Shown here: in pieces, positions 1 to 63,775 of the stretch
How the letters are laid out: every line of letters begins with the position of its first letter
How positions within the stretch are numbered: the stretch's first letter is position 1
IMG/VR virus record: IMGVR_UViG_3300033168_000002
Span: 1-63,775 of that record
DNA length: 63,775 bases
Origin: a virus
Lineage: Duplodnaviria; Caudoviricetes
Reading direction: 5' to 3' (one strand)
Made by a program: the position numbers and the translations under genes
The notes under the pieces: generated by a model
Databases searched by the model: none
What the model was told of the DNA's origin: nothing
The model's input: only the letters and a program-made list of their open reading frames with translations

Positions 1-127
1 GACAGGGGGGCACGAGCGGCGGGGGAAGCGGTCATGGCGTGCGGTCCTTTCACGGCGATCAGACAGGAGTATGACGCTCAGGATAGCATAGTTAAGGTGC
101 CATATGGTGAACTAATGAACAACAACT
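1..127 (+). repeat. 127-bp exact copy of 63510-63636 (integrase-side phage arm through att core)
   Basis: Base-by-base identity from GACAGGGGGG to ATGAACAACAACT; diverges at 128 vs 63637. Confidence 0.97.
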
Positions 128-144
128 ACGTACATGACACCTTA
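93..144. other. attP: attP-like site for the large serine integrase
   Basis: Imperfect inverted arms TAAGGTGCCAT (93-103) / ATGACACCTTA (134-144), 10/11 match, 52-bp span, centre AA at 118-119 inside the sequence shared with the right junction. Confidence 0.8.
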
Positions 145-213
145 GGAGCCTACGCGATCATCAACGCGCAGCAGGTCCAGGGCTTGCTGGGCCAGGCACA
201 CGGTGACACCTAA
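115..213 (+). other. Phage-borne replacement 3' end of the host target gene (MNNNYVHDTLGAYAIINAQQVQGLLGQAHGDT*)
   Basis: 12/17 identity (GAYAIINAQQVQGLLGQ vs GSYAIDNARDVQQLLGQ) to the host frame at 63624-63728, same frame from the core. Confidence 0.8.
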
Positions 214-282
214 GCGCGCGCTACACCCAACCACCTCAGTAGCCGATACTCTCCATGAGGCGCGGTCCTGACGCCCTCGGCG

Positions 283-345
283 AGCCGGCGCGGGTCTACT
301 CCCCCGCGCCGGCTTTGCGTTGCGTCTATTTATTTGGCGCAACGC
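283..345 (+). terminator. Hairpin(s) after the replacement 3' end
   Basis: 12-bp stem AGCCGGCGCGGG/CCCGCGCCGGCT (283-314) followed by TTGCGTT; second hairpin 317-345. Confidence 0.55.
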
Positions 346-600
346 CGCAAACTGCCAATAGAGAGAGTGGGATCAACGGTGATGCCGGTAGGAATTGCGA
401 CGTTGCCCGATCTCAGGGCCGGTCATGGCGTGGGGCGCTTATGGCCGATGCATCATTGTGAGAGAGTATGGGCATCAGGCGGTACACTAAGGGCAACAGA
501 AAGGCCGGCGAGCGGTGAGAGGCTCGACCGGCCGTGACACCCAGCTAGGTTAGGAGATCTGGATGTGCTGTCCTCAGTCTAGCAGGGGCGATAGGCGCGT

Positions 601-1482
601 GTGCCGATGAAGCGCCTGCCATGGCCGTGGATCGTCGCCACCCTCTTGGTGATGGGGGGTCTTTCCGTTGTCGCGCTGCTGGCCCACACCGACCCGCACT
701 ACCCGGCCGCTTTCGGTTTTCAGGGGACGCGTGACCAGTGGCAGCTCTTCTGGATCACGTTCTGGTCGACGTCGTTCCCCACGATTGCCACGGCGGCCCT
801 CATCACCCTCCTGGCCGGCCGGTATCTCAACGATCGAGAGCGGCGGCTGGATCAACGTGAGGATGAGCGTCTCGACCGGCAACGCGCCCGCGAGGGCATA
901 GATATCCTACGGCAAACCCTTCGTCGAGTTGTTACTCAACCCGACAATGCGGACATATTCACGTCTCTGTCGCAGAACGCGCCGCCATCAGCTAAATTAG
1001 CCTGGCAACCAGTGGGCGCGACCGCGCTTACTCTGTGGCGTCCCTTGTTGCGCGACGCGGGCACGACGGCGTTCTTCGCATTGGTGGACCAATTGGAGGC
1101 GTCGCGTGTTTTGTATGAGAGAGCGGCTTTTCGCCTCGATGGTTCTTTGATGACTGCCGTTCACGAGGTCGGGTCAGCCTACCGCATGGGGCGACCGGTG
1201 CCACTCACCGCAACGGGTCAAGTGTGGATAGATTGTCCCGATGAGATTGTGAAAGCTTATGCCATTGGTCAGATCATCCCTGTCAATCACGCCCACGTGG
1301 TGGCGACAGTCGAAGGTATGATCCCGAACAGCGCGTTTACATTGGCAACGATGTGGTCCGATATATCCATGATGGGCAATATGTCGATGCACACGACAGA
1401 ATATCGGGAAGCCAGGGCACGGGTGAAGAACGCCGTTCAAGCGATGGCCGCATCCTTAAGCGCCGCACCCATCGAGCGTTAA
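601..1482 (+). CDS. Membrane-anchored hypothetical protein (moron)
   Basis: 293 aa, two N-terminal hydrophobic segments then a charged coil; opposite strand to most phage genes. Confidence 0.65.
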   Translation: MPMKRLPWPWIVATLLVMGGLSVVALLAHTDPHYPAAFGFQGTRDQWQLFWITFWSTSFPTIATAALITLLAGRYLNDRERRLDQREDERLDRQRAREGIDILRQTLRRVVTQPDNADIFTSLSQNAPPSAKLAWQPVGATALTLWRPLLRDAGTTAFFALVDQLEASRVLYERAAFRLDGSLMTAVHEVGSAYRMGRPVPLTATGQVWIDCPDEIVKAYAIGQIIPVNHAHVVATVEGMIPNSAFTLATMWSDISMMGNMSMHTTEYREARARVKNAVQAMAASLSAAPIER

Positions 1483-1796
1483 GGGGGACTGGCGCGCATC
1501 CACACGCTTTCGCGCGCCCTCAGGTCCCGTAGGCCGCTCATGACGGCGGGATCGTCAATGGTATGCGTGACCGGCCACCCGCTCAGATCGTTGTACGCCA
1601 TGACAATCTGACAACTGGGCGTCTGCGTGTCGAGGTTGAAGCCGAAAAATATGTCGCGCACCAGGCACAGGTTGAGGGCACCGCTGACGCCGGGTAGATG
1701 GAGCCACCGGATCGTGTGCGCCGCCGTTCCCTCGACGCGGCGCGTCCCTGGCGGAGCCTCTGAGGGTAGAATGGGCGTGAGTAGAGAGGTGTTCAT
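1479..1796 (-). CDS. Hypothetical protein
   Basis: 105-aa ORF with protein-like composition, upstream GAGAG. Confidence 0.5.
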   Translation of the reverse strand: MNTSLLTPILPSEAPPGTRRVEGTAAHTIRWLHLPGVSGALNLCLVRDIFFGFNLDTQTPSCQIVMAYNDLSGWPVTHTIDDPAVMSGLRDLRARESVWMRASPP

Positions 1797-2387
1797 ACAA
1801 GTAGTTTACTCTCTCACTGTTGGTTAATCATGCAGAGCACGGCGGGACAGGCGGATCGTACGGTCTCAGCCCCTGCCCTCGATAGCGCCTTACCACTCCC
1901 CCACCGCCTTCTTTAACCCCTGGTTGTTCCACCTGACATAGATACGCGTCGTCTCGATCGAGGCATGCCCGAGGTGGTGTGCAGTCATTTCCAGGTCGCC
2001 GCCCACGCTCGCCCGTACCGCTCCTCCAACCGCTGCCACTCCTCCTCCACGCACAGCCGGCAACGCACGGAGCGGCCGGGCTCGAGCGGCCCGCCACAGT
2101 CGGTGCAGTCGGAAACGGCCTGATGGTGGAATAAGGGGTCAGCCGCCTCAGCGGAGGCTACGACGCGTCCTTCGGAGCGGCCCGCATCGGCCAGCGTCCG
2201 TCCGCGATCCAGGCCCCGTCCAGGTAGACGGCGGTCATCTCCGTGCGCCAGTCCGACGCCGCGCACAGCCAGACGACGGGCGTGCTGATGGCGTCAACGC
2301 CGACCTGAACGACATCGTAGGGCACCTGCCGGCCGCTGTTCCCGACCCACACTCTGTCACCCACGGCCGGCGTCCAGTCAGGTACGC

Positions 2388-2912
2388 TCACGATGGCTCC
2401 TCTTCGCGCACCAGCCGGGGCCAGGCGAACGCCAGCGTCTGCGTGTACGTCCCATCGCCGTTGTCCCGCACCGTGATGTCCAGTGGCCGGGCATAGCCAA
2501 CCTGACACGTCTGGCCGATGGTCGGTAGACGCGCTGTTTGTGGCAGGGACATGGGCAGCCCGACGGCGTCGTAGACGTAGACGGGCAGCCCGGCCGCACG
2601 GGCGATACGAATCGTGTACGCCGTTCCTCTGCTCTCATCATCGTACAAGGCCACGAGGGCCTGGCTCGTTTTGACCATCTCTTCGTTGCGGATTAGACCC
2701 GCGCGCTTGCCCAGGCCCTTCCAGTCGGGCACATGCAGGCGCACGGGGATACCGCGCTGACGCGCCCACAGGACGCCCAGGCGATCAACCCCCAACGCCC
2801 CGCCACTTATGACCTCCGTGATGTCCAACCCCAGGCCCTCGGCATGCGCGAGGGCGCGATCCACGGCAGCGGCGCTACCGATGGAGCGGCTGCCGGCGAT
2901 GAGCACTCTCAT
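2388..2912 (-). CDS. SLOG-superfamily (DUF2493/YspA-like) protein
   Basis: VLIAGSR, EVISGGALGVD, AGLIRNEEM, SRGT motifs. Confidence 0.85.
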   Translation of the reverse strand: MRVLIAGSRSIGSAAAVDRALAHAEGLGLDITEVISGGALGVDRLGVLWARQRGIPVRLHVPDWKGLGKRAGLIRNEEMVKTSQALVALYDDESRGTAYTIRIARAAGLPVYVYDAVGLPMSLPQTARLPTIGQTCQVGYARPLDITVRDNGDGTYTQTLAFAWPRLVREEEPS

Positions 2913-3106
2913 GATGACTCCTTCGTGGCCTGGTCGCGCGCCGCTATTGCTTCCTCGATCAAGATACGGATCATGTGCGCTGGTGGCCGCTTTTCTATAG
3001 CGGCTAGCTGGTCGATACGCTCGCGCATTGCTGGCTCTAACCGCATCGTGAAGTTGGCCCCTAACGTGCGTGGCCGGACGCCTCGTTTACTTTCACTCAC
3101 TCCCAC
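2909..3106 (-). CDS. Ribbon-helix-helix (Arc/CopG-like) regulator
   Basis: NFTMRLEPAMRERIDQLAAIEKRPPAHMIRILIEEAI. Confidence 0.8.
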   Translation of the reverse strand: MGVSESKRGVRPRTLGANFTMRLEPAMRERIDQLAAIEKRPPAHMIRILIEEAIAARDQATKESS

Positions 3107-3140
3107 CCTCCCCTAGTACTTATATCTCAGGGTACAAGAT

Positions 3141-3205
3141 GTTCTCGCCACTTGCAAGAGAACGCATTGTGTTCTATAATACCAATATAGAGAACGCAAG
3201 AGAAC
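3141..3205 (+). promoter_or_regulatory. Sigma70-type promoter with repeated GAGAAC/GTTCT operator half-sites
   Basis: TTGCAA (3152-3157)-N17-TATAAT (3175-3180); half-sites at 3141, 3158, 3171, 3190, 3200. Confidence 0.75.
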
Positions 3206-3224
3206 ACAAAGGGAGGGCACGACG

Positions 3225-3491
3225 ATGGCGAGACGGGGGAAGACAACGAAAGCGGCATACCGACCCAGGATCACGATGAGCCCGGTCTACGGGATTTACT
3301 TTGTGGAGAGTGAGAGCAAGCCGGGGACATGCTACCGCACGGACGCGATCTTAGGAACGTGCAACTGCCCGGCCCGTAAGCCGTGCAAGCATATCAAGCT
3401 GGCTGTAGCAACCTGGGAATGGCACTATCGCCTTCGCTCACTGGCGCGGCGACGGATGGAAGCGGCCGGGGCGTTCCCGGTCGCGGCGTAG
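3225..3491 (+). CDS. SWIM zinc-finger protein
   Basis: VESESKPG..Y..TCNCPA..PCKHI (CxC...CxH); RBS GGGAGG. Confidence 0.75.
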   Translation: MARRGKTTKAAYRPRITMSPVYGIYFVESESKPGTCYRTDAILGTCNCPARKPCKHIKLAVATWEWHYRLRSLARRRMEAAGAFPVAA

Positions 3492-3604
3492 CAGAAACAG
3501 TAAACCAGACAGTAAACCACCGACGACACACTCGATAAAAGACCGGCGCGCCTCCCCTAGACAAGTTGACGCGCCGGCCACCACCACAAGGAGGCTTAAC
3601 TATT

Positions 3605-3979
3605 ATGGCACAGACACTCACGATCACGACGGCGACGACAGAGACCCCGGCGACATGGGCCACCGAGGAGATCGCGGCGCGTAAGGCCCTCTGGACCGCC
3701 GTGGCGGCGCGGTTGGCGGCGACGATGGCGCTGGACACCCAGGAGGAGCGCACGGCCTACCTGGCGGCCGTGGAGGCTGAGGTCGGCTGCACGTACACCG
3801 AGCTACAGCGGGCGATCTGCCAGGCGGCGGGACCGGCGACGGGCTGGGGCGTGGCGAGTGAGCGACGGCTGATGGCGCGCGGCGAGCCCGCACGGGGTTG
3901 CTACGATGGCCCCGGCGAGGATCGGGACCGGGGCCGCTTTAGCCGCGACATGGCGTGCACGCTGGGTCTGGTGGCGTAG
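3605..3979 (+). CDS. Hypothetical protein
   Basis: AGGAGG RBS before ATG 3605. Confidence 0.6.
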   Translation: MAQTLTITTATTETPATWATEEIAARKALWTAVAARLAATMALDTQEERTAYLAAVEAEVGCTYTELQRAICQAAGPATGWGVASERRLMARGEPARGCYDGPGEDRDRGRFSRDMACTLGLVA

Positions 3980-4231
3980 CATGATGGCAGTAGAGGAGTG
4001 CGCGGGCTGTGGCGCGTTGGTCGAGATCCCGGTCGAGATGGCGACGGCAGCGGCATGGTGTCAGGCCTGCGCTGAACAGGCGGCGCTGGATGATGGAGAG
4101 TAGCGCGCGATGATGCGGCGTCAACGCTCTTTCGTCGCACAAGGGCTTGACGCCGAACCCGATTCGTGGCACACTCCCGGTAAGCCGTCGAAGCGACGGC
4201 GGGTCACACCAGGAGCGCGAAGGAGTCCCAA

Positions 4232-4541
4232 CATGGACAACATCGGCAAGGGAGACCAGATCACCACGCCACAGCAGGCCGGCATCACCAAAAATACGAT
4301 GCGGGAGCGGTCGCCCAACGTCCCGATCACCGGGCAGGACGCGTCATTCCAGCGCCCGCCCGGCCTCTCCGACGTGCAGTGGCAGGAGCAACAGGCGTTA
4401 GCGCGCCAGCCCACGCAAACGACGACGGCGGTCCTGGACGGCCTTCATGAGGACGAGGACGACGGGACACCTGGCTTTAGCAAGCCCGGCGTCAGCAAGG
4501 GCTACGACGTGGCAGGGTTGGGGAACTCCTCGCCTACGTAG
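4232..4541 (+). CDS. Hypothetical protein
   Basis: AAGGAG RBS before MDNIG; ends just before terminator; start approximate. Confidence 0.5.
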
Positions 4542-4565
4542 CGGCCCACTCACTTTCATCAGCCT

Positions 4566-4606
4566 GCACAAGCGCCCCTCATCATAACGATGAGGGGCGC
4601 TTGTGC
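4566..4606. terminator. Bidirectional hairpin between convergent genes
   Basis: Perfect 18-bp stem GCACAAGCGCCCCTCATC / GATGAGGGGCGCTTGTGC, 5-nt loop. Confidence 0.8.
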
Positions 4607-4639
4607 GTGTGTGGGGACGGCCGTTAGGGAATGCGTCCC

Positions 4640-5905
4640 CTACCCGATCCGCTCCATGTTCGATCTTTTGTTCCATCCCCACCGACCATCGCGCGTCGTG
4701 ACGCTGCACCAGGGCGCGGAGTCACCGGAGACCGCGATAAGTTCCCAGCCGGCCGTGATGTGGCACGTCACCGGGCTCGTCTCGTCCGGCTGGGCATGCA
4801 GCGCGCCGTCGAAGCGCACCCGGAAACGGAGCGGCACAACGGGTGCGGTCGGCGTCACCGCGCCCTTCGGGGCCGGCCCCTTGTAGACGACGACTTTCTG
4901 GATCGTGGTCGCGGGGTCGGGGCCGTAGTTCACGGTCATGTCGGCAATGATGCCGCCGTACCAGGTATCCGCGAGGGCAACATGGGCGCCATCGCAACTG
5001 GCCAGGGGCGAGAAATGGGTCTGCACCCCGTCAGCCGGGTTGTGGTCGAAGTCCAGGCCGATCACCGCCGTCAGCGTCGGGTCCGCGGCGACGGAGCGCA
5101 GCAGCCCCAAGTCCGCCGGCGCGTTAGTGTAATCGTGGACGGTGACAAGGGTGAGGTCGGGGTAGGCGCGGTGCAGCGCGTCGTCGGGCATCATGTCGCC
5201 GTCCACGTAGATGTGTTCGTTCGTGTACCGGTCGTCGAGCTGCGCGGGCGTGATCTGGTGGCCGTAGTAGCACGCGAGCATGGCCATCGAGGTGACGTAG
5301 CAGCCGTACTGACCGAGCGTGATCCCGTCGGCCGTGCCGAGGCGCTGCATGGCCCAGCGCGGGTCGCGCTGCGCGTAGAGCTGGGGGAAGTGTTTCACGG
5401 GATGGATCTCCTTTGGGATGCTGACGGCATCGCGGAACACCTGGAGCGGGAAGCCGGGTCCGGGGCAGACACGGCCGACGTCGATCTCGTCGTGCGCGAT
5501 GATCTCCAACGGGCCATGCCGGCGCACGATCGAGCGGACCAGCGCCAGGCTCGCGACGAGCTGGGCCGGTGTCACCGGGGAACTGTTGGACGCGTCGCGC
5601 TCATGTTCGATGCCGATGGTGGTCCGGTTAGGGTTCACGCCCCCGTAGAACCGTGACGAGGGGGTGACCTCGCCGGCGTGCCAGGCGCTATCGGCCTCCC
5701 GGACCGTCTGGATAACCGCGCCATCTCTGTTGACAATATAGTGCGCGGAGACCTGCGACGCCGCGCTTTGGAACCACTCCACCGGCCCCGGTTCGTAGCC
5801 AGCGGTCGCGTGCAGGACAATCCCGGTGAGGCGCTGGCCGTCCCTGCCCTGCCAATAGTTCGGGCTGGGCCTCCAGGACACGGGCGCGTAATCGGTTATG
5901 GGCAT
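4640..5905 (-). CDS. Endolysin: Amidase_2 + C39-like peptidase + C-terminal SH3-like domain
   Basis: IVLHATAG, SAHYIV, AWHAG, IGIEHE, CPG (amidase); YAQRDPRW...YGCYVTSMAM, THF (C39-like); GRWGW (SH3b-like). Confidence 0.9.
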   Translation of the reverse strand: MPITDYAPVSWRPSPNYWQGRDGQRLTGIVLHATAGYEPGPVEWFQSAASQVSAHYIVNRDGAVIQTVREADSAWHAGEVTPSSRFYGGVNPNRTTIGIEHERDASNSSPVTPAQLVASLALVRSIVRRHGPLEIIAHDEIDVGRVCPGPGFPLQVFRDAVSIPKEIHPVKHFPQLYAQRDPRWAMQRLGTADGITLGQYGCYVTSMAMLACYYGHQITPAQLDDRYTNEHIYVDGDMMPDDALHRAYPDLTLVTVHDYTNAPADLGLLRSVAADPTLTAVIGLDFDHNPADGVQTHFSPLASCDGAHVALADTWYGGIIADMTVNYGPDPATTIQKVVVYKGPAPKGAVTPTAPVVPLRFRVRFDGALHAQPDETSPVTCHITAGWELIAVSGDSAPWCSVTTRDGRWGWNKRSNMERIG

Positions 5906-5914
5906 CAGTGCTCC

Positions 5915-6610
5915 TTAGGCCGTCGCCTGCGCGGCAACCGCGGGCGTGATCGTGCCCTGCAAATGGACAGGCCCATCCTCCGTCGTATGCAGCGTGCCGC
6001 TCACCGACACGGCCGCCGTATCGCGTGTCATCGCTTCGTCAGTCGGCGGCAATGGGGCCACAGGAGGCGCGGACGGCGCGCTCGCTGCCTGGGCACGCAA
6101 GGCGTCCAGACTGGAGAGCACCGCCTGCTGGCCGGCGGTGAAGGCGTCGCGCACCAGCGTTGTCACGTCATCAGGGCCGGCCGTGGTGGGGGAGGCCGGC
6201 GCCAGCCCGCGCCAGGCCTCGGGGCCGTGTTGCAGTTTGGCCGCCGCGATCGTGGCGTCGATGAGGCTATCGACGTGGCGCTCACTGGCTCCAGGAAATA
6301 CCTGAGCGACGGCCTGTATGACGGAGGCGCGTCGGTCGGCGGGCAGTGTGATCGACTGCTGGGCGGCCAGGACGGTGCGCTCGACGAGTCCCGCCGTGGC
6401 CTGCTGCTCGACCTGCGTGAGGTGCAGGTGCAGCGCCTGGTTGGCAACGGCGATGGCCCAGCCGATGAGCCGGGGGCCGTAGGTGCGCTCCAGGTAGACC
6501 AGGTAGCCCACCAGGCCGATCACAAAGGCGGTGGACAGGTTAGTGATGAGCCAGGCGCCGACGGTGGCGAGGACGCCGAGTAGGCCCGTGATGACGGTTG
6601 CGGCAAGCAT
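5915..6610 (-). CDS. Holin, LL-H-like
   Basis: N-terminal TM segments, VLAAQQ...IDATIAAA pattern, adjacent to endolysin. Confidence 0.65.
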   Translation of the reverse strand: MLAATVITGLLGVLATVGAWLITNLSTAFVIGLVGYLVYLERTYGPRLIGWAIAVANQALHLHLTQVEQQATAGLVERTVLAAQQSITLPADRRASVIQAVAQVFPGASERHVDSLIDATIAAAKLQHGPEAWRGLAPASPTTAGPDDVTTLVRDAFTAGQQAVLSSLDALRAQAASAPSAPPVAPLPPTDEAMTRDTAAVSVSGTLHTTEDGPVHLQGTITPAVAAQATA

Positions 6611-6885
6611 TAGAGTGTCTCCTCTTTTGTCGATGCGGCGTCAGCGGACGCGCGAAGGTGATGGAGTCTGTCAAGCGTACGGGGACGGGGCGGTTCAGGG
6701 GGCGTCAGCACGTCCATCATGACCAGCACCGCCGGATTGAACGGGTCTCGCCAGAATATGAGCATCAGCAGGAGCGTCAGCACGGGTCGCTGGCACCGCG
6801 CGACGCGGCCCAACTGATAGGCGATCGTCGCGCGGGTGTGCGGTGTTAAGGGCCACGTCGGTGTGGTGCTGTGCCAGCGGCTCAT
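6610..6885 (-). CDS. Small membrane protein in lysis cassette
   Basis: AAGAGGAG RBS, one hydrophobic stretch, abuts holin start. Confidence 0.5.
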   Translation of the reverse strand: MSRWHSTTPTWPLTPHTRATIAYQLGRVARCQRPVLTLLLMLIFWRDPFNPAVLVMMDVLTPPEPPRPRTLDRLHHLRASADAASTKEETL

Positions 6886-6913
6886 GAGGGTGTCTCCTCT
6901 TTCGATCCGGTGA

Positions 6914-7786
6914 TCATGGGAGGCGTCCCGTTTTCTCCTCAGCGCGCGTGGACTGCTGGAGGAGGCGCAGCCGCCGCGCTAATTGCGCGCGCCGGACCAT
7001 TTGGGCGATGATATAGACGATGACCACGAGGGCGATGATGGCGAGGGCGACCGTGCGCGTCTGCCCCGCTGTCTGCGACCCGACCAGGAAATAAGAGAAC
7101 GCCGCCACGCCGATCGGGCCAAAGTAGCGCGTGAGCGTGTCGCCCAGTTGCTTGTTTTGCGCGGCGATCTGCGCGGAGAGCGTGGTGGTCTGGGCCTCGG
7201 TCTGCGCGGCAACGGCGGCAATGTGCGCGCGTCGTTCCTCTTCCCGCTCCGCTTCCGCGCGCTCGGCTTCTTTGAGCGCCTCCTGACGTTTAGCCTCGAT
7301 GGCGGTCTGCACTTGCAGGAGGTGGCGCAACTCGGCCATCTCTTCGTCTTGCTTCTCCATGTGCCGCTCGCGCGCCTTGCGGTGCTCGGCGTCCTCGCGG
7401 CTGGTCACGGCGATGGCGCGGATGTCGTTGAGTTGGCGCCGGAGCGCGTCCTGAGAGTCCGTGCCCTGCGCGATGAAGCGCGCCATCTCCTCTTGCACCA
7501 CGCGCGTCAGATCGTCACGCAACGCCACGAAGCGCCCGTCGATGACGGCAAAACGCGGGTCATGGGCTTGCTCGTCGTGAATATGCGTCGCGATGTTGCC
7601 CTCGGCCGTGCCGACGCGGGTCTCCAGGCCGCCCAGGCGCGCGTCGATGCCGTCGCGCCAGTGCGCCAGGACGGCCAGGCGCGCTTCGTGGCCGGCCAGC
7701 GTTGGCTTGCCTCCGCTGAGGCTGGCCGGACGCAGAGGGCTGGTGTCAGCCGTGACACGGTTGGCGTCGCTGGCGGGATCGGGCAT
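6914..7786 (-). CDS. Coiled-coil protein with two C-terminal TM helices (lysis accessory)
   Basis: Long charged coil then two TM segments; first gene of lysis cassette. Confidence 0.6.
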   Translation of the reverse strand: MPDPASDANRVTADTSPLRPASLSGGKPTLAGHEARLAVLAHWRDGIDARLGGLETRVGTAEGNIATHIHDEQAHDPRFAVIDGRFVALRDDLTRVVQEEMARFIAQGTDSQDALRRQLNDIRAIAVTSREDAEHRKARERHMEKQDEEMAELRHLLQVQTAIEAKRQEALKEAERAEAEREEERRAHIAAVAAQTEAQTTTLSAQIAAQNKQLGDTLTRYFGPIGVAAFSYFLVGSQTAGQTRTVALAIIALVVIVYIIAQMVRRAQLARRLRLLQQSTRAEEKTGRLP

Positions 7787-7845
7787 CGGGCAGTCTCTCC
7801 GGGTCGTGTGTGTCGTCGTGTGTCGTCGTTGGGGCGCACGGGTAT

Positions 7846-7882
7846 GGTCAGCCAGCGACGGCGGGCGGGCAAGGGGCCGGGC
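7846..7882 (-). promoter_or_regulatory. Late-promoter-like repeat copy 1 (lysis cassette)
   Basis: GCCCGGCCCCTTGCCCGCCCG (7862-7882); TTGCCC-N17-GACCAT. Confidence 0.6.
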
Positions 7883-7979
7883 AGGGAGAGAGTAACGAGT
7901 CGGGGGTCGGGAGAGTAGCCGTTAGGGGGTAGCGGACGAGGGCAGGAAGGATGATAGTGGAGAGCGTGAGGAGAGCAGG

Positions 7980-9155
7980 ATGGCGCTAGCGGTGGCCCCC
8001 GCGCGGGAAGAGACTGTATCCGGGCACATGCGAGCGGCGGAGCGGGCGCCGCAGTTGCCGGCGTTGACGGGGTTGCGGTTCGTGGCCGCGTTCATCGTGG
8101 TCGTGTCTCACTTTACGTTGAGTGCCCGTTTACCGCTCTTGTTGCCACCCCACGGGATACTCGCCTGGCCCGCGCGCCTCGCCGCCAACGCCGATGCCGT
8201 CGGCAACCTCGGGGTTGATTTCTTCTTCATCCTGTCGGGATTTATTCTGGCCTACATGTATCTCACGCCGGCAGGCGCTCTGCGTTGTACGCGACGGGCG
8301 TTTTGGGTTGCGCGTGCGGGGCGTATCCTCCCGCTCTATCTGTTCGCCTGGGTCGCCACCGCCGCCTTGGCGATCTATGGGCACGAGATGTACGACACCC
8401 CTGTGGTCACCGGATTGTCGTCGTTGACGCTCACGCAAGCGTGGCTGCCCCGATCCGCGATTGCCTTTAATCCACCGGGATGGTCGCTTTCCGCCGAGGT
8501 GTTCTTCTACGCAACCTTCCCGACGTTTGCCATGGCCCTGGCGCGACTTTCTCCACGCGCCCTCGTCCGCGCCGCGGTGCTGCTCTCGTTCGTGTTTGTC
8601 GCGCCCGCCCTGGCCTTACAGGTCTTTGCGCCGAATGATAGCTATTGGCAGGGTATCGTGTATTTTAATCCCCTGCTCAGGCTGCCCGAGTTTCTCCTGG
8701 GTGTTGTCGCGGGTCGCTTGTTTGTGACGACGCCGACGTGTCGCGTCCCACGCTGCACACTCGCTCTCACCGTGCTCGTCATGGGGACAGCGGCGGCCGG
8801 TAGCCCCCTGCTCCCGCGCCACCTGTTGCACAACGGGCTGCTCACCCCCGCTTTCGCCGTCATCATTTATGGGGTCGCGTGCGCGACGCGGGATGGCGCG
8901 CGCACCTCCGCCCTTGTCTTATGGGGCACCGCGCCACTGGTCACGCTGGGAGAAGCCAGTTATGCGCTGTATATTTTGCACTGGCCCATGCTTGATCTCT
9001 TCACACGTCTGGTCGGCGGCGCCCCACCCCCCGGAGGCGTGACCTGCATCACTTTTTTCTGCGCGTATCTGGCCCTGACGGTGGCCGTGTCCGTCCTCGC
9101 CTGGCGCTGCGTCGAAACGCCGGCGCGGCGCGCGATTCGGGCGCGGTGGGGCTAG
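7980..9155 (+). CDS. Acyltransferase-3 (OafA-like) O-acetyltransferase
   Basis: LTGLRFVAA, GVDFFFILSGF, RILPLY, WSLSAEVFFY, LGEASYALYILH, VETP; about 10 TM segments. Confidence 0.93.
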   Translation: MALAVAPAREETVSGHMRAAERAPQLPALTGLRFVAAFIVVVSHFTLSARLPLLLPPHGILAWPARLAANADAVGNLGVDFFFILSGFILAYMYLTPAGALRCTRRAFWVARAGRILPLYLFAWVATAALAIYGHEMYDTPVVTGLSSLTLTQAWLPRSAIAFNPPGWSLSAEVFFYATFPTFAMALARLSPRALVRAAVLLSFVFVAPALALQVFAPNDSYWQGIVYFNPLLRLPEFLLGVVAGRLFVTTPTCRVPRCTLALTVLVMGTAAAGSPLLPRHLLHNGLLTPAFAVIIYGVACATRDGARTSALVLWGTAPLVTLGEASYALYILHWPMLDLFTRLVGGAPPPGGVTCITFFCAYLALTVAVSVLAWRCVETPARRAIRARWG

Positions 9156-10321
9156 GCGTACGGTCCCGCCGCGACCACGGTCAGGCCCACGGACGACGCC
9201 GGTAGATTGAGGCCGAGCGTGCCTGAGTCGATCAGGCTCGCCTCCGTGCCAAGGCCGTCGCGGCACAGGTACTGGACGTTGTAGGTTCCCGTCGCTGGAT
9301 CAATCGCCAGCGCGTCGAGCGCCGCGCCGCCACCCGCCCCGGAGTTGGTGTCGAAGATGAACTTCGACCACTCCCAGCCGGCCGCGTTCGGGAAGTCGTG
9401 ATAGCCCGCGCCGCTCACGTCATGGCCCAGGCCGAAGAGCGCCGCCGTTTGCACGCCGAAGGTCGGCTCCGCTGTCTTGGACTGGCCCATGGCCTGCCCG
9501 GCCGGCCCCGCCACGGCGACATAGCGATAGACGGGACCGTTCTCGATGGTCCCATGCGTGTTGAGCCAATACCAGGTGTTGGGGTGCAGCGTGTTCGCCA
9601 GTACGACGTTCGACGTGATGACGGTGGTCGTGTTGGGCGTCACGCTGGTATCACGCAGGCTGTACTCGACGGTGATGGACAGGTCCGCGCCCAGCTTGAC
9701 CCTGAAGTAGCCGTTGGTCCCCAGGTTCCAATCCCAGAGGGTGGTATCCCCCACGGGCGCGGCGGGGAAGCGGAAAAACATGCCGGCGTGGGACGCGCCG
9801 TTGGCGTAGGCCGAGCCATAGCGGAAGGGAAAGTTGGACACTGATCCTGCTCCTTGTGTTGACTGGGCCAGGAAGGCCCCGAGGAGGCCCGATCCCTGCG
9901 CCGCGCCGCCCGGCGGGGGCAGAGCGACGCCGCCCGTGTTCTGATAGTAGTGCCAGTGCTGCAAAAAGCAGATGTCCAGCGGGATGACGTAGCCCTGCTG
10001 GGCGTAAAAGTTGTAGGCTCCCTCGGGCGCCACCTGGAGCGGCGCCGTGCCCCCATACGCGGGCACGATGAACGTGACGTAGCGCGCCACGCGGGCGTCC
10101 ACCGTCATCTTGGCCGGATTGGAGCCATAGACGATGGCCGGTTGCAATTCCGGCACGGTATCGGTGTAGATCGGGCCACCGGTCGTGAGCTGGTACGTCA
10201 CGGTGGCGTCGCGCACCCTTAAGAACTGGGCGGCGCTCTCCGGCCCCACGCGCACGAGGTTGCCGGTGTCCTCGATGATGTGCCCGGACAGGGCGAAACT
10301 CTGGACGATGTTGGTGGCCAT
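9152..10321 (-). CDS. Minor tail / receptor-binding protein (lectin-like C-terminus)
   Basis: Last gene of tail operon, beta-rich, LHPNTWYW LamG-like stretch. Confidence 0.55.
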   Translation of the reverse strand: MATNIVQSFALSGHIIEDTGNLVRVGPESAAQFLRVRDATVTYQLTTGGPIYTDTVPELQPAIVYGSNPAKMTVDARVARYVTFIVPAYGGTAPLQVAPEGAYNFYAQQGYVIPLDICFLQHWHYYQNTGGVALPPPGGAAQGSGLLGAFLAQSTQGAGSVSNFPFRYGSAYANGASHAGMFFRFPAAPVGDTTLWDWNLGTNGYFRVKLGADLSITVEYSLRDTSVTPNTTTVITSNVVLANTLHPNTWYWLNTHGTIENGPVYRYVAVAGPAGQAMGQSKTAEPTFGVQTAALFGLGHDVSGAGYHDFPNAAGWEWSKFIFDTNSGAGGGAALDALAIDPATGTYNVQYLCRDGLGTEASLIDSGTLGLNLPASSVGLTVVAAGPYA

Positions 10322-10335
10322 AAAGAGATGCCCTC

Positions 10336-13300
10336 CTACCCTTTCGCCCCGAAGCTCTGGATACTCTTGATCTGATCCATAAGGCCCGCCGCGAGATCCT
10401 GGGGACTGGTCTTGTCCTTGCGGAGCACGGTCGAGAGCGTGAGGTCGGCGTAGGCCAAACTACCCCCACTCTCGTCAAGCGTGATCGTCGCCTCGATGAC
10501 CCACCACAGCGCGTTGACCATGTGCACAACCTGCGTCCCCACGATAGATGACCCATCTGTGCTCAGTTGATTGATCGTGTCCTGGAGGTTGACCGGGAGC
10601 AGCATGCCCGGCCGCACCGCCCACAGCGCCGACTCCTGGCGCGTTAGCGGGCACCGCACCTTCAGTGTGCGCGCGGGGACGCTATTTTCGGAGAGCCAGC
10701 GGCGCGCCACACGGGCCACGTCGCCCGAGGCCCGGAGCGGTGTCACGGCGGTATTGGTTTGCAGGTCGGAGAGGCCGGAGGCCAGGGCGGCGTCGGTTGA
10801 CGCGTCCGGGTTCACCAGGCGGTACTGCCAGTCAAGGCAATCGTCGAGCGTGCGCTGCCAGTACCAGTCGGCCGGCAGGTCCTGGTTTGCCCCGCTGGCC
10901 TGGATGTGTGTGTTGGCGGCGTTGCCGATGGGCGACGACGCCATCGGACCAATCGTGATCACGGCGTTCGATGGCAGATCGCCGCTGGCGCGCCGCGCCA
11001 GGTCCGCGAACCAGACGCCGAGGGACACCTCCTCTTTGGTCAGATCACGCCAATAGCGCGCGTCCGACGAACTGTAGAAGAATTGCTTGGGATTGTAGGC
11101 GAAGAACCGTGTTTCAAGCGCCCCCTGGAGCGCCTGGTACTGGCCCGCCGCGACGCCCGCGATGGACACGCCAGACAAGCCATTGAGCCCACACGCGCTC
11201 TTCCAGCCCTTGCCGTCGAGCGTGGGGCTCCAATACAATCCCTGGCTCGTCGATACGAACACCGAGGTATATTGACCGCCGACAGTCACACCCAGCCCGA
11301 CCGCGCCATTGATGGTCGGCTCCGCGCCGCCCGCCGACGCGGCGAGCGAGCTGTCGGCGTCGGCCGGCGCGAACGGCCCCCAGGTTGTCCCGTTCCGTAC
11401 CAGCATGTACGCGCTCTGGCTGTCCCCCTTGGTCATGGCCCACACCGAATCCTGAGGCGGGTGCGTGGAGTCGCCGGCGGTGATCACGCGGTCCACTGCG
11501 AACGCGCGCACGCCGGCCGGCAGGGCGTACGGCGTCATCGGCGCGGACGAACCGCCGGCGAAACCGATCTGGTGAACGCGGCCCTGATCGTTGTCCAACA
11601 GCACCCAGGCGGTCTGGTAGTCGGTCATGACGAACGACTGGACGTGCGCGCCGACGACGGCGGGTGTCCACGCGTCATAGCCCGCGCCCGTGAGGCCGGG
11701 GCTGGCGGCGACATAGCTGTAAATCCCGTGCAGGTTCGCGTCCTTGGGCGCGGCCTGGGCGAACAAGTGGACAACGGCGGCGTTGTCACGTTGCACCGAG
11801 AGGCGCGTGATGCGCGCGTGCAGCGTCCCCACCGGCGTCCAGGTATGCACCGCCCGGACATCGTTGCTCCGGGAGAGCACGCCGTCGGCGGTCCCGATGT
11901 AGATCGTGCTCCCCGTCGTATCGACGTACAGGCTGTAGACCGGCCCCGCGCCCGTCAAAAGCGGCCTGAGCAGGCCATCTCCGTTGAAGAACGCCACGCC
12001 GCCGGTCGTGTCGCCGACCTGGTAGGTGATGATGGGCAGGCACGTCGTATAGTCGGTCCTATCGCCGCTGCCGATGGGGTTCAGGAGTCCCAGTCCGGTG
12101 ATCGTCGCGCCGTCGGGCAGGCCGGCATTACTCTTGCCGCCGGTGAACAGCACCTGCCCGTAGGTATCGGCGTTGTTGGTCTCGATACTGGCCTCGACGA
12201 TGCGCGCCATCACCGTTTCGTCGACGGCGCCACTGGCGTTGCCATCCAGCGTAAAGCCGCTGGCCGGGCTGCCGCCGATAGTCCCGACGACGACGCCGGC
12301 GCCGGCCGACGATAGACTGGCCGCGTCCTCGTAGTAGTGGCCGCGATACCCGATGGGATAGGCGTCGCCGGCGATGTAGTCGCCGGCCATGCGCTTCGTC
12401 GCCGCCTCCAGCGCGCGGAGCGTCGTGTCGCCCCGCGTCTCCAGGTTGGTCGAGATCCCCGCGATCGAGGCGTCCACGGCCGGCGTGACGGCCAGCAACG
12501 CCTTGCCGGCCCAGGTCGGCAGGCCGGGCGGCCGGCTGAACAGGCCGCCCAGGTACGGGATGGCGCCCGAGGGCGAGAGGAAGCCGGCGGTTCCCGAGGC
12601 GACGGGCACGATGAACCCGGTTTGCGTCGCGGCCTGGCTACTGAGCACGTCGGCGAGTTGGCAGCCGGGGTAGTAGGCGTGAGCCACGACGACGCCCGCG
12701 TAGCCGGCCAGCGGCCCCTCCCCCGTGATGTCGATGAGGGGCGCGCCGTCCTTGTAGCTCCGGGTCACGGCGGTGACGCGCAGCCGCACGGCGATGGCGC
12801 CGGAGAGGCCGGACACGCCGACCTCGACGACGGTGGGGACGGGCGCCGTCCCGTCGTCGGTCCCCGCCGCCTGGAGCGCCGCCTGGCCGAAGCTCGTACC
12901 GCCTGACGCCGTGGCCGCGCCGGGGTCGGAGGCGGGGACGGAGAGCGTGCCGGTGAGCGGCGCATCCAGCGTCAACGTCCGGCTGAAACCGGCCAGGCGC
13001 GTCGTGGTGGCGACGACGGCGCCGCTCCTGATGTCGATCAGGCGCGCGTAGGGCTGGAACGCGCCCACGGGGAGCTGGCCCGTGCCGGAGAGGGGAACGG
13101 CGGTCGTGGGGCCGTCGCTCGCATTGTCGGTGATGGTCAGGGTGGCCGGGCGCGCTCCTGCCTGGGACGGGGTGAAGACGACGGTGAGCGTCGCCGTCAC
13201 GCCGCCCGCGATGGTCCCGCTCGCCGCCGCCGGGATGGTGTAGTCGGAGGCCGCCAGGCCGGAGAGCGCCGTGCTGTAGGTCAGCGGTTCGCCGCCGGTG

Positions 13301-13788
13301 TTGGTCAGCGTCAGGGTCAGCGTCGCCGTACCGGGCAGTCGCGTGGCGGGGAACGCGAGCGACGGCGGGGCGACGGTCAGGTAGGCTGGAGCCACGCCGG
13401 TCGCGGAGAGTGGCACGGAGAGCGGCGTGTCGTCGGCGTCGGAAACGATGACCAGGGACGCCGCCCGCGCTCCAGCGGCGCTAGGGGTGGCGTGCAGCGT
13501 CAGTGTCGGAGACGCGCCCACGGCCACGGACGCGGGCGGCGTCCCGCTGAGCGAGAAGTCGGCGGCGTTAGGGCCGCTGATGGTGACGCTGCTGAACGTG
13601 GCCGTGGCCGTACCCGTGTTGCCCAGCGTGAGGGTCAGCGCGGGCGCGGCGGTCCCAACTTGCTCCGAGGCAAAGGTCAGCGGGGAGGGCGTGGCCGTCA
13701 GATGGCCGATAGGTGGCGGAGGGGGTGGGCCGCCACCGCCGGTTGGTTGCGGCGGCTCATCGGCCAGCAGGAGCAGCAGAGAGGACAT
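10336..13788 (-). CDS. Large tail-tip protein with two N-terminal Ig-like (choice-of-anchor D/ASH) domains and a beta-propeller region
   Basis: Two repeats L.F...LTL.NTG...F.PS.AGAR.A.L.I; SSSDARYW / WSPTLDGKGW BNR-like boxes. Confidence 0.75.
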   Translation of the reverse strand: MSSLLLLLADEPPQPTGGGGPPPPPPIGHLTATPSPLTFASEQVGTAAPALTLTLGNTGTATATFSSVTISGPNAADFSLSGTPPASVAVGASPTLTLHATPSAAGARAASLVIVSDADDTPLSVPLSATGVAPAYLTVAPPSLAFPATRLPGTATLTLTLTNTGGEPLTYSTALSGLAASDYTIPAAASGTIAGGVTATLTVVFTPSQAGARPATLTITDNASDGPTTAVPLSGTGQLPVGAFQPYARLIDIRSGAVVATTTRLAGFSRTLTLDAPLTGTLSVPASDPGAATASGGTSFGQAALQAAGTDDGTAPVPTVVEVGVSGLSGAIAVRLRVTAVTRSYKDGAPLIDITGEGPLAGYAGVVVAHAYYPGCQLADVLSSQAATQTGFIVPVASGTAGFLSPSGAIPYLGGLFSRPPGLPTWAGKALLAVTPAVDASIAGISTNLETRGDTTLRALEAATKRMAGDYIAGDAYPIGYRGHYYEDAASLSSAGAGVVVGTIGGSPASGFTLDGNASGAVDETVMARIVEASIETNNADTYGQVLFTGGKSNAGLPDGATITGLGLLNPIGSGDRTDYTTCLPIITYQVGDTTGGVAFFNGDGLLRPLLTGAGPVYSLYVDTTGSTIYIGTADGVLSRSNDVRAVHTWTPVGTLHARITRLSVQRDNAAVVHLFAQAAPKDANLHGIYSYVAASPGLTGAGYDAWTPAVVGAHVQSFVMTDYQTAWVLLDNDQGRVHQIGFAGGSSAPMTPYALPAGVRAFAVDRVITAGDSTHPPQDSVWAMTKGDSQSAYMLVRNGTTWGPFAPADADSSLAASAGGAEPTINGAVGLGVTVGGQYTSVFVSTSQGLYWSPTLDGKGWKSACGLNGLSGVSIAGVAAGQYQALQGALETRFFAYNPKQFFYSSSDARYWRDLTKEEVSLGVWFADLARRASGDLPSNAVITIGPMASSPIGNAANTHIQASGANQDLPADWYWQRTLDDCLDWQYRLVNPDASTDAALASGLSDLQTNTAVTPLRASGDVARVARRWLSENSVPARTLKVRCPLTRQESALWAVRPGMLLPVNLQDTINQLSTDGSSIVGTQVVHMVNALWWVIEATITLDESGGSLAYADLTLSTVLRKDKTSPQDLAAGLMDQIKSIQSFGAKG

Positions 13789-13791
13789 GGA

Positions 13792-15078
13792 TTAGACCTT
13801 CGCCGTGATCGCCCAGTTGGCTCCGTCGCTAACCACGGAGAGCACGCCGTAAGCGGCGGCGATAGTTTGGGTGGTGGCGCCGTCAATGGTCTGCGCGCCC
13901 GTCGTGGCGACCGTGGTTCCTGTCCCGCTCGCTCCGTTCTTGATCGTGTAGGCGCGGCCCGCGCCCACGGTCGCGGCGGAGGGCAGCGTCATGGTGAGGC
14001 TGGCCGCGTTGGCGATGATGATGAGGTCGGAGGTCGTGAGCGTATAGGAGACGGTTTTGGTGGAGAGCACGCCCGCACCCGGTATGAGCGCCGCTGGAAG
14101 CGTCACCTTGCGCTCGATGACGCGGATAGTGAGTGACTCGTACTGCGCGTTCGTGGCCGCGCGACAATAGACGGTCGCCGCGGTGCCCGCCGCGATCTGG
14201 AGCTTGACGGTATGAGCGCCCGCCGCGAGACCGCTGAGCGTGACCGTCGCGCCCCCCTCTAAAGGGTTCGTCGCCAGGTTCGTGTTCGTGGCCGTCCCCC
14301 CTATCTGCTTGTAGAGGGGCGTCCCCGCGCTGTCGATGGCAAGACGCGCGGCGGCGTAGGTTCCGCTGCTGACCCCGGTGAGGTAGATCATGCCGCCCGC
14401 GTCTATCTCAATGATGCTGGCCGCGTCATCAACCGTGAAGCTCTGGTTCACGCCTATATCTGTCCAGGCGTTTGCGCTCAACGCAAGAGCGCTGGCAACG
14501 TCCGTCGAGGCCGCGTAGTCCAGTTGCACCTTGGTCGTCTGGTAGGGTGTCCCGGCCACGCCCGCCACCTGGGAATCGACGCCAAAAAGCGTGGCAACGG
14601 TCCCCGCGACGAAGTTACCGGCGGCGGGGGTAAGCGTCAGGCGCGTCACAGCCGCCGTATTGCGCCACTGTCCCGCTTCCTCGATCATGTACCCAGCGCC
14701 AGTGTCGCTGCCATGATCGAAGGTTCGCACGCTGACGTTCTTGCGCGGCGTGCTGTTGGCGTAGTTCAACACCTCGATGGTTGTCTCCGCGTAGACGCCC
14801 GCCGGAGCGTTCGCGCCGGCCGTCAACCCGGCACGCATATGCGCCGCCGCCAACGCGGAGGTGTTGCCACTCGTCGTTCCGGTGGAGTACAGGTATTGGT
14901 CATCATAGTTGGCCCCCGTATCTCCATTGAAGGTTAGGTATATGTCGGTGTCCGCATAGGCGCCATCAGTGCGCGCCGTGAGGGTGACGACCAGATGCTT
15001 ATAGGTCTGCGGTATCGCCGTGAAGTCGATGGTCGCCTGGCCGCCCGCAGGGACGGTGATCTCCGCGATTTTGCCCAT
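13792..15078 (-). CDS. Modular tail fibre / minor tail protein
   Basis: IDFTAIPQTYKHL module, LSGLAAGAHTVKLQ module, TLPSAA..GRAYTIKN..VSDGANW module. Confidence 0.7.
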   Translation of the reverse strand: MGKIAEITVPAGGQATIDFTAIPQTYKHLVVTLTARTDGAYADTDIYLTFNGDTGANYDDQYLYSTGTTSGNTSALAAAHMRAGLTAGANAPAGVYAETTIEVLNYANSTPRKNVSVRTFDHGSDTGAGYMIEEAGQWRNTAAVTRLTLTPAAGNFVAGTVATLFGVDSQVAGVAGTPYQTTKVQLDYAASTDVASALALSANAWTDIGVNQSFTVDDAASIIEIDAGGMIYLTGVSSGTYAAARLAIDSAGTPLYKQIGGTATNTNLATNPLEGGATVTLSGLAAGAHTVKLQIAAGTAATVYCRAATNAQYESLTIRVIERKVTLPAALIPGAGVLSTKTVSYTLTTSDLIIIANAASLTMTLPSAATVGAGRAYTIKNGASGTGTTVATTGAQTIDGATTQTIAAAYGVLSVVSDGANWAITAKV

Positions 15079-15093
15079 TGTGCCCCCCTCTTT

Positions 15094-16050
15094 TTATGTA
15101 AATGATGACAACAGAGTGACCGTCAGCGGAAGCGTGACGCTATGGACGTTGCGCCCCGGCGCCAGCACGAGCTCGGGCTTCGTCAACCTGGCCGTGGCCT
15201 GCATCGTCGTCGCGTTATCGGCCTTTCTGACCACTAAAGCGCCCTGCGGCGTCGCGGCCAATCCCGACAGGATCGTGTTTAGCTGTAACTCGACGCTGGT
15301 GTAGGCCGCGCGGCCATACGTCCCCGCCGTGGCGTCGATGCTGGTTTCCCAGGTCGCCGTCGGCGTCTTCAGGGGGCACGCGCTGACGCCGCGCAGGTCG
15401 AACGGGTAGCGCCCAGCGCCGGCGCGCGTGTTGTACTGCCCCTGCCATTCCCAGGTCATGCTCTTGACCGGCAGCCCGTCGCCGCCCAATACGGTACCAG
15501 CGTGCGACACGACGCGGCCGAACGGCACGACCACCGAGGCCGGCGTGGAGGCGGGCAGTACAGGCGCGCTCCCTAATGCAGTGAAGTCGCTAAGGAGCGT
15601 CCAGGTCAACGGCAAGAGGTAGTGGTAGGTGTGCTGACCCGGCAGCAGGGCCAGGTCCACTTTAGCGATCCTGGCCCAGGCCCCGGCGTAGCTCACGCCG
15701 TCGGCGCGCAACACCACGAGCTGCCCAACCTGGCCCGAGACCTGGCCGCCGGCGTAGGTGTACGTGCCCTGCAACGCTGAGAGAATAGCAGCGAACTGGC
15801 TCTCGACATCGCTGTAGGCGGCGAGCCCGACGTGGCCGGCGCTGGCCTTTAGGAGCACCGACGTCGAGAAAGATGAGTCCTTGAGGGGACCGGGCTGCCC
15901 TCCTCGGACATCGAACGGGTACGACGTCGAGGGGATCAGCGCCGTGTCAGCGGCCTGCTCCAGTCCAATCGCGGACAGCGGCGTGCCGCGGCCAGTGAAG
16001 GGGAGCGCGCCAAAGCTGGTGATGCGGTCGGCGGGGTAGAGCGCGGCCAT
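15094..16050 (-). CDS. Distal-tail (Dit)-like protein made of two homologous halves
   Basis: Follows tape measure; YPFD.RG..PLK, G.AAY..VE.Q..IL, LVV..AD, LPLT.TLLS.FT occur twice. Confidence 0.65.
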   Translation of the reverse strand: MAALYPADRITSFGALPFTGRGTPLSAIGLEQAADTALIPSTSYPFDVRGGQPGPLKDSSFSTSVLLKASAGHVGLAAYSDVESQFAAILSALQGTYTYAGGQVSGQVGQLVVLRADGVSYAGAWARIAKVDLALLPGQHTYHYLLPLTWTLLSDFTALGSAPVLPASTPASVVVPFGRVVSHAGTVLGGDGLPVKSMTWEWQGQYNTRAGAGRYPFDLRGVSACPLKTPTATWETSIDATAGTYGRAAYTSVELQLNTILSGLAATPQGALVVRKADNATTMQATARLTKPELVLAPGRNVHSVTLPLTVTLLSSFT

Positions 16051-16278
16051 CTAGCGGACCCCAGGACGCGTGATACCATGGCGGCGGAGCGGTCCATGCA
16101 GCGTCGCGTCGCGTGCCCGCTCCCAGGCCGCCAGGCGCTCATCCAGCGCCGCCTGTTCCGCGCGCAACTCCGCGATATGGGCGTCAATCAGCCGCGCCCA
16201 CGCCGCGTCGGTCGCGGGTTGACCGTTGATCGTTGTTGCCCCGTTCACGCTCACACAGATAACCGTTGTCTCGTTCAT
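16051..16278 (-). CDS. Small hypothetical protein
   Basis: GGGGAGGT RBS; abuts Dit start. Confidence 0.5.
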   Translation of the reverse strand: MNETTVICVSVNGATTINGQPATDAAWARLIDAHIAELRAEQAALDERLAAWERARDATLHGPLRRHGITRPGVR

Positions 16279-16332
16279 ACCCTTACACCTCCCCGTGCGT
16301 ATCCTCAGACCTTACGCTCAGTATCCTCACAG

Positions 16333-19300
16333 CTACCGGACCGCCGTGGCGAGGCCGTAGGGCCGCAGCGGGTTGCCGCCTGAGCCGGGCTGCGCGCGGC
16401 CAGCGCTCTTGATCGCGTCACGCACGGCCATGGTGGCGGCCGTGCCGTCCTCAACCGCGCCCAGGAGCGAGGAGAGCACCGCGTTCTGCTGTGTCAACTG
16501 TTGCACCTGTGTTTCCAGCTTCTGAATCATCTGCTGGGCCGGGTCTTTGCCGACGCGGCCGCCGAAGGTGACGAGGGTTTCGCCGAGGCCCACGCCCTGG
16601 CCGACCTGCTGGCGGCTGGTGTAGCCGTACACCGAGCGTTGGAAGCCGGTCCCGATCTTCGGCGCCGTGAGCTTCTTGAGGCCATTGGACAGCGTGCCGC
16701 CCAGCTTGATCCAGTCGTCGTTCGCCAACGTCACAGCCAGCGCGCCATTCTTCGGACGCAGCGCCTTTTGGTACGCGAGATCCGCCGTCTTGAACTTGGC
16801 GAGGTCGGCGAACTCACCGCCCGTATTACCGGCCTTCTTGTCGGCCATGAACATGTCGCGCCAGTGCTTCACCAAACCTGAGAGGGTGGAGAGATCGGCG
16901 CGGGCCGGCGCGGACGCGGCCTTATGGACCTTGGAGAGTTGATCGTTCGAGAACGCCCGCGCGTCCTGTGCTGCCTGGCTTTTGCTGATACCGTGCTGTA
17001 CCTCAATGGCCTGCTTGATCGAGGTCATCGCGGCAATCACCTGGCGCGCGGCCGTAAAGTTGCGGTCTCTCATGTCCTGCTGGAGTGTCATATTATCGCG
17101 GTAGTAGAGCGCGCCGAGGTCGGTGGTCTGCTGGTGGAACTGTTTGGTTTGCGCCGTTTTGGCCTTAGCACCAGCCTTTACCTCAGCATGGTGAGCGGTC
17201 AGCTTGTTAGCAGTGTTCACGTCATTACGGAGCCGCGCCGTCGTGTCCGTCAGATGCCCCGCATGCTCGGTCTTGCCGATGGCGGCGATGTCCGACAGGA
17301 TCTTCGTCTGCGAGATGAGTCCCGCATGGTACAGCTTCATGTCGTCGCCGTACTTATTCATGGCCGCGGTCAGGTCGATGTTGTAGTTATGCCCGCCGAC
17401 GATGCCTTTCTTGGGCTTACCTGGAGGGTGCTCAATATTCCAGGCGCGTTGCCAGGCCGCGTGTGACATCTCCCCATGCCCGGCTGGCCCATGGTTGTAG
17501 GCCGCACCGAAACGCGCAGCGATCATCCCACGCGAGGGACCGACAAAGCGGACGCCGCCCGCGCCATGCGTGGCGTGATGAGGATCGGGGCTATGGTGGC
17601 CGTGCCCCGTGTGCCCCTGGGCGTGCGGCGCGGGCGGTGTCACTCCAGCGGCGGTATAGGCGGCCCCAATGACGGCCTTGACGCCAGGCAGCGACGAGAA
17701 CATATGCAGCAGATTGCCGAAAAAGCCAAGCAAGCCCTTTACTTTGCTCGTGACCCAATCGAGCGCCCCACCCAGCACGTTTTTCAAGCCACTCGCCACG
17801 GCCCCTAGCCCCGGCGCGAACACGGAGGACAGGAATTTCCACACAGCGTTCACCGCGTTGTGGAAGAACTTGACGTTTTTGTACGCCCAGATGATGCCTG
17901 CCACCAGGCCAGCGACGGCAAGCACGACAATGCCAATCGGGTTATCGATCAAAGCCGTGTTGAGCAGCCACTGGGCCAGCGTCCATCCTTTGGTCGCCAG
18001 CATCACCGCGCCCGCCGCGATCTTTTGGGCCACCATGGCGGCGACGCCACGCCCGCCGTACAGGGTCAGCGCGATCGTGGCCGCCTTCGCGCCCTCGATC
18101 GCCAGTGTCCATGCTTTCGTCGCGATGGTCACCGCAGCCACGGCGATCTTTTGGGCGACGGTGACGATGGTCTGAGCCGCCGTCGCGATCTTGTTGCCGA
18201 CGGCGGCCGCCGTCGATTGGATAATCCCCAGGCGTACAGCGACATAGGCCAGCCCAAGCGCCTTGTTGGCGGCGGTGTAGGCCGCGATCACCGCGCGGGC
18301 TTCGACCATGACGAGCTTGCCGGCTTTCTGCGCGAGCGTGAACATGTTCTGGGCCAGCGTGGACGCTTTCGTGGCAAGCGTCCACGCGGTCGTGGCAAGC
18401 GTCCAGGCCACCATGCCGGCTTTGATCGCGACCACGGCCGGGATCAGCAGGGCCAGGCCCGCGCCTAGCTGGGCTGTGCCCTGGCGTGTCGCCCTCAGAT
18501 GTGTCGCTGTCATGAGCAGCGGCGCGACCAGCCCTTTCAGGCCGGACGCGACGCGGCCCATGGCCTCGACCGCCGCCAGGAACGCACGGCCGACCCCCAC
18601 GGCGCCGGTGATGAGCGTGGTGAGGCGGGGGGTGAGCGCGGCCACGGCCCCCGGCAGGCGCGCGCCCAACCACGACGCGGCGGCCGTGGCGTAGGGCAGC
18701 AGTTGTGTGCCGAGCGCGATCGCCAGGATCTGCACCTTGTTGCGCAGTTCGCCGAATTGGAAGCTCGCCGTTTTTTGTGTGGCCGCGTACGCCCGCGCCG
18801 TGATGCCGCTCTTGGCGGTGACGCCGTTCAGGCTCGCCAGGATACCGCTGTAGTCCTTCGCGCCGTTGCCGGTCAGAATCATGGCCGCCTGACCGCCCCG
18901 GAGCGCGGGGATGAGCTTGAAGATCTCCTGCGCGTTGCCGTTCGTCGCCGCCTTGAGGTCGGCCAGGATGCCCGTCAGGCCCTTGGCCTTCAGGCCCGCC
19001 GGCGTGAAGTCGCCAAGCAGGTCAATGCCCGTCTTGAGCGTCAGACTCGCCAATTCTTTCTGAGCCGCCTTCGCCGGGTTCACGATCTTGGAGAGGGCGC
19101 CCACGATCGTCGTCGAGGCGTTCTCGATGCTGCCGTGGCGCGTCATCGCCGAGAGCGCGGCCGTCACCTGGTTCAGGGGCACGCCCAGGTTAGCGGCCAT
19201 GGCGATGGCTTTGTTGCCCCCGGTCGTGAACTGCTCGAGCGTGGTGTTGCCCTGCGCGCTCGCAAGGTGCAGGATGTCCATCGTCTTCGCCGCGGCGCTG

Positions 19301-19737
19301 CCCTGCAAATTGAACTCGTGCATCACGGAGGCGAGTGTGTTGGTCGTGTCGGCCGTGTTGGAGTTTGTCGAGGCCGCGCTCTTCATCGCCGCCGTAAGGA
19401 TCTGCGTCGCGTCGGCCGCGCCGTACCCCAGGTTGGTCGCACGCATGTAGCCCTGCCCGAGCTGGTCGAGCGGCGCGTTGGAGTCGTTGCCCAGGCGCAG
19501 GATCGACGCGCGCATCTGGTCGAGGCCGCCCTGGCCCATCGTCGTGTTATTGGCGATGGATTGGGTCATACTTTGGAAGTTGCTCGCGGCCTTGAGTGAG
19601 GCGACGACAACCCCGCCCAGGGCGACGGCGCCGATCGCGCCGAACGTGCGCAGACGCGCGGACGCGCCGAGTAACCCAGGACCTGTGAGGTCTCGGGCAT
19701 GAATAGCCAGGTAGAGGTTGGACGTGAGATCCGACAC
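16333..19737 (-). CDS. Tape measure protein (TP901/PhageMin_Tail-like)
   Basis: 1134 aa, Ala-rich helical, periodic Trp repeats, NPIGIVVLAVAGLVAG, position after chaperones. Confidence 0.92.
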   Translation of the reverse strand: MSDLTSNLYLAIHARDLTGPGLLGASARLRTFGAIGAVALGGVVVASLKAASNFQSMTQSIANNTTMGQGGLDQMRASILRLGNDSNAPLDQLGQGYMRATNLGYGAADATQILTAAMKSAASTNSNTADTTNTLASVMHEFNLQGSAAAKTMDILHLASAQGNTTLEQFTTGGNKAIAMAANLGVPLNQVTAALSAMTRHGSIENASTTIVGALSKIVNPAKAAQKELASLTLKTGIDLLGDFTPAGLKAKGLTGILADLKAATNGNAQEIFKLIPALRGGQAAMILTGNGAKDYSGILASLNGVTAKSGITARAYAATQKTASFQFGELRNKVQILAIALGTQLLPYATAAASWLGARLPGAVAALTPRLTTLITGAVGVGRAFLAAVEAMGRVASGLKGLVAPLLMTATHLRATRQGTAQLGAGLALLIPAVVAIKAGMVAWTLATTAWTLATKASTLAQNMFTLAQKAGKLVMVEARAVIAAYTAANKALGLAYVAVRLGIIQSTAAAVGNKIATAAQTIVTVAQKIAVAAVTIATKAWTLAIEGAKAATIALTLYGGRGVAAMVAQKIAAGAVMLATKGWTLAQWLLNTALIDNPIGIVVLAVAGLVAGIIWAYKNVKFFHNAVNAVWKFLSSVFAPGLGAVASGLKNVLGGALDWVTSKVKGLLGFFGNLLHMFSSLPGVKAVIGAAYTAAGVTPPAPHAQGHTGHGHHSPDPHHATHGAGGVRFVGPSRGMIAARFGAAYNHGPAGHGEMSHAAWQRAWNIEHPPGKPKKGIVGGHNYNIDLTAAMNKYGDDMKLYHAGLISQTKILSDIAAIGKTEHAGHLTDTTARLRNDVNTANKLTAHHAEVKAGAKAKTAQTKQFHQQTTDLGALYYRDNMTLQQDMRDRNFTAARQVIAAMTSIKQAIEVQHGISKSQAAQDARAFSNDQLSKVHKAASAPARADLSTLSGLVKHWRDMFMADKKAGNTGGEFADLAKFKTADLAYQKALRPKNGALAVTLANDDWIKLGGTLSNGLKKLTAPKIGTGFQRSVYGYTSRQQVGQGVGLGETLVTFGGRVGKDPAQQMIQKLETQVQQLTQQNAVLSSLLGAVEDGTAATMAVRDAIKSAGRAQPGSGGNPLRPYGLATAVR

Positions 19738-19749
19738 TGTTTCTTACCT

Positions 19750-19992
19750 TTACCCTCTCTGGCTATCGCGATACGCGTTCTTGGCGGCCCAATAGGCGGT
19801 CATGTCGGCCATGCGGCCGGCCGGCTGGGCGTCGATATACTCCAGCGTCCAACCGCTGGCGGCGACGATCTCGCACGTCTCGGCCAGGGCCAGTACGCGC
19901 GGGTCGACCTCATGCAGGAACTTGCCCTTGACCGTCAGGAGCAGGTGCCTGCGGAAACGTTTCCGGCGCCAGCGGGACCTCCGTGGCCACAT
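19750..19992 (-). CDS. Tail assembly chaperone T segment (frameshift extension)
   Basis: GWTLEYIDAQP motif; overlaps G ORF in +1 frame, directly before TMP. Confidence 0.65.
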   Translation of the reverse strand: MWPRRSRWRRKRFRRHLLLTVKGKFLHEVDPRVLALAETCEIVAASGWTLEYIDAQPAGRMADMTAYWAAKNAYRDSQRG

Positions 19993-20419
19993 CGGCGGGG
20001 TTCGTCATACTTTTCATGCGCTTCTGCACCTCGTCGGTGAGGAACGCGAAGTCGTCGTCATCGAGTTCGCCGATGGTCTCATCCGTGACCGGCACGAGGT
20101 CGCCCGGCTGGCCTGCCGCCGCCTGCTCGTCAGCGGGCGGGTAGCGGAACGTCCAGCCCGTGACCATCATGCGAACAAGGGCGATGCCCATGCCGATGTC
20201 GTCGGTCTGCGCCTCGACGATCTGGTGGCGCTCGTCCTCCGGCAAGGCGACGAATTGAGCCTTGGTCATGCCCGCTGGCAGCGGCGTGGAACGGGCCAAC
20301 TCCCGCTGCATCGCCACGGTGAACGCCGCGCGCAGGTAGACCACCTCGCCCTCGGCCCACGCGTCACGCCGGACCGGCTCACCCTGCGCGGGACGGTCGG
20401 TGCGGTAGAACTTCGGCAT
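19910..20419 (-). CDS. Tail assembly chaperone G
   Basis: Between tube and TMP; VTGWTF...VPVTDETIGELD pattern. Confidence 0.75.
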   Translation of the reverse strand: MPKFYRTDRPAQGEPVRRDAWAEGEVVYLRAAFTVAMQRELARSTPLPAGMTKAQFVALPEDERHQIVEAQTDDIGMGIALVRMMVTGWTFRYPPADEQAAAGQPGDLVPVTDETIGELDDDDFAFLTDEVQKRMKSMTNPADVATEVPLAPETFPQAPAPDGQGQVPA

Positions 20420-20434
20420 GTCTCACCCTATCCT

Positions 20435-21388
20435 TTAGCTGCTGTACGCGGTCGCCGCGCCGTTGACCAGCGTCAGGCCGATCAGCTTACCCGTCCCATC
20501 CGGCAAGGTCTTGATCGTGTAGTCCTCGGTGATCGCGTCCTTCACGGCGCCCTTGTGGTCCTGCGTGGGGTAATACGCGGCGCCCGAATTCATCGTGAGT
20601 TGGTTCGCGCCGTTGACGAGCTGCGCCTGGATAATCCCCGAGGCGGGCATGCGCGTCAGGAACAGGTTCTGCTCCACGTCGTCGCGGAAGAGCCGCGAGA
20701 ACTTCCACTCAACCGTATGGATACCGGGCACGATCGAGGTCGGCAGGCCGGCCCCGCCCGCGCCGTAGCGCTCCACGTTGCCGAACATGATCGTCACCTC
20801 GATATCGTCCACGTCCTTCTGGCTCGTCGCCCCGTTGCCCAGCAGCAACATCGGCTGAAGGTGGCTGAACGTGTACACGGTATCGACCGTAAACGTCGGC
20901 GTCAGGAGCGCGGCTGGCGTCGGGACGCCCAACCCAGTGACGGAGAGCGTCCCCTTGAACGGCGTCGTGTGGTTCAGCATGAGCACGAGCTTCTCGGGTG
21001 TGCAGCCGGCGTAGGACAGGCAGTTGCCGCCCCGTTGCACATAGAGGGTGAACGTCTTGGGCGCGCGCGGCACAAGCAGGTGCGTGTAGGGCGCGGCGGT
21101 GCCCGTCACGGCATCGACCATCAGCGTGGCCAGCAGTTTCCAGCCGGCGTTGGAGCGGATGGGGATGATCACATCCCCCTTCACGGATCCGTCGAGTTCG
21201 ACCATCTCCTGCTCGGCGATGAGCGAGCCGCCGGCCGTTTCGAGGCCGTGGCGTTTGGGGTCCCACTTCAAAGTGGGCATCTCCTCGACGCGGATGTAGT
21301 CCGTCGCGGCGACGGCCACCCCTGGCGTGACCTCCAGGCCATAGGCGACGATGACCTGTGAGCCTACGCTCGGCGCGAATACTGTCAT
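20435..21388 (-). CDS. Major tail tube protein
   Basis: YGLEVTPG, PYTHLL, KTFTLYV..YAGC (Phage_tube_2-like); position. Confidence 0.85.
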   Translation of the reverse strand: MTVFAPSVGSQVIVAYGLEVTPGVAVAATDYIRVEEMPTLKWDPKRHGLETAGGSLIAEQEMVELDGSVKGDVIIPIRSNAGWKLLATLMVDAVTGTAAPYTHLLVPRAPKTFTLYVQRGGNCLSYAGCTPEKLVLMLNHTTPFKGTLSVTGLGVPTPAALLTPTFTVDTVYTFSHLQPMLLLGNGATSQKDVDDIEVTIMFGNVERYGAGGAGLPTSIVPGIHTVEWKFSRLFRDDVEQNLFLTRMPASGIIQAQLVNGANQLTMNSGAAYYPTQDHKGAVKDAITEDYTIKTLPDGTGKLIGLTLVNGAATAYSS

Positions 21389-21420
21389 AGCGTGTGTCCT
21401 CCTCTGGACCTAGTAGAGTG

Positions 21421-21723
21421 TTAGAGCGCGGGCTGTCCCGGCGCCTCAGCGGAGGCGAATGGGGACGGATCAGCCGGCGCCGGCGTGGGCTCCGGTTGCG
21501 GTTGGCCCAGCGGGGCCGGCTCGACCGGCGCGGGTTGCGCCTCAACGGGCGTGGGTTGGGCCGCTGTTTGTGCGGGCTCGGTCGCGGTAAGGGTAAAGGC
21601 GCTGCTCGTGGCCAGCGCGCGGGCCTCGGCCTCGGGCAGGTCGCGTGTTTCGCCGGGTTGCCACTCCTCGGGCTGGATGGTCGGCGTGCGCACGACGTCG
21701 CCGGTGGTGTTCGTGACGTTCAT
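21421..21723 (-). CDS. Small virion-associated hypothetical protein with Pro/Ala tail
   Basis: AAAGGAG RBS before ATG 21723. Confidence 0.55.
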   Translation of the reverse strand: MNVTNTTGDVVRTPTIQPEEWQPGETRDLPEAEARALATSSAFTLTATEPAQTAAQPTPVEAQPAPVEPAPLGQPQPEPTPAPADPSPFASAEAPGQPAL

Positions 21724-21734
21724 AAGTGACTCCT

Positions 21735-22238
21735 TTAGACGTCGTAGATGACGTCGGTAAAGATCTCGCGGACTGAGACACGGCCATAGCAGCCGATAAA
21801 GAGTTGATCCAGGTAGCGGATATACGGCCCCATGGGGTCGAAGTGCGCGTCGAAGGCGTCGCCGCAGGACATCACGCGCGGCGTGTTGGCGTTGGCCGGG
21901 TCCGTCAGCAGATAGACCGAGCGTTTGGCGAAGGCGGCGTCGAGCGCGGCCACGGTCTGGTACATGTCGGTGATCGCCTGCGCTTTGGTCTCGCCCACCA
22001 GGCTGGCCGGCGCGTGCAGGTAGACGAAGCCGTACAGGTTCTGCTCCTGCTCCGGGTTGCCATCGGCCTGACCACGGTTGCCGGGCCAAACCTGCTTGGT
22101 GCGCAGATCCATCAGGAAGAAATTGATCGAGGGCAGGGTCGGATTGTCGATGTCGAAGGGACGGTCAAGCACGGGCACCGGCGCCAGCAGCGGCGTCAGG
22201 ACCGCGGTCAGGGTCGTGAGTGTGTCGTTGAAGCTCAT
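21735..22238 (-). CDS. Tail terminator-like protein
   Basis: Position before tube; LPSINFF motif. Confidence 0.55.
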   Translation of the reverse strand: MSFNDTLTTLTAVLTPLLAPVPVLDRPFDIDNPTLPSINFFLMDLRTKQVWPGNRGQADGNPEQEQNLYGFVYLHAPASLVGETKAQAITDMYQTVAALDAAFAKRSVYLLTDPANANTPRVMSCGDAFDAHFDPMGPYIRYLDQLFIGCYGRVSVREIFTDVIYDV

Positions 22239-22771
22239 CAGCGGCCGGCCTCCGACACGGAGGCGTGCAGCGCGGCCGCCAGGCGCAGGCCCAGCGCGCG
22301 GAACGCCACCTCGTCCTTCGCCTGTTGCCGATCAAGGGCGTCGACCAAGCCCTGATTGACCTGCACACCACTGACCTCGTGGCCGCGGCTAAAGGCAAAC
22401 GAACCGCCAACGCTAAAGGCAAGCGCGCCCGGCCGTCCATTCGCACCCAGCCGGCCGGCGATCGGAGCGATGAAATGAGCCTGCGTCCCGGTGAACAGGA
22501 ACGGCAGGTAGGGCGCGGCGTTCGCGACACTAACAGAGCCGTCAGGGCCACGCTGATACGTCCATTGATCTTGCGCGTGGGTCTTCCCCTCTGGCTGTAG
22601 GGGCGTGTCCTGGGCGCGGGGCGTCGCGGCGCGCAGGTCACGCGTAGCGGCCTGGGCCATGGCATCGGCGGCCAGTCGGAGCGCGGGCGCGATCGTGAGA
22701 CGGGCGCGTTCCATAGCCGCGGCGGCGCGGGTGAGGGCGCGTGTGTCGATGCTGATAGTCTCGGTCGCCAC
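22238..22771 (-). CDS. Neck protein (HK97 gp10-like)
   Basis: ATP...APYLPFLFTGT.AHFI.P pattern. Confidence 0.65.
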   Translation of the reverse strand: MATETISIDTRALTRAAAAMERARLTIAPALRLAADAMAQAATRDLRAATPRAQDTPLQPEGKTHAQDQWTYQRGPDGSVSVANAAPYLPFLFTGTQAHFIAPIAGRLGANGRPGALAFSVGGSFAFSRGHEVSGVQVNQGLVDALDRQQAKDEVAFRALGLRLAAALHASVSEAGR

Positions 22772-23073
22772 TACTTCATCCCTCCCGCGAGTTCCAGGTC
22801 CGTCGCCGGCAGGGAGCCGGTCAGGCGCGTGACCGACGACACGCGGTAGTTCACGACCTCGGGTAGCGCCGTAAAGCCGTCCAATGATTGGATCACCAGA
22901 CGGTCGCCCGCGACCCAATCGGCCAGGGCATCGGCGCGGACGTGCGTCGGGATAATCCCGCCCGCCGCGTTGATGGTCTCGGCGCGCGACGGATACACGA
23001 CCTGGACACGAGCAGGCGCGCCCAGCGGCGCGCCTCCCCGGACCTGTTGAATCGTGGCGTTTGGTAAAAACAC
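22771..23073 (-). CDS. Head-closure-like protein
   Basis: AGDRLVI...YRV pattern and position. Confidence 0.5.
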   Translation of the reverse strand: MFLPNATIQQVRGGAPLGAPARVQVVYPSRAETINAAGGIIPTHVRADALADWVAGDRLVIQSLDGFTALPEVVNYRVSSVTRLTGSLPATDLELAGGMK

Positions 23074-23079
23074 AGCCGG

Positions 23080-23592
23080 CTAGACCGCGTAGCCGCCGCT
23101 ATTGAGCAGGCCGTGTCCCTCGGTCTTCTGCAGCGCGATCCCCTGTGCGTTGAGATAGTCGGCCGTCTCCTGGGACGGCGCGCCTGTCACGGTCGTGGCG
23201 AATTCCTTGGCGGCTGGGCTGGCCGGTGGCCCACCCTGCTCATGTTGATAGAGTTCACCGAGGGCGCGCCGGACGAACTCCTCGGCCGCGCGCGAGAGCG
23301 TGTGACCGTCCGTGGCCAGCGTCTCACGGATATGGTCAAGGCCCCGGCGCCAATCGAGCGACGCCTCGGTCTCGGCGCCGACCGGCTCCCCGGTGGGTCC
23401 GGTGTTGTACAGGCTCGCGGCCGTCAGCACGCCGGGCGCGGCGGCGGATTGAGCCGCGGCCTCGGTCACGACGTTGCCGGCCACGGTCGCCGTGGGAGTG
23501 GCGGCGCTTGCCGGAGCGGAGACAACCGGCGCGGCGGGCGCGGCGGTCACGGTCGTGGGATCTTGCTTCGCGGTGGTGGTGTCGTCAGCCAT
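23080..23592 (-). CDS. Hypothetical protein
   Basis: GAGGAG RBS; Ala/Thr-rich N-terminus. Confidence 0.55.
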   Translation of the reverse strand: MADDTTTAKQDPTTVTAAPAAPVVSAPASAATPTATVAGNVVTEAAAQSAAAPGVLTAASLYNTGPTGEPVGAETEASLDWRRGLDHIRETLATDGHTLSRAAEEFVRRALGELYQHEQGGPPASPAAKEFATTVTGAPSQETADYLNAQGIALQKTEGHGLLNSGGYAV

Positions 23593-23678
23593 GGGTCTGT
23601 TCTCCTCTATGGTGAGGTGTGCGCGGGACGCTCTGCCCGTCATCTGTCGGTCATCTCTCGGTCGTGTCTCTGATCACG

Positions 23679-24485
23679 CTACAGGAGCGTGACGACGGTG
23701 GTGCGAACCACTTTATCTAAACGGTTCTGCGCGGCCTGCGCGAGTGGTGAGCCGTAGCCCAACACGGGCGCGATGCCGCCCTTGCGCCCGACCTGTTGAT
23801 ACTGTTCCTCCTGGTCGGCTGATTTCCGGCGCACCAGGAAGCCGGCGAAGGGATTGTCGGTCTGCGCGTTGAACGCCTGGTCGAACATGAGCCGTTCCCG
23901 CGCGAGCGAGACGGCAGCGGCCCGGATATCCTCCGGCAGGAGCGGCGCGTGGTACGACGTCGCCGTCGTGCCGTCCGGCGTGGGGTCCGTGATGCCCGTC
24001 GTGTACCCCGCCACGTACGTGGCCGTATAGCCGGTGGCGTAGCCCGGCGCGAGTGACGGGCCGTACTGAAAGCCAAAGCCCGCCCCCACGAGCGCGTCAG
24101 AGAGGCCTGGCGCCAACGCGTAGACGCGCCCCGTGCCGTGGTCCACCGTGAGGTAGGTCAGGAGCACGTCCGAGGGCGCGGTGAACGCGAGCGCGTACGT
24201 CAACTGAACCTCCGTAAAAGCCACGGTGACGGGACCGGGTGGCAGTGGGCGGTGCTGCAATTCCAATTCGTAGCGCCCCGCGTAGGCCCCCGACTCCATG
24301 AACAGCACCGGCCCCTGCTCGGCGGTGTGGACCTGCAAGGCCGGGGCATAGTGCAGATACGCGCCGATCTCATCCTCCACGGATTGGAGCAGGGGCAGCA
24401 GGTAGGCGTCGGGGTACGCGCCGGCCACGTTCGCCACGTCGGGACGATTGGCCAGCGCCGCGAAGTGCGCGCGATCGAGCAGCAT
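23679..24485 (-). CDS. Head-tail connector (adaptor)
   Basis: ATYVAGY...LPEDIRAAA motif; position after capsid. Confidence 0.75.
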   Translation of the reverse strand: MLLDRAHFAALANRPDVANVAGAYPDAYLLPLLQSVEDEIGAYLHYAPALQVHTAEQGPVLFMESGAYAGRYELELQHRPLPPGPVTVAFTEVQLTYALAFTAPSDVLLTYLTVDHGTGRVYALAPGLSDALVGAGFGFQYGPSLAPGYATGYTATYVAGYTTGITDPTPDGTTATSYHAPLLPEDIRAAAVSLARERLMFDQAFNAQTDNPFAGFLVRRKSADQEEQYQQVGRKGGIAPVLGYGSPLAQAAQNRLDKVVRTTVVTLL

Positions 24486-24772
24486 TAGCGTTCCCTCCCT
24501 CCTCTCTCTCCCGGCGCTCCCCACCCAGGCTCAGGGGCGCTCAGACGTCGCGCCTGGCCCGCGCGGTTGTCCGTGTCCGTCTTCTCGTCCGAGCCCCCGT
24601 CGCGCGCGTCAGAGAGCGGCGTCAGATGGCCGCTCTCCACCAGGGCGCGGGTCCGGCGCGCGTCGGGGCAGAACACGCCCGGCGCGTCCGTGTCGAGGGT
24701 CTGTCCCACGGCGGCGCGGCGATTGGGCCAGAGATCCGGCCCGATCGCACACACGACCAGATACACAGCCAC
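24485..24772 (-). CDS. Small capsid-adjacent hypothetical protein
   Basis: GGAGG RBS, ALVESGHL pattern; coupled to connector. Confidence 0.5.
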   Translation of the reverse strand: MAVYLVVCAIGPDLWPNRRAAVGQTLDTDAPGVFCPDARRTRALVESGHLTPLSDARDGGSDEKTDTDNRAGQARRLSAPEPGWGAPGERGGRER

Positions 24773-24814
24773 GCCGCGCCTCCGTTCTTCCTGTCGTCAC
24801 AGACGATCGTGTGA

Positions 24815-26497
24815 CTAGCTCAACCGCACGTCATTGCGCACAACAACCGCCTCAGGATGGCGTGCGTAGATGTCATGGCGATAGATGGCGCGCACGAGCA
24901 CGACATCATTCTGGACGGCGCTGATGGTGTTGCCGTTACCGTCCACGGCCGTGCCCTCGTCGGACACCTTCATCTCCAACTCGCCCTTCTGGACGATGGT
25001 GATCTGTGACGCCTCGACCAACGCGATCGAACTGGTGGGGTTGCCGCCCACGGTCCCGAGCGGAAGCTGTGTGGACTCGAAGATCGGCCGGCGGAACAGG
25101 GCGGGCCGCTGCAGTACGAGGTCACCGACCTGCACGTCCATGTAGTCCATGAACAGGGGACGCCCATTGCCGTCGACAACGTTCTGCCACGCCTCGACCA
25201 TCAACGGGTGCATCAGCCAGAACTGGCGTTTCATCGGCACGTTCGCGACTTTGAGCTGCGTGAACATGTGCGTGGCCATGCGATAGGACGGCTCATCGCC
25301 GGTCGCCGGAAGCACGTCGGGGATGACCTGGCCGCCAAAGGCCGCCGTGAGGATGCCCGTCGGGATACCCGCGCCGCCGGGACCAGTGAGGAAGCTGATG
25401 TCCTCTTTCAGGCCGATTTCGCGCACGATGTCCTCTTTCACGATGTCCATGACCTGCGGGTCGCTGTCGTTGACCAGCTCGGACGAAATGGACGAGAGGA
25501 TCGTCAACTTCTTCAACTGCGCCGCGACCTGATCGAAGGTCGGCTGGCTCAAGGGGATCGGCGCGGTCTCGCCGACGTAGGTCGCGCTGGACCCGCCGGA
25601 GAGGCGCGGCTGGCGATACAGCGGGGACGTGACGGTCTGGATGTTGACGCCCGCGGCGCGCAGGATCGTCTCGGCGTAGAGCCGCTCGATCATCTCGGTC
25701 GAGAAATCGACGGGGACCAGGTAGCCGCCCGAGGGGCCGGTGACCGCGCTGATCGCGCCGCCGCCCTCGACCAGGGCCTTGCGACCCAGGCCGCCGGCCT
25801 TGCCGCCCGCGCCGACATCATAGCCGTGCGCCTCCTGAATCGCAGCGATGCGGCCGATATCACCACGGAACGCCGCCGCCACAAACTCGGGGAAACTGGC
25901 CTTGCCCTGTGGCTTCACGAACGCTTTACCCGCCGAGGCGCTCGTGCGCCCCTGACCCTGGCGCGGGGCATACCCGTAACCAGCAGAGGCGGCCTTGCGA
26001 CCGCCACCGCGGCCCTGGCCGTACCCGGCGCCCGCCGCGTCGTTGTCATCATCCACCAGCTCACCGTCGATGACCTCAGGCGCGTCGTAGCGGAACTTGC
26101 GGCCGGTGCGGATATCGCCGAGCGCGCCCGCGACCAGCGCCTTGATGTCGAGCGGGGAGCCATTCTCCAGGCCCAGCGCCGCGTTGAGTTCGTCGCTGAT
26201 CATGCCGCGCACGCGCTCCTGCTCGGCGACGGCCGCCGATTTGACGCCCTGGGCGACGATGGTCGCGACGCCCTTGGCTTGCTCGCGGATCTTCTGGTCA
26301 TTGACCGTCTGGCGCAGCGCGATCAACTCGTCGTGGTCGCTGGCGTACTCCTGCTCTTGCTCACGCTTGAGGTCAGCCAGTTTGGCGCTCTTCTGGCCGA
26401 TCTCAGCCTCCAGCGCTGAACGGGCGTCGCCGTCGGCGCTGGCAAGCTGCGCGCGGGCGGACTGAATGGCTTGCTCTAACTGCTTGATAGGGTCCAC
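24815..26497 (-). CDS. HK97-fold major capsid protein with long N-terminal scaffold domain
   Basis: GGYLVP, YVGET, ISSELVNDS, PTGIL, DGNGRPLF; AAAGGAG RBS before GTG 26497. Confidence 0.95.
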   Translation of the reverse strand: MDPIKQLEQAIQSARAQLASADGDARSALEAEIGQKSAKLADLKREQEQEYASDHDELIALRQTVNDQKIREQAKGVATIVAQGVKSAAVAEQERVRGMISDELNAALGLENGSPLDIKALVAGALGDIRTGRKFRYDAPEVIDGELVDDDNDAAGAGYGQGRGGGRKAASAGYGYAPRQGQGRTSASAGKAFVKPQGKASFPEFVAAAFRGDIGRIAAIQEAHGYDVGAGGKAGGLGRKALVEGGGAISAVTGPSGGYLVPVDFSTEMIERLYAETILRAAGVNIQTVTSPLYRQPRLSGGSSATYVGETAPIPLSQPTFDQVAAQLKKLTILSSISSELVNDSDPQVMDIVKEDIVREIGLKEDISFLTGPGGAGIPTGILTAAFGGQVIPDVLPATGDEPSYRMATHMFTQLKVANVPMKRQFWLMHPLMVEAWQNVVDGNGRPLFMDYMDVQVGDLVLQRPALFRRPIFESTQLPLGTVGGNPTSSIALVEASQITIVQKGELEMKVSDEGTAVDGNGNTISAVQNDVVLVRAIYRHDIYARHPEAVVVRNDVRLS

Positions 26498-26562
26498 TAC
26501 TGTTTGTCTCCTTTGCCCGCGCGGCTCATCGGCCGTGGGCGCACTCACTCATGACGCCGGCG

Positions 26563-27696
26563 TTAGGTCGCCGTGCCCGTCTGTGTCTCATCAGCGTCCA
26601 CGCCGGACGCGTTATCGTCGGCGGCGGGGTCTATCCCGAAATAGGTCTGGAGTGTGGCGATGATGCCGCCAATCACGTCCAGGTCCTTCTTGGAGTGCCG
26701 CTTGCCGATCTTCTCACCATGCCCGAATTCCTCGAGCATCTGCGTCGCCGACCGCAACAGGTCCGGCCGGTCGCGCAGCAACGTGGCCAACGCCGCCTTC
26801 TTGCCGTCCCCACTGGTTGGGGTCATGCCTGGCCTGGCCGGCCTGATCGCCTTGATGCCCTGTCGCCGACGCTGCATCGTGCAGATAGGACAGGAGTTAG
26901 GCGTGTGCGCACCCTGAAAGTGCGCTGGCCGATAGAGCAGGTGGTCGTGCAGCGACTCGTCACCCTGCGTCTGCGCCATCGACATCGCTTGGCTCCACGC
27001 TGGCCGTGAGAGCATCGGCAGAGCGGCCTGGTCCACGAGCCCGTCATCGTCGATAGTGGCGTCGCCGTCTACCGTCGTGTCGCCCTCGGCCACGGAGAGG
27101 GACGGCGGCATCTCTCCGTAGGCGTCGATGAGCGCCTTACGGCCCAGCGCGAACGTCGCCGTTTCCAGGCAGGGCGTGGGCGTGATCGACAACTCCGTCG
27201 TGGCCCAGCGCACCAACGCCTTGCCTGCCCGAATGAAGCCGCCGCCCACGCTGTAGCCGTTGATCGTGCCCGCCTTGATGCCGGCGTAGACCTCCGCGAA
27301 GCGACGCCGCGCGCCAACGTTCTTGAACACCGGGTCCTTGGGGATGAAGGTCTCGGCGTAGAAACCCTCGCTGTCGAGGTGGGCCTTGATACCGCGTCCG
27401 ATGCGCCGCGCGCCCAGCGCCGCGTCCAGGCCGTGATGAAAGATGACCATCGGGGCCGGTTCGGCGGCCCACGCGTCCATCAAGTCCGCGAACGCGCCCC
27501 GTGCCTGGTGCTCGCCGTCCTGGTCGGTCTCGTTGAAGCGCGAGGCGTAGCCCTTGGTCAACAGGCCGATCTCGCCGTCGATCTCGACTTCGACCGTCGA
27601 TTTGATGCCGAAGTCGATGGTTAGTGGCTCCATCGTCGCGCCATCGGGCACGTCGGGCAGGTCGATGCGCTGCCCCGATGCCAGTGAAAACTTCAC
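26563..27696 (-). CDS. HK97-type prohead protease
   Basis: GYASRFN..DQDGE, IFHH, GYSVGG, ELSITPTP. Confidence 0.88.
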   Translation of the reverse strand: MKFSLASGQRIDLPDVPDGATMEPLTIDFGIKSTVEVEIDGEIGLLTKGYASRFNETDQDGEHQARGAFADLMDAWAAEPAPMVIFHHGLDAALGARRIGRGIKAHLDSEGFYAETFIPKDPVFKNVGARRRFAEVYAGIKAGTINGYSVGGGFIRAGKALVRWATTELSITPTPCLETATFALGRKALIDAYGEMPPSLSVAEGDTTVDGDATIDDDGLVDQAALPMLSRPAWSQAMSMAQTQGDESLHDHLLYRPAHFQGAHTPNSCPICTMQRRRQGIKAIRPARPGMTPTSGDGKKAALATLLRDRPDLLRSATQMLEEFGHGEKIGKRHSKKDLDVIGGIIATLQTYFGIDPAADDNASGVDADETQTGTAT

Positions 27697-27995
27697 GCTC
27701 CCTCCTTTGTGCCGTGTGCCGCTTTGGCCGCCGCGAGCGCCGCTTCAAGGTCCTCTATCGGCATCTCGTCCAATCGGATGGACGGATCGAGCACGAGAAT
27801 AGCCGGGAAGGTGAGCCCGCGCTCAACCTGTTCCCGCATCTGCGTTGACAGCCGGCGCACCGTGCTGTCCCGGTCCGCGGACGACATAGCCGCCGGCAAC
27901 GTCAGCGCATACGTCAGGTCAGGACGCAGCGCGGTGACGGTCCAGGCTATCACCTGATCAACCGCTTGGGTGGCGAGGCTCTCGGCGTCGCTCAT
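27693..27995 (-). CDS. Hypothetical protein
   Basis: Translationally coupled ORF in head operon. Confidence 0.55.
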   Translation of the reverse strand: MSDAESLATQAVDQVIAWTVTALRPDLTYALTLPAAMSSADRDSTVRRLSTQMREQVERGLTFPAILVLDPSIRLDEMPIEDLEAALAAAKAAHGTKEGA

Positions 27996-28591
27996 GCGTC
28001 CCTCCCGAGGACCATGGCCTCAGACATATCTCCACCCGGCTCAGGCCGCGCGTTCTGTGTGTCCGTACCCGTTATCGTGACGTCCGGCCGCGCGCACAAC
28101 GGTTCACCCGTCGGCGGTGGCCCCAGTGGTGTCACCGGCTGGTAGCCGCCGCTCTCCACGCGCCTCTTCTGTGCGCGTCGCTGGCGATCCACGCGCGACT
28201 CATCAGGGGCCGGGCGCTCATCAGACCCATCCTCGTGCGCGTGAACGGTCTGCTCATAGCGGGGCGTGAACGGAGGGAAGGGCGCGCCCGGCGGCACCCG
28301 TGCGAAGGACGGATGCACGACGACAAGTACCAGCTCCCGCGTCCCTTCGTCCACGGCCGCGCGCACGAGACACGCGTCGGCCGGTAGCCCCTCGATGCAC
28401 CGCACGTCAGACGTGGCGCCCTCATAGGGACCATAGCCCCCCCACCCTTGTGTAAGCAGCGCCTGGAGGAGAGCCAGGGACACACGTACCTGGACGACAC
28501 GCCCTTGAGCCAGCGCGACACGATCCCGTCTCATGTCCTCCCGCGCGTCCATCCGTTGTCCCTCCACTCCTGTGTCTCTCGTGTCCGTCAC
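27992..28591 (-). CDS. Hypothetical protein
   Basis: Coupled ORF; GLPADA.LV...V.HPSF..VP.G pattern. Confidence 0.55.
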   Translation of the reverse strand: MTDTRDTGVEGQRMDAREDMRRDRVALAQGRVVQVRVSLALLQALLTQGWGGYGPYEGATSDVRCIEGLPADACLVRAAVDEGTRELVLVVVHPSFARVPPGAPFPPFTPRYEQTVHAHEDGSDERPAPDESRVDRQRRAQKRRVESGGYQPVTPLGPPPTGEPLCARPDVTITGTDTQNARPEPGGDMSEAMVLGRDA

Positions 28592-28593
28592 GC

Positions 28594-29088
28594 CTAATAG
28601 ACCGCGACTTTACGGGCCACGCCGTTGATCATCAGCGTGACGTACCCGGCCGGTGTCGCCGGCAGCGCTGCCCCCGCGCCCGCCGCCGGGGCGGCTGTCG
28701 TAAAGACGCCCGCCAGGGGATAATTACCCAGGCCGGGCGGGTTCATGACGACGGCGGAGATAACGTTGGCCGCGACCGTGACGGTCCCCAGCGCGAGGGC
28801 GTTGGCCGACGGCGCGACCGTGGCCAGGCTCCACGCGGGCGCCACGTCGGCGTCGCCCCAGGTGTAGTCGAGCCAGAGGGTATACGTGCCATTGACGGTG
28901 TTGTTGGGCAGCGTCGTCGTGACGAGCTGATCGTCGACCACCGTTCCGTCCAGCAGGACAGCCCAGGCCGGGGCGGTGATGGTGATGGTCAACGTCGCGC
29001 CGGCGGCCGTGGCCGCGATACCCGCGAACCCCGACGTGCCCAGCGTGGCGAAGACATCTTCCTGTGTGCGCTTTTGCGGTGAGGGCAT
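28594..29088 (-). CDS. Putative head fibre / decoration protein
   Basis: Beta-rich; C-terminal LPATPAGYVTLMINGVARKVAVY fibre-like motif; AGGAG RBS. Confidence 0.45.
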   Translation of the reverse strand: MPSPQKRTQEDVFATLGTSGFAGIAATAAGATLTITITAPAWAVLLDGTVVDDQLVTTTLPNNTVNGTYTLWLDYTWGDADVAPAWSLATVAPSANALALGTVTVAANVISAVVMNPPGLGNYPLAGVFTTAAPAAGAGAALPATPAGYVTLMINGVARKVAVY

Positions 29089-29223
29089 GGGTGACTCCTA
29101 CTTTCATCTGTGACGTGATCGGCAAAACAAACAAAAAAAACAACGCTGCATCGTGGACGGGTCCATCCGACCGGAGTCCGCCGTCTCGCGTTCCCGCACG
29201 CCGGTCCCACCTGTGTCACGCCG

Positions 29224-29263
29224 ACTATCGGCCATCGGGGACCGGGCGGGCAAGGGGCCGGGC
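29224..29263 (-). promoter_or_regulatory. Late-promoter-like repeat copy 2 (head operon)
   Basis: Same 21-mer at 29243-29263; TTGCCC-N18-GATAGT. Confidence 0.6.
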
Positions 29264-29320
29264 AAGAGAGGAACAGAGGAGCCCCAGGACCGCCACGCGC
29301 GCGCCCGCTCACGCGCCTCT

Positions 29321-29498
29321 GCGGTGTCCGCGGTCGCCTCAGCGGAGGCCGGACCTGACACGGCCGGTCTCCCGCGCCCCAGCCGGACGGCGTTGCGCCA
29401 GGCGCGCGCGTGGCGAGAGCAACGCGTCGGGATAGGTCTGACGCCGCGTCGTGGGCCGCGCGCCTGGCGCGGTGTCCGCGGTCGCCTCAGCGGAGGCC
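29321..29498 (+). repeat. 30-bp direct repeat GCGGTGTCCGCGGTCGCCTCAGCGGAGGCC x2
   Basis: Copies at 29321-29350 and 29469-29498. Confidence 0.9.
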
Positions 29499-31030
29499 AC
29501 GGCCGGCGGGGGCGGAGGCGCGCTTTTGCGCCCCGTTCCCGTTCCCGCCGGCTGGGTCGTCGTCGGCGGTGGCGTCTCCCCTTCTTCAGGAGGCTGTCCC
29601 TGGCCTGTCCCCTCCGCGGCCGGCAGGGCCGTGACCGTCGGTACGGGTGGTAAGAGGCCCGCGTCGTCGCCCTCCTCCAGCTCCGCCGGCGTGTCCTCCG
29701 CCCGCGCCAGCACGGCTTCTGGCGTGAGCAGCGATGAGCCCTTGGGCATCACGATCATCTGCCCCACCGGGTCATCGTCCGGCAGCGGATCGTAGCCCGC
29801 CGCCACGTACAACTGGTTGACGGAGAAGCCAGGCACGGAGCCGAGCTTCTGCGCGGCCTCGGCGCGCATGGCCAGGTCGATCACCTCGCGCTTCTCGTGC
29901 GCGGCGTGGAACGGGCCGTAGCGTTCGACCAGCGGGGTGTAGCCATCCTCGTCGAACTGGTCCAGGATCGGCGCGATCGTTTCCGACCAGAAAAAGGCAT
30001 TGGCCTCCTGGGCGTTGCGGTAGTTCGTCCCGTCGAAGTCGCCCACCATTTGCGGCGGGACGCCCAACAACTCGAACACCTCGTTGCGGCCCATCTTGGC
30101 CAAATCGACGATGGGCATGTCGCCGAGCGGGGACGCAATGGGCGTGTAGGTCGCGCCCATCCAGAGCATCGCCGTGCGGAACTTGGCGCGCGCGCCCTGG
30201 CGCATAGCCCGCCAGTCGGCCATCATGGCGCGCCGATCGATCTCGGGGATTTGGTTGGGCGTCGAGAGCACGCCGTCCACGATCGCGCCCCGATCGAAGA
30301 AGTTGAAGGTGAACTCGTTGATCAGGCGGTCCTTGGAGATGCCCAGCTCGCCCGCCTCGATGGCGCCGAGTCCCCACAGCGGGTCCATAGGGTTCCACCA
30401 CTTGACGTGCTGGATCTCCGTGGCGTCGTACCAGAGGGTCTCCGTGTCGCGGCCCGCCTGCACGAGGTAGCCATAGGCCAGGCTGCCCACCTGCGTCTGC
30501 GCGATCAGCACGCGGTCAGGCCGCAGACGGAACAGCGCGTGCGGCCGGCCTGCCACGTCCACGTCGTCGTAGGCGCAGATGCTGTTGCCCGTGAGGAGGT
30601 AATCCATGCATTCGGCTTGCTTGAACGCGCGGCCGCGCGTTTGGGGGTTGGGGGCCTTCAGGAGCGCGTGCAACGCCGGCACACGGTCGCGCACATCCAC
30701 GTCCGTGTCATCGTCGTCCAGGACACGCAGCGGAACCGAGGCGTAGTTGGACACGATAACGGAGGCCGCTTTATACACATTGGGGATCGTAATCGCGCCC
30801 AGGTAGCTCGTGTAGTCGCCCATGCGCTTGCCCTGACGGGCGCGCTCGATCCCCGTCGAAGAGAGCAGGTCGGCCACGTCGCGGCTGTCGCGTTGGCGTG
30901 GGGCGGCTTTGCCGGCCACACTGAGCACGCGCGCGATATGCTGGGCGCCCCGCTCGACGCGCGCCTGGGCCTGGCGCGCCAGGCCAGTCCGTGGCCCCGT
31001 CGATGGTGGTGTCTGTGGTGTCATCGCCAT
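29339..31030 (-). CDS. HK97-family portal protein
   Basis: LLKAPNP, LLTGNS, LRPDRV, IQHVK, NFFDRGA, LGVPPQMVG. Confidence 0.95.
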   Translation of the reverse strand: MAMTPQTPPSTGPRTGLARQAQARVERGAQHIARVLSVAGKAAPRQRDSRDVADLLSSTGIERARQGKRMGDYTSYLGAITIPNVYKAASVIVSNYASVPLRVLDDDDTDVDVRDRVPALHALLKAPNPQTRGRAFKQAECMDYLLTGNSICAYDDVDVAGRPHALFRLRPDRVLIAQTQVGSLAYGYLVQAGRDTETLWYDATEIQHVKWWNPMDPLWGLGAIEAGELGISKDRLINEFTFNFFDRGAIVDGVLSTPNQIPEIDRRAMMADWRAMRQGARAKFRTAMLWMGATYTPIASPLGDMPIVDLAKMGRNEVFELLGVPPQMVGDFDGTNYRNAQEANAFFWSETIAPILDQFDEDGYTPLVERYGPFHAAHEKREVIDLAMRAEAAQKLGSVPGFSVNQLYVAAGYDPLPDDDPVGQMIVMPKGSSLLTPEAVLARAEDTPAELEEGDDAGLLPPVPTVTALPAAEGTGQGQPPEEGETPPPTTTQPAGTGTGRKSAPPPPPAVASAEATADTAPGARPTTRRQTYPDALLSPRARLAQRRPAGARETGRVRSGLR

Positions 31031-32527
31031 TTAGAAGTCATCCTCGAAAAGCATGGAGGGGCGTCCGGGTCCCGTCGCCAACTTGTTGAACGCGCCCGAG
31101 CTCGCGTCGATCTGGTCCCAGTATTTGCCGTTAGGAGCCATCGTTAACTCCTCGATGTACGCCTGATTCCAGAGACCCTTGACCAGACACACGTTGCCCG
31201 CGTTGACCTGGGCCGAACACGGGAGCGCCCGCGTGATCTTGTCGCCGGTCACCCGCTCGACGCGCACGAGCGAACCCGCGAGCATCTTGACCGTGATCTC
31301 CGCCGACTCTTTGCCGCCCGAGCCGGGCTCTTGCTCGACCCACACGGTCACCGCCGATCCGTCGCGGTTCGTCGTATTCTCCATGACCTGATTGCGACTG
31401 TGGCTGGCCCACTGACCACGCTCGACATGTTCCACATAGAAGACCCCATCGTAGCCGCGCGCCATGCGCACGCCGGCCGTATAGGCGCCTGCGCCCTGCG
31501 TCCCCGCCTTGTCCCAGTAGCGCACGCGCTCGGCGTCCGCGGGGGCCGCGTCCACGATCCGCAAACGGCCGGTCTCGAAGAGGTCGCCGCCCGCCGGGAC
31601 CGGCCGTTGCTGAAAGAGCGCCGCGAACGGCCGCGCTGTGATCGCTTTGGCGATCTGCGCCAGGCGCGCCACGGGAAACTTTTCGTCCCAGAGCGCCGCG
31701 CCCTCCGGTCGCCCCAGCGGGTCGTCCTCTTCCGCCAACGCCGGTAAGCGCAGTTCCACCCACTGATCCGCCTCCGGGTCGGCCGCGGCCAGACGCAACA
31801 CGCGGCCCGCGAGGTCGTCCTCGCTCCAGCGCGTCATGATAATGACGATCGCGCCATTCTCTTCGAGGCGTGTGTAGGCGTCCGATAGATACCATTCCCA
31901 AATGCTCTCCTGGATCGTCGTGCTGGCCGCCTCTTTGGCGCCCTTGACGGGGTCATCGATGAGCAGGACATGCGCGCCCTTGCCCGTGATCGAGCCACCG
32001 ACGCCAGTGCTGGTGTAGCCGCCCCGATAGGGCGCCGCTAGATCCCACTCGCCGACGTTGCGCGAGTCGTCGGCCAGGGTGACTGCGTACGGCCGCTGGT
32101 CGTGTGTCCGATCGGTGCGCACATGCAGGCGACTCGGGCTGCCGCGTTGGCCGAAAACGGCGGAGAAATTGTGTCCGGCGATAAGATTGCGCGCCTTCCG
32201 GCTGAAGCGGTGCGCCAGGCTGGCCGCGTACGAACAGGCGATAATGCGCCTGTCCGGGTTGCGGCCCAGGAACCACGCCGGGAAAATCTCGCTGGTCAAC
32301 GTCGATTTGCCATGGCGCGGCGGGACCGAAATGATCAGGCGGGCAATCTCACCGCGCTCGACCGCTTCGAGCGCCAGGGCGATGCGGGCGTGAAAAGGCT
32401 TGGCGACAAAGCCACGGTAGACGTAGTGGCCGAAGTCGACCAACCCCCGCCGGGCGAGCTCACGCCGCGCCAATTCCCCTTCCGCCGCGTGCCACGAGTG
32501 CCCGCAGTTCGATCTCACTCCGCTCAC
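31031..32527 (-). CDS. terL: Terminase large subunit
   Basis: PPRHGKS, LLIDDP, IMTRW, YWDKA, DQIDA; start uncertain. Confidence 0.95.
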   Translation of the reverse strand: MSGVRSNCGHSWHAAEGELARRELARRGLVDFGHYVYRGFVAKPFHARIALALEAVERGEIARLIISVPPRHGKSTLTSEIFPAWFLGRNPDRRIIACSYAASLAHRFSRKARNLIAGHNFSAVFGQRGSPSRLHVRTDRTHDQRPYAVTLADDSRNVGEWDLAAPYRGGYTSTGVGGSITGKGAHVLLIDDPVKGAKEAASTTIQESIWEWYLSDAYTRLEENGAIVIIMTRWSEDDLAGRVLRLAAADPEADQWVELRLPALAEEDDPLGRPEGAALWDEKFPVARLAQIAKAITARPFAALFQQRPVPAGGDLFETGRLRIVDAAPADAERVRYWDKAGTQGAGAYTAGVRMARGYDGVFYVEHVERGQWASHSRNQVMENTTNRDGSAVTVWVEQEPGSGGKESAEITVKMLAGSLVRVERVTGDKITRALPCSAQVNAGNVCLVKGLWNQAYIEELTMAPNGKYWDQIDASSGAFNKLATGPGRPSMLFEDDF

Positions 32528-33017
32528 TCATGTCCACCGTTTCGTCGTCGTCCTCCTCCGCGTCGAGCAAGCGCGCCACACGCTCCTCGGTGAGGCAACC
32601 CATTTTCGCGAGTTGCACGAGTGTCTCGCGCATCGAGTTGAGCCACGCGACCTTGAGCACACGAAAAGGCGGTGCTTTCATTTCAATGCGGGCTCCGTCC
32701 ACCGGGTCGGCCACCTGCACCGCACGGTCGAACTTGCCCTCCAACCACTCCCGCTCGCGCCGGCACTCCTCGTGATACTTCTCCCACGCCTCCGTGATGA
32801 TGAGCTTGTAGTTCGCGACGACATAGGCCAGTGTCCCCGTCAACTCCTGCCTGGCCCACGCCAGGAGGTCGTCGCCGACGGCGGCCAGGTCACGCGCGAC
32901 GGTGTCGTCGGAGACGCCTAATTCAGCGCGGATCTGGCCGAGCGACTTACCGGCCACGATACCCTGGTAGACCTTTGCCCGGCGACGAGCCATTTGCTTA
33001 TCCGACAGGCGTGGCAT
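32460..33017 (-). CDS. terS: Terminase small subunit (N-terminal HTH)
   Basis: GKSLGQIRAELGVSDDTVARDL HTH; directly upstream of terL. Confidence 0.7.
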   Translation of the reverse strand: MPRLSDKQMARRRAKVYQGIVAGKSLGQIRAELGVSDDTVARDLAAVGDDLLAWARQELTGTLAYVVANYKLIITEAWEKYHEECRREREWLEGKFDRAVQVADPVDGARIEMKAPPFRVLKVAWLNSMRETLVQLAKMGCLTEERVARLLDAEEDDDETVDMSERSEIELRALVARGGRGIGAA

Positions 33018-33142
33018 ATGTTCCCCACACTCCGCAATACTCCGCACAACGCACGCATACACACGCGGATTAGGTCGCGCGTCCAGAGCGCGTGGAGAGA
33101 CCCAGTCGCCTCCGCGGAGGCCGCGCCCCAGACATGCACGCA

Positions 33143-33180
33143 GGCTAGGCGCGCACGACCGGGCGGGCAAGGGGCCGGGC
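33143..33180 (-). promoter_or_regulatory. Late-promoter-like repeat copy 3 (terminase operon)
   Basis: 21-mer at 33160-33180; TTGCCC-N17-TAGCCT. Confidence 0.62.
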
Positions 33181-33213
33181 AGGGAGGCGCCGCGCGTGGA
33201 GGCAGGAAGAGGG

Positions 33214-33591
33214 TTAGCCCGCCTCGGTCATGTAGGCCGGCCGCGTGGTCTCATCCCACGGCAGGTAGCCCAGCTCACAGCCCACCTCGAAGCGCGCGCT
33301 GACCCACTCAGCCAGCCGCTCGCGCAGGCGCAACGGCACGCTCCAGACACTCTCCTTGGGCCGCCAGGTGGCCGCTCCGTGCGTGGGGAACGTGGCGCGG
33401 AAATCGGCGTGCAGCGCGGACCTGTCGGCGGGTCTATCCGTCTTCCAGGCGATCAACAGCCGGCCGTCACGCTCCACACAGCGGACCCGCGCCTCACGCA
33501 CGCTCATCCGGCGCAGGGAGGCCGTCGTCGTGGGAGCCCCGCAGGACGCACAAGGACGCGCGACGCGTGCGGGTTGGGGCGCGACACCCAT
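33214..33591 (-). CDS. Hypothetical protein (HARP-like W.P....W motif)
   Basis: ATWRPKESVWSVP. Confidence 0.45.
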   Translation of the reverse strand: MGVAPQPARVARPCASCGAPTTTASLRRMSVREARVRCVERDGRLLIAWKTDRPADRSALHADFRATFPTHGAATWRPKESVWSVPLRLRERLAEWVSARFEVGCELGYLPWDETTRPAYMTEAG

Positions 33592-33883
33592 TAGGCGGCC
33601 TCGGCCGTGTCAGCGGACACCGCTGCCTCAGGTGTGGCCGCCGGGATCGTCACGGTCAACCCATGCACGACACGGAGCGCGTCGACGGCGGCCAATTCGA
33701 CGAGCGCGCCGGCCAGGCGCACGGCCAGGTCGCGCGTCAGCGGCTTCTGCGCGCTGGTCTGGTCACTCAGGTATTCAACCTCTGGCCGCGTCAGCGCCAG
33801 ATAGATGTAGGGCTCGTTCTCGCTCATCGCTCGTCCCTCGTGTGCGTTGGTCTGGACCATCGGTGTGATTGGTGTGGAGACCG

Positions 33884-34282
33884 TTATCTCGTGCCGCTAT
33901 CGTCGGCGACAGAGGGCGGGCGGGCAAGGGGCCGGGCGCGCACGCGCTGTGTGAAGGCCGCGATCCCCTGGTCCACATCGTCAATGCTCGTGGCGAGGAT
34001 GTAGGGTATCCCGCGCGCATCCATGTCCTGCTGAAACAGCTTTTGGGCTGGCCGCTGCTTGCCCCCTGGTCGCTTCACCTCAACGAAGGCGAGGAAGATG
34101 TACCCATCGACCACAAGACCAAACACAATATCCGCCGTCCCCGCCCGTGCGAGCGTGACCAGGTTGTTGCGCGCGTCGCGCATCCCGCCACTGTTCAACC
34201 GTTGCACGTAGAAATGTCTATAGCGCAGGTAGGTGATGATCGCGGCCTGGATGTCTCGTTCAGTGGCCACAGGCGCCGTCAC
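33884..34282 (-). CDS. VRR-NUC / PD-(D/E)xK endonuclease
   Basis: TERDIQAAI, GTADIV, FVEVKRPGGK..PAQ..F. Confidence 0.85.
   Translation of the reverse strand: MTAPVATERDIQAAIITYLRYRHFYVQRLNSGGMRDARNNLVTLARAGTADIVFGLVVDGYIFLAFVEVKRPGGKQRPAQKLFQQDMDARGIPYILATSIDDVDQGIAAFTQRVRARPLARPPSVADDSGTR
33898..33937 (-). promoter_or_regulatory. Late-promoter-like repeat copy 4
   Basis: 21-mer at 33917-33937; TTGCCC-N17-GACGAT. Confidence 0.55.
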
Positions 34283-34422
34283 GGACCCATCCAGACTCCA
34301 TCGCGGTGTCCGCTGACACGCCTTCCCTTGTGTCGCCATCGTTCGTTAGCTCCCCCTCGGGCCGTCGGCGAGCGCCATCACCGCCACCATGAGCACGGCC
34401 AGGCCAGCCGCCAGCAGCAGCG

Positions 34423-35001
34423 TCATGACGCCTCCCGTTCGTCCGTGAGCACATGGCGCCAGGTCTCGCCGCGGACAACACGCCGAATCGTGGCCCGGCT
34501 CACACCATACCGCTGGGCGAGCGCCTCCCCCGTCCAGCCGCCTCCGCTGTGTCCGAGGTCAGCGGACCTGACACGGCCGCCCGCGTCCAGGCCTCGGCTG
34601 AGGCGCCTGATCTCACGTACGGATGCCGGGGAGAGCCGCGCGTGCGCGATACCTTCCCCCCGCGCCACGCACGGTTCCCGGTCACCGCGCGTGAGCCCGG
34701 CCAGCAGCAACGCCACGCGCGCCACCACACGGCGATGACCGCACCGTTCGTCGTGCCACCAGCGTAGCGCGTCCACGCGTCCCCACGCTCCTTGCCGTTC
34801 GTCCAGCCCGACCCGCTTATAGATCAACGCCAGCCGGTTCTTGACCGCGTGGGCACTCACCCCGAGCAGGTCGCCAATCTGGCGGTTGCTGTGGTTGTGG
34901 TAGGCCACCTCCAGCATCACCATCATGCGCTCCGTCAGCCCGTTGCCGGCCTCCACCGAGGCGTCCTCCAACCCGTTGTCCGTGTCCAATGGGGTCTCCA
35001 T
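34423..35001 (-). CDS. Two-HTH regulator (LuxR-type N-terminal HTH), candidate late activator
   Basis: LTER...SNRQIGDLLGVSAHAVKNRLALIYKRVG; C-terminal LAQRYGVSRATIRRVVRGETW. Confidence 0.75.
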   Translation of the reverse strand: METPLDTDNGLEDASVEAGNGLTERMMVMLEVAYHNHSNRQIGDLLGVSAHAVKNRLALIYKRVGLDERQGAWGRVDALRWWHDERCGHRRVVARVALLLAGLTRGDREPCVARGEGIAHARLSPASVREIRRLSRGLDAGGRVRSADLGHSGGGWTGEALAQRYGVSRATIRRVVRGETWRHVLTDEREAS

Positions 35002-35164
35002 TCTCAGGCCGGTCCCCGTCGTGTCGCGTGATAGCTATGGCGACACACGTAAAAATGCGGCGCGGCGACGGGCTGGGTCCGCCGCGTCCGCTGACGCGCC
35101 ATCCGGGGCCGTCCGCGTTCGCACGGCCCCTTGTTAGCACATCTGTACGTGCTAAGGTGAGCAT

Positions 35165-35848
35165 ATGATGAGTGATACGCCGCATCGCCCCTATAGCGTT
35201 TTTGTCTCAGGACCAGCGGCGCCAGGGCTCACCGTTCCCGCTCCTCTGACACCGGTCAGTGTCGCCGCCACCTCTCTCGGCGTGGCCTCGCTGCTGATGG
35301 AACAACTGCTCGACCACAGCCCCGCCGTCGTCACACACAGCTTGCGCGTGGCGCGGCACGCCGCCCGCGTGGCGTCGCGGTTGCCGGGCGATCCCTGGCG
35401 CGGCCGGGAGAGCGAGGTGTACGCGGCGGCGCTCGTGCACGACGTCGGCAAGATCAACGAGCCGCTGGACATCCTGCTGGCGGCACGGCCACTCACGGCC
35501 ATCGAGTACGCCTGCATCAAGGGTCACCCGTTCCATGGCGTCGCCCTGGTGCGCCAGTACGCGGCCGTGTCGCCCTTGCTGGAGGAAGCGGCGTGGGGGC
35601 ATCATGAGTGGTGGGACGGCACGGGCTACCCGCGCCGCCTGGCGGGCGCGGAGATCCCGGCGATCGCGCGTCTGATCAGCCTGGTCGATGCGTTCGACGC
35701 CATGTGTGAGGATCGGCCCTACCGCGCGGGGATGACGCCGGCGGCGGCGCTTGGGGAGATTGAGCGCGGGGCCGCCACGCAGTTTCAGCCCGCGCTCGTG
35801 GCCTGGGTGTTGGCTCACGGGTTGCTCTCAGACTCCGACGGGGGATAG
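35165..35848 (+). CDS. Stand-alone HD-GYP cyclic-dinucleotide phosphodiesterase
   Basis: HSLRVA, ALVHDVGK, HHEWWDGTGYP, VDAFDAM..DRPYR all intact. Confidence 0.93.
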   Translation: MMSDTPHRPYSVFVSGPAAPGLTVPAPLTPVSVAATSLGVASLLMEQLLDHSPAVVTHSLRVARHAARVASRLPGDPWRGRESEVYAAALVHDVGKINEPLDILLAARPLTAIEYACIKGHPFHGVALVRQYAAVSPLLEEAAWGHHEWWDGTGYPRRLAGAEIPAIARLISLVDAFDAMCEDRPYRAGMTPAAALGEIERGAATQFQPALVAWVLAHGLLSDSDGG

Positions 35849-36174
35849 TCCCACGGATAACGCGGCAACGGCGGCACGACAAAGCGGTAGATGCGGTCGG
35901 CCTTCTCCTCGTTCGTATGCCCATCCCATTCCCCCTCGTACAGATCCCACACGGGGTAGGCTTCGCCCGACGCAAGGTGATAGCTAATCTGCCCGGTCGG
36001 CAGGTCGATCATCAACACCGGCCAGTCGGGCTCATTGGGGTCAACACGCAGCCCAACAGCATAGCCCCTTTCCTCCGCCAGCTTCGCCGCCAGTTGGACG
36101 GCACGGTTGCGGTCGGCGTACAGGGCGTCGCGCTCTGCAAGCAACTCGGTAATCACCTCTTCATGTGTAGGCAT
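35815..36174 (-). CDS. Conserved phage protein (WDGH motif)
   Basis: IDLPTGQISYH...WDGHT. Confidence 0.7.
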   Translation of the reverse strand: MPTHEEVITELLAERDALYADRNRAVQLAAKLAEERGYAVGLRVDPNEPDWPVLMIDLPTGQISYHLASGEAYPVWDLYEGEWDGHTNEEKADRIYRFVVPPLPRYPWDYPPSESESNP

Positions 36175-36356
36175 CGTTCACTCCTCCTCGTCGCTGTCGT
36201 CCTCGTCGTCATTGAGTATCGCCGCGCAGTCTGGGTGTACGTCGTGCCACACGATCGGCGCGTCTGATGGCGCGCCTGGCGCGGCCGTGCTTTGCGTCCA
36301 AATCTCCACGGAGCGGCCCCGGATCTCGCCGCCGCACATGAAGCATCTCTTCGCCA

Positions 36357-37535
36357 CTACCGTAATCCTCCCATCTCTTCACCGCCTCTCCCGGCGCCGA
36401 CCAACTCAGGCGTGATCTCGCCCCGACCACGCAGGTACGCGACCGCTTCCCGCGCCGATGTCAGGCCCTCGGCCGCCATCACCAAATCCAAAGACGATCC
36501 ACCCTGACCGCTCATGTGACAATGCCACAACCCCCGCTCCACATCCACCGACAGCGAGGGTGTCTGATCGCCATTGCCATGATGTGGTAGTGGACAATGG
36601 TAGACGCCGCTCCGGCTGACCTCGACGCCGTACCCGGCCAATACCTCCTCGAGGGGATGATCGCGCTTCCAGCGCTCGATCGGCGACTGACCCAGCGGCT
36701 CGAACGGACGCCACCGCTCCTGCGTCCGCTCCCTGGTCGGCTCCGGCGCCCGGTCCAGCGTCCCGATGCGCTCCTCTTCCAGCCAAGATCGCCGCTCAAC
36801 CTCTCTCATGACGTCTATAGTTGGTACCGAGAGGATATATCCCAACTGCCCCCCCAGTGTCGTCGCCACGGGCCGGCCATCCGGCAGAATGAATGGATAG
36901 CGCTCCCCGCTTTTCTGGTGCAGGCCGAACGGTCCCCGCACGCTGTAGCCGACCTTGCCCTCTCCTAACTCGTGCTGCTTGGGGTTGATCTCGACCGCGC
37001 CGCGTCCCTCGGCCATGCGCGCCCGTTCCTCCGCGCCGACGGCGTACAGCAGCAGGTTTTGCATCGACCGCGCCGGCACAGATTCGGCGGCGAAGATCCG
37101 GACACGCGCGCCACGCCGGGAGAGTTCGAGCGCGCTGCTGATGCCGGCCCGCTCTAGCCGCAGATGCGCGTCCCGCATCAGCTCACGCCCGTTGACCGGC
37201 TCGTACCACTGCACCTTACCCGGCTGATGCGGGTCAGGGACAGGCCGCTTGTCGTCGCACTCCATGACGCCCTCACGGCACAATGTCTGCCCGCCCGCCC
37301 GCTTGGCGCTGTAGAAGGCGAGCGTCGTCTGGCCGCGCAGGTGGCGTTCGATCAACTCATCGGTGACGGGCAGGGGCTTTTCCTTGCCGAACCGCTGGTC
37401 ATAGGCCCGGAGATAGTGCCCGCCCCGCTCCTGGCCCTCCTGGTCACGCCAGAGGGGCTGTTGAACGCAGTAGGTCTCATCGACGTAGGCGAAACGCTCG
37501 CGATAGGCATGGATGCGCGCGTCATGGCTAGCCAT
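36357..37535 (-). CDS. AEP-like primase with C-terminal CHC2 zinc finger
   Basis: IERHLRGQTTLAFY, ELSRRGA, INPKQ, GPFGLH (TOTE-type AEP-like); CPLPHH..DQTPSLSV...WHCH...GSSLDLVM (CHC2). Confidence 0.75.
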   Translation of the reverse strand: MASHDARIHAYRERFAYVDETYCVQQPLWRDQEGQERGGHYLRAYDQRFGKEKPLPVTDELIERHLRGQTTLAFYSAKRAGGQTLCREGVMECDDKRPVPDPHQPGKVQWYEPVNGRELMRDAHLRLERAGISSALELSRRGARVRIFAAESVPARSMQNLLLYAVGAEERARMAEGRGAVEINPKQHELGEGKVGYSVRGPFGLHQKSGERYPFILPDGRPVATTLGGQLGYILSVPTIDVMREVERRSWLEEERIGTLDRAPEPTRERTQERWRPFEPLGQSPIERWKRDHPLEEVLAGYGVEVSRSGVYHCPLPHHGNGDQTPSLSVDVERGLWHCHMSGQGGSSLDLVMAAEGLTSAREAVAYLRGRGEITPELVGAGRGGEEMGGLR

Positions 37536-39447
37536 CGAGCACCTGCCAGTCAATGAGTAGGTCCGACGTGGGGCCGCTTGCCGGCAACGGTGGCAGCGCC
37601 GGTTGTGCCGGGGTCGTGACAGGCGGCGTTAGTGCGCCCCGTCGCCGTAAGCGAAGATTCCAATACCACCTGCCGGCCCACCAGAGCTTGACCGGGCGTA
37701 GGTTGCCGACGATGGCCAGCAGCTGCGGCGCCCACAGCCGGCGTACCTCGTCAGCGGTTAGCAGCGGCCGCCCCTTCTCCGACAGCCCCATGTTGCCCTG
37801 CTTCATCAGGATCTCGCCGCCATCCCTGGTCGCCCCGCCCTGGCGCTGGGCCACGGTGGCATCTCCAAGCTCCTGGGCCACGGCCTCGGCCTGCTCGGCG
37901 CGCAGGCCCGGCAGTACGAGATGCGCGTAGCAGCCCTGCAGGATGATCTTGCGCCCGGCCTCGGTGTAGATCTCATCCAACTGCGTCGTCGATTGCGCCC
38001 CGATCACGGTCCCGATCCCGGCTTCACGCGTCGTGTTCAGGCGCGCTGGCAAGTCGGCAATCTTGCCGATGGTCCCGATCTCGTCCCACCAGTTCATCAC
38101 CCGACGTCGCAGTGTCTTCCTGGCTCCGCCGGCGCTGTTGGCCTCCCGGAGCAGTTCGATGTTCATCTGGTCGAAGAGCGCGCCCACGAAGGGGCGCAGC
38201 ATCCGTTCGTAGCCGGGCGTCAGGGTCACAAAGACCGCGACGGGCGGCAGGGCAGGGTCGGCCAGGTCGCGCCAGACCACGCTGTTGCGGCGCGTGGTCT
38301 CGACGATCCTGCTATCCCACAGGGTCATGAATTTCAGCGGCGGTCCACTAAAGACCGACCCTTCGAGCCGGTCGTTTTTCTCCATGAAGGTGAGCATCCC
38401 CTTCGCCGCTTCCCGCGCCTGGTCGCTATTGGAGCGACGCAACGTGCTCTTGATCGTCTCGGCGGGTTGGCTCAGGAACTTTTGTACGCCCCGCAACGTG
38501 GCCGTGCCGTGTTCCTCCATCAGGTGCCACAGCGTCGCGATCAGCAGTAACGTTGTGGTATCGTCCCAGTACGGCGTGTCGCTGTTGCGGCCGGTATTCT
38601 CAATGAGGCTGGCGGCCCAGGCGAACGCATCGGCCGGCTCCTGGATGTGCGCGGGATCGAGCGGATTATAGCCGTCGCTGGTCGGGTCCAGCCAGTCAAT
38701 GCGCACGACGCGGTAGCCGAGCCGGGCAAGCCAGCCGGCGGTTTGCGCGTAGATGCCCCCCTTGCTGTCGGTGAAGGTCAGGCTGGGTAGCCGCCCTGAC
38801 CGTTTGTGCCGCAGCGAGAGCCGCAAGACGTTCTCGACGATGAGCCTCGTCTTGCCGTAGCCCGGTGGCCCCCACAGGATGGCGTTCCGCGCCTGATCCT
38901 TCTCGCGGATTGACAGACGCGGGCCGATCCCGAGCGGACCGATACGCCCGATGCTGAAGGGCACTTCGCGGCGACGGGCGTACAAGCGCCACCACACATA
39001 CCAGCCCGCCCAACCGGCCGAGCCACTCGACCGGGAGAGGCGCAACCCACCGGCGACGTGGCGCGACAGCCGCAGCAGGGGCCGCCACAGCCGCCACAGC
39101 ACGAGTAGGGCGACGATCAGCAGCAGATAGACCGTCCATTGCCGCACGCGCGCCATATGCCCGCTCCTGGCCTGCAAGCGGCTGTAGCGGGCGGCGATGC
39201 TAGGGCCGCTCCAGTCGTGCCAGCTCACGACGCGGAGCTTACCCGTGGCCATCCGCGTGAGCTTTAGCTGATGGCGTTGGGCGGCGTCGGAGAGATCGGC
39301 GGCGACGGCGGCGGGGTAGGACGCGGCAACGACAGCCGTCTGATAGGCGCGCTGCGTCTGTAGACGTGTGGTGTGGTTTGATAGAGCGACGCGATAGCCG
39401 GCGACGAGGCCGGCGGCAATGACGAGGACGATAATGAGGCGACGCAT
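37528..39447 (-). CDS. virD4: Type IV coupling protein (VirD4/TraG family)
   Basis: Two N-terminal TMs; GPPGYGKT, FTDSKG, YNPL, WDEIG, GAQSTTQL..Y, LLTADEV. Confidence 0.92.
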   Translation of the reverse strand: MRRLIIVLVIAAGLVAGYRVALSNHTTRLQTQRAYQTAVVAASYPAAVAADLSDAAQRHQLKLTRMATGKLRVVSWHDWSGPSIAARYSRLQARSGHMARVRQWTVYLLLIVALLVLWRLWRPLLRLSRHVAGGLRLSRSSGSAGWAGWYVWWRLYARRREVPFSIGRIGPLGIGPRLSIREKDQARNAILWGPPGYGKTRLIVENVLRLSLRHKRSGRLPSLTFTDSKGGIYAQTAGWLARLGYRVVRIDWLDPTSDGYNPLDPAHIQEPADAFAWAASLIENTGRNSDTPYWDDTTTLLLIATLWHLMEEHGTATLRGVQKFLSQPAETIKSTLRRSNSDQAREAAKGMLTFMEKNDRLEGSVFSGPPLKFMTLWDSRIVETTRRNSVVWRDLADPALPPVAVFVTLTPGYERMLRPFVGALFDQMNIELLREANSAGGARKTLRRRVMNWWDEIGTIGKIADLPARLNTTREAGIGTVIGAQSTTQLDEIYTEAGRKIILQGCYAHLVLPGLRAEQAEAVAQELGDATVAQRQGGATRDGGEILMKQGNMGLSEKGRPLLTADEVRRLWAPQLLAIVGNLRPVKLWWAGRWYWNLRLRRRGALTPPVTTPAQPALPPLPASGPTSDLLIDWQVLDG

Positions 39448-39472
39448 AGAGGCTCCTTTCCGCGTGACCGTG

Positions 39473-39619
39473 CTACCGGCGAAAGACGAGATAGAGAAAA
39501 CCGAGGAACGCCAGGACAATGACGACGGGCGGCATGCCCTCACGTATATCCATGTACACGGCCAGGCACACAAAAGAAACGACGGCGGCGATGAGCAGGG
39601 TGAGCAGGATGCGGCGCAT
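39473..39619 (-). CDS. Small two-TM protein
   Basis: GAGGAGG RBS; two hydrophobic helices. Confidence 0.6.
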   Translation of the reverse strand: MRRILLTLLIAAVVSFVCLAVYMDIREGMPPVVIVLAFLGFLYLVFRR

Positions 39620-39629
39620 AGAAGCCTCC

Positions 39630-39848
39630 TCAAACCCGCGTTGTACTGTACACCGTTGCAACGGCTATAATCACGCTCCCAGCGACCGCCGTCAGTCCTA
39701 TCATTCCCCAGATGACCATGATCCACAATTCCTTATGTTCACGATAGCCACTGAGCAATCCACGGACGATGACATACAACATCGCCAATCCAACAATCCC
39801 CACGACCATCATCGCTGTGTATGGCCCCACGTCTATCGTGACCTTCAC
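39630..39848 (-). CDS. Small two-TM protein
   Basis: AGGAGGAG RBS before GTG; two hydrophobic helices. Confidence 0.6.
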   Translation of the reverse strand: MKVTIDVGPYTAMMVVGIVGLAMLYVIVRGLLSGYREHKELWIMVIWGMIGLTAVAGSVIIAVATVYSTTRV

Positions 39849-40083
39849 GTACTCCTCCTGACTGATCTCGTTGCCCGTCGCTATACTCGTTTGGCCGCGC
39901 CTCAATGCATGCGTTGCAGCACGGGCAATGGAAGATGCTTGGACCGTTGATCGTGCGCGCCGTCGAGACCGGATCGCCCTCTTCCAGACGGAAAACCGCG
40001 CCGCAGGTGTGGCACGTCACGTCTACCTCATAGAGCCAGAACTGTTTCCTAACGGGGGGTGTCCCCGGTTTGATGATCTTCAC
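39739..40083 (-). CDS. Zinc-ribbon protein
   Basis: CHTC...CPCC; AAAGGA RBS. Confidence 0.55.
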   Translation of the reverse strand: MKIIKPGTPPVRKQFWLYEVDVTCHTCGAVFRLEEGDPVSTARTINGPSIFHCPCCNACIEARPNEYSDGQRDQSGGVREGHDRRGAIHSDDGRGDCWIGDVVCHRPWIAQWLS

Positions 40084-40095
40084 TACGATGTCCTT

Positions 40096-40602
40096 TCATG
40101 TCGCTATCCGTCGCGCTCGTTCCTCGACCTGGCGCTTCCATCGCTCCAACGCCCGCCCCCGGATCTCCACCGAGCGTCCCCCGCTGTCCCGCTTTAGGGC
40201 CTCGTCTGACCCGGCCAAGAGCACATGCGCGTGCGTGTTCTCGGTGTCCCGATGCACCCCAGCGACCCACACCGGCCGCCGGTCTAGCAGCAGGCCGAGG
40301 TCCTCCATAGACACCGCCACTAATGCGCGTGCCGTTGCCGTGTCGTCTAATCCCCGATCGGCGCGCAGACTGAGGATCACGCGGTGATAGGCCACCGGCC
40401 CGGTCCACGCCGGCACCAGGCCATGAGCGGCGATCAGCGCCCGCGCCTCGGCCGGGGACACCGGCGCCAGCAGCCGACCGAACAGCGGGGCGTCGCCGGC
40501 GCGGCTGATGTAGCGACACTGCTGCATGAGGCGCGAAGGCGCGCGGATATTGTTGGCCTGGTAGCGCGTGTCGATCAGCGTGAGAGGCCGGTCGTAACTC
40601 AT
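40096..40602 (-). CDS. Minimal HUH relaxase (MOBP-like)
   Basis: Motif I RYISR, motif II YHRVILSL, motif III HRDTENTHAHVLL. Confidence 0.85.
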   Translation of the reverse strand: MSYDRPLTLIDTRYQANNIRAPSRLMQQCRYISRAGDAPLFGRLLAPVSPAEARALIAAHGLVPAWTGPVAYHRVILSLRADRGLDDTATARALVAVSMEDLGLLLDRRPVWVAGVHRDTENTHAHVLLAGSDEALKRDSGGRSVEIRGRALERWKRQVEERARRIAT

Positions 40603-41030
40603 TCATCGCCGGTCTTTCCGGGGCGCGGCATTTGGGGGAACCGTCCATCAGCGCGCGCCTGGCGGGCCACGCGCACGGCCGCGTCTTCGTTCGTCATCGC
40701 CATGGGCAGGCCCTTGAGGTGCGCGATGAGCGCGAACAAGAGCATGCGCGCCGTCGAGGCCTCGATGTGCGGCCCCTCGAGTAACTCTTTGAGTTGGCGC
40801 GTCATCGTCGCGGTGTAGTCGCCCAGGACACGCCGGGTCATCTCCTCGAGCGCACCCAGTCCCGCCTCGGCCTGGCGCTCGGCGGCCTGGGTGCCGACGG
40901 CCATCTTGACGAGCCGGTCGACGGCCTCACCCTGATTGACTTCCCACTCCTCGGCATGGTCAACAATGAGTTGATGGACCTCGGGCGAGAGCCACAGGTT
41001 GGCGCGCTTCTTGTCGGCGGTCTGGCTCAT
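40599..41030 (-). CDS. RHH relaxosome accessory protein (MobC-like role)
   Basis: RANLWLSPEVHQLIVDHA...QGEAVDRLV; coupled to relaxase. Confidence 0.65.
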   Translation of the reverse strand: MSQTADKKRANLWLSPEVHQLIVDHAEEWEVNQGEAVDRLVKMAVGTQAAERQAEAGLGALEEMTRRVLGDYTATMTRQLKELLEGPHIEASTARMLLFALIAHLKGLPMAMTNEDAAVRVARQARADGRFPQMPRPGKTGDE

Positions 41031-41069
41031 GGGCGCACCGCCCACCGACGCTGCCAGAGAGGCAGGCTA

Positions 41070-41204
41070 AACCAGGGTGCGGGGATCTGCACCACCACAC
41101 ACGACGCCTGAGATGGGCGTGGTGCACGCCTGGTGCAGGCGTCAGGGGCGTTGCACCGGCGTGGTGCAGGCGCTATCTCAGGGGAAAGCGGGCGTTGCAC
41201 CACG
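41070..41204. promoter_or_regulatory. Candidate oriT: cluster of direct and inverted GGTGCA/TGCACC repeats
   Basis: Six hexamers within about 120 bp plus CCTGAGAT/ATCTCAGG and GACGCCTG/CAGGCGTC inverted pairs, just upstream of RHH-relaxase. Confidence 0.45.
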
Positions 41205-41251
41205 TCACTCACCGCCCTTTAGCCTGTCAGGGGACGCGGCGCCTGTGGAGG

Positions 41252-41479
41252 TTAGGAGACCTTCTGTTGCTGGTACGCTGGGCGTTTGCGCTTGAACGTC
41301 GCCAGGAGCTTGGTCGTGACTCCGCTCTGCATGTTGCTCGCCTGCAACGGCACAACGTTGACTAACTCCCAGCCCTCCTGCCCAGCCTGTCGCAAGTCGT
41401 TCTCGTAACGCGGGATCTCCTTCTTGGAGTCGTTGAGGTTGTACTCGCGCACGAAGTAGTCGAAGAGGTCCATAGCCAT
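41252..41479 (-). CDS. DUF4177-like protein
   Basis: LRQAGQEGWELVNVVP...FKR. Confidence 0.75.
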   Translation of the reverse strand: MAMDLFDYFVREYNLNDSKKEIPRYENDLRQAGQEGWELVNVVPLQASNMQSGVTTKLLATFKRKRPAYQQQKVS

Positions 41480-41753
41480 TCACCCCCAGCACAGTCACCC
41501 CGCCCGCGACGCCCACGGTCGTTGCTACTAGGGTAACACCTAACGACGGGATATGCAGGACCATGAGGGTTACATAGAACCCGACTAGTGTAGCCAGCGC
41601 TTGTGTCGCCAGGCCGAGCGGAAGCGTTCCTTCCAACGACAGACGCCGGCGCACATCAGGCAGACAGCACCACCACGATACGATAGCCCATGCCTGTTCA
41701 CCTAGTGGGATGACTCGCAACAACGTGCGCCACATCAGTAGATCCCTTTCTCG

Positions 41754-42917
41754 TTAAAAAAGCTTACCCTTGATGGTCCTCGCAAGCCCTCCAGCCCCAC
41801 TTGTCGCCACCGCCGTTCCCACACCAACCGCGAAGCCCGCGATCCCCGACCCATGCCCCGCCATATGTGAGCCGAGTAATTCATCGACCGCCCGCGGCAC
41901 GCCGTAGCCGAAAATTAAGAGCGCCACGACGATGAACGGCTTGAGGAGCGTCGCTACCGTCTGATCCGGCGACAATGACAAATCGGTGAGCACGGCCTCC
42001 ACGATCTTGAGCCAGAGCGCCCAGCCCGCGCCCCACAACGCGACGGCGGTGAAGTTCCAGAACCAGCGCCCCACGATGCGTGAGCCCATCGGCCACGTCG
42101 CCACCGCCAGCACCCCCACGCAGGCGAGCCAGGCGAGGATGGCGACGGACATCAGCTTGATCAGCAGCACCAGCAACAGCACCACAATCCCCACGACGGC
42201 GGCGAGTAGGTCCAGCGGGTTGGTCAGGTTGAGCAGCGCGGCGCCCAGCGCCACGAGTTGATCGGCGCCGGCGTGACCCGCGTGGTTCGTCAGCAGGTCG
42301 CTAACGGCCTGGGCCAGGTCCAGGATCTGGCCGATGATCCACACGGTCGCCGGGATCAGGATCGCGGCCTCGATGGCGCGTCCCATCATCGCCGCGCCGA
42401 CGAGCGCGGCCCCGGCGTCGTTGCCCCACACCGTCCCGCGCAGCTGCAGCACGATGCCAAATACCAGGAAGCTGCCGGCCATGCCCAGCGCCGCCGTCTG
42501 GAGGAAGCCGAGGAAGCCGGCGAGCTCCGTCCACTGATCGATGCGCACGACGGCGGTGAAGACGCCGGAGATGGCGTGCACCACGGCGTCGATGCCACCC
42601 GTGATCCAGCCGACCAGGCCACCGACGGCGACGGCGAGGACGTCGAACGCGTGCAGGCAGCCCAGCGGCCCGAGGCAGACGCCCGGCCCACCCGACGATG
42701 AGCCGCCCGTATCGCCGGGCACGGTACCCGTGTAGACACCCGTGGGCAGCGACGTGGGGCTAGGCGCCGTGGTCGCGGTCGGCAACGGGACGGCCGTTTC
42801 CACAATCACGACAGGCGTCTGTGTAGGGGCCGGCGTCGCCGTCGGCGTGTCCGTGGGCTTTGGCGCGGCCGCGAGCACGACCGTTAGGAGCACAAGGGCT
42901 TTGACCAGAGCGATCAT
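41754..42917 (-). CDS. VirB6/TrbL-like polytopic conjugation channel protein
   Basis: Signal peptide + Pro/Thr linker, many TMs, C-terminal VPRAVD; coupled to VirB4. Confidence 0.72.
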   Translation of the reverse strand: MIALVKALVLLTVVLAAAPKPTDTPTATPAPTQTPVVIVETAVPLPTATTAPSPTSLPTGVYTGTVPGDTGGSSSGGPGVCLGPLGCLHAFDVLAVAVGGLVGWITGGIDAVVHAISGVFTAVVRIDQWTELAGFLGFLQTAALGMAGSFLVFGIVLQLRGTVWGNDAGAALVGAAMMGRAIEAAILIPATVWIIGQILDLAQAVSDLLTNHAGHAGADQLVALGAALLNLTNPLDLLAAVVGIVVLLLVLLIKLMSVAILAWLACVGVLAVATWPMGSRIVGRWFWNFTAVALWGAGWALWLKIVEAVLTDLSLSPDQTVATLLKPFIVVALLIFGYGVPRAVDELLGSHMAGHGSGIAGFAVGVGTAVATSGAGGLARTIKGKLF

Positions 42918-45100
42918 ACCGCCGCCTCGTCGCGTTCCGGTGGCGTGCTATCCGACAGGCTCTTCACCGCCGCCCACAGATCCCCCCCTTGCTCCTCGAT
43001 GGCGCGCTGGCGCGTCTTGTACTGCCAGGTCCGCTTGTCGTTCTGGAAGAGCCACTGCTCATCGGCGTCGATCACGATATCCACGGCGCCGCGCACCACG
43101 CTCCCTTCGAGCATGTTGTGCCGCATCACATAGCACTGGCCGCGGCGTAGCGCCTTGACCAGCGCGATCTCCTTGGGCGTCAGGCCCATCGCGCTGCCCA
43201 GGCGGCTGGCGACGCCCTGCGTGTCGACCAGCGCAAAGACAATCTTGATGGCCGACTGGCTGAACATCTGTGTCATCTGCTTGTGCGCGATCAACTCCTC
43301 GGGATCGTGTGTGACCCAGAGCACAAAACCCGCCCAGTGGCGGCCGCGCTTGGCCAGGTCCATCACCCAGAATGACGCGTCGAGGTATTCAAGCTGCCAG
43401 GCTTCCTCGAGCACGAACATGTGCTGCATGTCGCCCACGACCGTCTGCACCCGCCCATCAACGGCCGCGCGGAAGTCAGCGTCGAAGCTGTTGCCGCGCA
43501 AGTCGACCACCACCATCTGCGTCGTGAGCGGCGTGGCGCGCAACGCGTCGGCCGTGGTCACGATCGCCGCTCCGCACAGCGCGCCCAGGCCCGCGTAGTG
43601 CCCCGTGCGGTCCAGGACGGTCACGCGCCCGCCGCGCAAGAGCCACTCCTTGATCATCTTGAGCATGAGGACCGTCTTACCCATGCCGCTCAAGCCGAAG
43701 ATCGACACGAGGCTGTTACGCAGGCTCTCATCGGTCGGATCAAGCCTGACGAGCTCGCCGCGCTCGGTCTCGCCGATCAGCAGACCGGCCCGCGTCGAGG
43801 GGTTGGCCCGGTTGAAGGGGTAGGTGTTGGCAATGGTCTCGGCGTCCAGGCGCCACACGGAGCGCGCCCAATCGCGCCCGGGCTGGGTCGAGGCCGCCAG
43901 CGGCCATTGATGGCCCAGCCCCGTCGCGGGCGTCGCCGCGGCCGGCCCCTTCATCACCAGCATGGCCCGCCGCGCCTTCCGCCGCGCGTCCCCTGGCGTG
44001 TCGCCCACAAACGAGAGATAGAGTCCCGTCTTTAGGAGCCCTTGCCCTGGCTGCCGCAGGCGCATCATGGCGCGCTCGGCTTCCGAGAACTGCGCCGACT
44101 TCTCACCCATCCCATTGCCTAACCCTGATGCCGCCTGCACCAACTGCAAGCCCGTCTGCCGGTTGCGGCCGGCCAATCTAAGCCGCTCGCGGTTGGGGTC
44201 CGTGCCATGCGCCCATAACGTGAGCGCGTAGGGACCGGGCTGGCCGATCAACGCATCCAGCCAGCCCGGATCGGTCTCGGCCGGCGGCAACAGCATGGCG
44301 AACGACGCGGCATAGCGGCCATCCGTGAGCCGGACCGTTGTGGCCGTTTCCCCCTTCGGGTCGGGCGCCAGGGCTCCCTCGACGCTACTAACGCGGCGCG
44401 CGGCCAGGCCCATCGCTGCCAGTTGTTTGCGGGTCTCCGACACGAGATCGTCGAGCAGCGTCACGTCGTCGTCGCGGAAGCCGAGCAGGGGGATGCGGCT
44501 AAAGAGCGAGCGTTCCCAGCCGGTGGGCTCGTAGAGCACGAGGTAGTAGCGCAGATCGGTTTCCCGGAGGCCGCGCGTGGCCAGGCGTGCGATCTTGCGG
44601 TCGGCGAGCTCGCCCATAGCGCGGCCGATCGGGCGCTGCGCGGCGCGCTCCTGGGCGACCAGCGCGCCCGCGTCGTGCGTGCGGTTGGTGACGATGATCT
44701 GCACCGCGCCGGTGGGGCAGGCCGCCGCCACGATGCGCTGCAACCGCTCGATCAGCCGGATATCCTGCTCTTCCTCGGTCAGGGCGTCGCGCGTGTAGCC
44801 GTCCACCTCCAAAATGACGTGCGGCCGCGCCTTTGTCTTGGCTGGTCCCAGCAAGCGGCGCAGCAGGTAGCCGCCCAATTGCGCGGTGTAGGGCTCACGG
44901 CGCACACCCTGCGACAGCCGAAAGAGGCCCCACAGCAGGACACCAGCGATGAGCGCGCCGAGGCCATGCAACAGCGACGGGAAACGGTTATGGATGAGCA
45001 AATAGACGCCGACGACGGCCACGGTTTGGCCGATGGTCAAGCCAAAGAGGTAGCGGTTACTGTCGTCGGCAAACATGAGAGTCTTTGACGCGTGCGCCAC
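42914..45100 (-). CDS. virB4: VirB4-family ATPase with fused N-terminal PrgI/VirB3-like domain
   Basis: LFGLTIGQ + TMs; YPF; IFGLSGMGKT; VLDRTGHY; VLEEAW; KRGRHW; GLTPKE. Confidence 0.88.
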   Translation of the reverse strand: MAHASKTLMFADDSNRYLFGLTIGQTVAVVGVYLLIHNRFPSLLHGLGALIAGVLLWGLFRLSQGVRREPYTAQLGGYLLRRLLGPAKTKARPHVILEVDGYTRDALTEEEQDIRLIERLQRIVAAACPTGAVQIIVTNRTHDAGALVAQERAAQRPIGRAMGELADRKIARLATRGLRETDLRYYLVLYEPTGWERSLFSRIPLLGFRDDDVTLLDDLVSETRKQLAAMGLAARRVSSVEGALAPDPKGETATTVRLTDGRYAASFAMLLPPAETDPGWLDALIGQPGPYALTLWAHGTDPNRERLRLAGRNRQTGLQLVQAASGLGNGMGEKSAQFSEAERAMMRLRQPGQGLLKTGLYLSFVGDTPGDARRKARRAMLVMKGPAAATPATGLGHQWPLAASTQPGRDWARSVWRLDAETIANTYPFNRANPSTRAGLLIGETERGELVRLDPTDESLRNSLVSIFGLSGMGKTVLMLKMIKEWLLRGGRVTVLDRTGHYAGLGALCGAAIVTTADALRATPLTTQMVVVDLRGNSFDADFRAAVDGRVQTVVGDMQHMFVLEEAWQLEYLDASFWVMDLAKRGRHWAGFVLWVTHDPEELIAHKQMTQMFSQSAIKIVFALVDTQGVASRLGSAMGLTPKEIALVKALRRGQCYVMRHNMLEGSVVRGAVDIVIDADEQWLFQNDKRTWQYKTRQRAIEEQGGDLWAAVKSLSDSTPPERDEAAV

Positions 45101-45117
45101 GATATACCGCCTTTCGC

Positions 45118-45369
45118 CTAAAAGAAGGTCCCGGCCGCGCCGATGATCACCGAGGCCACGACAACAGCGGTAATCACTTCTCGAAGATGCTCCCACCCCC
45201 GCCGATGGCCGATGACACCCATCACGACCGCCAGGCCAATACCGATGATGGCAACGTACTGAAGCCAGCCGGGAACCCACCCGGCGTAGGTGGACATCTT
45301 GGCGCAGAACGGGTCGCCGTTGACGCAGCTAGCTTGCGCCAGGCCAATGATGATGGTGGACAGGTACAT
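45118..45369 (-). CDS. VirB2/TrbC-like pilin
   Basis: 83 aa, two hydrophobic helices around a basic loop, first gene before VirB4. Confidence 0.6.
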   Translation of the reverse strand: MYLSTIIIGLAQASCVNGDPFCAKMSTYAGWVPGWLQYVAIIGIGLAVVMGVIGHRRGWEHLREVITAVVVASVIIGAAGTFF

Positions 45370-45508
45370 GATGGTCTTCCTTTCGTTGCAGTGGTGTCAC
45401 GGGCTGATATGGTTATAGTAACACTTTTAGGCGTTTATTAGGCACCTAAAACTAACGGGTATTCTGGGGGTGTTATAGTGTCCCCATAATGACCGTGAAG
45501 GGGGCCAT

Positions 45509-45724
45509 GTGGCGCGACCGCGCAAGAAGGAGGGTGAGTTGTATTCAGAACGCGTGCCCGTGCGGCTACGACCGCGCGACAAGGAACTACTGGAACGCAT
45601 CGCCGACGAGCGCGGTATCCCCGCCTCGATCGTGGCGCGCGAGGTCATCATGGACTATCTAACGCATCGCTCCACTCAGGCGGACATCGCGGGCACGGCA
45701 CACAGCAAAGAGGACATGCGGTAA
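45509..45724 (+). CDS. RHH regulator divergent from the conjugation operon
   Basis: MARPRK...VPVRLRPRDKELLERIA.ERGIP.S..AREVI. Confidence 0.8.
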   Translation: MARPRKKEGELYSERVPVRLRPRDKELLERIADERGIPASIVAREVIMDYLTHRSTQADIAGTAHSKEDMR

Positions 45725-45752
45725 ATGATGATACGGGGGATGGCGGCGACTT

Positions 45753-45983
45753 ATGCCTGATGACGAGGAATACTTCACCCTGACCGAAGCCATGAGGCGC
45801 GCGGGCATGAGGAACAACAAAACCATCGCAGCAGCGGTGCAATCCGGCCGTCTCAAGACGGTGACGACGATGGTCGGGCCGCGCATGGTGCGCCTGACGA
45901 CGCAGGTATGGCTCGACGCGTACCTCGCTAGCCGAGCCACAGGACAACGCCCAACTCCCACGGCCGACGACACCCCCGCCTAA
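45753..45983 (+). CDS. Excisionase-like winged HTH protein
   Basis: YFTLTEA...TIAAAVQSGRL...WLDAYL. Confidence 0.65.
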   Translation: MPDDEEYFTLTEAMRRAGMRNNKTIAAAVQSGRLKTVTTMVGPRMVRLTTQVWLDAYLASRATGQRPTPTADDTPA

Positions 45984-46013
45984 TCCGCACTACCCCGCAC
46001 ACCACCCATACAA

Positions 46014-46052
46014 AGAGAGGGCCGGCGCCGCTATTGGCGCCAGGCCCTCTCT
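46014..46052. terminator. Hairpin between convergent genes
   Basis: AGAGAGGGCC-GGCGCC / GGCGCC-A-GGCCCTCTCT. Confidence 0.7.
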
Positions 46053-46152
46053 ATCTCCTGGTGTATGCTAGACGTGAGCCGGGCGGCAGGCCAGCCTGCA
46101 TGGCGGGCTACCAGACAGGCTGTGAGCTTCTAGCCGCCCGCGCCCTTACCGG

Positions 46153-46389
46153 TCAGTCTTCCTCTCGCTCCTTCAGCCTGATCCAATACCTGTGATAGAG
46201 ATAGCGCACCCGCTGCGCCGAGACCCCCACCAGCCGCGCGATCGCGGCGAACGTCTGCCCCTCGTCGTCGTGCCGGCGCACAATCTCCAGATCGCGCGCG
46301 CTCGGTTGCCACAACGCGCGCAGGGCCGCGGCCTTCGCGTGCTCACTCGGGCGGCTGGGCAGTTGTTCCAGGATCTCAGCGCGACTCAT
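46153..46389 (-). CDS. Sigma-region-4-like HTH protein
   Basis: RDLEIVRR..EGQTFAAIARLVGVSAQRVRY. Confidence 0.65.
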   Translation of the reverse strand: MSRAEILEQLPSRPSEHAKAAALRALWQPSARDLEIVRRHDDEGQTFAAIARLVGVSAQRVRYLYHRYWIRLKEREED

Positions 46390-46646
46390 CGTGACCGTCG
46401 TTTCTCATGCCTCATGTCGTCGTGGTCCATCTTCTGTCCATAGCATAACCTCAGTCAGCATCCGCCGCTCATCCCGCCGGGCGCACGGAAAGCGGCCATG
46501 CGTCGTCACATCGTGCACGTCGACGGCAAGACCCCCGCGTCGCACAGGGACCGGCAGCGGCATGAGCTTCGACGGTGGGGGCTGTGGCGTCACGCTGGCC
46601 GCTGGCGGCACAGGGGGGCGTTTGAGCCGGAGAAAGCGCCAGGCCA

Positions 46647-47027
46647 TTACTGTTTCTCCGCGTCCGAGGCGAGCGTGCGCACGATAGCCTGGAACACATA
46701 ATCCTTGGCGCGCTGCTCCACGGGCAGCTCCGCGTACGGCACGAGACATGGATGTGCCTTCTTGTCGGCATCCTTCACCGGACCATAGACCCAATCATCA
46801 GCCACCTTGAAGGCGCACCAGTTCAGATGCGCGTCTTCCGGTGTGGCCTCAGGATGATCCAGGGCGAAGCGCACCCCGTCAATGGCCGATCCCTTGATGG
46901 CGGCCGGCGCGTCCTCCCAGGCCACCTGCGACGTGTCGCCATAGGCCAGGCACAGCGCCCGGTTGACCTCGTGGCACGTCCGCGCGATCTGCTCAGTGTC
47001 CATCATCACCGTTGTGTCTTTGCTCAT
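46647..47027 (-). CDS. RyR-domain protein
   Basis: H..W...KVADDWVYGPVKDADKKAHPCLVPYAELP.EQRAKD. Confidence 0.85.
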   Translation of the reverse strand: MSKDTTVMMDTEQIARTCHEVNRALCLAYGDTSQVAWEDAPAAIKGSAIDGVRFALDHPEATPEDAHLNWCAFKVADDWVYGPVKDADKKAHPCLVPYAELPVEQRAKDYVFQAIVRTLASDAEKQ

Positions 47028-47335
47028 TAGAATACCCCCTCCTCGTCACTCTCATCATCCACATCCACGATACCGCTGACCTCCGTGTGCCGCCGTGCAA
47101 GACGCTCCGCCCGCTCCGCATCGTACAGCGCCAGGCGCTCGGCGTCGCGTTGCGCGGCCTCGACGCGTTCGCGCTCCTCATCCTCGGCCAGGCGCTCGAC
47201 GACGAGATCACGCAGCAGCATCAGGATCTCGCTCGGCGAGTCACCCTCGTCAACCTGCGCGCTCGCGCTCATCGACCTGTTGCCATAGTTGCCGTCGGAC
47301 ATCTTGCGCTCGTAGTGCACCGTGCTTACCTGCAT
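47027..47335 (-). CDS. Hypothetical protein
   Basis: GGAGAG RBS; coupled to RyR gene. Confidence 0.55.
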   Translation of the reverse strand: MQVSTVHYERKMSDGNYGNRSMSASAQVDEGDSPSEILMLLRDLVVERLAEDEERERVEAAQRDAERLALYDAERAERLARRHTEVSGIVDVDDESDEEGVF

Positions 47336-48204
47336 TGCCCTCTCCTCCGAGTTATCCCCATATCACGCCATTTATCCACATATCCACAGTTAGGCCGCGC
47401 CATCATCCGTCGCCACCAGTCGCAGTCGCGACCTGCTTACCGTCGGCGTGCGCATCACCGCCTGGAGCGCGAGGTTCCGTTCAAGCTGATCGTTCAGGCG
47501 CTCATAGGCGTCAGCCTCGATCTTGACCCACTCGATCCTGTCGATGCGCCGGGCGGCGGCGTCCACAGCCGCCTCAACAGCGTCATCCCGCGTGTAACGT
47601 GGCATCACCCTGCTCCTCTCGCGCTGCTGTCTCTGGCACGTCCACGCCGACATAGTGGACGTGCGGCTCCCCGCTGATCGTGGGCGTGTCCTCCCGCCGC
47701 CACAGGCTCACCAGCGTCAACGTGTCGCCCGTCCGTAGCGCGTGCGTGAACTGGCCGGAGGCGACGGCCAGGCGGTAGGCCGCTTCGGCGTCGGCCTGGG
47801 TGACGAACGGCCAGGTCTGTTCGGTGGCGTTCTCGCCAACATGGACGATCCACGGCGGCGGGTTCGTGCGGCTCACGGTGATCATGTGTCCCCCTCTGTC
47901 CCACTGTCGTCGGCCCAGTTGTACGAGATCCACGTCGGCTCCACGCACGCCGTGAGCAGCCGCCCATCAACGTCCATCCCCTCCGCGTCCTCATCCGTCG
48001 AGGCCCCACACGTCGCGCACGCCCGGAACGTGGCGTAGGAGGGCAGGTGACCCCCGCTGCCCCGGAAATCACGCTGCACGTCGATGATCGTGCGCACCAG
48101 GCGCAGCTCGTGGCCCCCGGCGGCGATCAGCGCGTCGAGGGCGGCGCGCGTGATCGCCGCTGGCTGAGGCACGGGCGTTAAAGGCAGTAGCGCTGTTTCA
48201 GTCG

Positions 48205-49983
48205 TCATCGCGTCCCTCCTAGCGTGGCGATGCAGCGTTCCATCAGCATTTGCATAACTGGTGGAGTGACCGCATTACCAAATTGCTTGACCTTCTCGCG
48301 TTGGTTGCCGAGTACGTTGTACGTCGCGGGGAACGCCATCGCCGCGGCGATCTCGTGCGGCTGGAGCATCCTGAACGTGCAATCTTCCACCGCAGGCGTC
48401 ACGGACACAAGCGCCTCCCGGTCGTGTGTTGTGACCGTCCGCGTCGGTTCCTCCACACGCTGGGCCTGCCCGGTACGGTTGTAGGGCACGAGCATGTGTC
48501 CCAGCGGGGCCGGCTGATCGACCAGGCCGATGTGGTTGCCGCCGGCGACGACGGTCTGTAACGCCTCGTCGATGCTCTTGGGGCCACCGTGGATGTCCAT
48601 GTTGACCACGAACGGCGCGCGCACCAGGCCGTACTGGCGTGTCCCTGTCTGCACACCCCACGGCCCCAGGACGTCGCGCATGAAGTTCGGCGGCATCGTC
48701 GTCATGCCGAGCAGGAAGGCGGGCGGTACAGCGACTCCGTAGGCCTCCCTCGTCGTCTGCGTCGGCAGAGGGCCATCCGTCCCCGTCGCCTCCTCATTCC
48801 ACGAGCCCCCGGCCGGCACGACCAGCGCATAGGGTTGTTTGGTCGTCTGCGTCGCTAGCGGCTCATCAATCCCGCGTGGACGGTCGCTGAAGTAGTTGAC
48901 GCTAGCCAGGAACGGCGCGGGCGGCGTGACGAGTTCGTGGTGATCGGCCGTCGTGATCGACCCGAACGGCCCCGTCGTCTCGCGCATCCACGGCTTACCG
49001 CGTGGCGTATAGTCGGCCATGAGGAACGGCGGCACGACGAGGGCCTCGACCTGCCGTGTGGTCTGTGTCGGCATGGGGTCGCCTAACGAGCGGATCTTGC
49101 CGCCGTCGTAGCGCGCCGTGAGCGGCGCCCGGCCAAACTTTTCCAAGCCGTAGCGGATGCGCTCCATCGTCTTGTCCTTCAACGGGCGTTTGCGATCGCC
49201 GATGCGTTTCCCCTGCATCGACCAGTCGATCGCGTTGGCGGCGCAGTAGTAATACGGCTGCACCACACCGGCGCACAGGGGGCAGCGATAGACGTACTGC
49301 GCCCGCGCGCCATACTTGCCGCGTCGCTTCGACGGGTGGCGCCAACTCTGCACACTCTCGATGTCGCGGTCGCACGCCTGACACCAGGCCGGCGGCGTGA
49401 ACACGAGGTTGGGGCGTGTGTTGCCCGCACGCCAGAACACCACATACAGACGATCGCGTGACTGCGGCGTGGGCCAGGCGAACATGCTGTTGAAGAAGAC
49501 AAGTTCGTGCTCATAGCCCAGGGTGCGCATCACACGGAGCCAGTCCTCGAAGGGGGCCCAGTAGAGCGCGGCGTCGACGACATTCTCAACGATGATCAGG
49601 TTGTAGCGGTGATATTCGGCAAAGCGCGGCACATCCCACATCGTGACGCGGCTGCGCTCCTCGGACGGATCGAGGCCGTTGCTCCCCCATAGGTCCATCT
49701 GTCCGATGCCTTTGCGCTTCTTGCCTTTGGCCAGGGTGTGCGCGGTGCATTCGGGGGACGCGATCAGGACGTCTGTCGTGGGAAAGCGGCGTGGGTTGAC
49801 GGCCGAGGCGTCGGCGCACTCGTGGCGCGTGTGGGGAAAGTTGGAGTTGTGGGTGTCGATGGCGAGTTGCCAGTGGTTCATGGCAAGGAGGACCTCGCCA
49901 CCGGCGGCGGTCGCGCCTAACGACGATCCACCGGCGCCACAAAAAAGATCAGTCACGGATACGTAGGATGTGTGGGGTGTCAT
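48205..49983 (-). CDS. DNA cytosine-5 methyltransferase
   Basis: DLFCGAGG, SPEC, ENVV, PQSRDR, QFGNAV. Confidence 0.93.
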   Translation of the reverse strand: MTPHTSYVSVTDLFCGAGGSSLGATAAGGEVLLAMNHWQLAIDTHNSNFPHTRHECADASAVNPRRFPTTDVLIASPECTAHTLAKGKKRKGIGQMDLWGSNGLDPSEERSRVTMWDVPRFAEYHRYNLIIVENVVDAALYWAPFEDWLRVMRTLGYEHELVFFNSMFAWPTPQSRDRLYVVFWRAGNTRPNLVFTPPAWCQACDRDIESVQSWRHPSKRRGKYGARAQYVYRCPLCAGVVQPYYYCAANAIDWSMQGKRIGDRKRPLKDKTMERIRYGLEKFGRAPLTARYDGGKIRSLGDPMPTQTTRQVEALVVPPFLMADYTPRGKPWMRETTGPFGSITTADHHELVTPPAPFLASVNYFSDRPRGIDEPLATQTTKQPYALVVPAGGSWNEEATGTDGPLPTQTTREAYGVAVPPAFLLGMTTMPPNFMRDVLGPWGVQTGTRQYGLVRAPFVVNMDIHGGPKSIDEALQTVVAGGNHIGLVDQPAPLGHMLVPYNRTGQAQRVEEPTRTVTTHDREALVSVTPAVEDCTFRMLQPHEIAAAMAFPATYNVLGNQREKVKQFGNAVTPPVMQMLMERCIATLGGTR

Positions 49984-50348
49984 GGCGCCACCGCCTCTCC
50001 CGGCTGCGGCTCATCGCCATCCAGGCGCACGAGCGCGGCCCACACCGCCGCGTCGAGCGCGACGTCGTGGTAGCTGGCCCACTGCGCCACATACACCAGT
50101 AGATCGCCCAGCTTGCGTTCGAGCAGCGCCCGGTCATAGCCAGCGTAGAGCTGCGTCGGCCCGATGTGCGGATAGAGCAGTGCTTCGAGCGAGAGCGCGG
50201 ACGGATCACCCTCCTCCTGGCCGGGCTCCGCGCTCATCCAGCGCGCCGGCGGCATCGGCTCCCGCACGACGCTCTCCCACTGATCGGCGCGGGCCACGTC
50301 GGCGGTGATCTGTAGCTCGGTCAGGGTCAACGGCTCACGCGGCGCCAT
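49980..50348 (-). CDS. MazG-like (degenerate) all-alpha NTP pyrophosphatase
   Basis: RKLGDLLVYVAQWA...VAL; acidic motif degenerate. Confidence 0.35.
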   Translation of the reverse strand: MAPREPLTLTELQITADVARADQWESVVREPMPPARWMSAEPGQEEGDPSALSLEALLYPHIGPTQLYAGYDRALLERKLGDLLVYVAQWASYHDVALDAAVWAALVRLDGDEPQPGEAVAP

Positions 50349-50573
50349 GGGTGGCCTCCTCTCCCGGCTCCTGGGCCGCGCCCTCGTAGACCGCGACGGC
50401 CGCCACCTTCTCCAGGCACTCCGCGCACAGGTGGACATACGTCCTGCCCCGAATCTTGGTCCCCAGCCACGGCGATTGATCATCACTGCCCAGCTTGTGC
50501 GCCTTCAGGATGGTCACGTCCCGGTCGCGGGCGATGGTCTGCTGGCAGGGGCCGTCACAGCGATACGCACGGC

Positions 50574-52136
50574 TCATGACGCCACCCCCTCACGCACAAC
50601 GGCCGAGGCCACATCTCTCTGGAGATAACCCATCTTAAAGGCGTCAGGCACGACCACCGCCTGTGGCGGCTTCTGGCCGGGGTATTCGCGTTTGCGCTCC
50701 AGCAGGTTGGTTTTCTCGTAGACCTTGCACTGTGCGTCGATGGCTTGAGCCTCAAGGTGGTCAACCCATGCGCGCGGGGGTCGGAACTCAGGTGTCTGTG
50801 TTGAACTACTCGCACCACCGATGACGACCCAATCGAACAGATCAAGCCTGGTAAATGTCAGCCGCTCTAACATCGGCTCGCACGATAACCACTTGACGCC
50901 ACCTTGCACGCGCGCGAATGCCTTTTCGGCATTCGGGATACGCGCCTGTGCATCGACGCTGGTACCAATCCATGCATTGCCGGGGAACTCAAACTCCGCA
51001 TACCGGAGCGGAAACTTGGTCAGGAAAAGAAAGTTCCACTGAGGATTGGCCGTGACTTCATCAAGGACCGCCTGTATCCACTCACGCGGCACCCATTTAC
51101 CGAACAAGTCGGCCATGGAACACGTAAAGACGTTCTTGTAGCCAACGTTTTGTGCCGCTTCCGAGGGAACAGTTGTATTCGCGGGGCCGGACAATCGACC
51201 GGGCAAAAGAGCGGGGGCGAACCCGTGAGGATACCGACGCACCGCGATGTCACGCGCGTAACAATAGGAACAATCGTGTTTGCAGCCCGTGACCGGATTC
51301 CACGAATGGTAAGCCCACTCAATGTTGTCCGTCGCCTGACTGTTGAACTTGAACTTCGGGTCGCGCGCTTGTAGGGTTGTCTGCTGCTCGTCCGCGTTCA
51401 GTTTCTCCCAGCCGTCCAGCGTGATGACGCGACCATAGTTCGGCGGGGCTGTGTCCGCCTTCGGAAGATAGCCCCGCTCTTGGGCCTCGCTATACGCGCG
51501 CTGCACGCTCTTGCTGTTGAGTGTGGCGCGCAGTTGCGTCGCCTCCCGGTGTTTGCCGTCCTGCTCCAGCGTGTCGATGGCCTTGACGACCCTCGCCGCG
51601 CGCTCAGCTTTGTGCCCGCTGACGCCAAGCTGCGCGCCCACTTTGTCGCGGGCCTTGCCTTGGGGCGGTGGTGGCAACGTTGCCACCACCGCCCCCGACG
51701 CCGGCACATGCTCGTCAGCAGGTCGGGGCGTCGTGACTAATGCGGCCTGACGTGCACGCTCATCATTGGCGCGTTGCGCCGCTTCCTCCTGCCGCCGCTT
51801 CGCCCGCTGGCTCTCCACGTCGAACAACGCCTCCGACTCGCGCGCAAATTGCTCATTCGACTTGTCGCGCTGCCTGTTGCTTTCGATCAGCGCCTCTATG
51901 ATGTCAAGCGGGTCATCCGATCCGAACAGGACGACGGGCGCCTCGCTCAGGCCGGCCTTCGTCGCCGCGTCAAAGCGACGATGTCCACTGATGATGGTCC
52001 CGTCCGACGCAATCAAGAGCGGATTGAGAATGCCTTTCTGCATCACGCTCTGCACCAGATCGGCGTCGGCGCTATCCCCGTAGATACTGGTATTCATCGG
52101 GTGTAGCCGTAGGCTCGTGAGTACGCGTGTCTCCAT
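50574..52136 (-). CDS. ParB-like N-terminal domain fused to DUF5131 (Gp37/Gp68) radical-SAM domain
   Basis: GILNPLLI...IISGHRR (ParB); NIEW..SWNPVTGCKHDCSYCYA, CSMADLF, FLFLTK, WIGTSV, LSCEP, DWVVIGG. Confidence 0.88.
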   Translation of the reverse strand: METRVLTSLRLHPMNTSIYGDSADADLVQSVMQKGILNPLLIASDGTIISGHRRFDAATKAGLSEAPVVLFGSDDPLDIIEALIESNRQRDKSNEQFARESEALFDVESQRAKRRQEEAAQRANDERARQAALVTTPRPADEHVPASGAVVATLPPPPQGKARDKVGAQLGVSGHKAERAARVVKAIDTLEQDGKHREATQLRATLNSKSVQRAYSEAQERGYLPKADTAPPNYGRVITLDGWEKLNADEQQTTLQARDPKFKFNSQATDNIEWAYHSWNPVTGCKHDCSYCYARDIAVRRYPHGFAPALLPGRLSGPANTTVPSEAAQNVGYKNVFTCSMADLFGKWVPREWIQAVLDEVTANPQWNFLFLTKFPLRYAEFEFPGNAWIGTSVDAQARIPNAEKAFARVQGGVKWLSCEPMLERLTFTRLDLFDWVVIGGASSSTQTPEFRPPRAWVDHLEAQAIDAQCKVYEKTNLLERKREYPGQKPPQAVVVPDAFKMGYLQRDVASAVVREGVAS

Positions 52137-53050
52137 TATTCGTCCCCTTTGCTCTGAAGCTCCGGCCACAAGGTCGGCTGATAGGTCGCCTTAATCTCGG
52201 CCCGCGTGTTTTTCGCCCGCTCCCACCACGCGCGCCCCGGCGCTGTGTCTATCGGTTCGAGCCCGTGCGTGACCGACCGCCCGTAGGGGAAATTGGAGAG
52301 CAGGAGGATGACCCACTGGAAGTCCTCGCGCGGCTTCGTGATCAACCCCACGCGTTTGCCCAGGGACGCGATCTCCTGGTCCAGCGTGCGCAGGCCGAGC
52401 GAGCGCCTATGCCATTTGATGGTGGCCGCCCCTACATTCAGCACCACGTCGAGGCGTGGGAAGGCACGGACGATCGTTCGCACGGCATCCCATGGGACGA
52501 GCCCGCAGGGATCGACGAGAATCAGGCCGTAGAACCCATCCGGCGGCATCCCACGGCCGCGCCGCTTGATGTCGGCGATAAGGGCCGGCACGAGCGCGCG
52601 ACAATCGCCGTGGTGTGTCGTCACGTCCAGGGTGGGCGCGGCCCCATAGCGATCGGCCATGACACGCGCGAGCGTGCTGTACTGCTTGGCTTCCGCTTCG
52701 CAGAGGACGGCATCGACCGGGACGTCGTTCGCGGCCGCCCAGTCGAGGAGCGGGACGACGACGCTCAACCGGCCATCGTTCGCGGCCGCCCAGTCGAGGA
52801 GCGGGACGACGACGCTCAACCGGCCATCGTCCGCGACCCCAAAGCCAGCCGTTAGGTCGAAGACGACGAGCCGACGATAGGCCGTCAGCTTCACGCGCAG
52901 CGCATTGCAACTCGCGGCCAACACCTTTTGTCCAATGGGCGGCATGTGCATGTCCTTGTACGGTGTGTAGGAACTCCGTCCTGTCTTGCGGGTTGTGCCC
53001 TGTGACGGCATGCCGTCTGTTCTCCTCCTGGCACTGCCTATATCTCTCAT
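52136..53050 (-). CDS. Three-Cys-motif partner (TcmP-like) SAM-methyltransferase-fold protein
   Basis: FDLTAGFG, LCEA, HGDC, LVDPCG; adjacent to DUF5131 gene. Confidence 0.65.
   Translation of the reverse strand: MRDIGSARRRTDGMPSQGTTRKTGRSSYTPYKDMHMPPIGQKVLAASCNALRVKLTAYRRLVVFDLTAGFGVADDGRLSVVVPLLDWAAANDGRLSVVVPLLDWAAANDVPVDAVLCEAEAKQYSTLARVMADRYGAAPTLDVTTHHGDCRALVPALIADIKRRGRGMPPDGFYGLILVDPCGLVPWDAVRTIVRAFPRLDVVLNVGAATIKWHRRSLGLRTLDQEIASLGKRVGLITKPREDFQWVILLLSNFPYGRSVTHGLEPIDTAPGRAWWERAKNTRAEIKATYQPTLWPELQSKGDE
52725..52830 (+). repeat. Exact in-frame 51-bp tandem duplication
   Basis: Units 52725-52775 and 52776-52826; GRLSVVVPLLDWAAAND twice. Confidence 0.95.
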
Positions 53051-53364
53051 CAGTCACGCCCTCCATCATCGTCCGCGGCCTCCGCTGAGGCGCCGGCGTA
53101 CATCAGCGCCTCGCTTGTCCGCGCCATCTCCGTGCGTGGCCCACGCGGGATGAAGCTGGTCTGCCGCCCGATGCCCCGCTTCTCCAGGTACGCGTCGCGC
53201 TCGATCTCCAGCGCCTGCACCATATCGTCGAGGATGTCCTTGGCCCGCTCCGGCGCCAGGTCGAACGGCACCGACAGCCGCAGCTTGATCGCGGCCTTAT
53301 CGTCGCCGTCGTCGAGGCTGTATTCGCGGGTGAACGTGGTTGACGTGGTTTTAACGGTTGCCAT
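53050..53364 (-). CDS. Hypothetical protein
   Basis: GAGGGAGG RBS; coupled ORF. Confidence 0.55.
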   Translation of the reverse strand: MATVKTTSTTFTREYSLDDGDDKAAIKLRLSVPFDLAPERAKDILDDMVQALEIERDAYLEKRGIGRQTSFIPRGPRTEMARTSEALMYAGASAEAADDDGGRD

Positions 53365-53642
53365 TACTTCGTTCCTCCCTCGGCCACGCGCGGCGTGATG
53401 TCGGTTGCGATCGCGGTTAGGTGCGCCAGGACAGCCAGGGCGTCGTCCCCTTTAAGCGCCATGAACACCTGTGTTGGCGCTTCGTCATCCTCGACGTTTT
53501 CGGGATGCATGTTGCCGTGGCCGAAGGTGTTGAAAAAGATGTGCAGATCCATCATCGTTCCGTCTGGTTTGCGGTAGACCTGCACGCTATCGACGGTATC
53601 GAGATTGATGAACAGATCCGCGCGTCGAATGAACTGTGCCAT
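53364..53642 (-). CDS. Hypothetical protein
   Basis: AAGGAG RBS; FINLDTV motif. Confidence 0.6.
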   Translation of the reverse strand: MAQFIRRADLFINLDTVDSVQVYRKPDGTMMDLHIFFNTFGHGNMHPENVEDDEAPTQVFMALKGDDALAVLAHLTAIATDITPRVAEGGTK

Positions 53643-53679
53643 GATGTTATGTCTCCTTGTCGGTCGTTAGTCCCGCAAA

Positions 53680-53895
53680 ACACCACGAGATAATTCGTAT
53701 AATTCGTAATGTTTTTTGTTTTTCCGTCGTCCTTCCTGGTAAAGCCTGTTTTACAATGCACTCTCCCCTCACTTTCTCTATAGAGAGGAAGCGCGCGTGG
53801 GGGTGGCTATAAAACTGGCGTGTGACGGCGTGGCCGCGATCAGGAGCTGTCCATACGCACTCTCAAAAAGCCTACATTTATTACGAAATATCTCT
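53680..53895. other. AT-rich segment with TTCGTA repeats, candidate replication origin
   Basis: TAATTCGTA twice (53691-53708), T-runs, inverted ATTACGAA at 53880; directly after DUF3987 gene. Confidence 0.4.
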
Positions 53896-53907
53896 CCGTT
53901 GATCTGG

Positions 53908-55191
53908 TCATTGGTCCTCCTCTCCCGGCAGTAACGGTGCGGCGTACCAGACCGTGCGCGGGCGTGTGCGGGTCGGCTTGACGGCGCGTGTCACGAGGCC
54001 CGCGGCGTGCAGATCGCGGAGGGCGCGCCGGAGCCGGGAGCTTTTCGTGTTGCGGCTGAACAGGCTGGAGATGTCCGTTTGACCAACGCCCTCGGGCGCG
54101 GCGTCGGTGAGCGCCTGGAGGATCACATCGGCAATCGGATCACCGAGCGCGTCGACGAAGATGTAGCGCGCCGAATCCTCGCAGTAGCGCCACACGGCGT
54201 ACGCCGCTTCGAGATGCTCGATTTCGACGACAGGCGATTGATCGAGTGCGGCGTAAAGTACCGAGAGGCGTAGTGTTTGCGCCTCTCCCCGGCCAGTGAT
54301 GACGCCGATAATGCCGGGTTGGCGCGCCGTCAGCTCACGGTACATCTCCTTCCACCGGGCACGAGCGTCGGCCGTGCGCACGAACGGATGTGTCTGAGAC
54401 CGGGCGAACTGGAGCGCGGTGTGGATACGGCGAATAAGCGTCCCGTAGTCAATTGGGTCGCCGCCCTCTTCCAGCAGTTTCGAGCGGCGGACACACATCC
54501 ACAGGAAACGATTCGCGAAGCCGTTGGTGGCGTCAGTGCCGGTGAGCCGCTCCTCGAGCTCACTCTCGGTGACGTGACCGATAACCGAGAGGTACGCGTT
54601 GGACACTTTCAGCGGCTTGCGCGTCATGGTGGACGCGTTCGGTCCATCCCACAGTTGGCGCAAGATACCCGAGAGGCTATTGTGTTCACGCGCCATGTTC
54701 GAGAGTGTCATGCCGAACTCCTCCTCGACCGTGCAGAGGCGTCCATCGCCGGTCGTGCTGGTCTCGGCCTGTTGGCGTAACTGGATCGCCTCAATGAGAC
54801 CCTCGCCGCTGGAGAGACCATTACCCAGACATTCGCGTGTCCACAACTCGTCGACGCGTTCCATCAGCCGCCGAATCTGCCGCCAGCCGGAGCCCTTGCG
54901 CCCCGATCCCGACGGTCCTACATGCGCGACGTAGAGATTGAGGGTGTGCCGGTGGCCATCGGCGAGCGCGTGCGGGACCGCGCCGGCCGCCGAGCCGAAC
55001 GCGACCAGGAAGCTGGTCAGCAGGTTCACCGCGTCGGCCTCGGTCTCGGGCAGGATGCGCGCGACGACCTCACCAGCCAGGCCGCGGTAGGCCTCCGGCG
55101 CCATGACGGGCCAGCCGCCCCCCGTCGCGTCGGCGGGAAATCCCACGATATTGTGACGCGCGCCATCGTACGCGCGTGCATCGTCGCTCAT
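53908..55191 (-). CDS. DUF3987/YfjI-like replicative ATPase (helicase-like)
   Basis: GPSGSGRKG, SSGEGL, EEEF, LRQLWDG, GFANRFL. Confidence 0.8.
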   Translation of the reverse strand: MSDDARAYDGARHNIVGFPADATGGGWPVMAPEAYRGLAGEVVARILPETEADAVNLLTSFLVAFGSAAGAVPHALADGHRHTLNLYVAHVGPSGSGRKGSGWRQIRRLMERVDELWTRECLGNGLSSGEGLIEAIQLRQQAETSTTGDGRLCTVEEEFGMTLSNMAREHNSLSGILRQLWDGPNASTMTRKPLKVSNAYLSVIGHVTESELEERLTGTDATNGFANRFLWMCVRRSKLLEEGGDPIDYGTLIRRIHTALQFARSQTHPFVRTADARARWKEMYRELTARQPGIIGVITGRGEAQTLRLSVLYAALDQSPVVEIEHLEAAYAVWRYCEDSARYIFVDALGDPIADVILQALTDAAPEGVGQTDISSLFSRNTKSSRLRRALRDLHAAGLVTRAVKPTRTRPRTVWYAAPLLPGEEDQ

Positions 55192-56264
55192 GCCGACGCT
55201 CCTATCTCCATTGACACGGCCGCGATGCGCCGGCGCCAGGCTCCGACATAGCGCGGCGCCGGGAGATCTCCCCCTAATCGGTCATCGCCACGCGGACTAT
55301 CACCGTAGCCCTGAGCCGCGAGCGCCTGGGCGGCCGCGTGGAAGTCGCCGTTATGCTCCAGCAGCGCGTAGGCCGTGAACGGCGTGTAGCCGCGGCCGGG
55401 CTCGAACGGCCAGGCGTTGGAGCTAAAGACAATCAGCAGCCCCCGTCCGTCGTAGCCCGTCGTCGCGCTATGCCCGCCGGCATGCCCATCGTGGCGTTTG
55501 CCCGGTCGCCGCCAGTACACCTCCTCGCCCGCTATATGGGTCAGGGTCCAGCCGTGCGGCTCCAGGATCGCCGCCCAGTCGGCGCGGGCGTTGAAGGCGT
55601 CGCCGGGCCGGCCCCCCGCCTCAGCGGAGGCCGCATCCCCGTTTGGCGGGATGGACGGCGTGGGCGTCGGTGGCGTATAACGCGTCAACGCCCGCGCCGC
55701 GTCCAGCAGGATCGTCCGTTCGGCCACGTCAATCCGGGCGGGTCGTTCTAACAGGCCGCGCAGGAGGGTGTACGGGCGTCCGTTCGGATGGACCGCCGGC
55801 GGGGAGGGCGGGGAGATCGCGCAACCGCCTTCCCCTCGCGTCTCGATGAGCGTGTGCGGCCGATCTCGGCCTGCGGCGTCGGGGCGCAGCTCCAGCGCCA
55901 GGCGTTGATTGCCCTCCGGCGCGTCGTCATGGCGATAGTAGTAGTGCGCGCCGCCTGATGGCGTGACCACGACGACGAGGCGATCCACCAGGCCCGGCGC
56001 GGCCGCGTCGACGGCTGCGCGCCACGGTCGAATCAGCGCGGGCTCGTCAAAGTCGAGGATCTCCAGGTTGCCGCTCACGGCGCCACCGACCACGGCCAGT
56101 CCGCACCGGCCGCGATAGAGCCGCGTAATGTCCTCGGGCGCGGGGATGTGTGTCTGGTACGCGGTCCACGACACGAGGGGCCGCTTGGTCCCGTCGAGCG
56201 CCACGGGCACGCTGCTAATCCCGGCGGCGGACAGCGCTAGCGCCTGGTCGATTACAGGTGTCAT
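55188..56264 (-). CDS. Bifunctional primase-polymerase (Prim-Pol)
   Basis: KRP..W..YQ, GAVSGNLEILDFD, TPSGGAHYYY, IETRGEGG...PPS. Confidence 0.9.
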   Translation of the reverse strand: MTPVIDQALALSAAGISSVPVALDGTKRPLVSWTAYQTHIPAPEDITRLYRGRCGLAVVGGAVSGNLEILDFDEPALIRPWRAAVDAAAPGLVDRLVVVVTPSGGAHYYYRHDDAPEGNQRLALELRPDAAGRDRPHTLIETRGEGGCAISPPSPPAVHPNGRPYTLLRGLLERPARIDVAERTILLDAARALTRYTPPTPTPSIPPNGDAASAEAGGRPGDAFNARADWAAILEPHGWTLTHIAGEEVYWRRPGKRHDGHAGGHSATTGYDGRGLLIVFSSNAWPFEPGRGYTPFTAYALLEHNGDFHAAAQALAAQGYGDSPRGDDRLGGDLPAPRYVGAWRRRIAAVSMEIGASA

Positions 56265-56773
56265 CAGCGCAGCCCCGCCCCTTCTTCCCGCGACTGCGCC
56301 TGGAGCGCCGCCAGGATCTCGGCCGTCGGGATAACGTGGGACCAATACAACGCGTAGGGCGGCCTCAGCGGAGGCACGAGACCGTCTAACGCATGCGGCT
56401 GGAGACTCCAGGCCAGTCCCTGCACGAGCAGGTCACGTAGGCCACGTTGGAGCTCACCCTTCAGGCGCGGTGTTGTCCAGTCGGGCAGCGGCAACGGACA
56501 CACGACGATAGCCGGGTCGGTCGGGATCGCGCGCGCCCATATCACGCCGGCGTCGCGCGCCAGCACGGCGTACGCGCTGGCTGCCTCACGGTCGATATCC
56601 TGGAGAAAATAAGGCAGCTTGCGCGTCGTGAGCGCGTTGGGCGTGAGCGACACCTGAGCGATCGCGGCGAGCAACGGTGGAGGGAGAAACGTATCATCAC
56701 GTACAAATCGCGTATTTTCTGTGTGATGAGGCACATTTTGGGGCGTGTCGCCCTGCGCATCATGTATAATCAT
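56264..56773 (-). CDS. Hypothetical protein
   Basis: AAAGGA RBS; coupled to Prim-Pol. Confidence 0.5.
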   Translation of the reverse strand: MIIHDAQGDTPQNVPHHTENTRFVRDDTFLPPPLLAAIAQVSLTPNALTTRKLPYFLQDIDREAASAYAVLARDAGVIWARAIPTDPAIVVCPLPLPDWTTPRLKGELQRGLRDLLVQGLAWSLQPHALDGLVPPLRPPYALYWSHVIPTAEILAALQAQSREEGAGLR

Positions 56774-57634
56774 GATGTGATGTTTTCCTTTCTCGGGGCC
56801 GGACGCATGTGTTACGTGTGTCCGGCCCCTCGTCTATTCAGTCATTCGTCGTTAAGGGCGGCATCCCCTGCCGCTGTTGAATGGCCTCCATCAGCCGCGC
56901 CGCTTCCGCGCGACACTGCGTGCGGATCTCGCTTGTTCCCGCGCCGTCCAGCGCGCTCACCTGGAGTTCAGTCCAGCGCGCCACAATGCGCGCGGCCAGC
57001 GTCCACTCAGTCGTGGTCGCTAGCGCACGCGCGTCGATGACGTACGCAAGCGCCTCCCCGAAGTCGTCGCACGTCTGGTCCAACCGTTCCCGGTACGTCG
57101 CCGTGTGTTGGTCAGTGGACATGGACAGACGCCTCCACTCTTGCCAGCCATCCCACGGCGACGCCTCCAAGCAGCCATAAGAGCGCGCTATAGACGGCGA
57201 CGCATAGGGCCACGATGATCAGCGCCAGCACAATGTTGACGATGACCCGCGTGCGGCTGCGACGCCGTAACCGGGACCGACGCCGGTAGGGCGACGAGTG
57301 GCGGCGTACGGGGCGGCTCGTGCCCGCGGGGAACGGGATGGGGCGGTGGTCGGAGTGCAGGTAGAGCGGGCGTTTCACAGTGCTCATATGGTCACCCCCA
57401 CGTCGATCGAGAGGGCGTCGATGGCCTGCTGACGGACCGCCAGGTACTCCCGGTAGCGTGTGTGGCTCTCACCCGGCTGGCTGGTGAGCCAGGCCCGCCA
57501 GGCCCGCGACACCTGCAAACGGAGCGGACGGGGCACTAACCACCAATGTGACCGGCAAAACAGAATGTGAAAGGGCAGGGGCGCTGTGCAGCCGGGCGCG
57601 GGGCAGGTGTGGGTTTGGGTGCGTGATGGTGTCG

Positions 57635-58078
57635 TCATGACGCTGCCTCCTGCGCATCGGATGCGTCAAATAGTCCGAGCGCGCCCTTGTAGGGGATCGG
57701 CTCCGGGAGCCAGCGCGCATTGTTGAGAAGCCAGGCAAAGCGATGGTCGCCATAGTCCCCGAACGCGCGTTCCCGTGCGCTCAGGCGCTCCCGCACGTCC
57801 TCCGTGCGCACGATGTCTACGAGCGTGACCACGGCGATGATCGCCCCCAGCGGCAGCTTCTCGGCGAGATCTCGCCGCGTTTGGATGCCGTGCGGCGCCA
57901 GGGCTTCGACAAAGTAGGGGTCGTCGAGACAGAGATCCTTGGCCCAGCCCGGAAACGTCTTGGACGAATGAATGGCGATCAGGCCACGATAAGAGGTTTT
58001 CCACGAGCGGGTCTCGTAGCGCTTCACCCGATCAGCGACGAAGATACCCCAGGGGGCGGTCAGGCTCAGGCACTTCAT
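57635..58078 (-). CDS. ASCH-domain protein
   Basis: LSLTAPW..K.YETRSW...RGLIAIH, GAII..V.L, P.PYKGALGLF. Confidence 0.88.
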   Translation of the reverse strand: MKCLSLTAPWGIFVADRVKRYETRSWKTSYRGLIAIHSSKTFPGWAKDLCLDDPYFVEALAPHGIQTRRDLAEKLPLGAIIAVVTLVDIVRTEDVRERLSARERAFGDYGDHRFAWLLNNARWLPEPIPYKGALGLFDASDAQEAAS

Positions 58079-59523
58079 CGCGCACCTGCTCCCGCCGTCG
58101 CCCCTGCGACCGCCGGCTGCCGGCTAGTGGTCCCGTTCGTGCCCGCCCAGTCACGCATGGCCCGCACGCGCCGCGTCAGCGCCACAACCGCGTCATACTG
58201 GTCGACCGTGAGGTCGAGGTTCGTCCGCATCTCCCCCGCGTCGATCTCGACCTGGGCCATGCTTCCCGCTGATGTGGCCGTGAACACGCGCCGGGCCAGC
58301 GTCACGCAGGCGCGCAGTTGCCGCGCCAGGTCCTCGGTCAAAACGAACGCATCAACGCTCAGGCCGATCTCAGCGGCGATCCCGTCGATGTCCTTCTCTG
58401 TCGCCGCCGCCAGGGCGTTGAGCACGTCGGGTTCGGTCCACGGCTCCCCGAGCGGTGAGGCAGTGTCAGGCCCGCTGACCTCGGACACGGGTTCCGGCTC
58501 CGTGAGCGCGGGCGCGTGACGCCTGGCACGGTTCTGGAGCCAGGTCAGCGTCTTGTCCAGTTCCTCCGCGGTCATCGCGTCAACGGCTTTGGGCAGCTTG
58601 CCTGTCGCGTCGGGATCGGCACTCAGTGCGGCCGCGAGCGCGGCGCGTTGGCGAGCGAGCTGCAAGCGCACGATCAGTTGCTCTTTCCAGGTGACGGACG
58701 CCGCGCCCGTGCCCGTGAGGACCCAGCCATACTTCTTGCCCAGCGCGACCAGATCATCGCGTGACGCGGGCGGCGGTTCGTTGAGCGCCGCGCATAGTTC
58801 CGTGATGCGCGCGTTGAGCGCGATGATCTGGTCATGGTCGTCCTCGATGGGTTCGGCGGTCTGAGGCTCTCTGGCAGCCGTGGATGGAGTCTGACGTGTC
58901 GATGGGCGCGTGTCACTGGCGTCCGCGTCTGGTGTGAGATCGAGCCCCAATTCGGTCACCGCGTCGCGGCTGACGCCGCCCACCATCTCTTCGGCCGTGG
59001 TGTCCAGGCCGGTCGCGCGCCGGATGGCGCGGTTCACGGATCTCGTTTCTGACATATGATTGGCGTAGTCGGGATTGTGCATCGCCGGCATGCCCATGGT
59101 GATGATCGAGGCGTCGCCGTATGCCTCATAGTGCGAGCCATCGGGGAAGGAGATGCGCGCCTTGCACTTGGCGCGCATCAGGCCGGCGTCCGCCCAGCGC
59201 GCGGCCGCGTCCTTGCTCGTGCTACCCATGCGCTGGCGGATCGTGTCCAGGATGCAGTCATCCCAGGCGTCCTTGACTACCTCGACCGCCACCGAACCGG
59301 GGCCGCGCTCATCGCGGCGTAGCATGATGGTCAAGCCCTTGTTGTTGACGTAGACTTTGCCGCCCAGGATCGTGATCCCGTCGAGCGGCAGGTCCATCTC
59401 GAACGCTTGCTGTTTGGCCTTGAGCGCTGCCTCACGACTGCGTAGCGCGTCCCCGCCGATCAGCGCCATCTCGGCATTTGTCACGCTGTCTGGCCGCGTG
59501 AGCGCCTGGGTGTTGTCGCTCAT
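58075..59523 (-). CDS. Putative single-strand annealing / recombination protein
   Basis: YEAYGDAS, MSETRSVNRAIRRATG..TTAEEM pattern of phage SSAPs. Confidence 0.55.
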   Translation of the reverse strand: MSDNTQALTRPDSVTNAEMALIGGDALRSREAALKAKQQAFEMDLPLDGITILGGKVYVNNKGLTIMLRRDERGPGSVAVEVVKDAWDDCILDTIRQRMGSTSKDAAARWADAGLMRAKCKARISFPDGSHYEAYGDASIITMGMPAMHNPDYANHMSETRSVNRAIRRATGLDTTAEEMVGGVSRDAVTELGLDLTPDADASDTRPSTRQTPSTAAREPQTAEPIEDDHDQIIALNARITELCAALNEPPPASRDDLVALGKKYGWVLTGTGAASVTWKEQLIVRLQLARQRAALAAALSADPDATGKLPKAVDAMTAEELDKTLTWLQNRARRHAPALTEPEPVSEVSGPDTASPLGEPWTEPDVLNALAAATEKDIDGIAAEIGLSVDAFVLTEDLARQLRACVTLARRVFTATSAGSMAQVEIDAGEMRTNLDLTVDQYDAVVALTRRVRAMRDWAGTNGTTSRQPAVAGATAGAGAR

Positions 59524-59951
59524 GACGCTGCCCCGCACAACTCATTGACTGCCTGGCTGGCGCGGCTGGCCGTTTGGCTGCAGTAGCCACGGCCCCAGCT
59601 CGTCACGCGGCAGTGAATGCCGCCCTGCACGGCCGGCGCGCCACACACCACGCAGCGCGCCGCCTCGGCCGTCGCCGTGAGCGCGATCCCGGCCTGCTCG
59701 CGCTCGTAGTCCTGCACATCCAAAATGTGGGAGCAGGCCCGTAGCTCATGGTCCAGCGGAAACGTGTCGCGATTTCGGTACTCGTAGTCCTCACAGTTGC
59801 ACCGTTGCGCCACCATATCGACCTCGTGGGTGAGGTCGGCGCGTGACGCGGAGCGCACGGCATAGACGCGCGGCCTCTCTGTTGGCTGGATCAGGGGCCG
59901 CGTCCAGTGCGGCAGCGCGGCCCGGGCAAAAGGCGTTGATGAGACAGACAT
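59520..59951 (-). CDS. SWIM zinc-finger protein
   Basis: YAVRSAS...RCNCEDY...ACSHI; extra CVVC. Confidence 0.7.
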   Translation of the reverse strand: MSVSSTPFARAALPHWTRPLIQPTERPRVYAVRSASRADLTHEVDMVAQRCNCEDYEYRNRDTFPLDHELRACSHILDVQDYEREQAGIALTATAEAARCVVCGAPAVQGGIHCRVTSWGRGYCSQTASRASQAVNELCGAAS

Positions 59952-60014
59952 AGCTAGACTCCTATGGGGTAGAGAGACTACAATGGGTGTAGTCCTGATG
60001 TTTGTACGTTGGGC

Positions 60015-60248
60015 TTATGACGCGATCCGTGTGCTGCCAGGCTCGGGGATCGCGTCTTTCTGCGTGGCGGCCACAGCTGCGGCGCGTTGCCTCTCCTCCT
60101 CTTGGGCGCGTTTCTCATGCTTACGGCGCACGCAGGCGAAGATCGCCTCGCCGATGTCGTCGAGCGCGGCCTGGATCGCGGGCGTGATCTCCACGGGAGC
60201 CGCTGGTGTGTCGATAGTACTAGTGGGGTCTGTCCGCGTCGGGTTCAT
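60015..60248 (-). CDS. Small hypothetical protein
   Basis: Coupled to cro-like gene. Confidence 0.5.
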   Translation of the reverse strand: MNPTRTDPTSTIDTPAAPVEITPAIQAALDDIGEAIFACVRRKHEKRAQEEERQRAAAVAATQKDAIPEPGSTRIAS

Positions 60249-60541
60249 GCAACACCTTCCGCGACGGTCAAATGCGCGCGCACTTCGCGCGGGTCAATCC
60301 CTTCGTTGTTGGGGAATAGCTCACTGATGTCCGCGCGCTCGAAACCAGCTAGGTCGCACGCTTCCGCGTACGTGAACAGCAAGACGCCGTTCACTTTGCG
60401 ATGCAGCGTATGCGTTGACATGCCGATAGCAATGGCTGCGGCGGTGACCTCGCGGCCATGTTCCCGCATCCATCGTTTGACTGGGGGGCTTTGATCTACT
60501 GGATTTCTCACGCTGACCCTCCTGCTATTCAGATAACTCAT
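60245..60541 (-). CDS. Cro-like HTH protein
   Basis: AAIAIGMSTHTLHRKVNG..FT..EA...ELF. Confidence 0.75.
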   Translation of the reverse strand: MSYLNSRRVSVRNPVDQSPPVKRWMREHGREVTAAAIAIGMSTHTLHRKVNGVLLFTYAEACDLAGFERADISELFPNNEGIDPREVRAHLTVAEGVA

Positions 60542-60591
60542 CCAAATGTAGGATGTGCTATTAGAATAACACGAAAGTTTCAGTGCGTCAA
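60522..60591 (-). promoter_or_regulatory. Early lytic promoter with two operator-like sites
   Basis: TTGACG-N17-TATTCT (60591-60563); TGCTATTCAGATAAC (60523) and palindromic GTGCTATTAGAATAACAC (60555-60572). Confidence 0.65.
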
Positions 60592-60637
60592 TAGACTAAC
60601 GATATTGGAGTGAGTGGGTGGTAGGAGTGGATGAGGA

Positions 60638-61099
60638 ATGGCCGACGAACACGATAAGACGGTCGTGATGTACGGCTATACAGTGCGGCGATCTAAAGTC
60701 CCGTTTGCGACACTGTTATTCAGAGCGTGTGTTAACCTTCGCGCCTATGATGATGGCGACCCGGAACGCCCAAATCTGCGGAAGCTTGCCGACAGCATCC
60801 GGCTGGCGCCGATGACACTTATCAATAACCTCATGAGCACCGGAGATCCGGAGCTGCGTACACTGCGCACGCTGGAAGTCAAAGCTGGCATTTCCATGGA
60901 GGAATCGCTTATCGCCCTGGGTGTCATAGCCCCACGGAACGGAAAGCCTCAAACAACGGTATCGCCGGCTAGAGGCGCGATGCTTGATTCGGTCAGGGGT
61001 CTTGGCGAGGATGAAGTGCAAGACCTGGCACGTGTCTTGATTCGTTTGCGCGCGGCGAAAGAGGGGGATACTGGCCCTGCCCCCGGCCCCACACAATAA
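60638..61099 (+). CDS. CI-like XRE repressor lacking S24 peptidase domain
   Basis: LRKLADSIRLAPMTLINNL...PELRTL; divergent from cro-like gene. Confidence 0.7.
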   Translation: MADEHDKTVVMYGYTVRRSKVPFATLLFRACVNLRAYDDGDPERPNLRKLADSIRLAPMTLINNLMSTGDPELRTLRTLEVKAGISMEESLIALGVIAPRNGKPQTTVSPARGAMLDSVRGLGEDEVQDLARVLIRLRAAKEGDTGPAPGPTQ

Positions 61100-61243
61100 G
61101 ACCGTTTTTTATGGCCGAGGCAGGTAACTCATCGACAAGAAGCTCGAAGGCATCAGGCTGGCTCAAAATGTCTACAATCTCTTCCTCGGACACGACAAGA
61201 CCATCCTTTTCCACGCCGCCGGGCTGGAGCGACGTTCTAATCG

Positions 61244-61259
61244 TAGAACGCATGTACTA
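61244..61259. promoter_or_regulatory. LexA-box-like palindrome
   Basis: TAGAAC-GCAT-GTACTA (GAAC-N4-GTWC) over the ATG of ORF 60993-61253. Confidence 0.4.
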
Positions 61260-61441
61260 ATAAACCTATCACCTCGTGACCCTGTTCGTCAACAAACACG
61301 CGTGGATAGCTGACAGTTTTTGTCAGGGGTAGACGGTCGTCTACTCTTTTATAGCCGTTCGGAGGGTGCCGGCGCCAAGGTTATGGACCGATACCTTCGG
61401 TAGGCGGCGTTATGCCGCATAACGGAAAAGAGGGGGAATGT

Positions 61442-61819
61442 ATGGATAAGCGCATCGGTCTATCGTTGGCGCTCGCGGGGATGCTGGCTCTTGGGTCGGG
61501 GATCGGAGCGGCCCAGCCAGCGCACGCGGCTGGAACTCGGACGTTTACGATCCGCGTCATGGGGCCGCGCCACCTCCACTTCAGCGGCGCGCTCGACGCC
61601 ATGAGTAGCGATGGGTCATCGGACGATCACACCATCAGCGGGCACGCCGTGGCGACCTATACCGAGCGCGGCATGATGGTGTCCGTCGAGATCCAGAAAC
61701 AGGACGGGAACGGCGATCAACTCCAGGTCACGATTTACGACGGACGCCGGGTCGTCAAATCGGGGTCGACGCGGGCGGCCTATGGCATCGTGATGCTGAG
61801 TACGCCGCTCTCATTCTGA
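61442..61819 (+). CDS. Secreted small beta-sandwich protein (possible superinfection exclusion)
   Basis: Signal peptide ending AHA; next to integrase. Confidence 0.6.
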   Translation: MDKRIGLSLALAGMLALGSGIGAAQPAHAAGTRTFTIRVMGPRHLHFSGALDAMSSDGSSDDHTISGHAVATYTERGMMVSVEIQKQDGNGDQLQVTIYDGRRVVKSGSTRAAYGIVMLSTPLSF

Positions 61820-63544
61820 GTCTGTGTGTTTCCGCTCACGCCAGCGTCGCTGGGCCGCCGTCCGCAGCTCCGTTGGCGTCGGCAGCACGGGCGGCTCCGG
61901 CGTCGGGTCCAGCGTGAGCAGGCGAGCGCCGAGCAGCAGCCGGACAGGCTCGGTCCACGTTACCTCGACGCGCAGCCAGCGCGAGTGCGTCGCCGGCCGC
62001 CGCTCCACCAGCTTGGCTGATTCAACCGTTTTGAGCAGCAGCCGGCGCACCGGCGCGGCGTCGTCGGGGTCGCCGGCATAGTCGAGCCCCTCGACAGCCG
62101 CGCGTGGGTCCGTGCGGTGGACCTCGGCCCACAACGCGCGTAGATCTTCGATCGGTGGCCCCGCCCGCTCGGCCAGGGCGCGCTGGGCCTCCAGCCCCGC
62201 GATCCGCGCCTCCGTGGTCTCCGAGAGCGCCAGGAACGCGCGTACCGCCTCATTGGGGATACCGCCCCCTTTGGTGGCTCCACGCATCGCCGCCAACGCC
62301 TCGGCCTGGTCGCGTAGCGCCGCCCGTTCGGCCGCGATCTCCTGCTTGAGCCGCGCCGCCGTCGCCGCCCGCACGCCCCCGCCCCGCAGCCGCTCTTCGC
62401 CGCGCGTGGTCCACGGTGCGCCGCGTAGTCGGCGCAGTTCGACGAGCAGGGCCTCATGCGCCAGGTCCAGCCGGTAGCCGGCCTCGCCGCAGCCACCGTT
62501 CCGCAGCGACGTCCGGCAGAGGTACGAGCCCTTGTGGCCGACCACCGTGCCGGCGACGTGCGGCCGCATCGCCGCGCCGCAGCCCGCGCACACCAGCAGG
62601 CCCGCGCCCAGGTAGGCATGACGCACCCTGGCCCGCGTGGGGCGTTGGCCCATCAGGTCCATGCGCTCCTGCACGCGGCGCCACAGCCCCTCCTCGATGA
62701 GCGCGGTCTGCTGGCCCGGCCCGACCATCGCGTCGCCGGGCGCGGCGTGCGCGTAGTGGCCCTGTGGCCGCTTGTCGTAGCTGACACAACCTTTGTAGAG
62801 CGGAGAGCGCAGGATCAGGCGGACGTGGTAATCAGCCCACGCCGCGGCGTCGCGGGGCGCGGGGACGCGCGGGTCGGACGCCAACCACCGCGCCAGGTCG
62901 CGACAACTTTCATCGCCCGTAGCGTAGCGCTCATACAACGCGCGCACGATCCAGGCGGTGGCCTCGTCGACCACGAGTGCGCCGGGAGGGCGCTTGCCGG
63001 CGCCGTCCCACGCGGGATAGTGGCGCCGGTAGCCCAACTGTGGCGTTGGTCCCATGTGGATGCCGCTCTCGGCCGCCCGCCGGCGGGCCGGGCGCACGTT
63101 CGCGGCCAGATCGCGCACGGCCTGCTCGTCCATGCCGGCGTACCCGTAGCGCATGAAACCCGGCTTGTCCTGGCCCTGCTGCACGCTCCACACCTCGACG
63201 CCCAGGCGGTCGAGGTCCTCGCCCCGCTGCACGCGCTCCAGCGGCCGCCGGCCCCAGCGACTGAGGCTAAACACGAGGATGACGTGGATCTCGCGCTTAC
63301 GGGCCGCCTCCAGGATGCGCTGGTAGCCACTGCGGTCGATGCGCCGCCCCTTGATCTCCTCCTGTTCCCACATCGTCACGACACAGCCGAGCTGGTCGGC
63401 CAACTGCGTGATGGCCGCGCGCTGCACCTCAGCGCTGTGGTTGTCGCCCTGCTTGCGTGCATCCGATCGTCTGATGTAACCGGCGGCCAAGCGGACATCG
63501 GTGTGGGTTGACAGGGGGGCACGAGCGGCGGGGGAAGCGGTCAT
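61811..63544 (-). CDS. int: Large serine integrase
   Basis: GYIRRS catalytic motif, SRWGR, recombinase domain (LGY, ILRSPLYKG), zinc ribbon CAGC...YLC...C, coiled coil. Confidence 0.95.
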   Translation of the reverse strand: MTASPAARAPLSTHTDVRLAAGYIRRSDARKQGDNHSAEVQRAAITQLADQLGCVVTMWEQEEIKGRRIDRSGYQRILEAARKREIHVILVFSLSRWGRRPLERVQRGEDLDRLGVEVWSVQQGQDKPGFMRYGYAGMDEQAVRDLAANVRPARRRAAESGIHMGPTPQLGYRRHYPAWDGAGKRPPGALVVDEATAWIVRALYERYATGDESCRDLARWLASDPRVPAPRDAAAWADYHVRLILRSPLYKGCVSYDKRPQGHYAHAAPGDAMVGPGQQTALIEEGLWRRVQERMDLMGQRPTRARVRHAYLGAGLLVCAGCGAAMRPHVAGTVVGHKGSYLCRTSLRNGGCGEAGYRLDLAHEALLVELRRLRGAPWTTRGEERLRGGGVRAATAARLKQEIAAERAALRDQAEALAAMRGATKGGGIPNEAVRAFLALSETTEARIAGLEAQRALAERAGPPIEDLRALWAEVHRTDPRAAVEGLDYAGDPDDAAPVRRLLLKTVESAKLVERRPATHSRWLRVEVTWTEPVRLLLGARLLTLDPTPEPPVLPTPTELRTAAQRRWRERKHTDSE

Positions 63545-63601
63545 GGCGTGCGGTCCTTTCACGGCGATCAGACAGGAGTATGACGCTCAGGATAGCATAG
63601 T

Positions 63602-63653
63602 TAAGGTGCCATATGGTGAACTAATGAACAACAACTTCGGCAGCTACGCCATC
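63602..63653. other. attR: attR-like junction (phage arm + host arm)
   Basis: Left arm TAAGGTGCCAT present, right attP arm absent; sequence departs from the nt-128 path at 63637. Confidence 0.78.
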
Positions 63654-63728
63654 GATAACGCACGCGACGTGCAGCAGCTACTCGGTCAGCAGCCCCCCGA
63701 CAGCGCCCTGAGCGCTACAACTGCTTGA
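63624..63728 (+). pseudogene. Displaced original 3' end of the host target gene
   Basis: MNNNFGSYAIDNARDVQQLLGQQPPDSALSATTA*, homologous to 115-213; gene identity not recognised. Confidence 0.7.
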
Positions 63729-63775
63729 CTGTCGCCTCACTCTCGACTACAGCGGGTTCACCATCGAGCCGGTAG

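What the first reader, a model, noticed from the sequence alone, without database searches (positions are those of the whole stretch)
36357..46052. Conjugation machinery built into an intact tailed-phage genome: candidate 'conjugative prophage'
Seen: a co-oriented run of pilin-like, VirB3-VirB4, VirB6-like, RHH, HUH relaxase, two small TM proteins, VirD4 and primase genes, with divergent RHH and Xis-like regulators. There is no integrase, transposase or flanking repeat of its own. The last gene's stop overlaps the start of a small Cys-motif ORF (TAGTG at about 36355) that leads into the WDGH gene, and phage-like small genes are interleaved. Virion, lysis and integrase genes all look intact. 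Known: relaxase + T4CP + VirB4 define conjugative systems, and ICEs transfer excised circles. Inference: the integrase-excised circle could spread both as virions and by cell-to-cell transfer. Novelty was not verified by search.
Basis: partly seen in the sequence, partly recalled or inferred. Interest (0 to 1): 0.93.

Follow-up and report, generated by a model that had tools for sequence, protein, structure and literature searches.

The report
Tailed phage carrying conjugation genes
A complete-looking temperate tailed phage from rock-dwelling bacteria keeps a compact set of bacterial mating (conjugation) genes as a fixed part of its genome, so it may spread both as virus particles and by cell-to-cell DNA transfer.

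Summary
Window 36.2-46.0 kb is one co-oriented minus-strand operon. It encodes a pilin-like 2-TM protein, a VirB3/PrgI-VirB4 fusion, a VirB6-like polytopic protein and small membrane proteins. It also encodes an RHH-like protein, a 168-aa MobA/VirD2-like relaxase, a VirD4 coupling protein and an AEP-CHC2 primase.

The operon lies between the late and early genes of a siphovirus-like genome. The contig closes on itself at 63,509 bp and has a single integrase.

It is not a chimera. Two mosaic relatives, G001 and G002, carry the module at the same place despite a swapped head module or integrase type. Two Logan contigs span both junctions. Module genes show purifying selection (most dN/dS 0.09-0.35; up to 0.51 in the most diverged VirB6-like and VirB4 pairs).

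No VirB8/TcpC-like protein or dedicated hydrolase was found. Several calls (relaxase, VirB6, RHH, Xis) are weak. Transfer is untested.

[quoted passage not shown] This scan had already flagged the same phage family on other DNA (e1-5350770, e1-5350852).

Verdict: a genuine phage-ICE hybrid architecture, probably a dual-route element (about 0.55).

The parts
45118..45369 (-). 83-aa pilin-like (VirB2-like topology) small membrane protein; first gene of the module
   Evidence: Signal-like N-terminus plus 2 TM segments. No family hit. Conserved in G001 and L007, dN/dS 0.16.
42914..45100 (-). VirB3/PrgI-like 2-TM N-terminus fused to a VirB4 ATPase (the open frame extends to 45280)
   Evidence: Pfam P-loop_TraG over the cut-off. 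NCBIfam TraC-F 4.9e-14 and VirB4_plasma 7.9e-13, both partial. PDB profile hit to VirB4 4AG5 at 7.8e-4. AF2 plus Foldseek: TrwK/VirB4 at 5.6e-27, TMq 0.65. Walker A G-x-G-K and Walker B E-E are invariant in 16 sequences.
41754..42917 (-). VirB6/TrbL-like polytopic membrane protein; its start overlaps the VirB4 stop
   Evidence: At least 6 hydrophobic segments. The window protein has no Pfam hit; TrbL is hit in 1 of 12 homologues scanned. Atlas look-alikes are TrbL_3, scores 0.92 and 0.90. It follows VirB4 in 13 of 14 metagenome loci.
41480..41735 (-). Small 2-TM ORF (3' end uncertain)
   Evidence: tblastn 54-65% identity in 5 relatives: L007, L008, L017, L019 and G001. TM segments.
41252..41479 (-). 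DUF4177 small protein
   Evidence: Pfam DUF4177 1.5e-6, over the cut-off. Conserved in relatives.
41088..41203 (.). Array of six GGTGCA/TGCACC hexamers in nested inverted repeats upstream of the RHH-like gene: candidate oriT or RHH operator
   Evidence: 4 of the 7 GTGGTGCA sites of the window lie here. 6 hexamers fall in 150 bp against 0.09 expected from the window's own density. Inverted repeats. Relatives have different repeat arrays at the same place, often 31 nt apart.
40599..41045 (-). RHH-like relaxosome accessory protein (assignment by eye only); overlaps the relaxase start
   Evidence: No Pfam or NCBIfam hit. Conserved at 67-81% identity in relatives, dN/dS 0.26-0.30.
40096..40602 (-). 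168-aa MobA/VirD2 (MOBP/Q-like) minimal relaxase
   Evidence: Pfam Relaxase E 0.004, below the cut-off. MobP2 9.6e-4. AF2 pLDDT 74; top fold hit 2NS6 MobA at E 6.4e-3, prob 1.0. The His triad is invariant in 9 of 9 and the candidate Tyr is present in 8 of 9.
39473..40083 (-). Variable stretch: a Cys-rich zinc-ribbon-like small ORF (about 39880-40083) and two small 2-TM ORFs (39630-39905, 39473-39661)
   Evidence: ORFs and translations. No family hit. Relatives carry different small ORFs here.
37528..39450 (-). VirD4-type coupling protein (T4CP) with 2 N-terminal TM segments
   Evidence: Pfam T4SS-DNA_transf 4.3e-29, TrwB_AAD_bind 6.6e-24, TraG-D_C 8.6e-20. NCBIfam conju_CD1115 2.8e-48. TM segments. 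dN/dS 0.11-0.13.
36357..37553 (-). AEP primase with a C-terminal CHC2 zinc ribbon; overlaps the T4CP 3' end
   Evidence: Pfam AEP-TOTE 8.2e-8 and Zn_ribbon_DnaG 5.9e-7, both over their cut-offs. PHROG DNA primase families. dN/dS about 0.10. Absent after the T4CP in L017 and L010.
36178..36357 (-). 59-aa Cys-motif ORF whose GTG shares one base with the primase TAG (TAGTG)
   Evidence: No family hit. Not conserved in G001 or G002.
45509..45983 (+). Two divergent small regulators: a weak RHH (45509-45724) and an Xis-like HTH (45753-45983)
   Evidence: RHH_9 E 0.0023, below the cut-off; no hit for the second. The second is 70-79% identical in G001 and G002 and always adjacent to the module.
61811..63562 (-). 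Large serine recombinase, the only recombinase of the element
   Evidence: Pfam Resolvase, Recombinase and Zn_ribbon_recom. Six-frame searches: one Resolvase match and no Phage_integrase match in G000.
4640..32527 (-). Lysis, tail, head and packaging genes of the same element: endolysin 4640-5905, tape measure 16333-19737, major capsid 24815-26548, protease 26563-27696, portal 29339-31030, TerL 31031-32527
   Evidence: PHROGs and Pfam. 85-99% identity to the intact homologues in G002.

Best explanation
The window is the complete 63.5-kb genome of a temperate siphovirus-like phage of rock-dwelling, probably monoderm, high-GC bacteria. Like its relatives, it carries a compact conjugation operon as a stable backbone module between its early and late genes.

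Proposed mechanism:
1. Shown: one integrase, and a contig that closes on itself, so the element exists as one unit that can form a circle.
2. Inferred: after excision, the RHH-like protein binds the hexamer array at 41088-41203, and the 168-aa MobA/VirD2-like relaxase nicks there and stays attached to the 5' end.
3. Inferred from family function: the VirD4 coupling protein hands the relaxase-DNA complex to a minimal channel. That channel is built from the PrgI-VirB4 ATPase, the VirB6-like protein and the small membrane proteins.
4. Inferred: the AEP-CHC2 primase primes complementary-strand synthesis, and the serine integrase inserts the circle in the recipient.
5. Shown by gene content only: the same replicon can also enter the lytic cycle and leave as virions.

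The dedicated cell-wall hydrolase and VirB8-like scaffold of classical monoderm systems are missing. Wall passage may rely on phage hydrolases or may not need them.
For: Components:
- T4CP strong.
- VirB4 confirmed at fold level over its full length.
- Relaxase supported by an invariant His triad (9 of 9), a top fold hit to the MobA relaxase, and weak family hits.
- VirB6-like supported by topology, position and look-alikes.
- Primase over the Pfam cut-offs.

One unit:
- The contig closes on itself.
- Each of G000, G001 and G002 has one recombinase.
- No flanking repeats around the module.
- The GC content of the module lies within the range of the rest of the window.

Stable part of a phage lineage:
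- G001 has non-homologous TerL, portal and capsid genes, and G002 has a tyrosine instead of a serine integrase. Both keep the module between the same neighbours.
- dS of T4CP and relaxase (0.60-0.75) equals dS of the 1150-aa tail gene (0.62-0.63). Most module dN/dS values are 0.09-0.35; the exceptions are the most diverged pairs (VirB6-like against G001 0.51 and against L017 0.44; VirB4 against L009 0.35). Virion control genes give 0.04-0.16.

An oriT-like repeat array covaries with the RHH-like protein across relatives.

Not a chimera: Logan contigs of 20,598 and 48,212 nt from two runs span 32000-49000 with 0 differences. These runs may be the source sample.
Against: - No functional data exist.
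- No TcpC-type VirB8-like protein was found in any of the 4 records. The same search found it in 1 of 14 control genomes, B. subtilis, so the method can detect it. The VirB8 Pfam search was uninformative because it matched no control genome.
- No SLT or M23 hydrolase is present in the three phage genomes, whereas the capsid-less relative G003 has an SLT-domain protein.
- The relaxase is below every curated cut-off, and no fold hit reaches E<=0.001. Its candidate Tyr is missing in 1 of 9 homologues.
- VirB6, RHH, Xis and pilin assignments are weak.
- Virion genes were seen together with the module in only three genomes. The other 13 metagenome loci do not reach far enough to show virion genes.
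- All relatives come from one habitat, rock metagenomes, and a narrow run of related data sets.
- The primase is dispensable in some relatives (L017, L010).
- The host is unknown.
Confidence: 0.55

Rival explanations
1. The module has been repurposed for a phage-specific job that is not self-transfer by conjugation. Examples are spread between cells of a filament or microcolony without lysis, export of a protein or of DNA for biofilm, exclusion of competing conjugative elements, or relaxase plus primase acting as a rolling-circle replication initiator.
For: The system is stripped down: no VirB8/TcpC-like protein and no dedicated hydrolase in the phage genomes. The relaxase is only 168 aa. A second primase sits beside the phage's own PrimPol plus DUF3987. 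The module lies between the early and late operons like a 'middle' phage function.
Against: The full trio that defines DNA conjugation (relaxase, T4CP, VirB4) is kept together with an oriT-like array in all three phages. The same module occurs in the capsid-less integrative element G003, where self-transfer is the obvious role. A T4CP is not needed for replication.
Confidence: 0.15
2. The element is primarily an ICE that has captured or domesticated a phage virion module, or is a defective prophage. Conjugation is then the real route, and the particles are non-infectious, GTA-like or tailocin-like.
For: Head modules are swapped wholesale between relatives while the T4CP, relaxase and tail genes stay. 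Related capsid-less elements exist (G003). CheckV rates the three records only 65-68% complete.
Against: All hallmark virion, lysis and replication genes are full-length and under purifying selection: TerL dN/dS 0.04-0.08, capsid 0.15, tail 0.15-0.16. The layout is a classical temperate siphovirus. The contig closes on itself, so the CheckV estimate probably understates completeness.
Confidence: 0.15
3. The module is a separate mobile element, or a remnant of one, nested in the prophage and carried as a passenger. It was acquired recently and independently of the phage.
For: Sub-cassettes are exchanged. G002 has VirB4 and VirB6 only 28-31% identical while its T4CP and primase are 88-90% identical. 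VirB4 in G001 carries an intein. The same module family occurs outside phages (G003).
Against: The module has no recombinase of its own and no flanking repeats. It has the same insertion neighbours in three genomes that differ by dS of about 0.6. Its composition is not distinguishable from the phage. No empty-site relative was found among 79 TerL-related loci and 10 loci found through the neighbouring genes, but all of these are distant.
Confidence: 0.1
4. Assembly chimera joining a phage and an ICE from different genomes.
For: Metagenomic origin. The IMG/VR record is flagged linear with 68% completeness.
Against: Two other records assembled from other data sets show the same joins. Metagenome contigs L007, L008, L016 and L017 cross the early-side junction. 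Single Logan contigs from two runs cover 32000-49000 with 0 differences at even depth, 23 and 18.6. These runs may be the source reads, so this checks the assembler, not the sample.
Confidence: 0.02

Closest known systems
Integrative and conjugative elements with minimal monoderm-type T4SS (MPF-FA/FATA style; NCBIfam CD1110 VirB4 and CD1115 VirD4 families of Clostridioides CTn-type elements). The examples ICEBs1, Tn916 and pCW3 are recalled, not from a call.
   Same: Relaxase plus accessory protein, T4CP, PrgI/VirB3-VirB4, a VirB6-like polytopic protein and small membrane proteins in one operon, on an element with an integrase. The best T4CP model is conju_CD1115 at 2.8e-48. The nearest plasmid homologues are Bacillota CD1115-family genes.
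   Different: The module is embedded in a tailed-phage genome. T4CP scores 164.9 bits against a cut-off of 250, and VirB4 scores 23 against 325 for CD1110. Identity to any PLSDB plasmid is 26-29% for T4CP, and VirB4 has only 2 weak hits. No TcpC/VirB8-like protein or SLT hydrolase. The relaxase is only 168 aa.
Phage-ICE tandems (Huang et al., Sci Adv 2026, PMC13651849; abstract and outline read)
   Same: A prophage and conjugation functions leave the chromosome as one circle cut out by a phage integrase and move by conjugation.
   Different: Those are site-specific accretions of two separate elements side by side. The abstract says 'rather than a hybrid element'. Here there is one recombinase, the module lies in the interior between the late and early phage genes, and it is kept across mosaic relatives. 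The supplements of that paper, which hold its global screen of 612 tandems, could not be seen.
'Conjugative prophage' Phi1207.3 of Streptococcus pyogenes (PMC4260502; passages read)
   Same: [quoted passage not shown]
   Different: That paper contains 0 occurrences of 'relaxase' or 'type IV' and calls the mechanism unresolved. Here the machinery is encoded, but transfer is unobserved.
Phage-plasmids (P1, N15, SSU5; Pfeifer et al. 2021, PMC7969092, passages read; review PMC12282955, section 6 read)
   Same: One replicon that combines a tailed phage with the lifestyle genes of another class of mobile element, with ancient, stable families rather than recent fusions.
   Different: Phage-plasmids are extrachromosomal and, according to the review, none is conjugative. 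This element is integrative (serine integrase, attP-type closure) and carries transfer genes rather than plasmid maintenance genes.
G003-type capsid-less integrative elements from the same habitat (IMGVR_UViG_3300031471_000095; relatives L126 and L128)
   Same: The same T4SS module family: VirB4 36% identical by six-frame search (31% by BLASTP), T4CP 36%, a relaxase with the same His triad, in the same gene order.
   Different: 37.9 kb, with a tyrosine integrase, an SLT-domain 809-aa protein and a TerL-like gene. No capsid, portal or tail gene was found among the 20 ORFs scanned, nor by six-frame search with phrog_10 and phrog_12.
MobA (R1162) minimal relaxase domain and the MOBP/MOBQ relaxases
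   Same: Fold (top Foldseek hit 2NS6), the His triad H-x2-T-x3-H-x-H, an upstream H-R-h-I-h-S motif and an N-terminal Tyr. The likeness of the motif spacing to RP4 TraI is recalled, not computed.
   Different: No C-terminal domain at all. Below all curated cut-offs. The acidic residue of the classical HxDxxxxHxH is D or N.

Membership tests
Conjugative system (CONJScan-style: relaxase + T4CP + VirB4 + MPF accessory genes) | VirB4-family ATPase | tested here: met
   Pfam P-loop_TraG over the cut-off. Full-length fold match to TrwK/VirB4 at E 5.6e-27, TMq 0.65, far above HerA/FtsK. Walker A and B invariant.
Conjugative system (CONJScan-style) | Type IV coupling protein (VirD4/TraG/TraD) | tested here: met
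   Three Pfam T4CP domains at 1e-20 to 4e-29, all over their cut-offs. 2 N-terminal TM segments.
Conjugative system (CONJScan-style) | Relaxase (HUH-type nickase with His triad and catalytic Tyr) | tested here: inconclusive
   Pfam Relaxase 17.8 bits against 24.6; MobP2 18.9 against 200. Top fold hit is the MobA relaxase, but at E 6.4e-3. His triad in 9 of 9, candidate Tyr in 8 of 9. CONJScan and MOBscan could not be run.
Conjugative system (CONJScan-style) | MPF accessory proteins: VirB6-like, VirB3-like | tested here: inconclusive
   VirB3-like: 2 TM segments fused to VirB4, and PrgI-VirB4 look-alikes in the Atlas. VirB6-like: polytopic, TrbL in 1 of 12 homologues, TrbL_3 look-alikes.
Conjugative system (monoderm minimal set) | VirB8/TcpC-like scaffold and VirB1-like cell-wall hydrolase within the element | tested here: not met
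   TcpC PF12642: 0 of 4 records; it matched 1 of 14 control genomes, B. subtilis. SLT: only in G003, not in G000-G002. M23: 0 of 4. VirB8 PF04335 matched nowhere, controls included, so that search is uninformative.
Conjugative system | oriT recognised by the relaxosome | not testable with these tools
   Candidate only: the hexamer array at 41088-41203 and lineage-specific arrays at the same place in relatives. Nicking needs an experiment.
NCBIfam CD1115 (T4CP) / CD1110 (VirB4) equivalog families (MPF-FA/FATA-type) | Score above the curated equivalog cut-off | tested here: not met
   T4CP 164.9 bits against 250; VirB4 23 against 325. It works like these families but is not a member.
Temperate tailed phage (Caudoviricetes, siphovirus-like) | TerL, portal, HK97-type major capsid plus protease, tape measure and tail proteins, endolysin, integrase | tested here: met
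   PHROG TerL 2e-94, portal 7e-44, major head 2e-41, protease 7e-9, tape measure 6e-29, minor tail 4e-15. Amidase_2 endolysin and serine recombinase. All full-length against their G002 homologues.
Phage-ICE tandem (accretion of two elements) | Two adjacent elements, each with its own integrase and att sites | tested here: not met
   One recombinase per genome in G000, G001 and G002. The module is internal and has no flanking repeats.
Phage-plasmid | Extrachromosomal maintenance (plasmid replication and partition genes) instead of integration | tested here: inconclusive
   An integrase is present, and the contig carries a closed junction plus a diverging junction. The only ParB_N domain is fused to DUF5131. 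Plasmid Rep and ParA profiles were not searched systematically.

The most novel reading that the evidence does not exclude
This is a lineage of true 'conjugative phages'. One 58-64-kb replicon with one integrase leaves the cell by either of two routes. One route is as tailed virions. The other is as relaxase-piloted single-stranded DNA through its own minimal T4SS, a channel pared down to PrgI-VirB4, a VirB6-like protein and a few small membrane proteins because the phage supplies the wall-breaching functions. This dual strategy would be adaptive in dry, diffusion-limited rock biofilms. The T4SS cassettes are exchanged with capsid-less ICE-like siblings in the same community.
Probability: 0.45. 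Interest if true: 0.95.

Novelty: categorically new. Interest (0 to 1): 0.86.

Why it matters
Phages and conjugative elements are treated as two separate routes of gene transfer, with different host ranges, costs and ecology. [quoted passage not shown] The 2026 phage-ICE tandem paper stresses that its structures are not hybrids (abstract).

A phage family that keeps a selection-maintained relaxase-T4CP-VirB4 operon as backbone would be the first single-element hybrid of the two routes. It would make several questions testable:
- Can a virus escape receptor-limited host range by mating?
- How is the choice between lysis, lysogeny and transfer regulated?
- How small can a working T4SS be?

It also matters for virus and plasmid classifiers, which use these genes as mutually exclusive hallmarks.

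Caveat: the parts themselves are known kinds. Only their union in one element is new, and its function is unproven.

Tried and rejected
- **Context of VirB4 homologues.** I used the search for related loci instead.
- **Species genomes.** Both genome-contig scans found no relative. No cultured or species-genome host could therefore be named.
- **Kin genomes.** Contigs L010, L011 and L013 could not be extended.
- **Host.** It stays unknown. TerL and endolysin searches against deposited phages gave only distant hits, at most 44% identity. The Atlas taxa (Actinomycetota, Chloroflexota) are leads only.
- **Empty-site relatives.** I looked through TerL (80 loci kept of 124 relatives; 79 besides G002), the 126-aa early gene (6 loci) and the HD gene (7 loci). 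None of the distant ones has the module and none is close enough to be an empty site.
- **Deposited phages.** VirB4 had no match. T4CP matched 3 unannotated gut 'Bacteriophage sp.' records at 24-26% identity. tblastn would miss remote VirB4s, so this does not show that no deposited phage has a T4SS.
- **A7 alignment.** It was too diverse for a scan, so I used the narrower A8.
- **Representative search.** It shows that the family grades into the large VirB4 superfamily: 4512 hits at E<=1e-3 and 102 at E<=1e-30. It carries no genomic context, so I did not use it further.
- **Read laying 'joints'.** All rest on sides of 21-30 letters or come from the low-share runs. I read them as other organisms or repeats.
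- **RNA.** No RNA holder was listed.
- **Relaxase fold search.** Unrelated Bet v 1-like folds are interleaved with the relaxase hits at low probability, 0.04-0.13.
- **Supplements.** They were closed and not requested. Table S4 of PMC7969092 (122 phages with plasmid features, conjugation genes included in the screen) and the supplements of PMC13651849 might hold precedents that I could not see.
- **Literature.** None listed a tailed phage that encodes its own relaxase, T4CP and VirB4.

Full report
**What the window is.** The window is a whole IMG/VR virus record of 63,775 bases, flagged linear with a CheckV completeness of 68%. Bases 1-127 are identical to 63510-63636, after which the two copies diverge. 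The sequence therefore closes on itself as a 63,509-bp circle, and 139 further bases look like an alternative (host) junction. GC content is 0.60-0.72 throughout, and the 36-46 kb stretch (0.64-0.69) does not stand out. There is no tRNA. Nearly all genes lie on the minus strand.

**The phage.** PHROGs and Pfam identify the following:
- TerL, 31031-32527 (2e-94)
- portal, 29339-31030
- head protease, 26563-27696
- major capsid, 24815-26548
- tape measure, 16333-19737
- a minor tail protein, 20435-21388
- a large tail-associated hydrolase, 10336-13788
- an Amidase_2 endolysin, 4640-5905
- a C5 methylase
- PrimPol plus a DUF3987 helicase-like protein
- a large serine recombinase, 61811-63562

Six-frame searches find exactly one recombinase in the record. 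This is the layout of a temperate siphovirus.

**The module.** Between the late-gene side (HTH protein, VRR-NUC nuclease, a divergent HD-domain gene) and the early genes lies one co-oriented operon.

- T4CP (37528-39450) is unambiguous: three Pfam T4CP domains at 1e-20 to 4e-29 and NCBIfam conju_CD1115 at 2.8e-48.
- The 728-aa protein (42914-45100) passes the Pfam P-loop_TraG cut-off. It has partial hits to TraC-F and to the mycoplasma ICE VirB4 and a weak PDB profile hit to VirB4 4AG5. An AlphaFold model built on 16 homologues (pLDDT 82.6, pTM 0.80) matches full-length TrwK/VirB4 of the R388 T4SS at E 5.6e-27 and TMq 0.65. HerA, FtsK and viral packaging ATPases reach only about 1e-7 to 1e-5 with TMq 0.2-0.27. 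Its first 60 residues form two TM helices, and the Atlas look-alikes include PrgI-VirB4 fusions. 'VirB3-VirB4 fusion' is therefore right.
- The next gene (41754-42917) is polytopic. It has no Pfam hit itself. One of 12 homologues scanned hits TrbL, and its Atlas look-alikes are TrbL_3 families.
- The 168-aa protein (40096-40602) has only sub-threshold relaxase hits. Its model (pLDDT 74) has the MobA R1162 minimal relaxase domain as top fold hit (E 6.4e-3, prob 1.0), followed by MobM, TrwC, TraI and NES. Low-probability unrelated folds are interleaved, and no hit reaches E<=0.001. Across 9 homologues the motif H-x2-T-x3-H-x-H and an upstream H-R are invariant, and a Tyr in R-Y-I-S / G-Y-L is present in 8 of 9.
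- The primase (36357-37553) combines an AEP domain with a C-terminal CHC2 zinc ribbon, both over their cut-offs.
- Small genes fill the gaps: a pilin-like 83-aa 2-TM protein, a conserved 2-TM ORF at 41480-41735, DUF4177, a zinc-ribbon-like ORF and two 2-TM ORFs.
- The 'RHH' upstream of the relaxase and the divergent 'Xis-like' gene have no family support. The other divergent ORF hits RHH_9 weakly.
- PHROGs has no family for the T4CP (best E 0.0019) or for VirB4, so these are not ordinary phage proteins.

**A candidate oriT.** The 116 bp upstream of the RHH-like gene hold 4 of the window's 7 GTGGTGCA sites. They also hold 6 GGTGCA/TGCACC hexamers where 0.09 are expected, arranged as nested inverted repeats. 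Relatives have quite different repeat arrays at the same place, often spaced 31 nt apart. This fits binding sites that co-evolve with the diverging RHH-like protein. Whether the region is an oriT, an operator or both cannot be told from sequence.

**Is it a chimera or a passenger?**
- The VirB4 family is rare: 9 clusters in 5.8 billion proteins.
- IMG/VR holds two relatives with complete phage layouts. G001 (62.8 kb) shares tail, lysis, integrase and module genes at 54-91% amino-acid identity, but has non-homologous TerL, portal and capsid genes. G002 (58.1 kb) shares the window's head module (87-99%) and T4CP, primase and relaxase (79-90%). It has a tyrosine integrase, and its VirB4 and VirB6 are only 28-31% identical. 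In all three the module sits between the same neighbours.
- Fourteen metagenome contigs (VirB4 43-93% identical) keep the gene order. VirB6-like follows VirB4 in 13 of 14; the other contig ends inside VirB4. A T4CP follows wherever the contig reaches far enough (8 loci). Only L016, which is near-identical to G001, reaches virion genes.
- Synonymous divergence of T4CP and relaxase (0.60-0.75) equals that of the tail gene (0.62-0.63). Most module dN/dS values are 0.09-0.35, against 0.04-0.16 for virion genes. The higher values are the most diverged pairs: VirB6-like against G001 (0.51) and L017 (0.44), and VirB4 against L009 (0.35).
- The module has no recombinase and no convincing flanking repeat.
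- Logan contigs of two rock-metagenome runs, which may be the source, each span 32000-49000 with no difference.
- A chimera is effectively excluded, and a recent passenger is unlikely. No close empty-site relative exists in the collections searched, so that test is open.

**Where the module comes from.** G003 (37.9 kb, CheckV 100%) and two similar records carry the same module family. They have a tyrosine integrase, replication genes, a TerL-like gene and an 809-aa SLT-domain protein. No capsid, portal or tail gene was found among the 20 ORFs scanned, nor by six-frame search. The phages thus share a T4SS gene pool with capsid-less, ICE-like elements of the same habitat. The breakpoint inside the module in G002 shows cassette exchange. 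Against plasmids, the T4CP is at most 29% identical (Bacillota CD1115 family), and VirB4 has two weak hits.

**What is missing.** No TcpC/VirB8-like protein and no SLT or M23 hydrolase is found in the three phage genomes. The VirB8 Pfam search matched no control genome and is uninformative. The primase is absent after the T4CP in L017 and L010. The system is therefore smaller than any characterised monoderm T4SS, which is the main reason for caution.

**Comparison with the literature.**
- Phage-ICE tandems (PMC13651849, abstract read) are accretions of two elements, 'rather than a hybrid element'.
- The 'conjugative prophage' Phi1207.3 paper mentions neither a relaxase nor a type IV system.
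- Six full-text searches listed no tailed phage with its own relaxase, T4CP and VirB4. Supplements could not be seen.
- This scan had already flagged the same family on other DNA (e1-5350770, sharing 40 of 180 words with the T4CP; e1-5350852) and a different actinobacterial virus with a T4SS (e1-5993529). Those notes are not independent evidence.

**Verdict.** This is a single-integrase hybrid of a temperate tailed phage and a conjugative element, conserved across a small phage lineage from rock metagenomes. I put 0.55 on self-transfer by conjugation in addition to virions. The rest is spread over a repurposed module (0.15), an ICE with a domesticated or defective virion module (0.15), a passenger element (0.10) and an artefact (0.02).

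Noticed in passing
window 1-127 and 63510-63775: Bases 1-127 equal 63510-63636 exactly, then 139 bases diverge. The contig therefore holds a closed (attP-type) junction and a second junction next to the serine integrase. 127 is also a common assembler word length.
   Followed up: partly
L001/L016 9980-13516; L017 4578-8318; proteins P0007, P0008: The VirB4 genes of G001 and two metagenome relatives are 1170-1250 aa and carry an intein (precomputed PF14528 and PF14890). It interrupts the match after about residue 477-482, close to the Walker A region.
   Followed up: no
G003 = L030 + L031 (IMGVR_UViG_3300031471_000095), TerL-like gene at 17420-19063: A 37.9-kb element rated 100% complete has a T4SS module, tyrosine integrase, topoisomerase, primase-polymerase, helicase, an SLT-domain 809-aa protein and a TerL-like gene. 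No capsid, portal or tail gene was detected. It could be an ICE with a terminase or a satellite-like element.
   Followed up: partly
G002 57202-57699 compared with window 63062-63487: Close relatives use different integrase classes: serine recombinase in the window and G001, tyrosine integrase in G002.
   Followed up: partly
window 50574-52169 and 48205-49983: A ParB_N domain fused to DUF5131 (with a weak radical-SAM hit) lies next to a C5 cytosine methylase. This may be a DNA-modification module.
   Followed up: no
window 7980-9155 (+): An Acyl_transf_3 membrane acyltransferase (1e-32) lies on the opposite strand between the tail and lysis genes. It is a likely lysogenic-conversion (surface-modifying) moron.
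   Followed up: no
window 35165-35848 (+): A stand-alone HD_5/HD-domain protein (2.9e-30) lies on the opposite strand beside the module. It is conserved at 59-91% identity in G001 and G002.
   Followed up: no
L010 10413-12536; L017 13851-15947: In some relatives the AEP-CHC2 primase after the T4CP is replaced by a 707-aa DUF3854 protein (L010) or is absent (L017). The primase is therefore a variable accessory of the module.
   Followed up: no
L007 7671-7732; L017 10073-10123; L013 14033-14089; L015 6037-6079; window 41115-41172: The repeat arrays upstream of the RHH-like gene differ in sequence between relatives but recur with a start-to-start spacing of 31 nt, about three helical turns.
   Followed up: partly
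window 46022-46043 (-): A terminator-like hairpin (8 pairs, 7 G-C) lies just upstream of the divergent regulator region. It could separate the early operon from the module.
   Followed up: no
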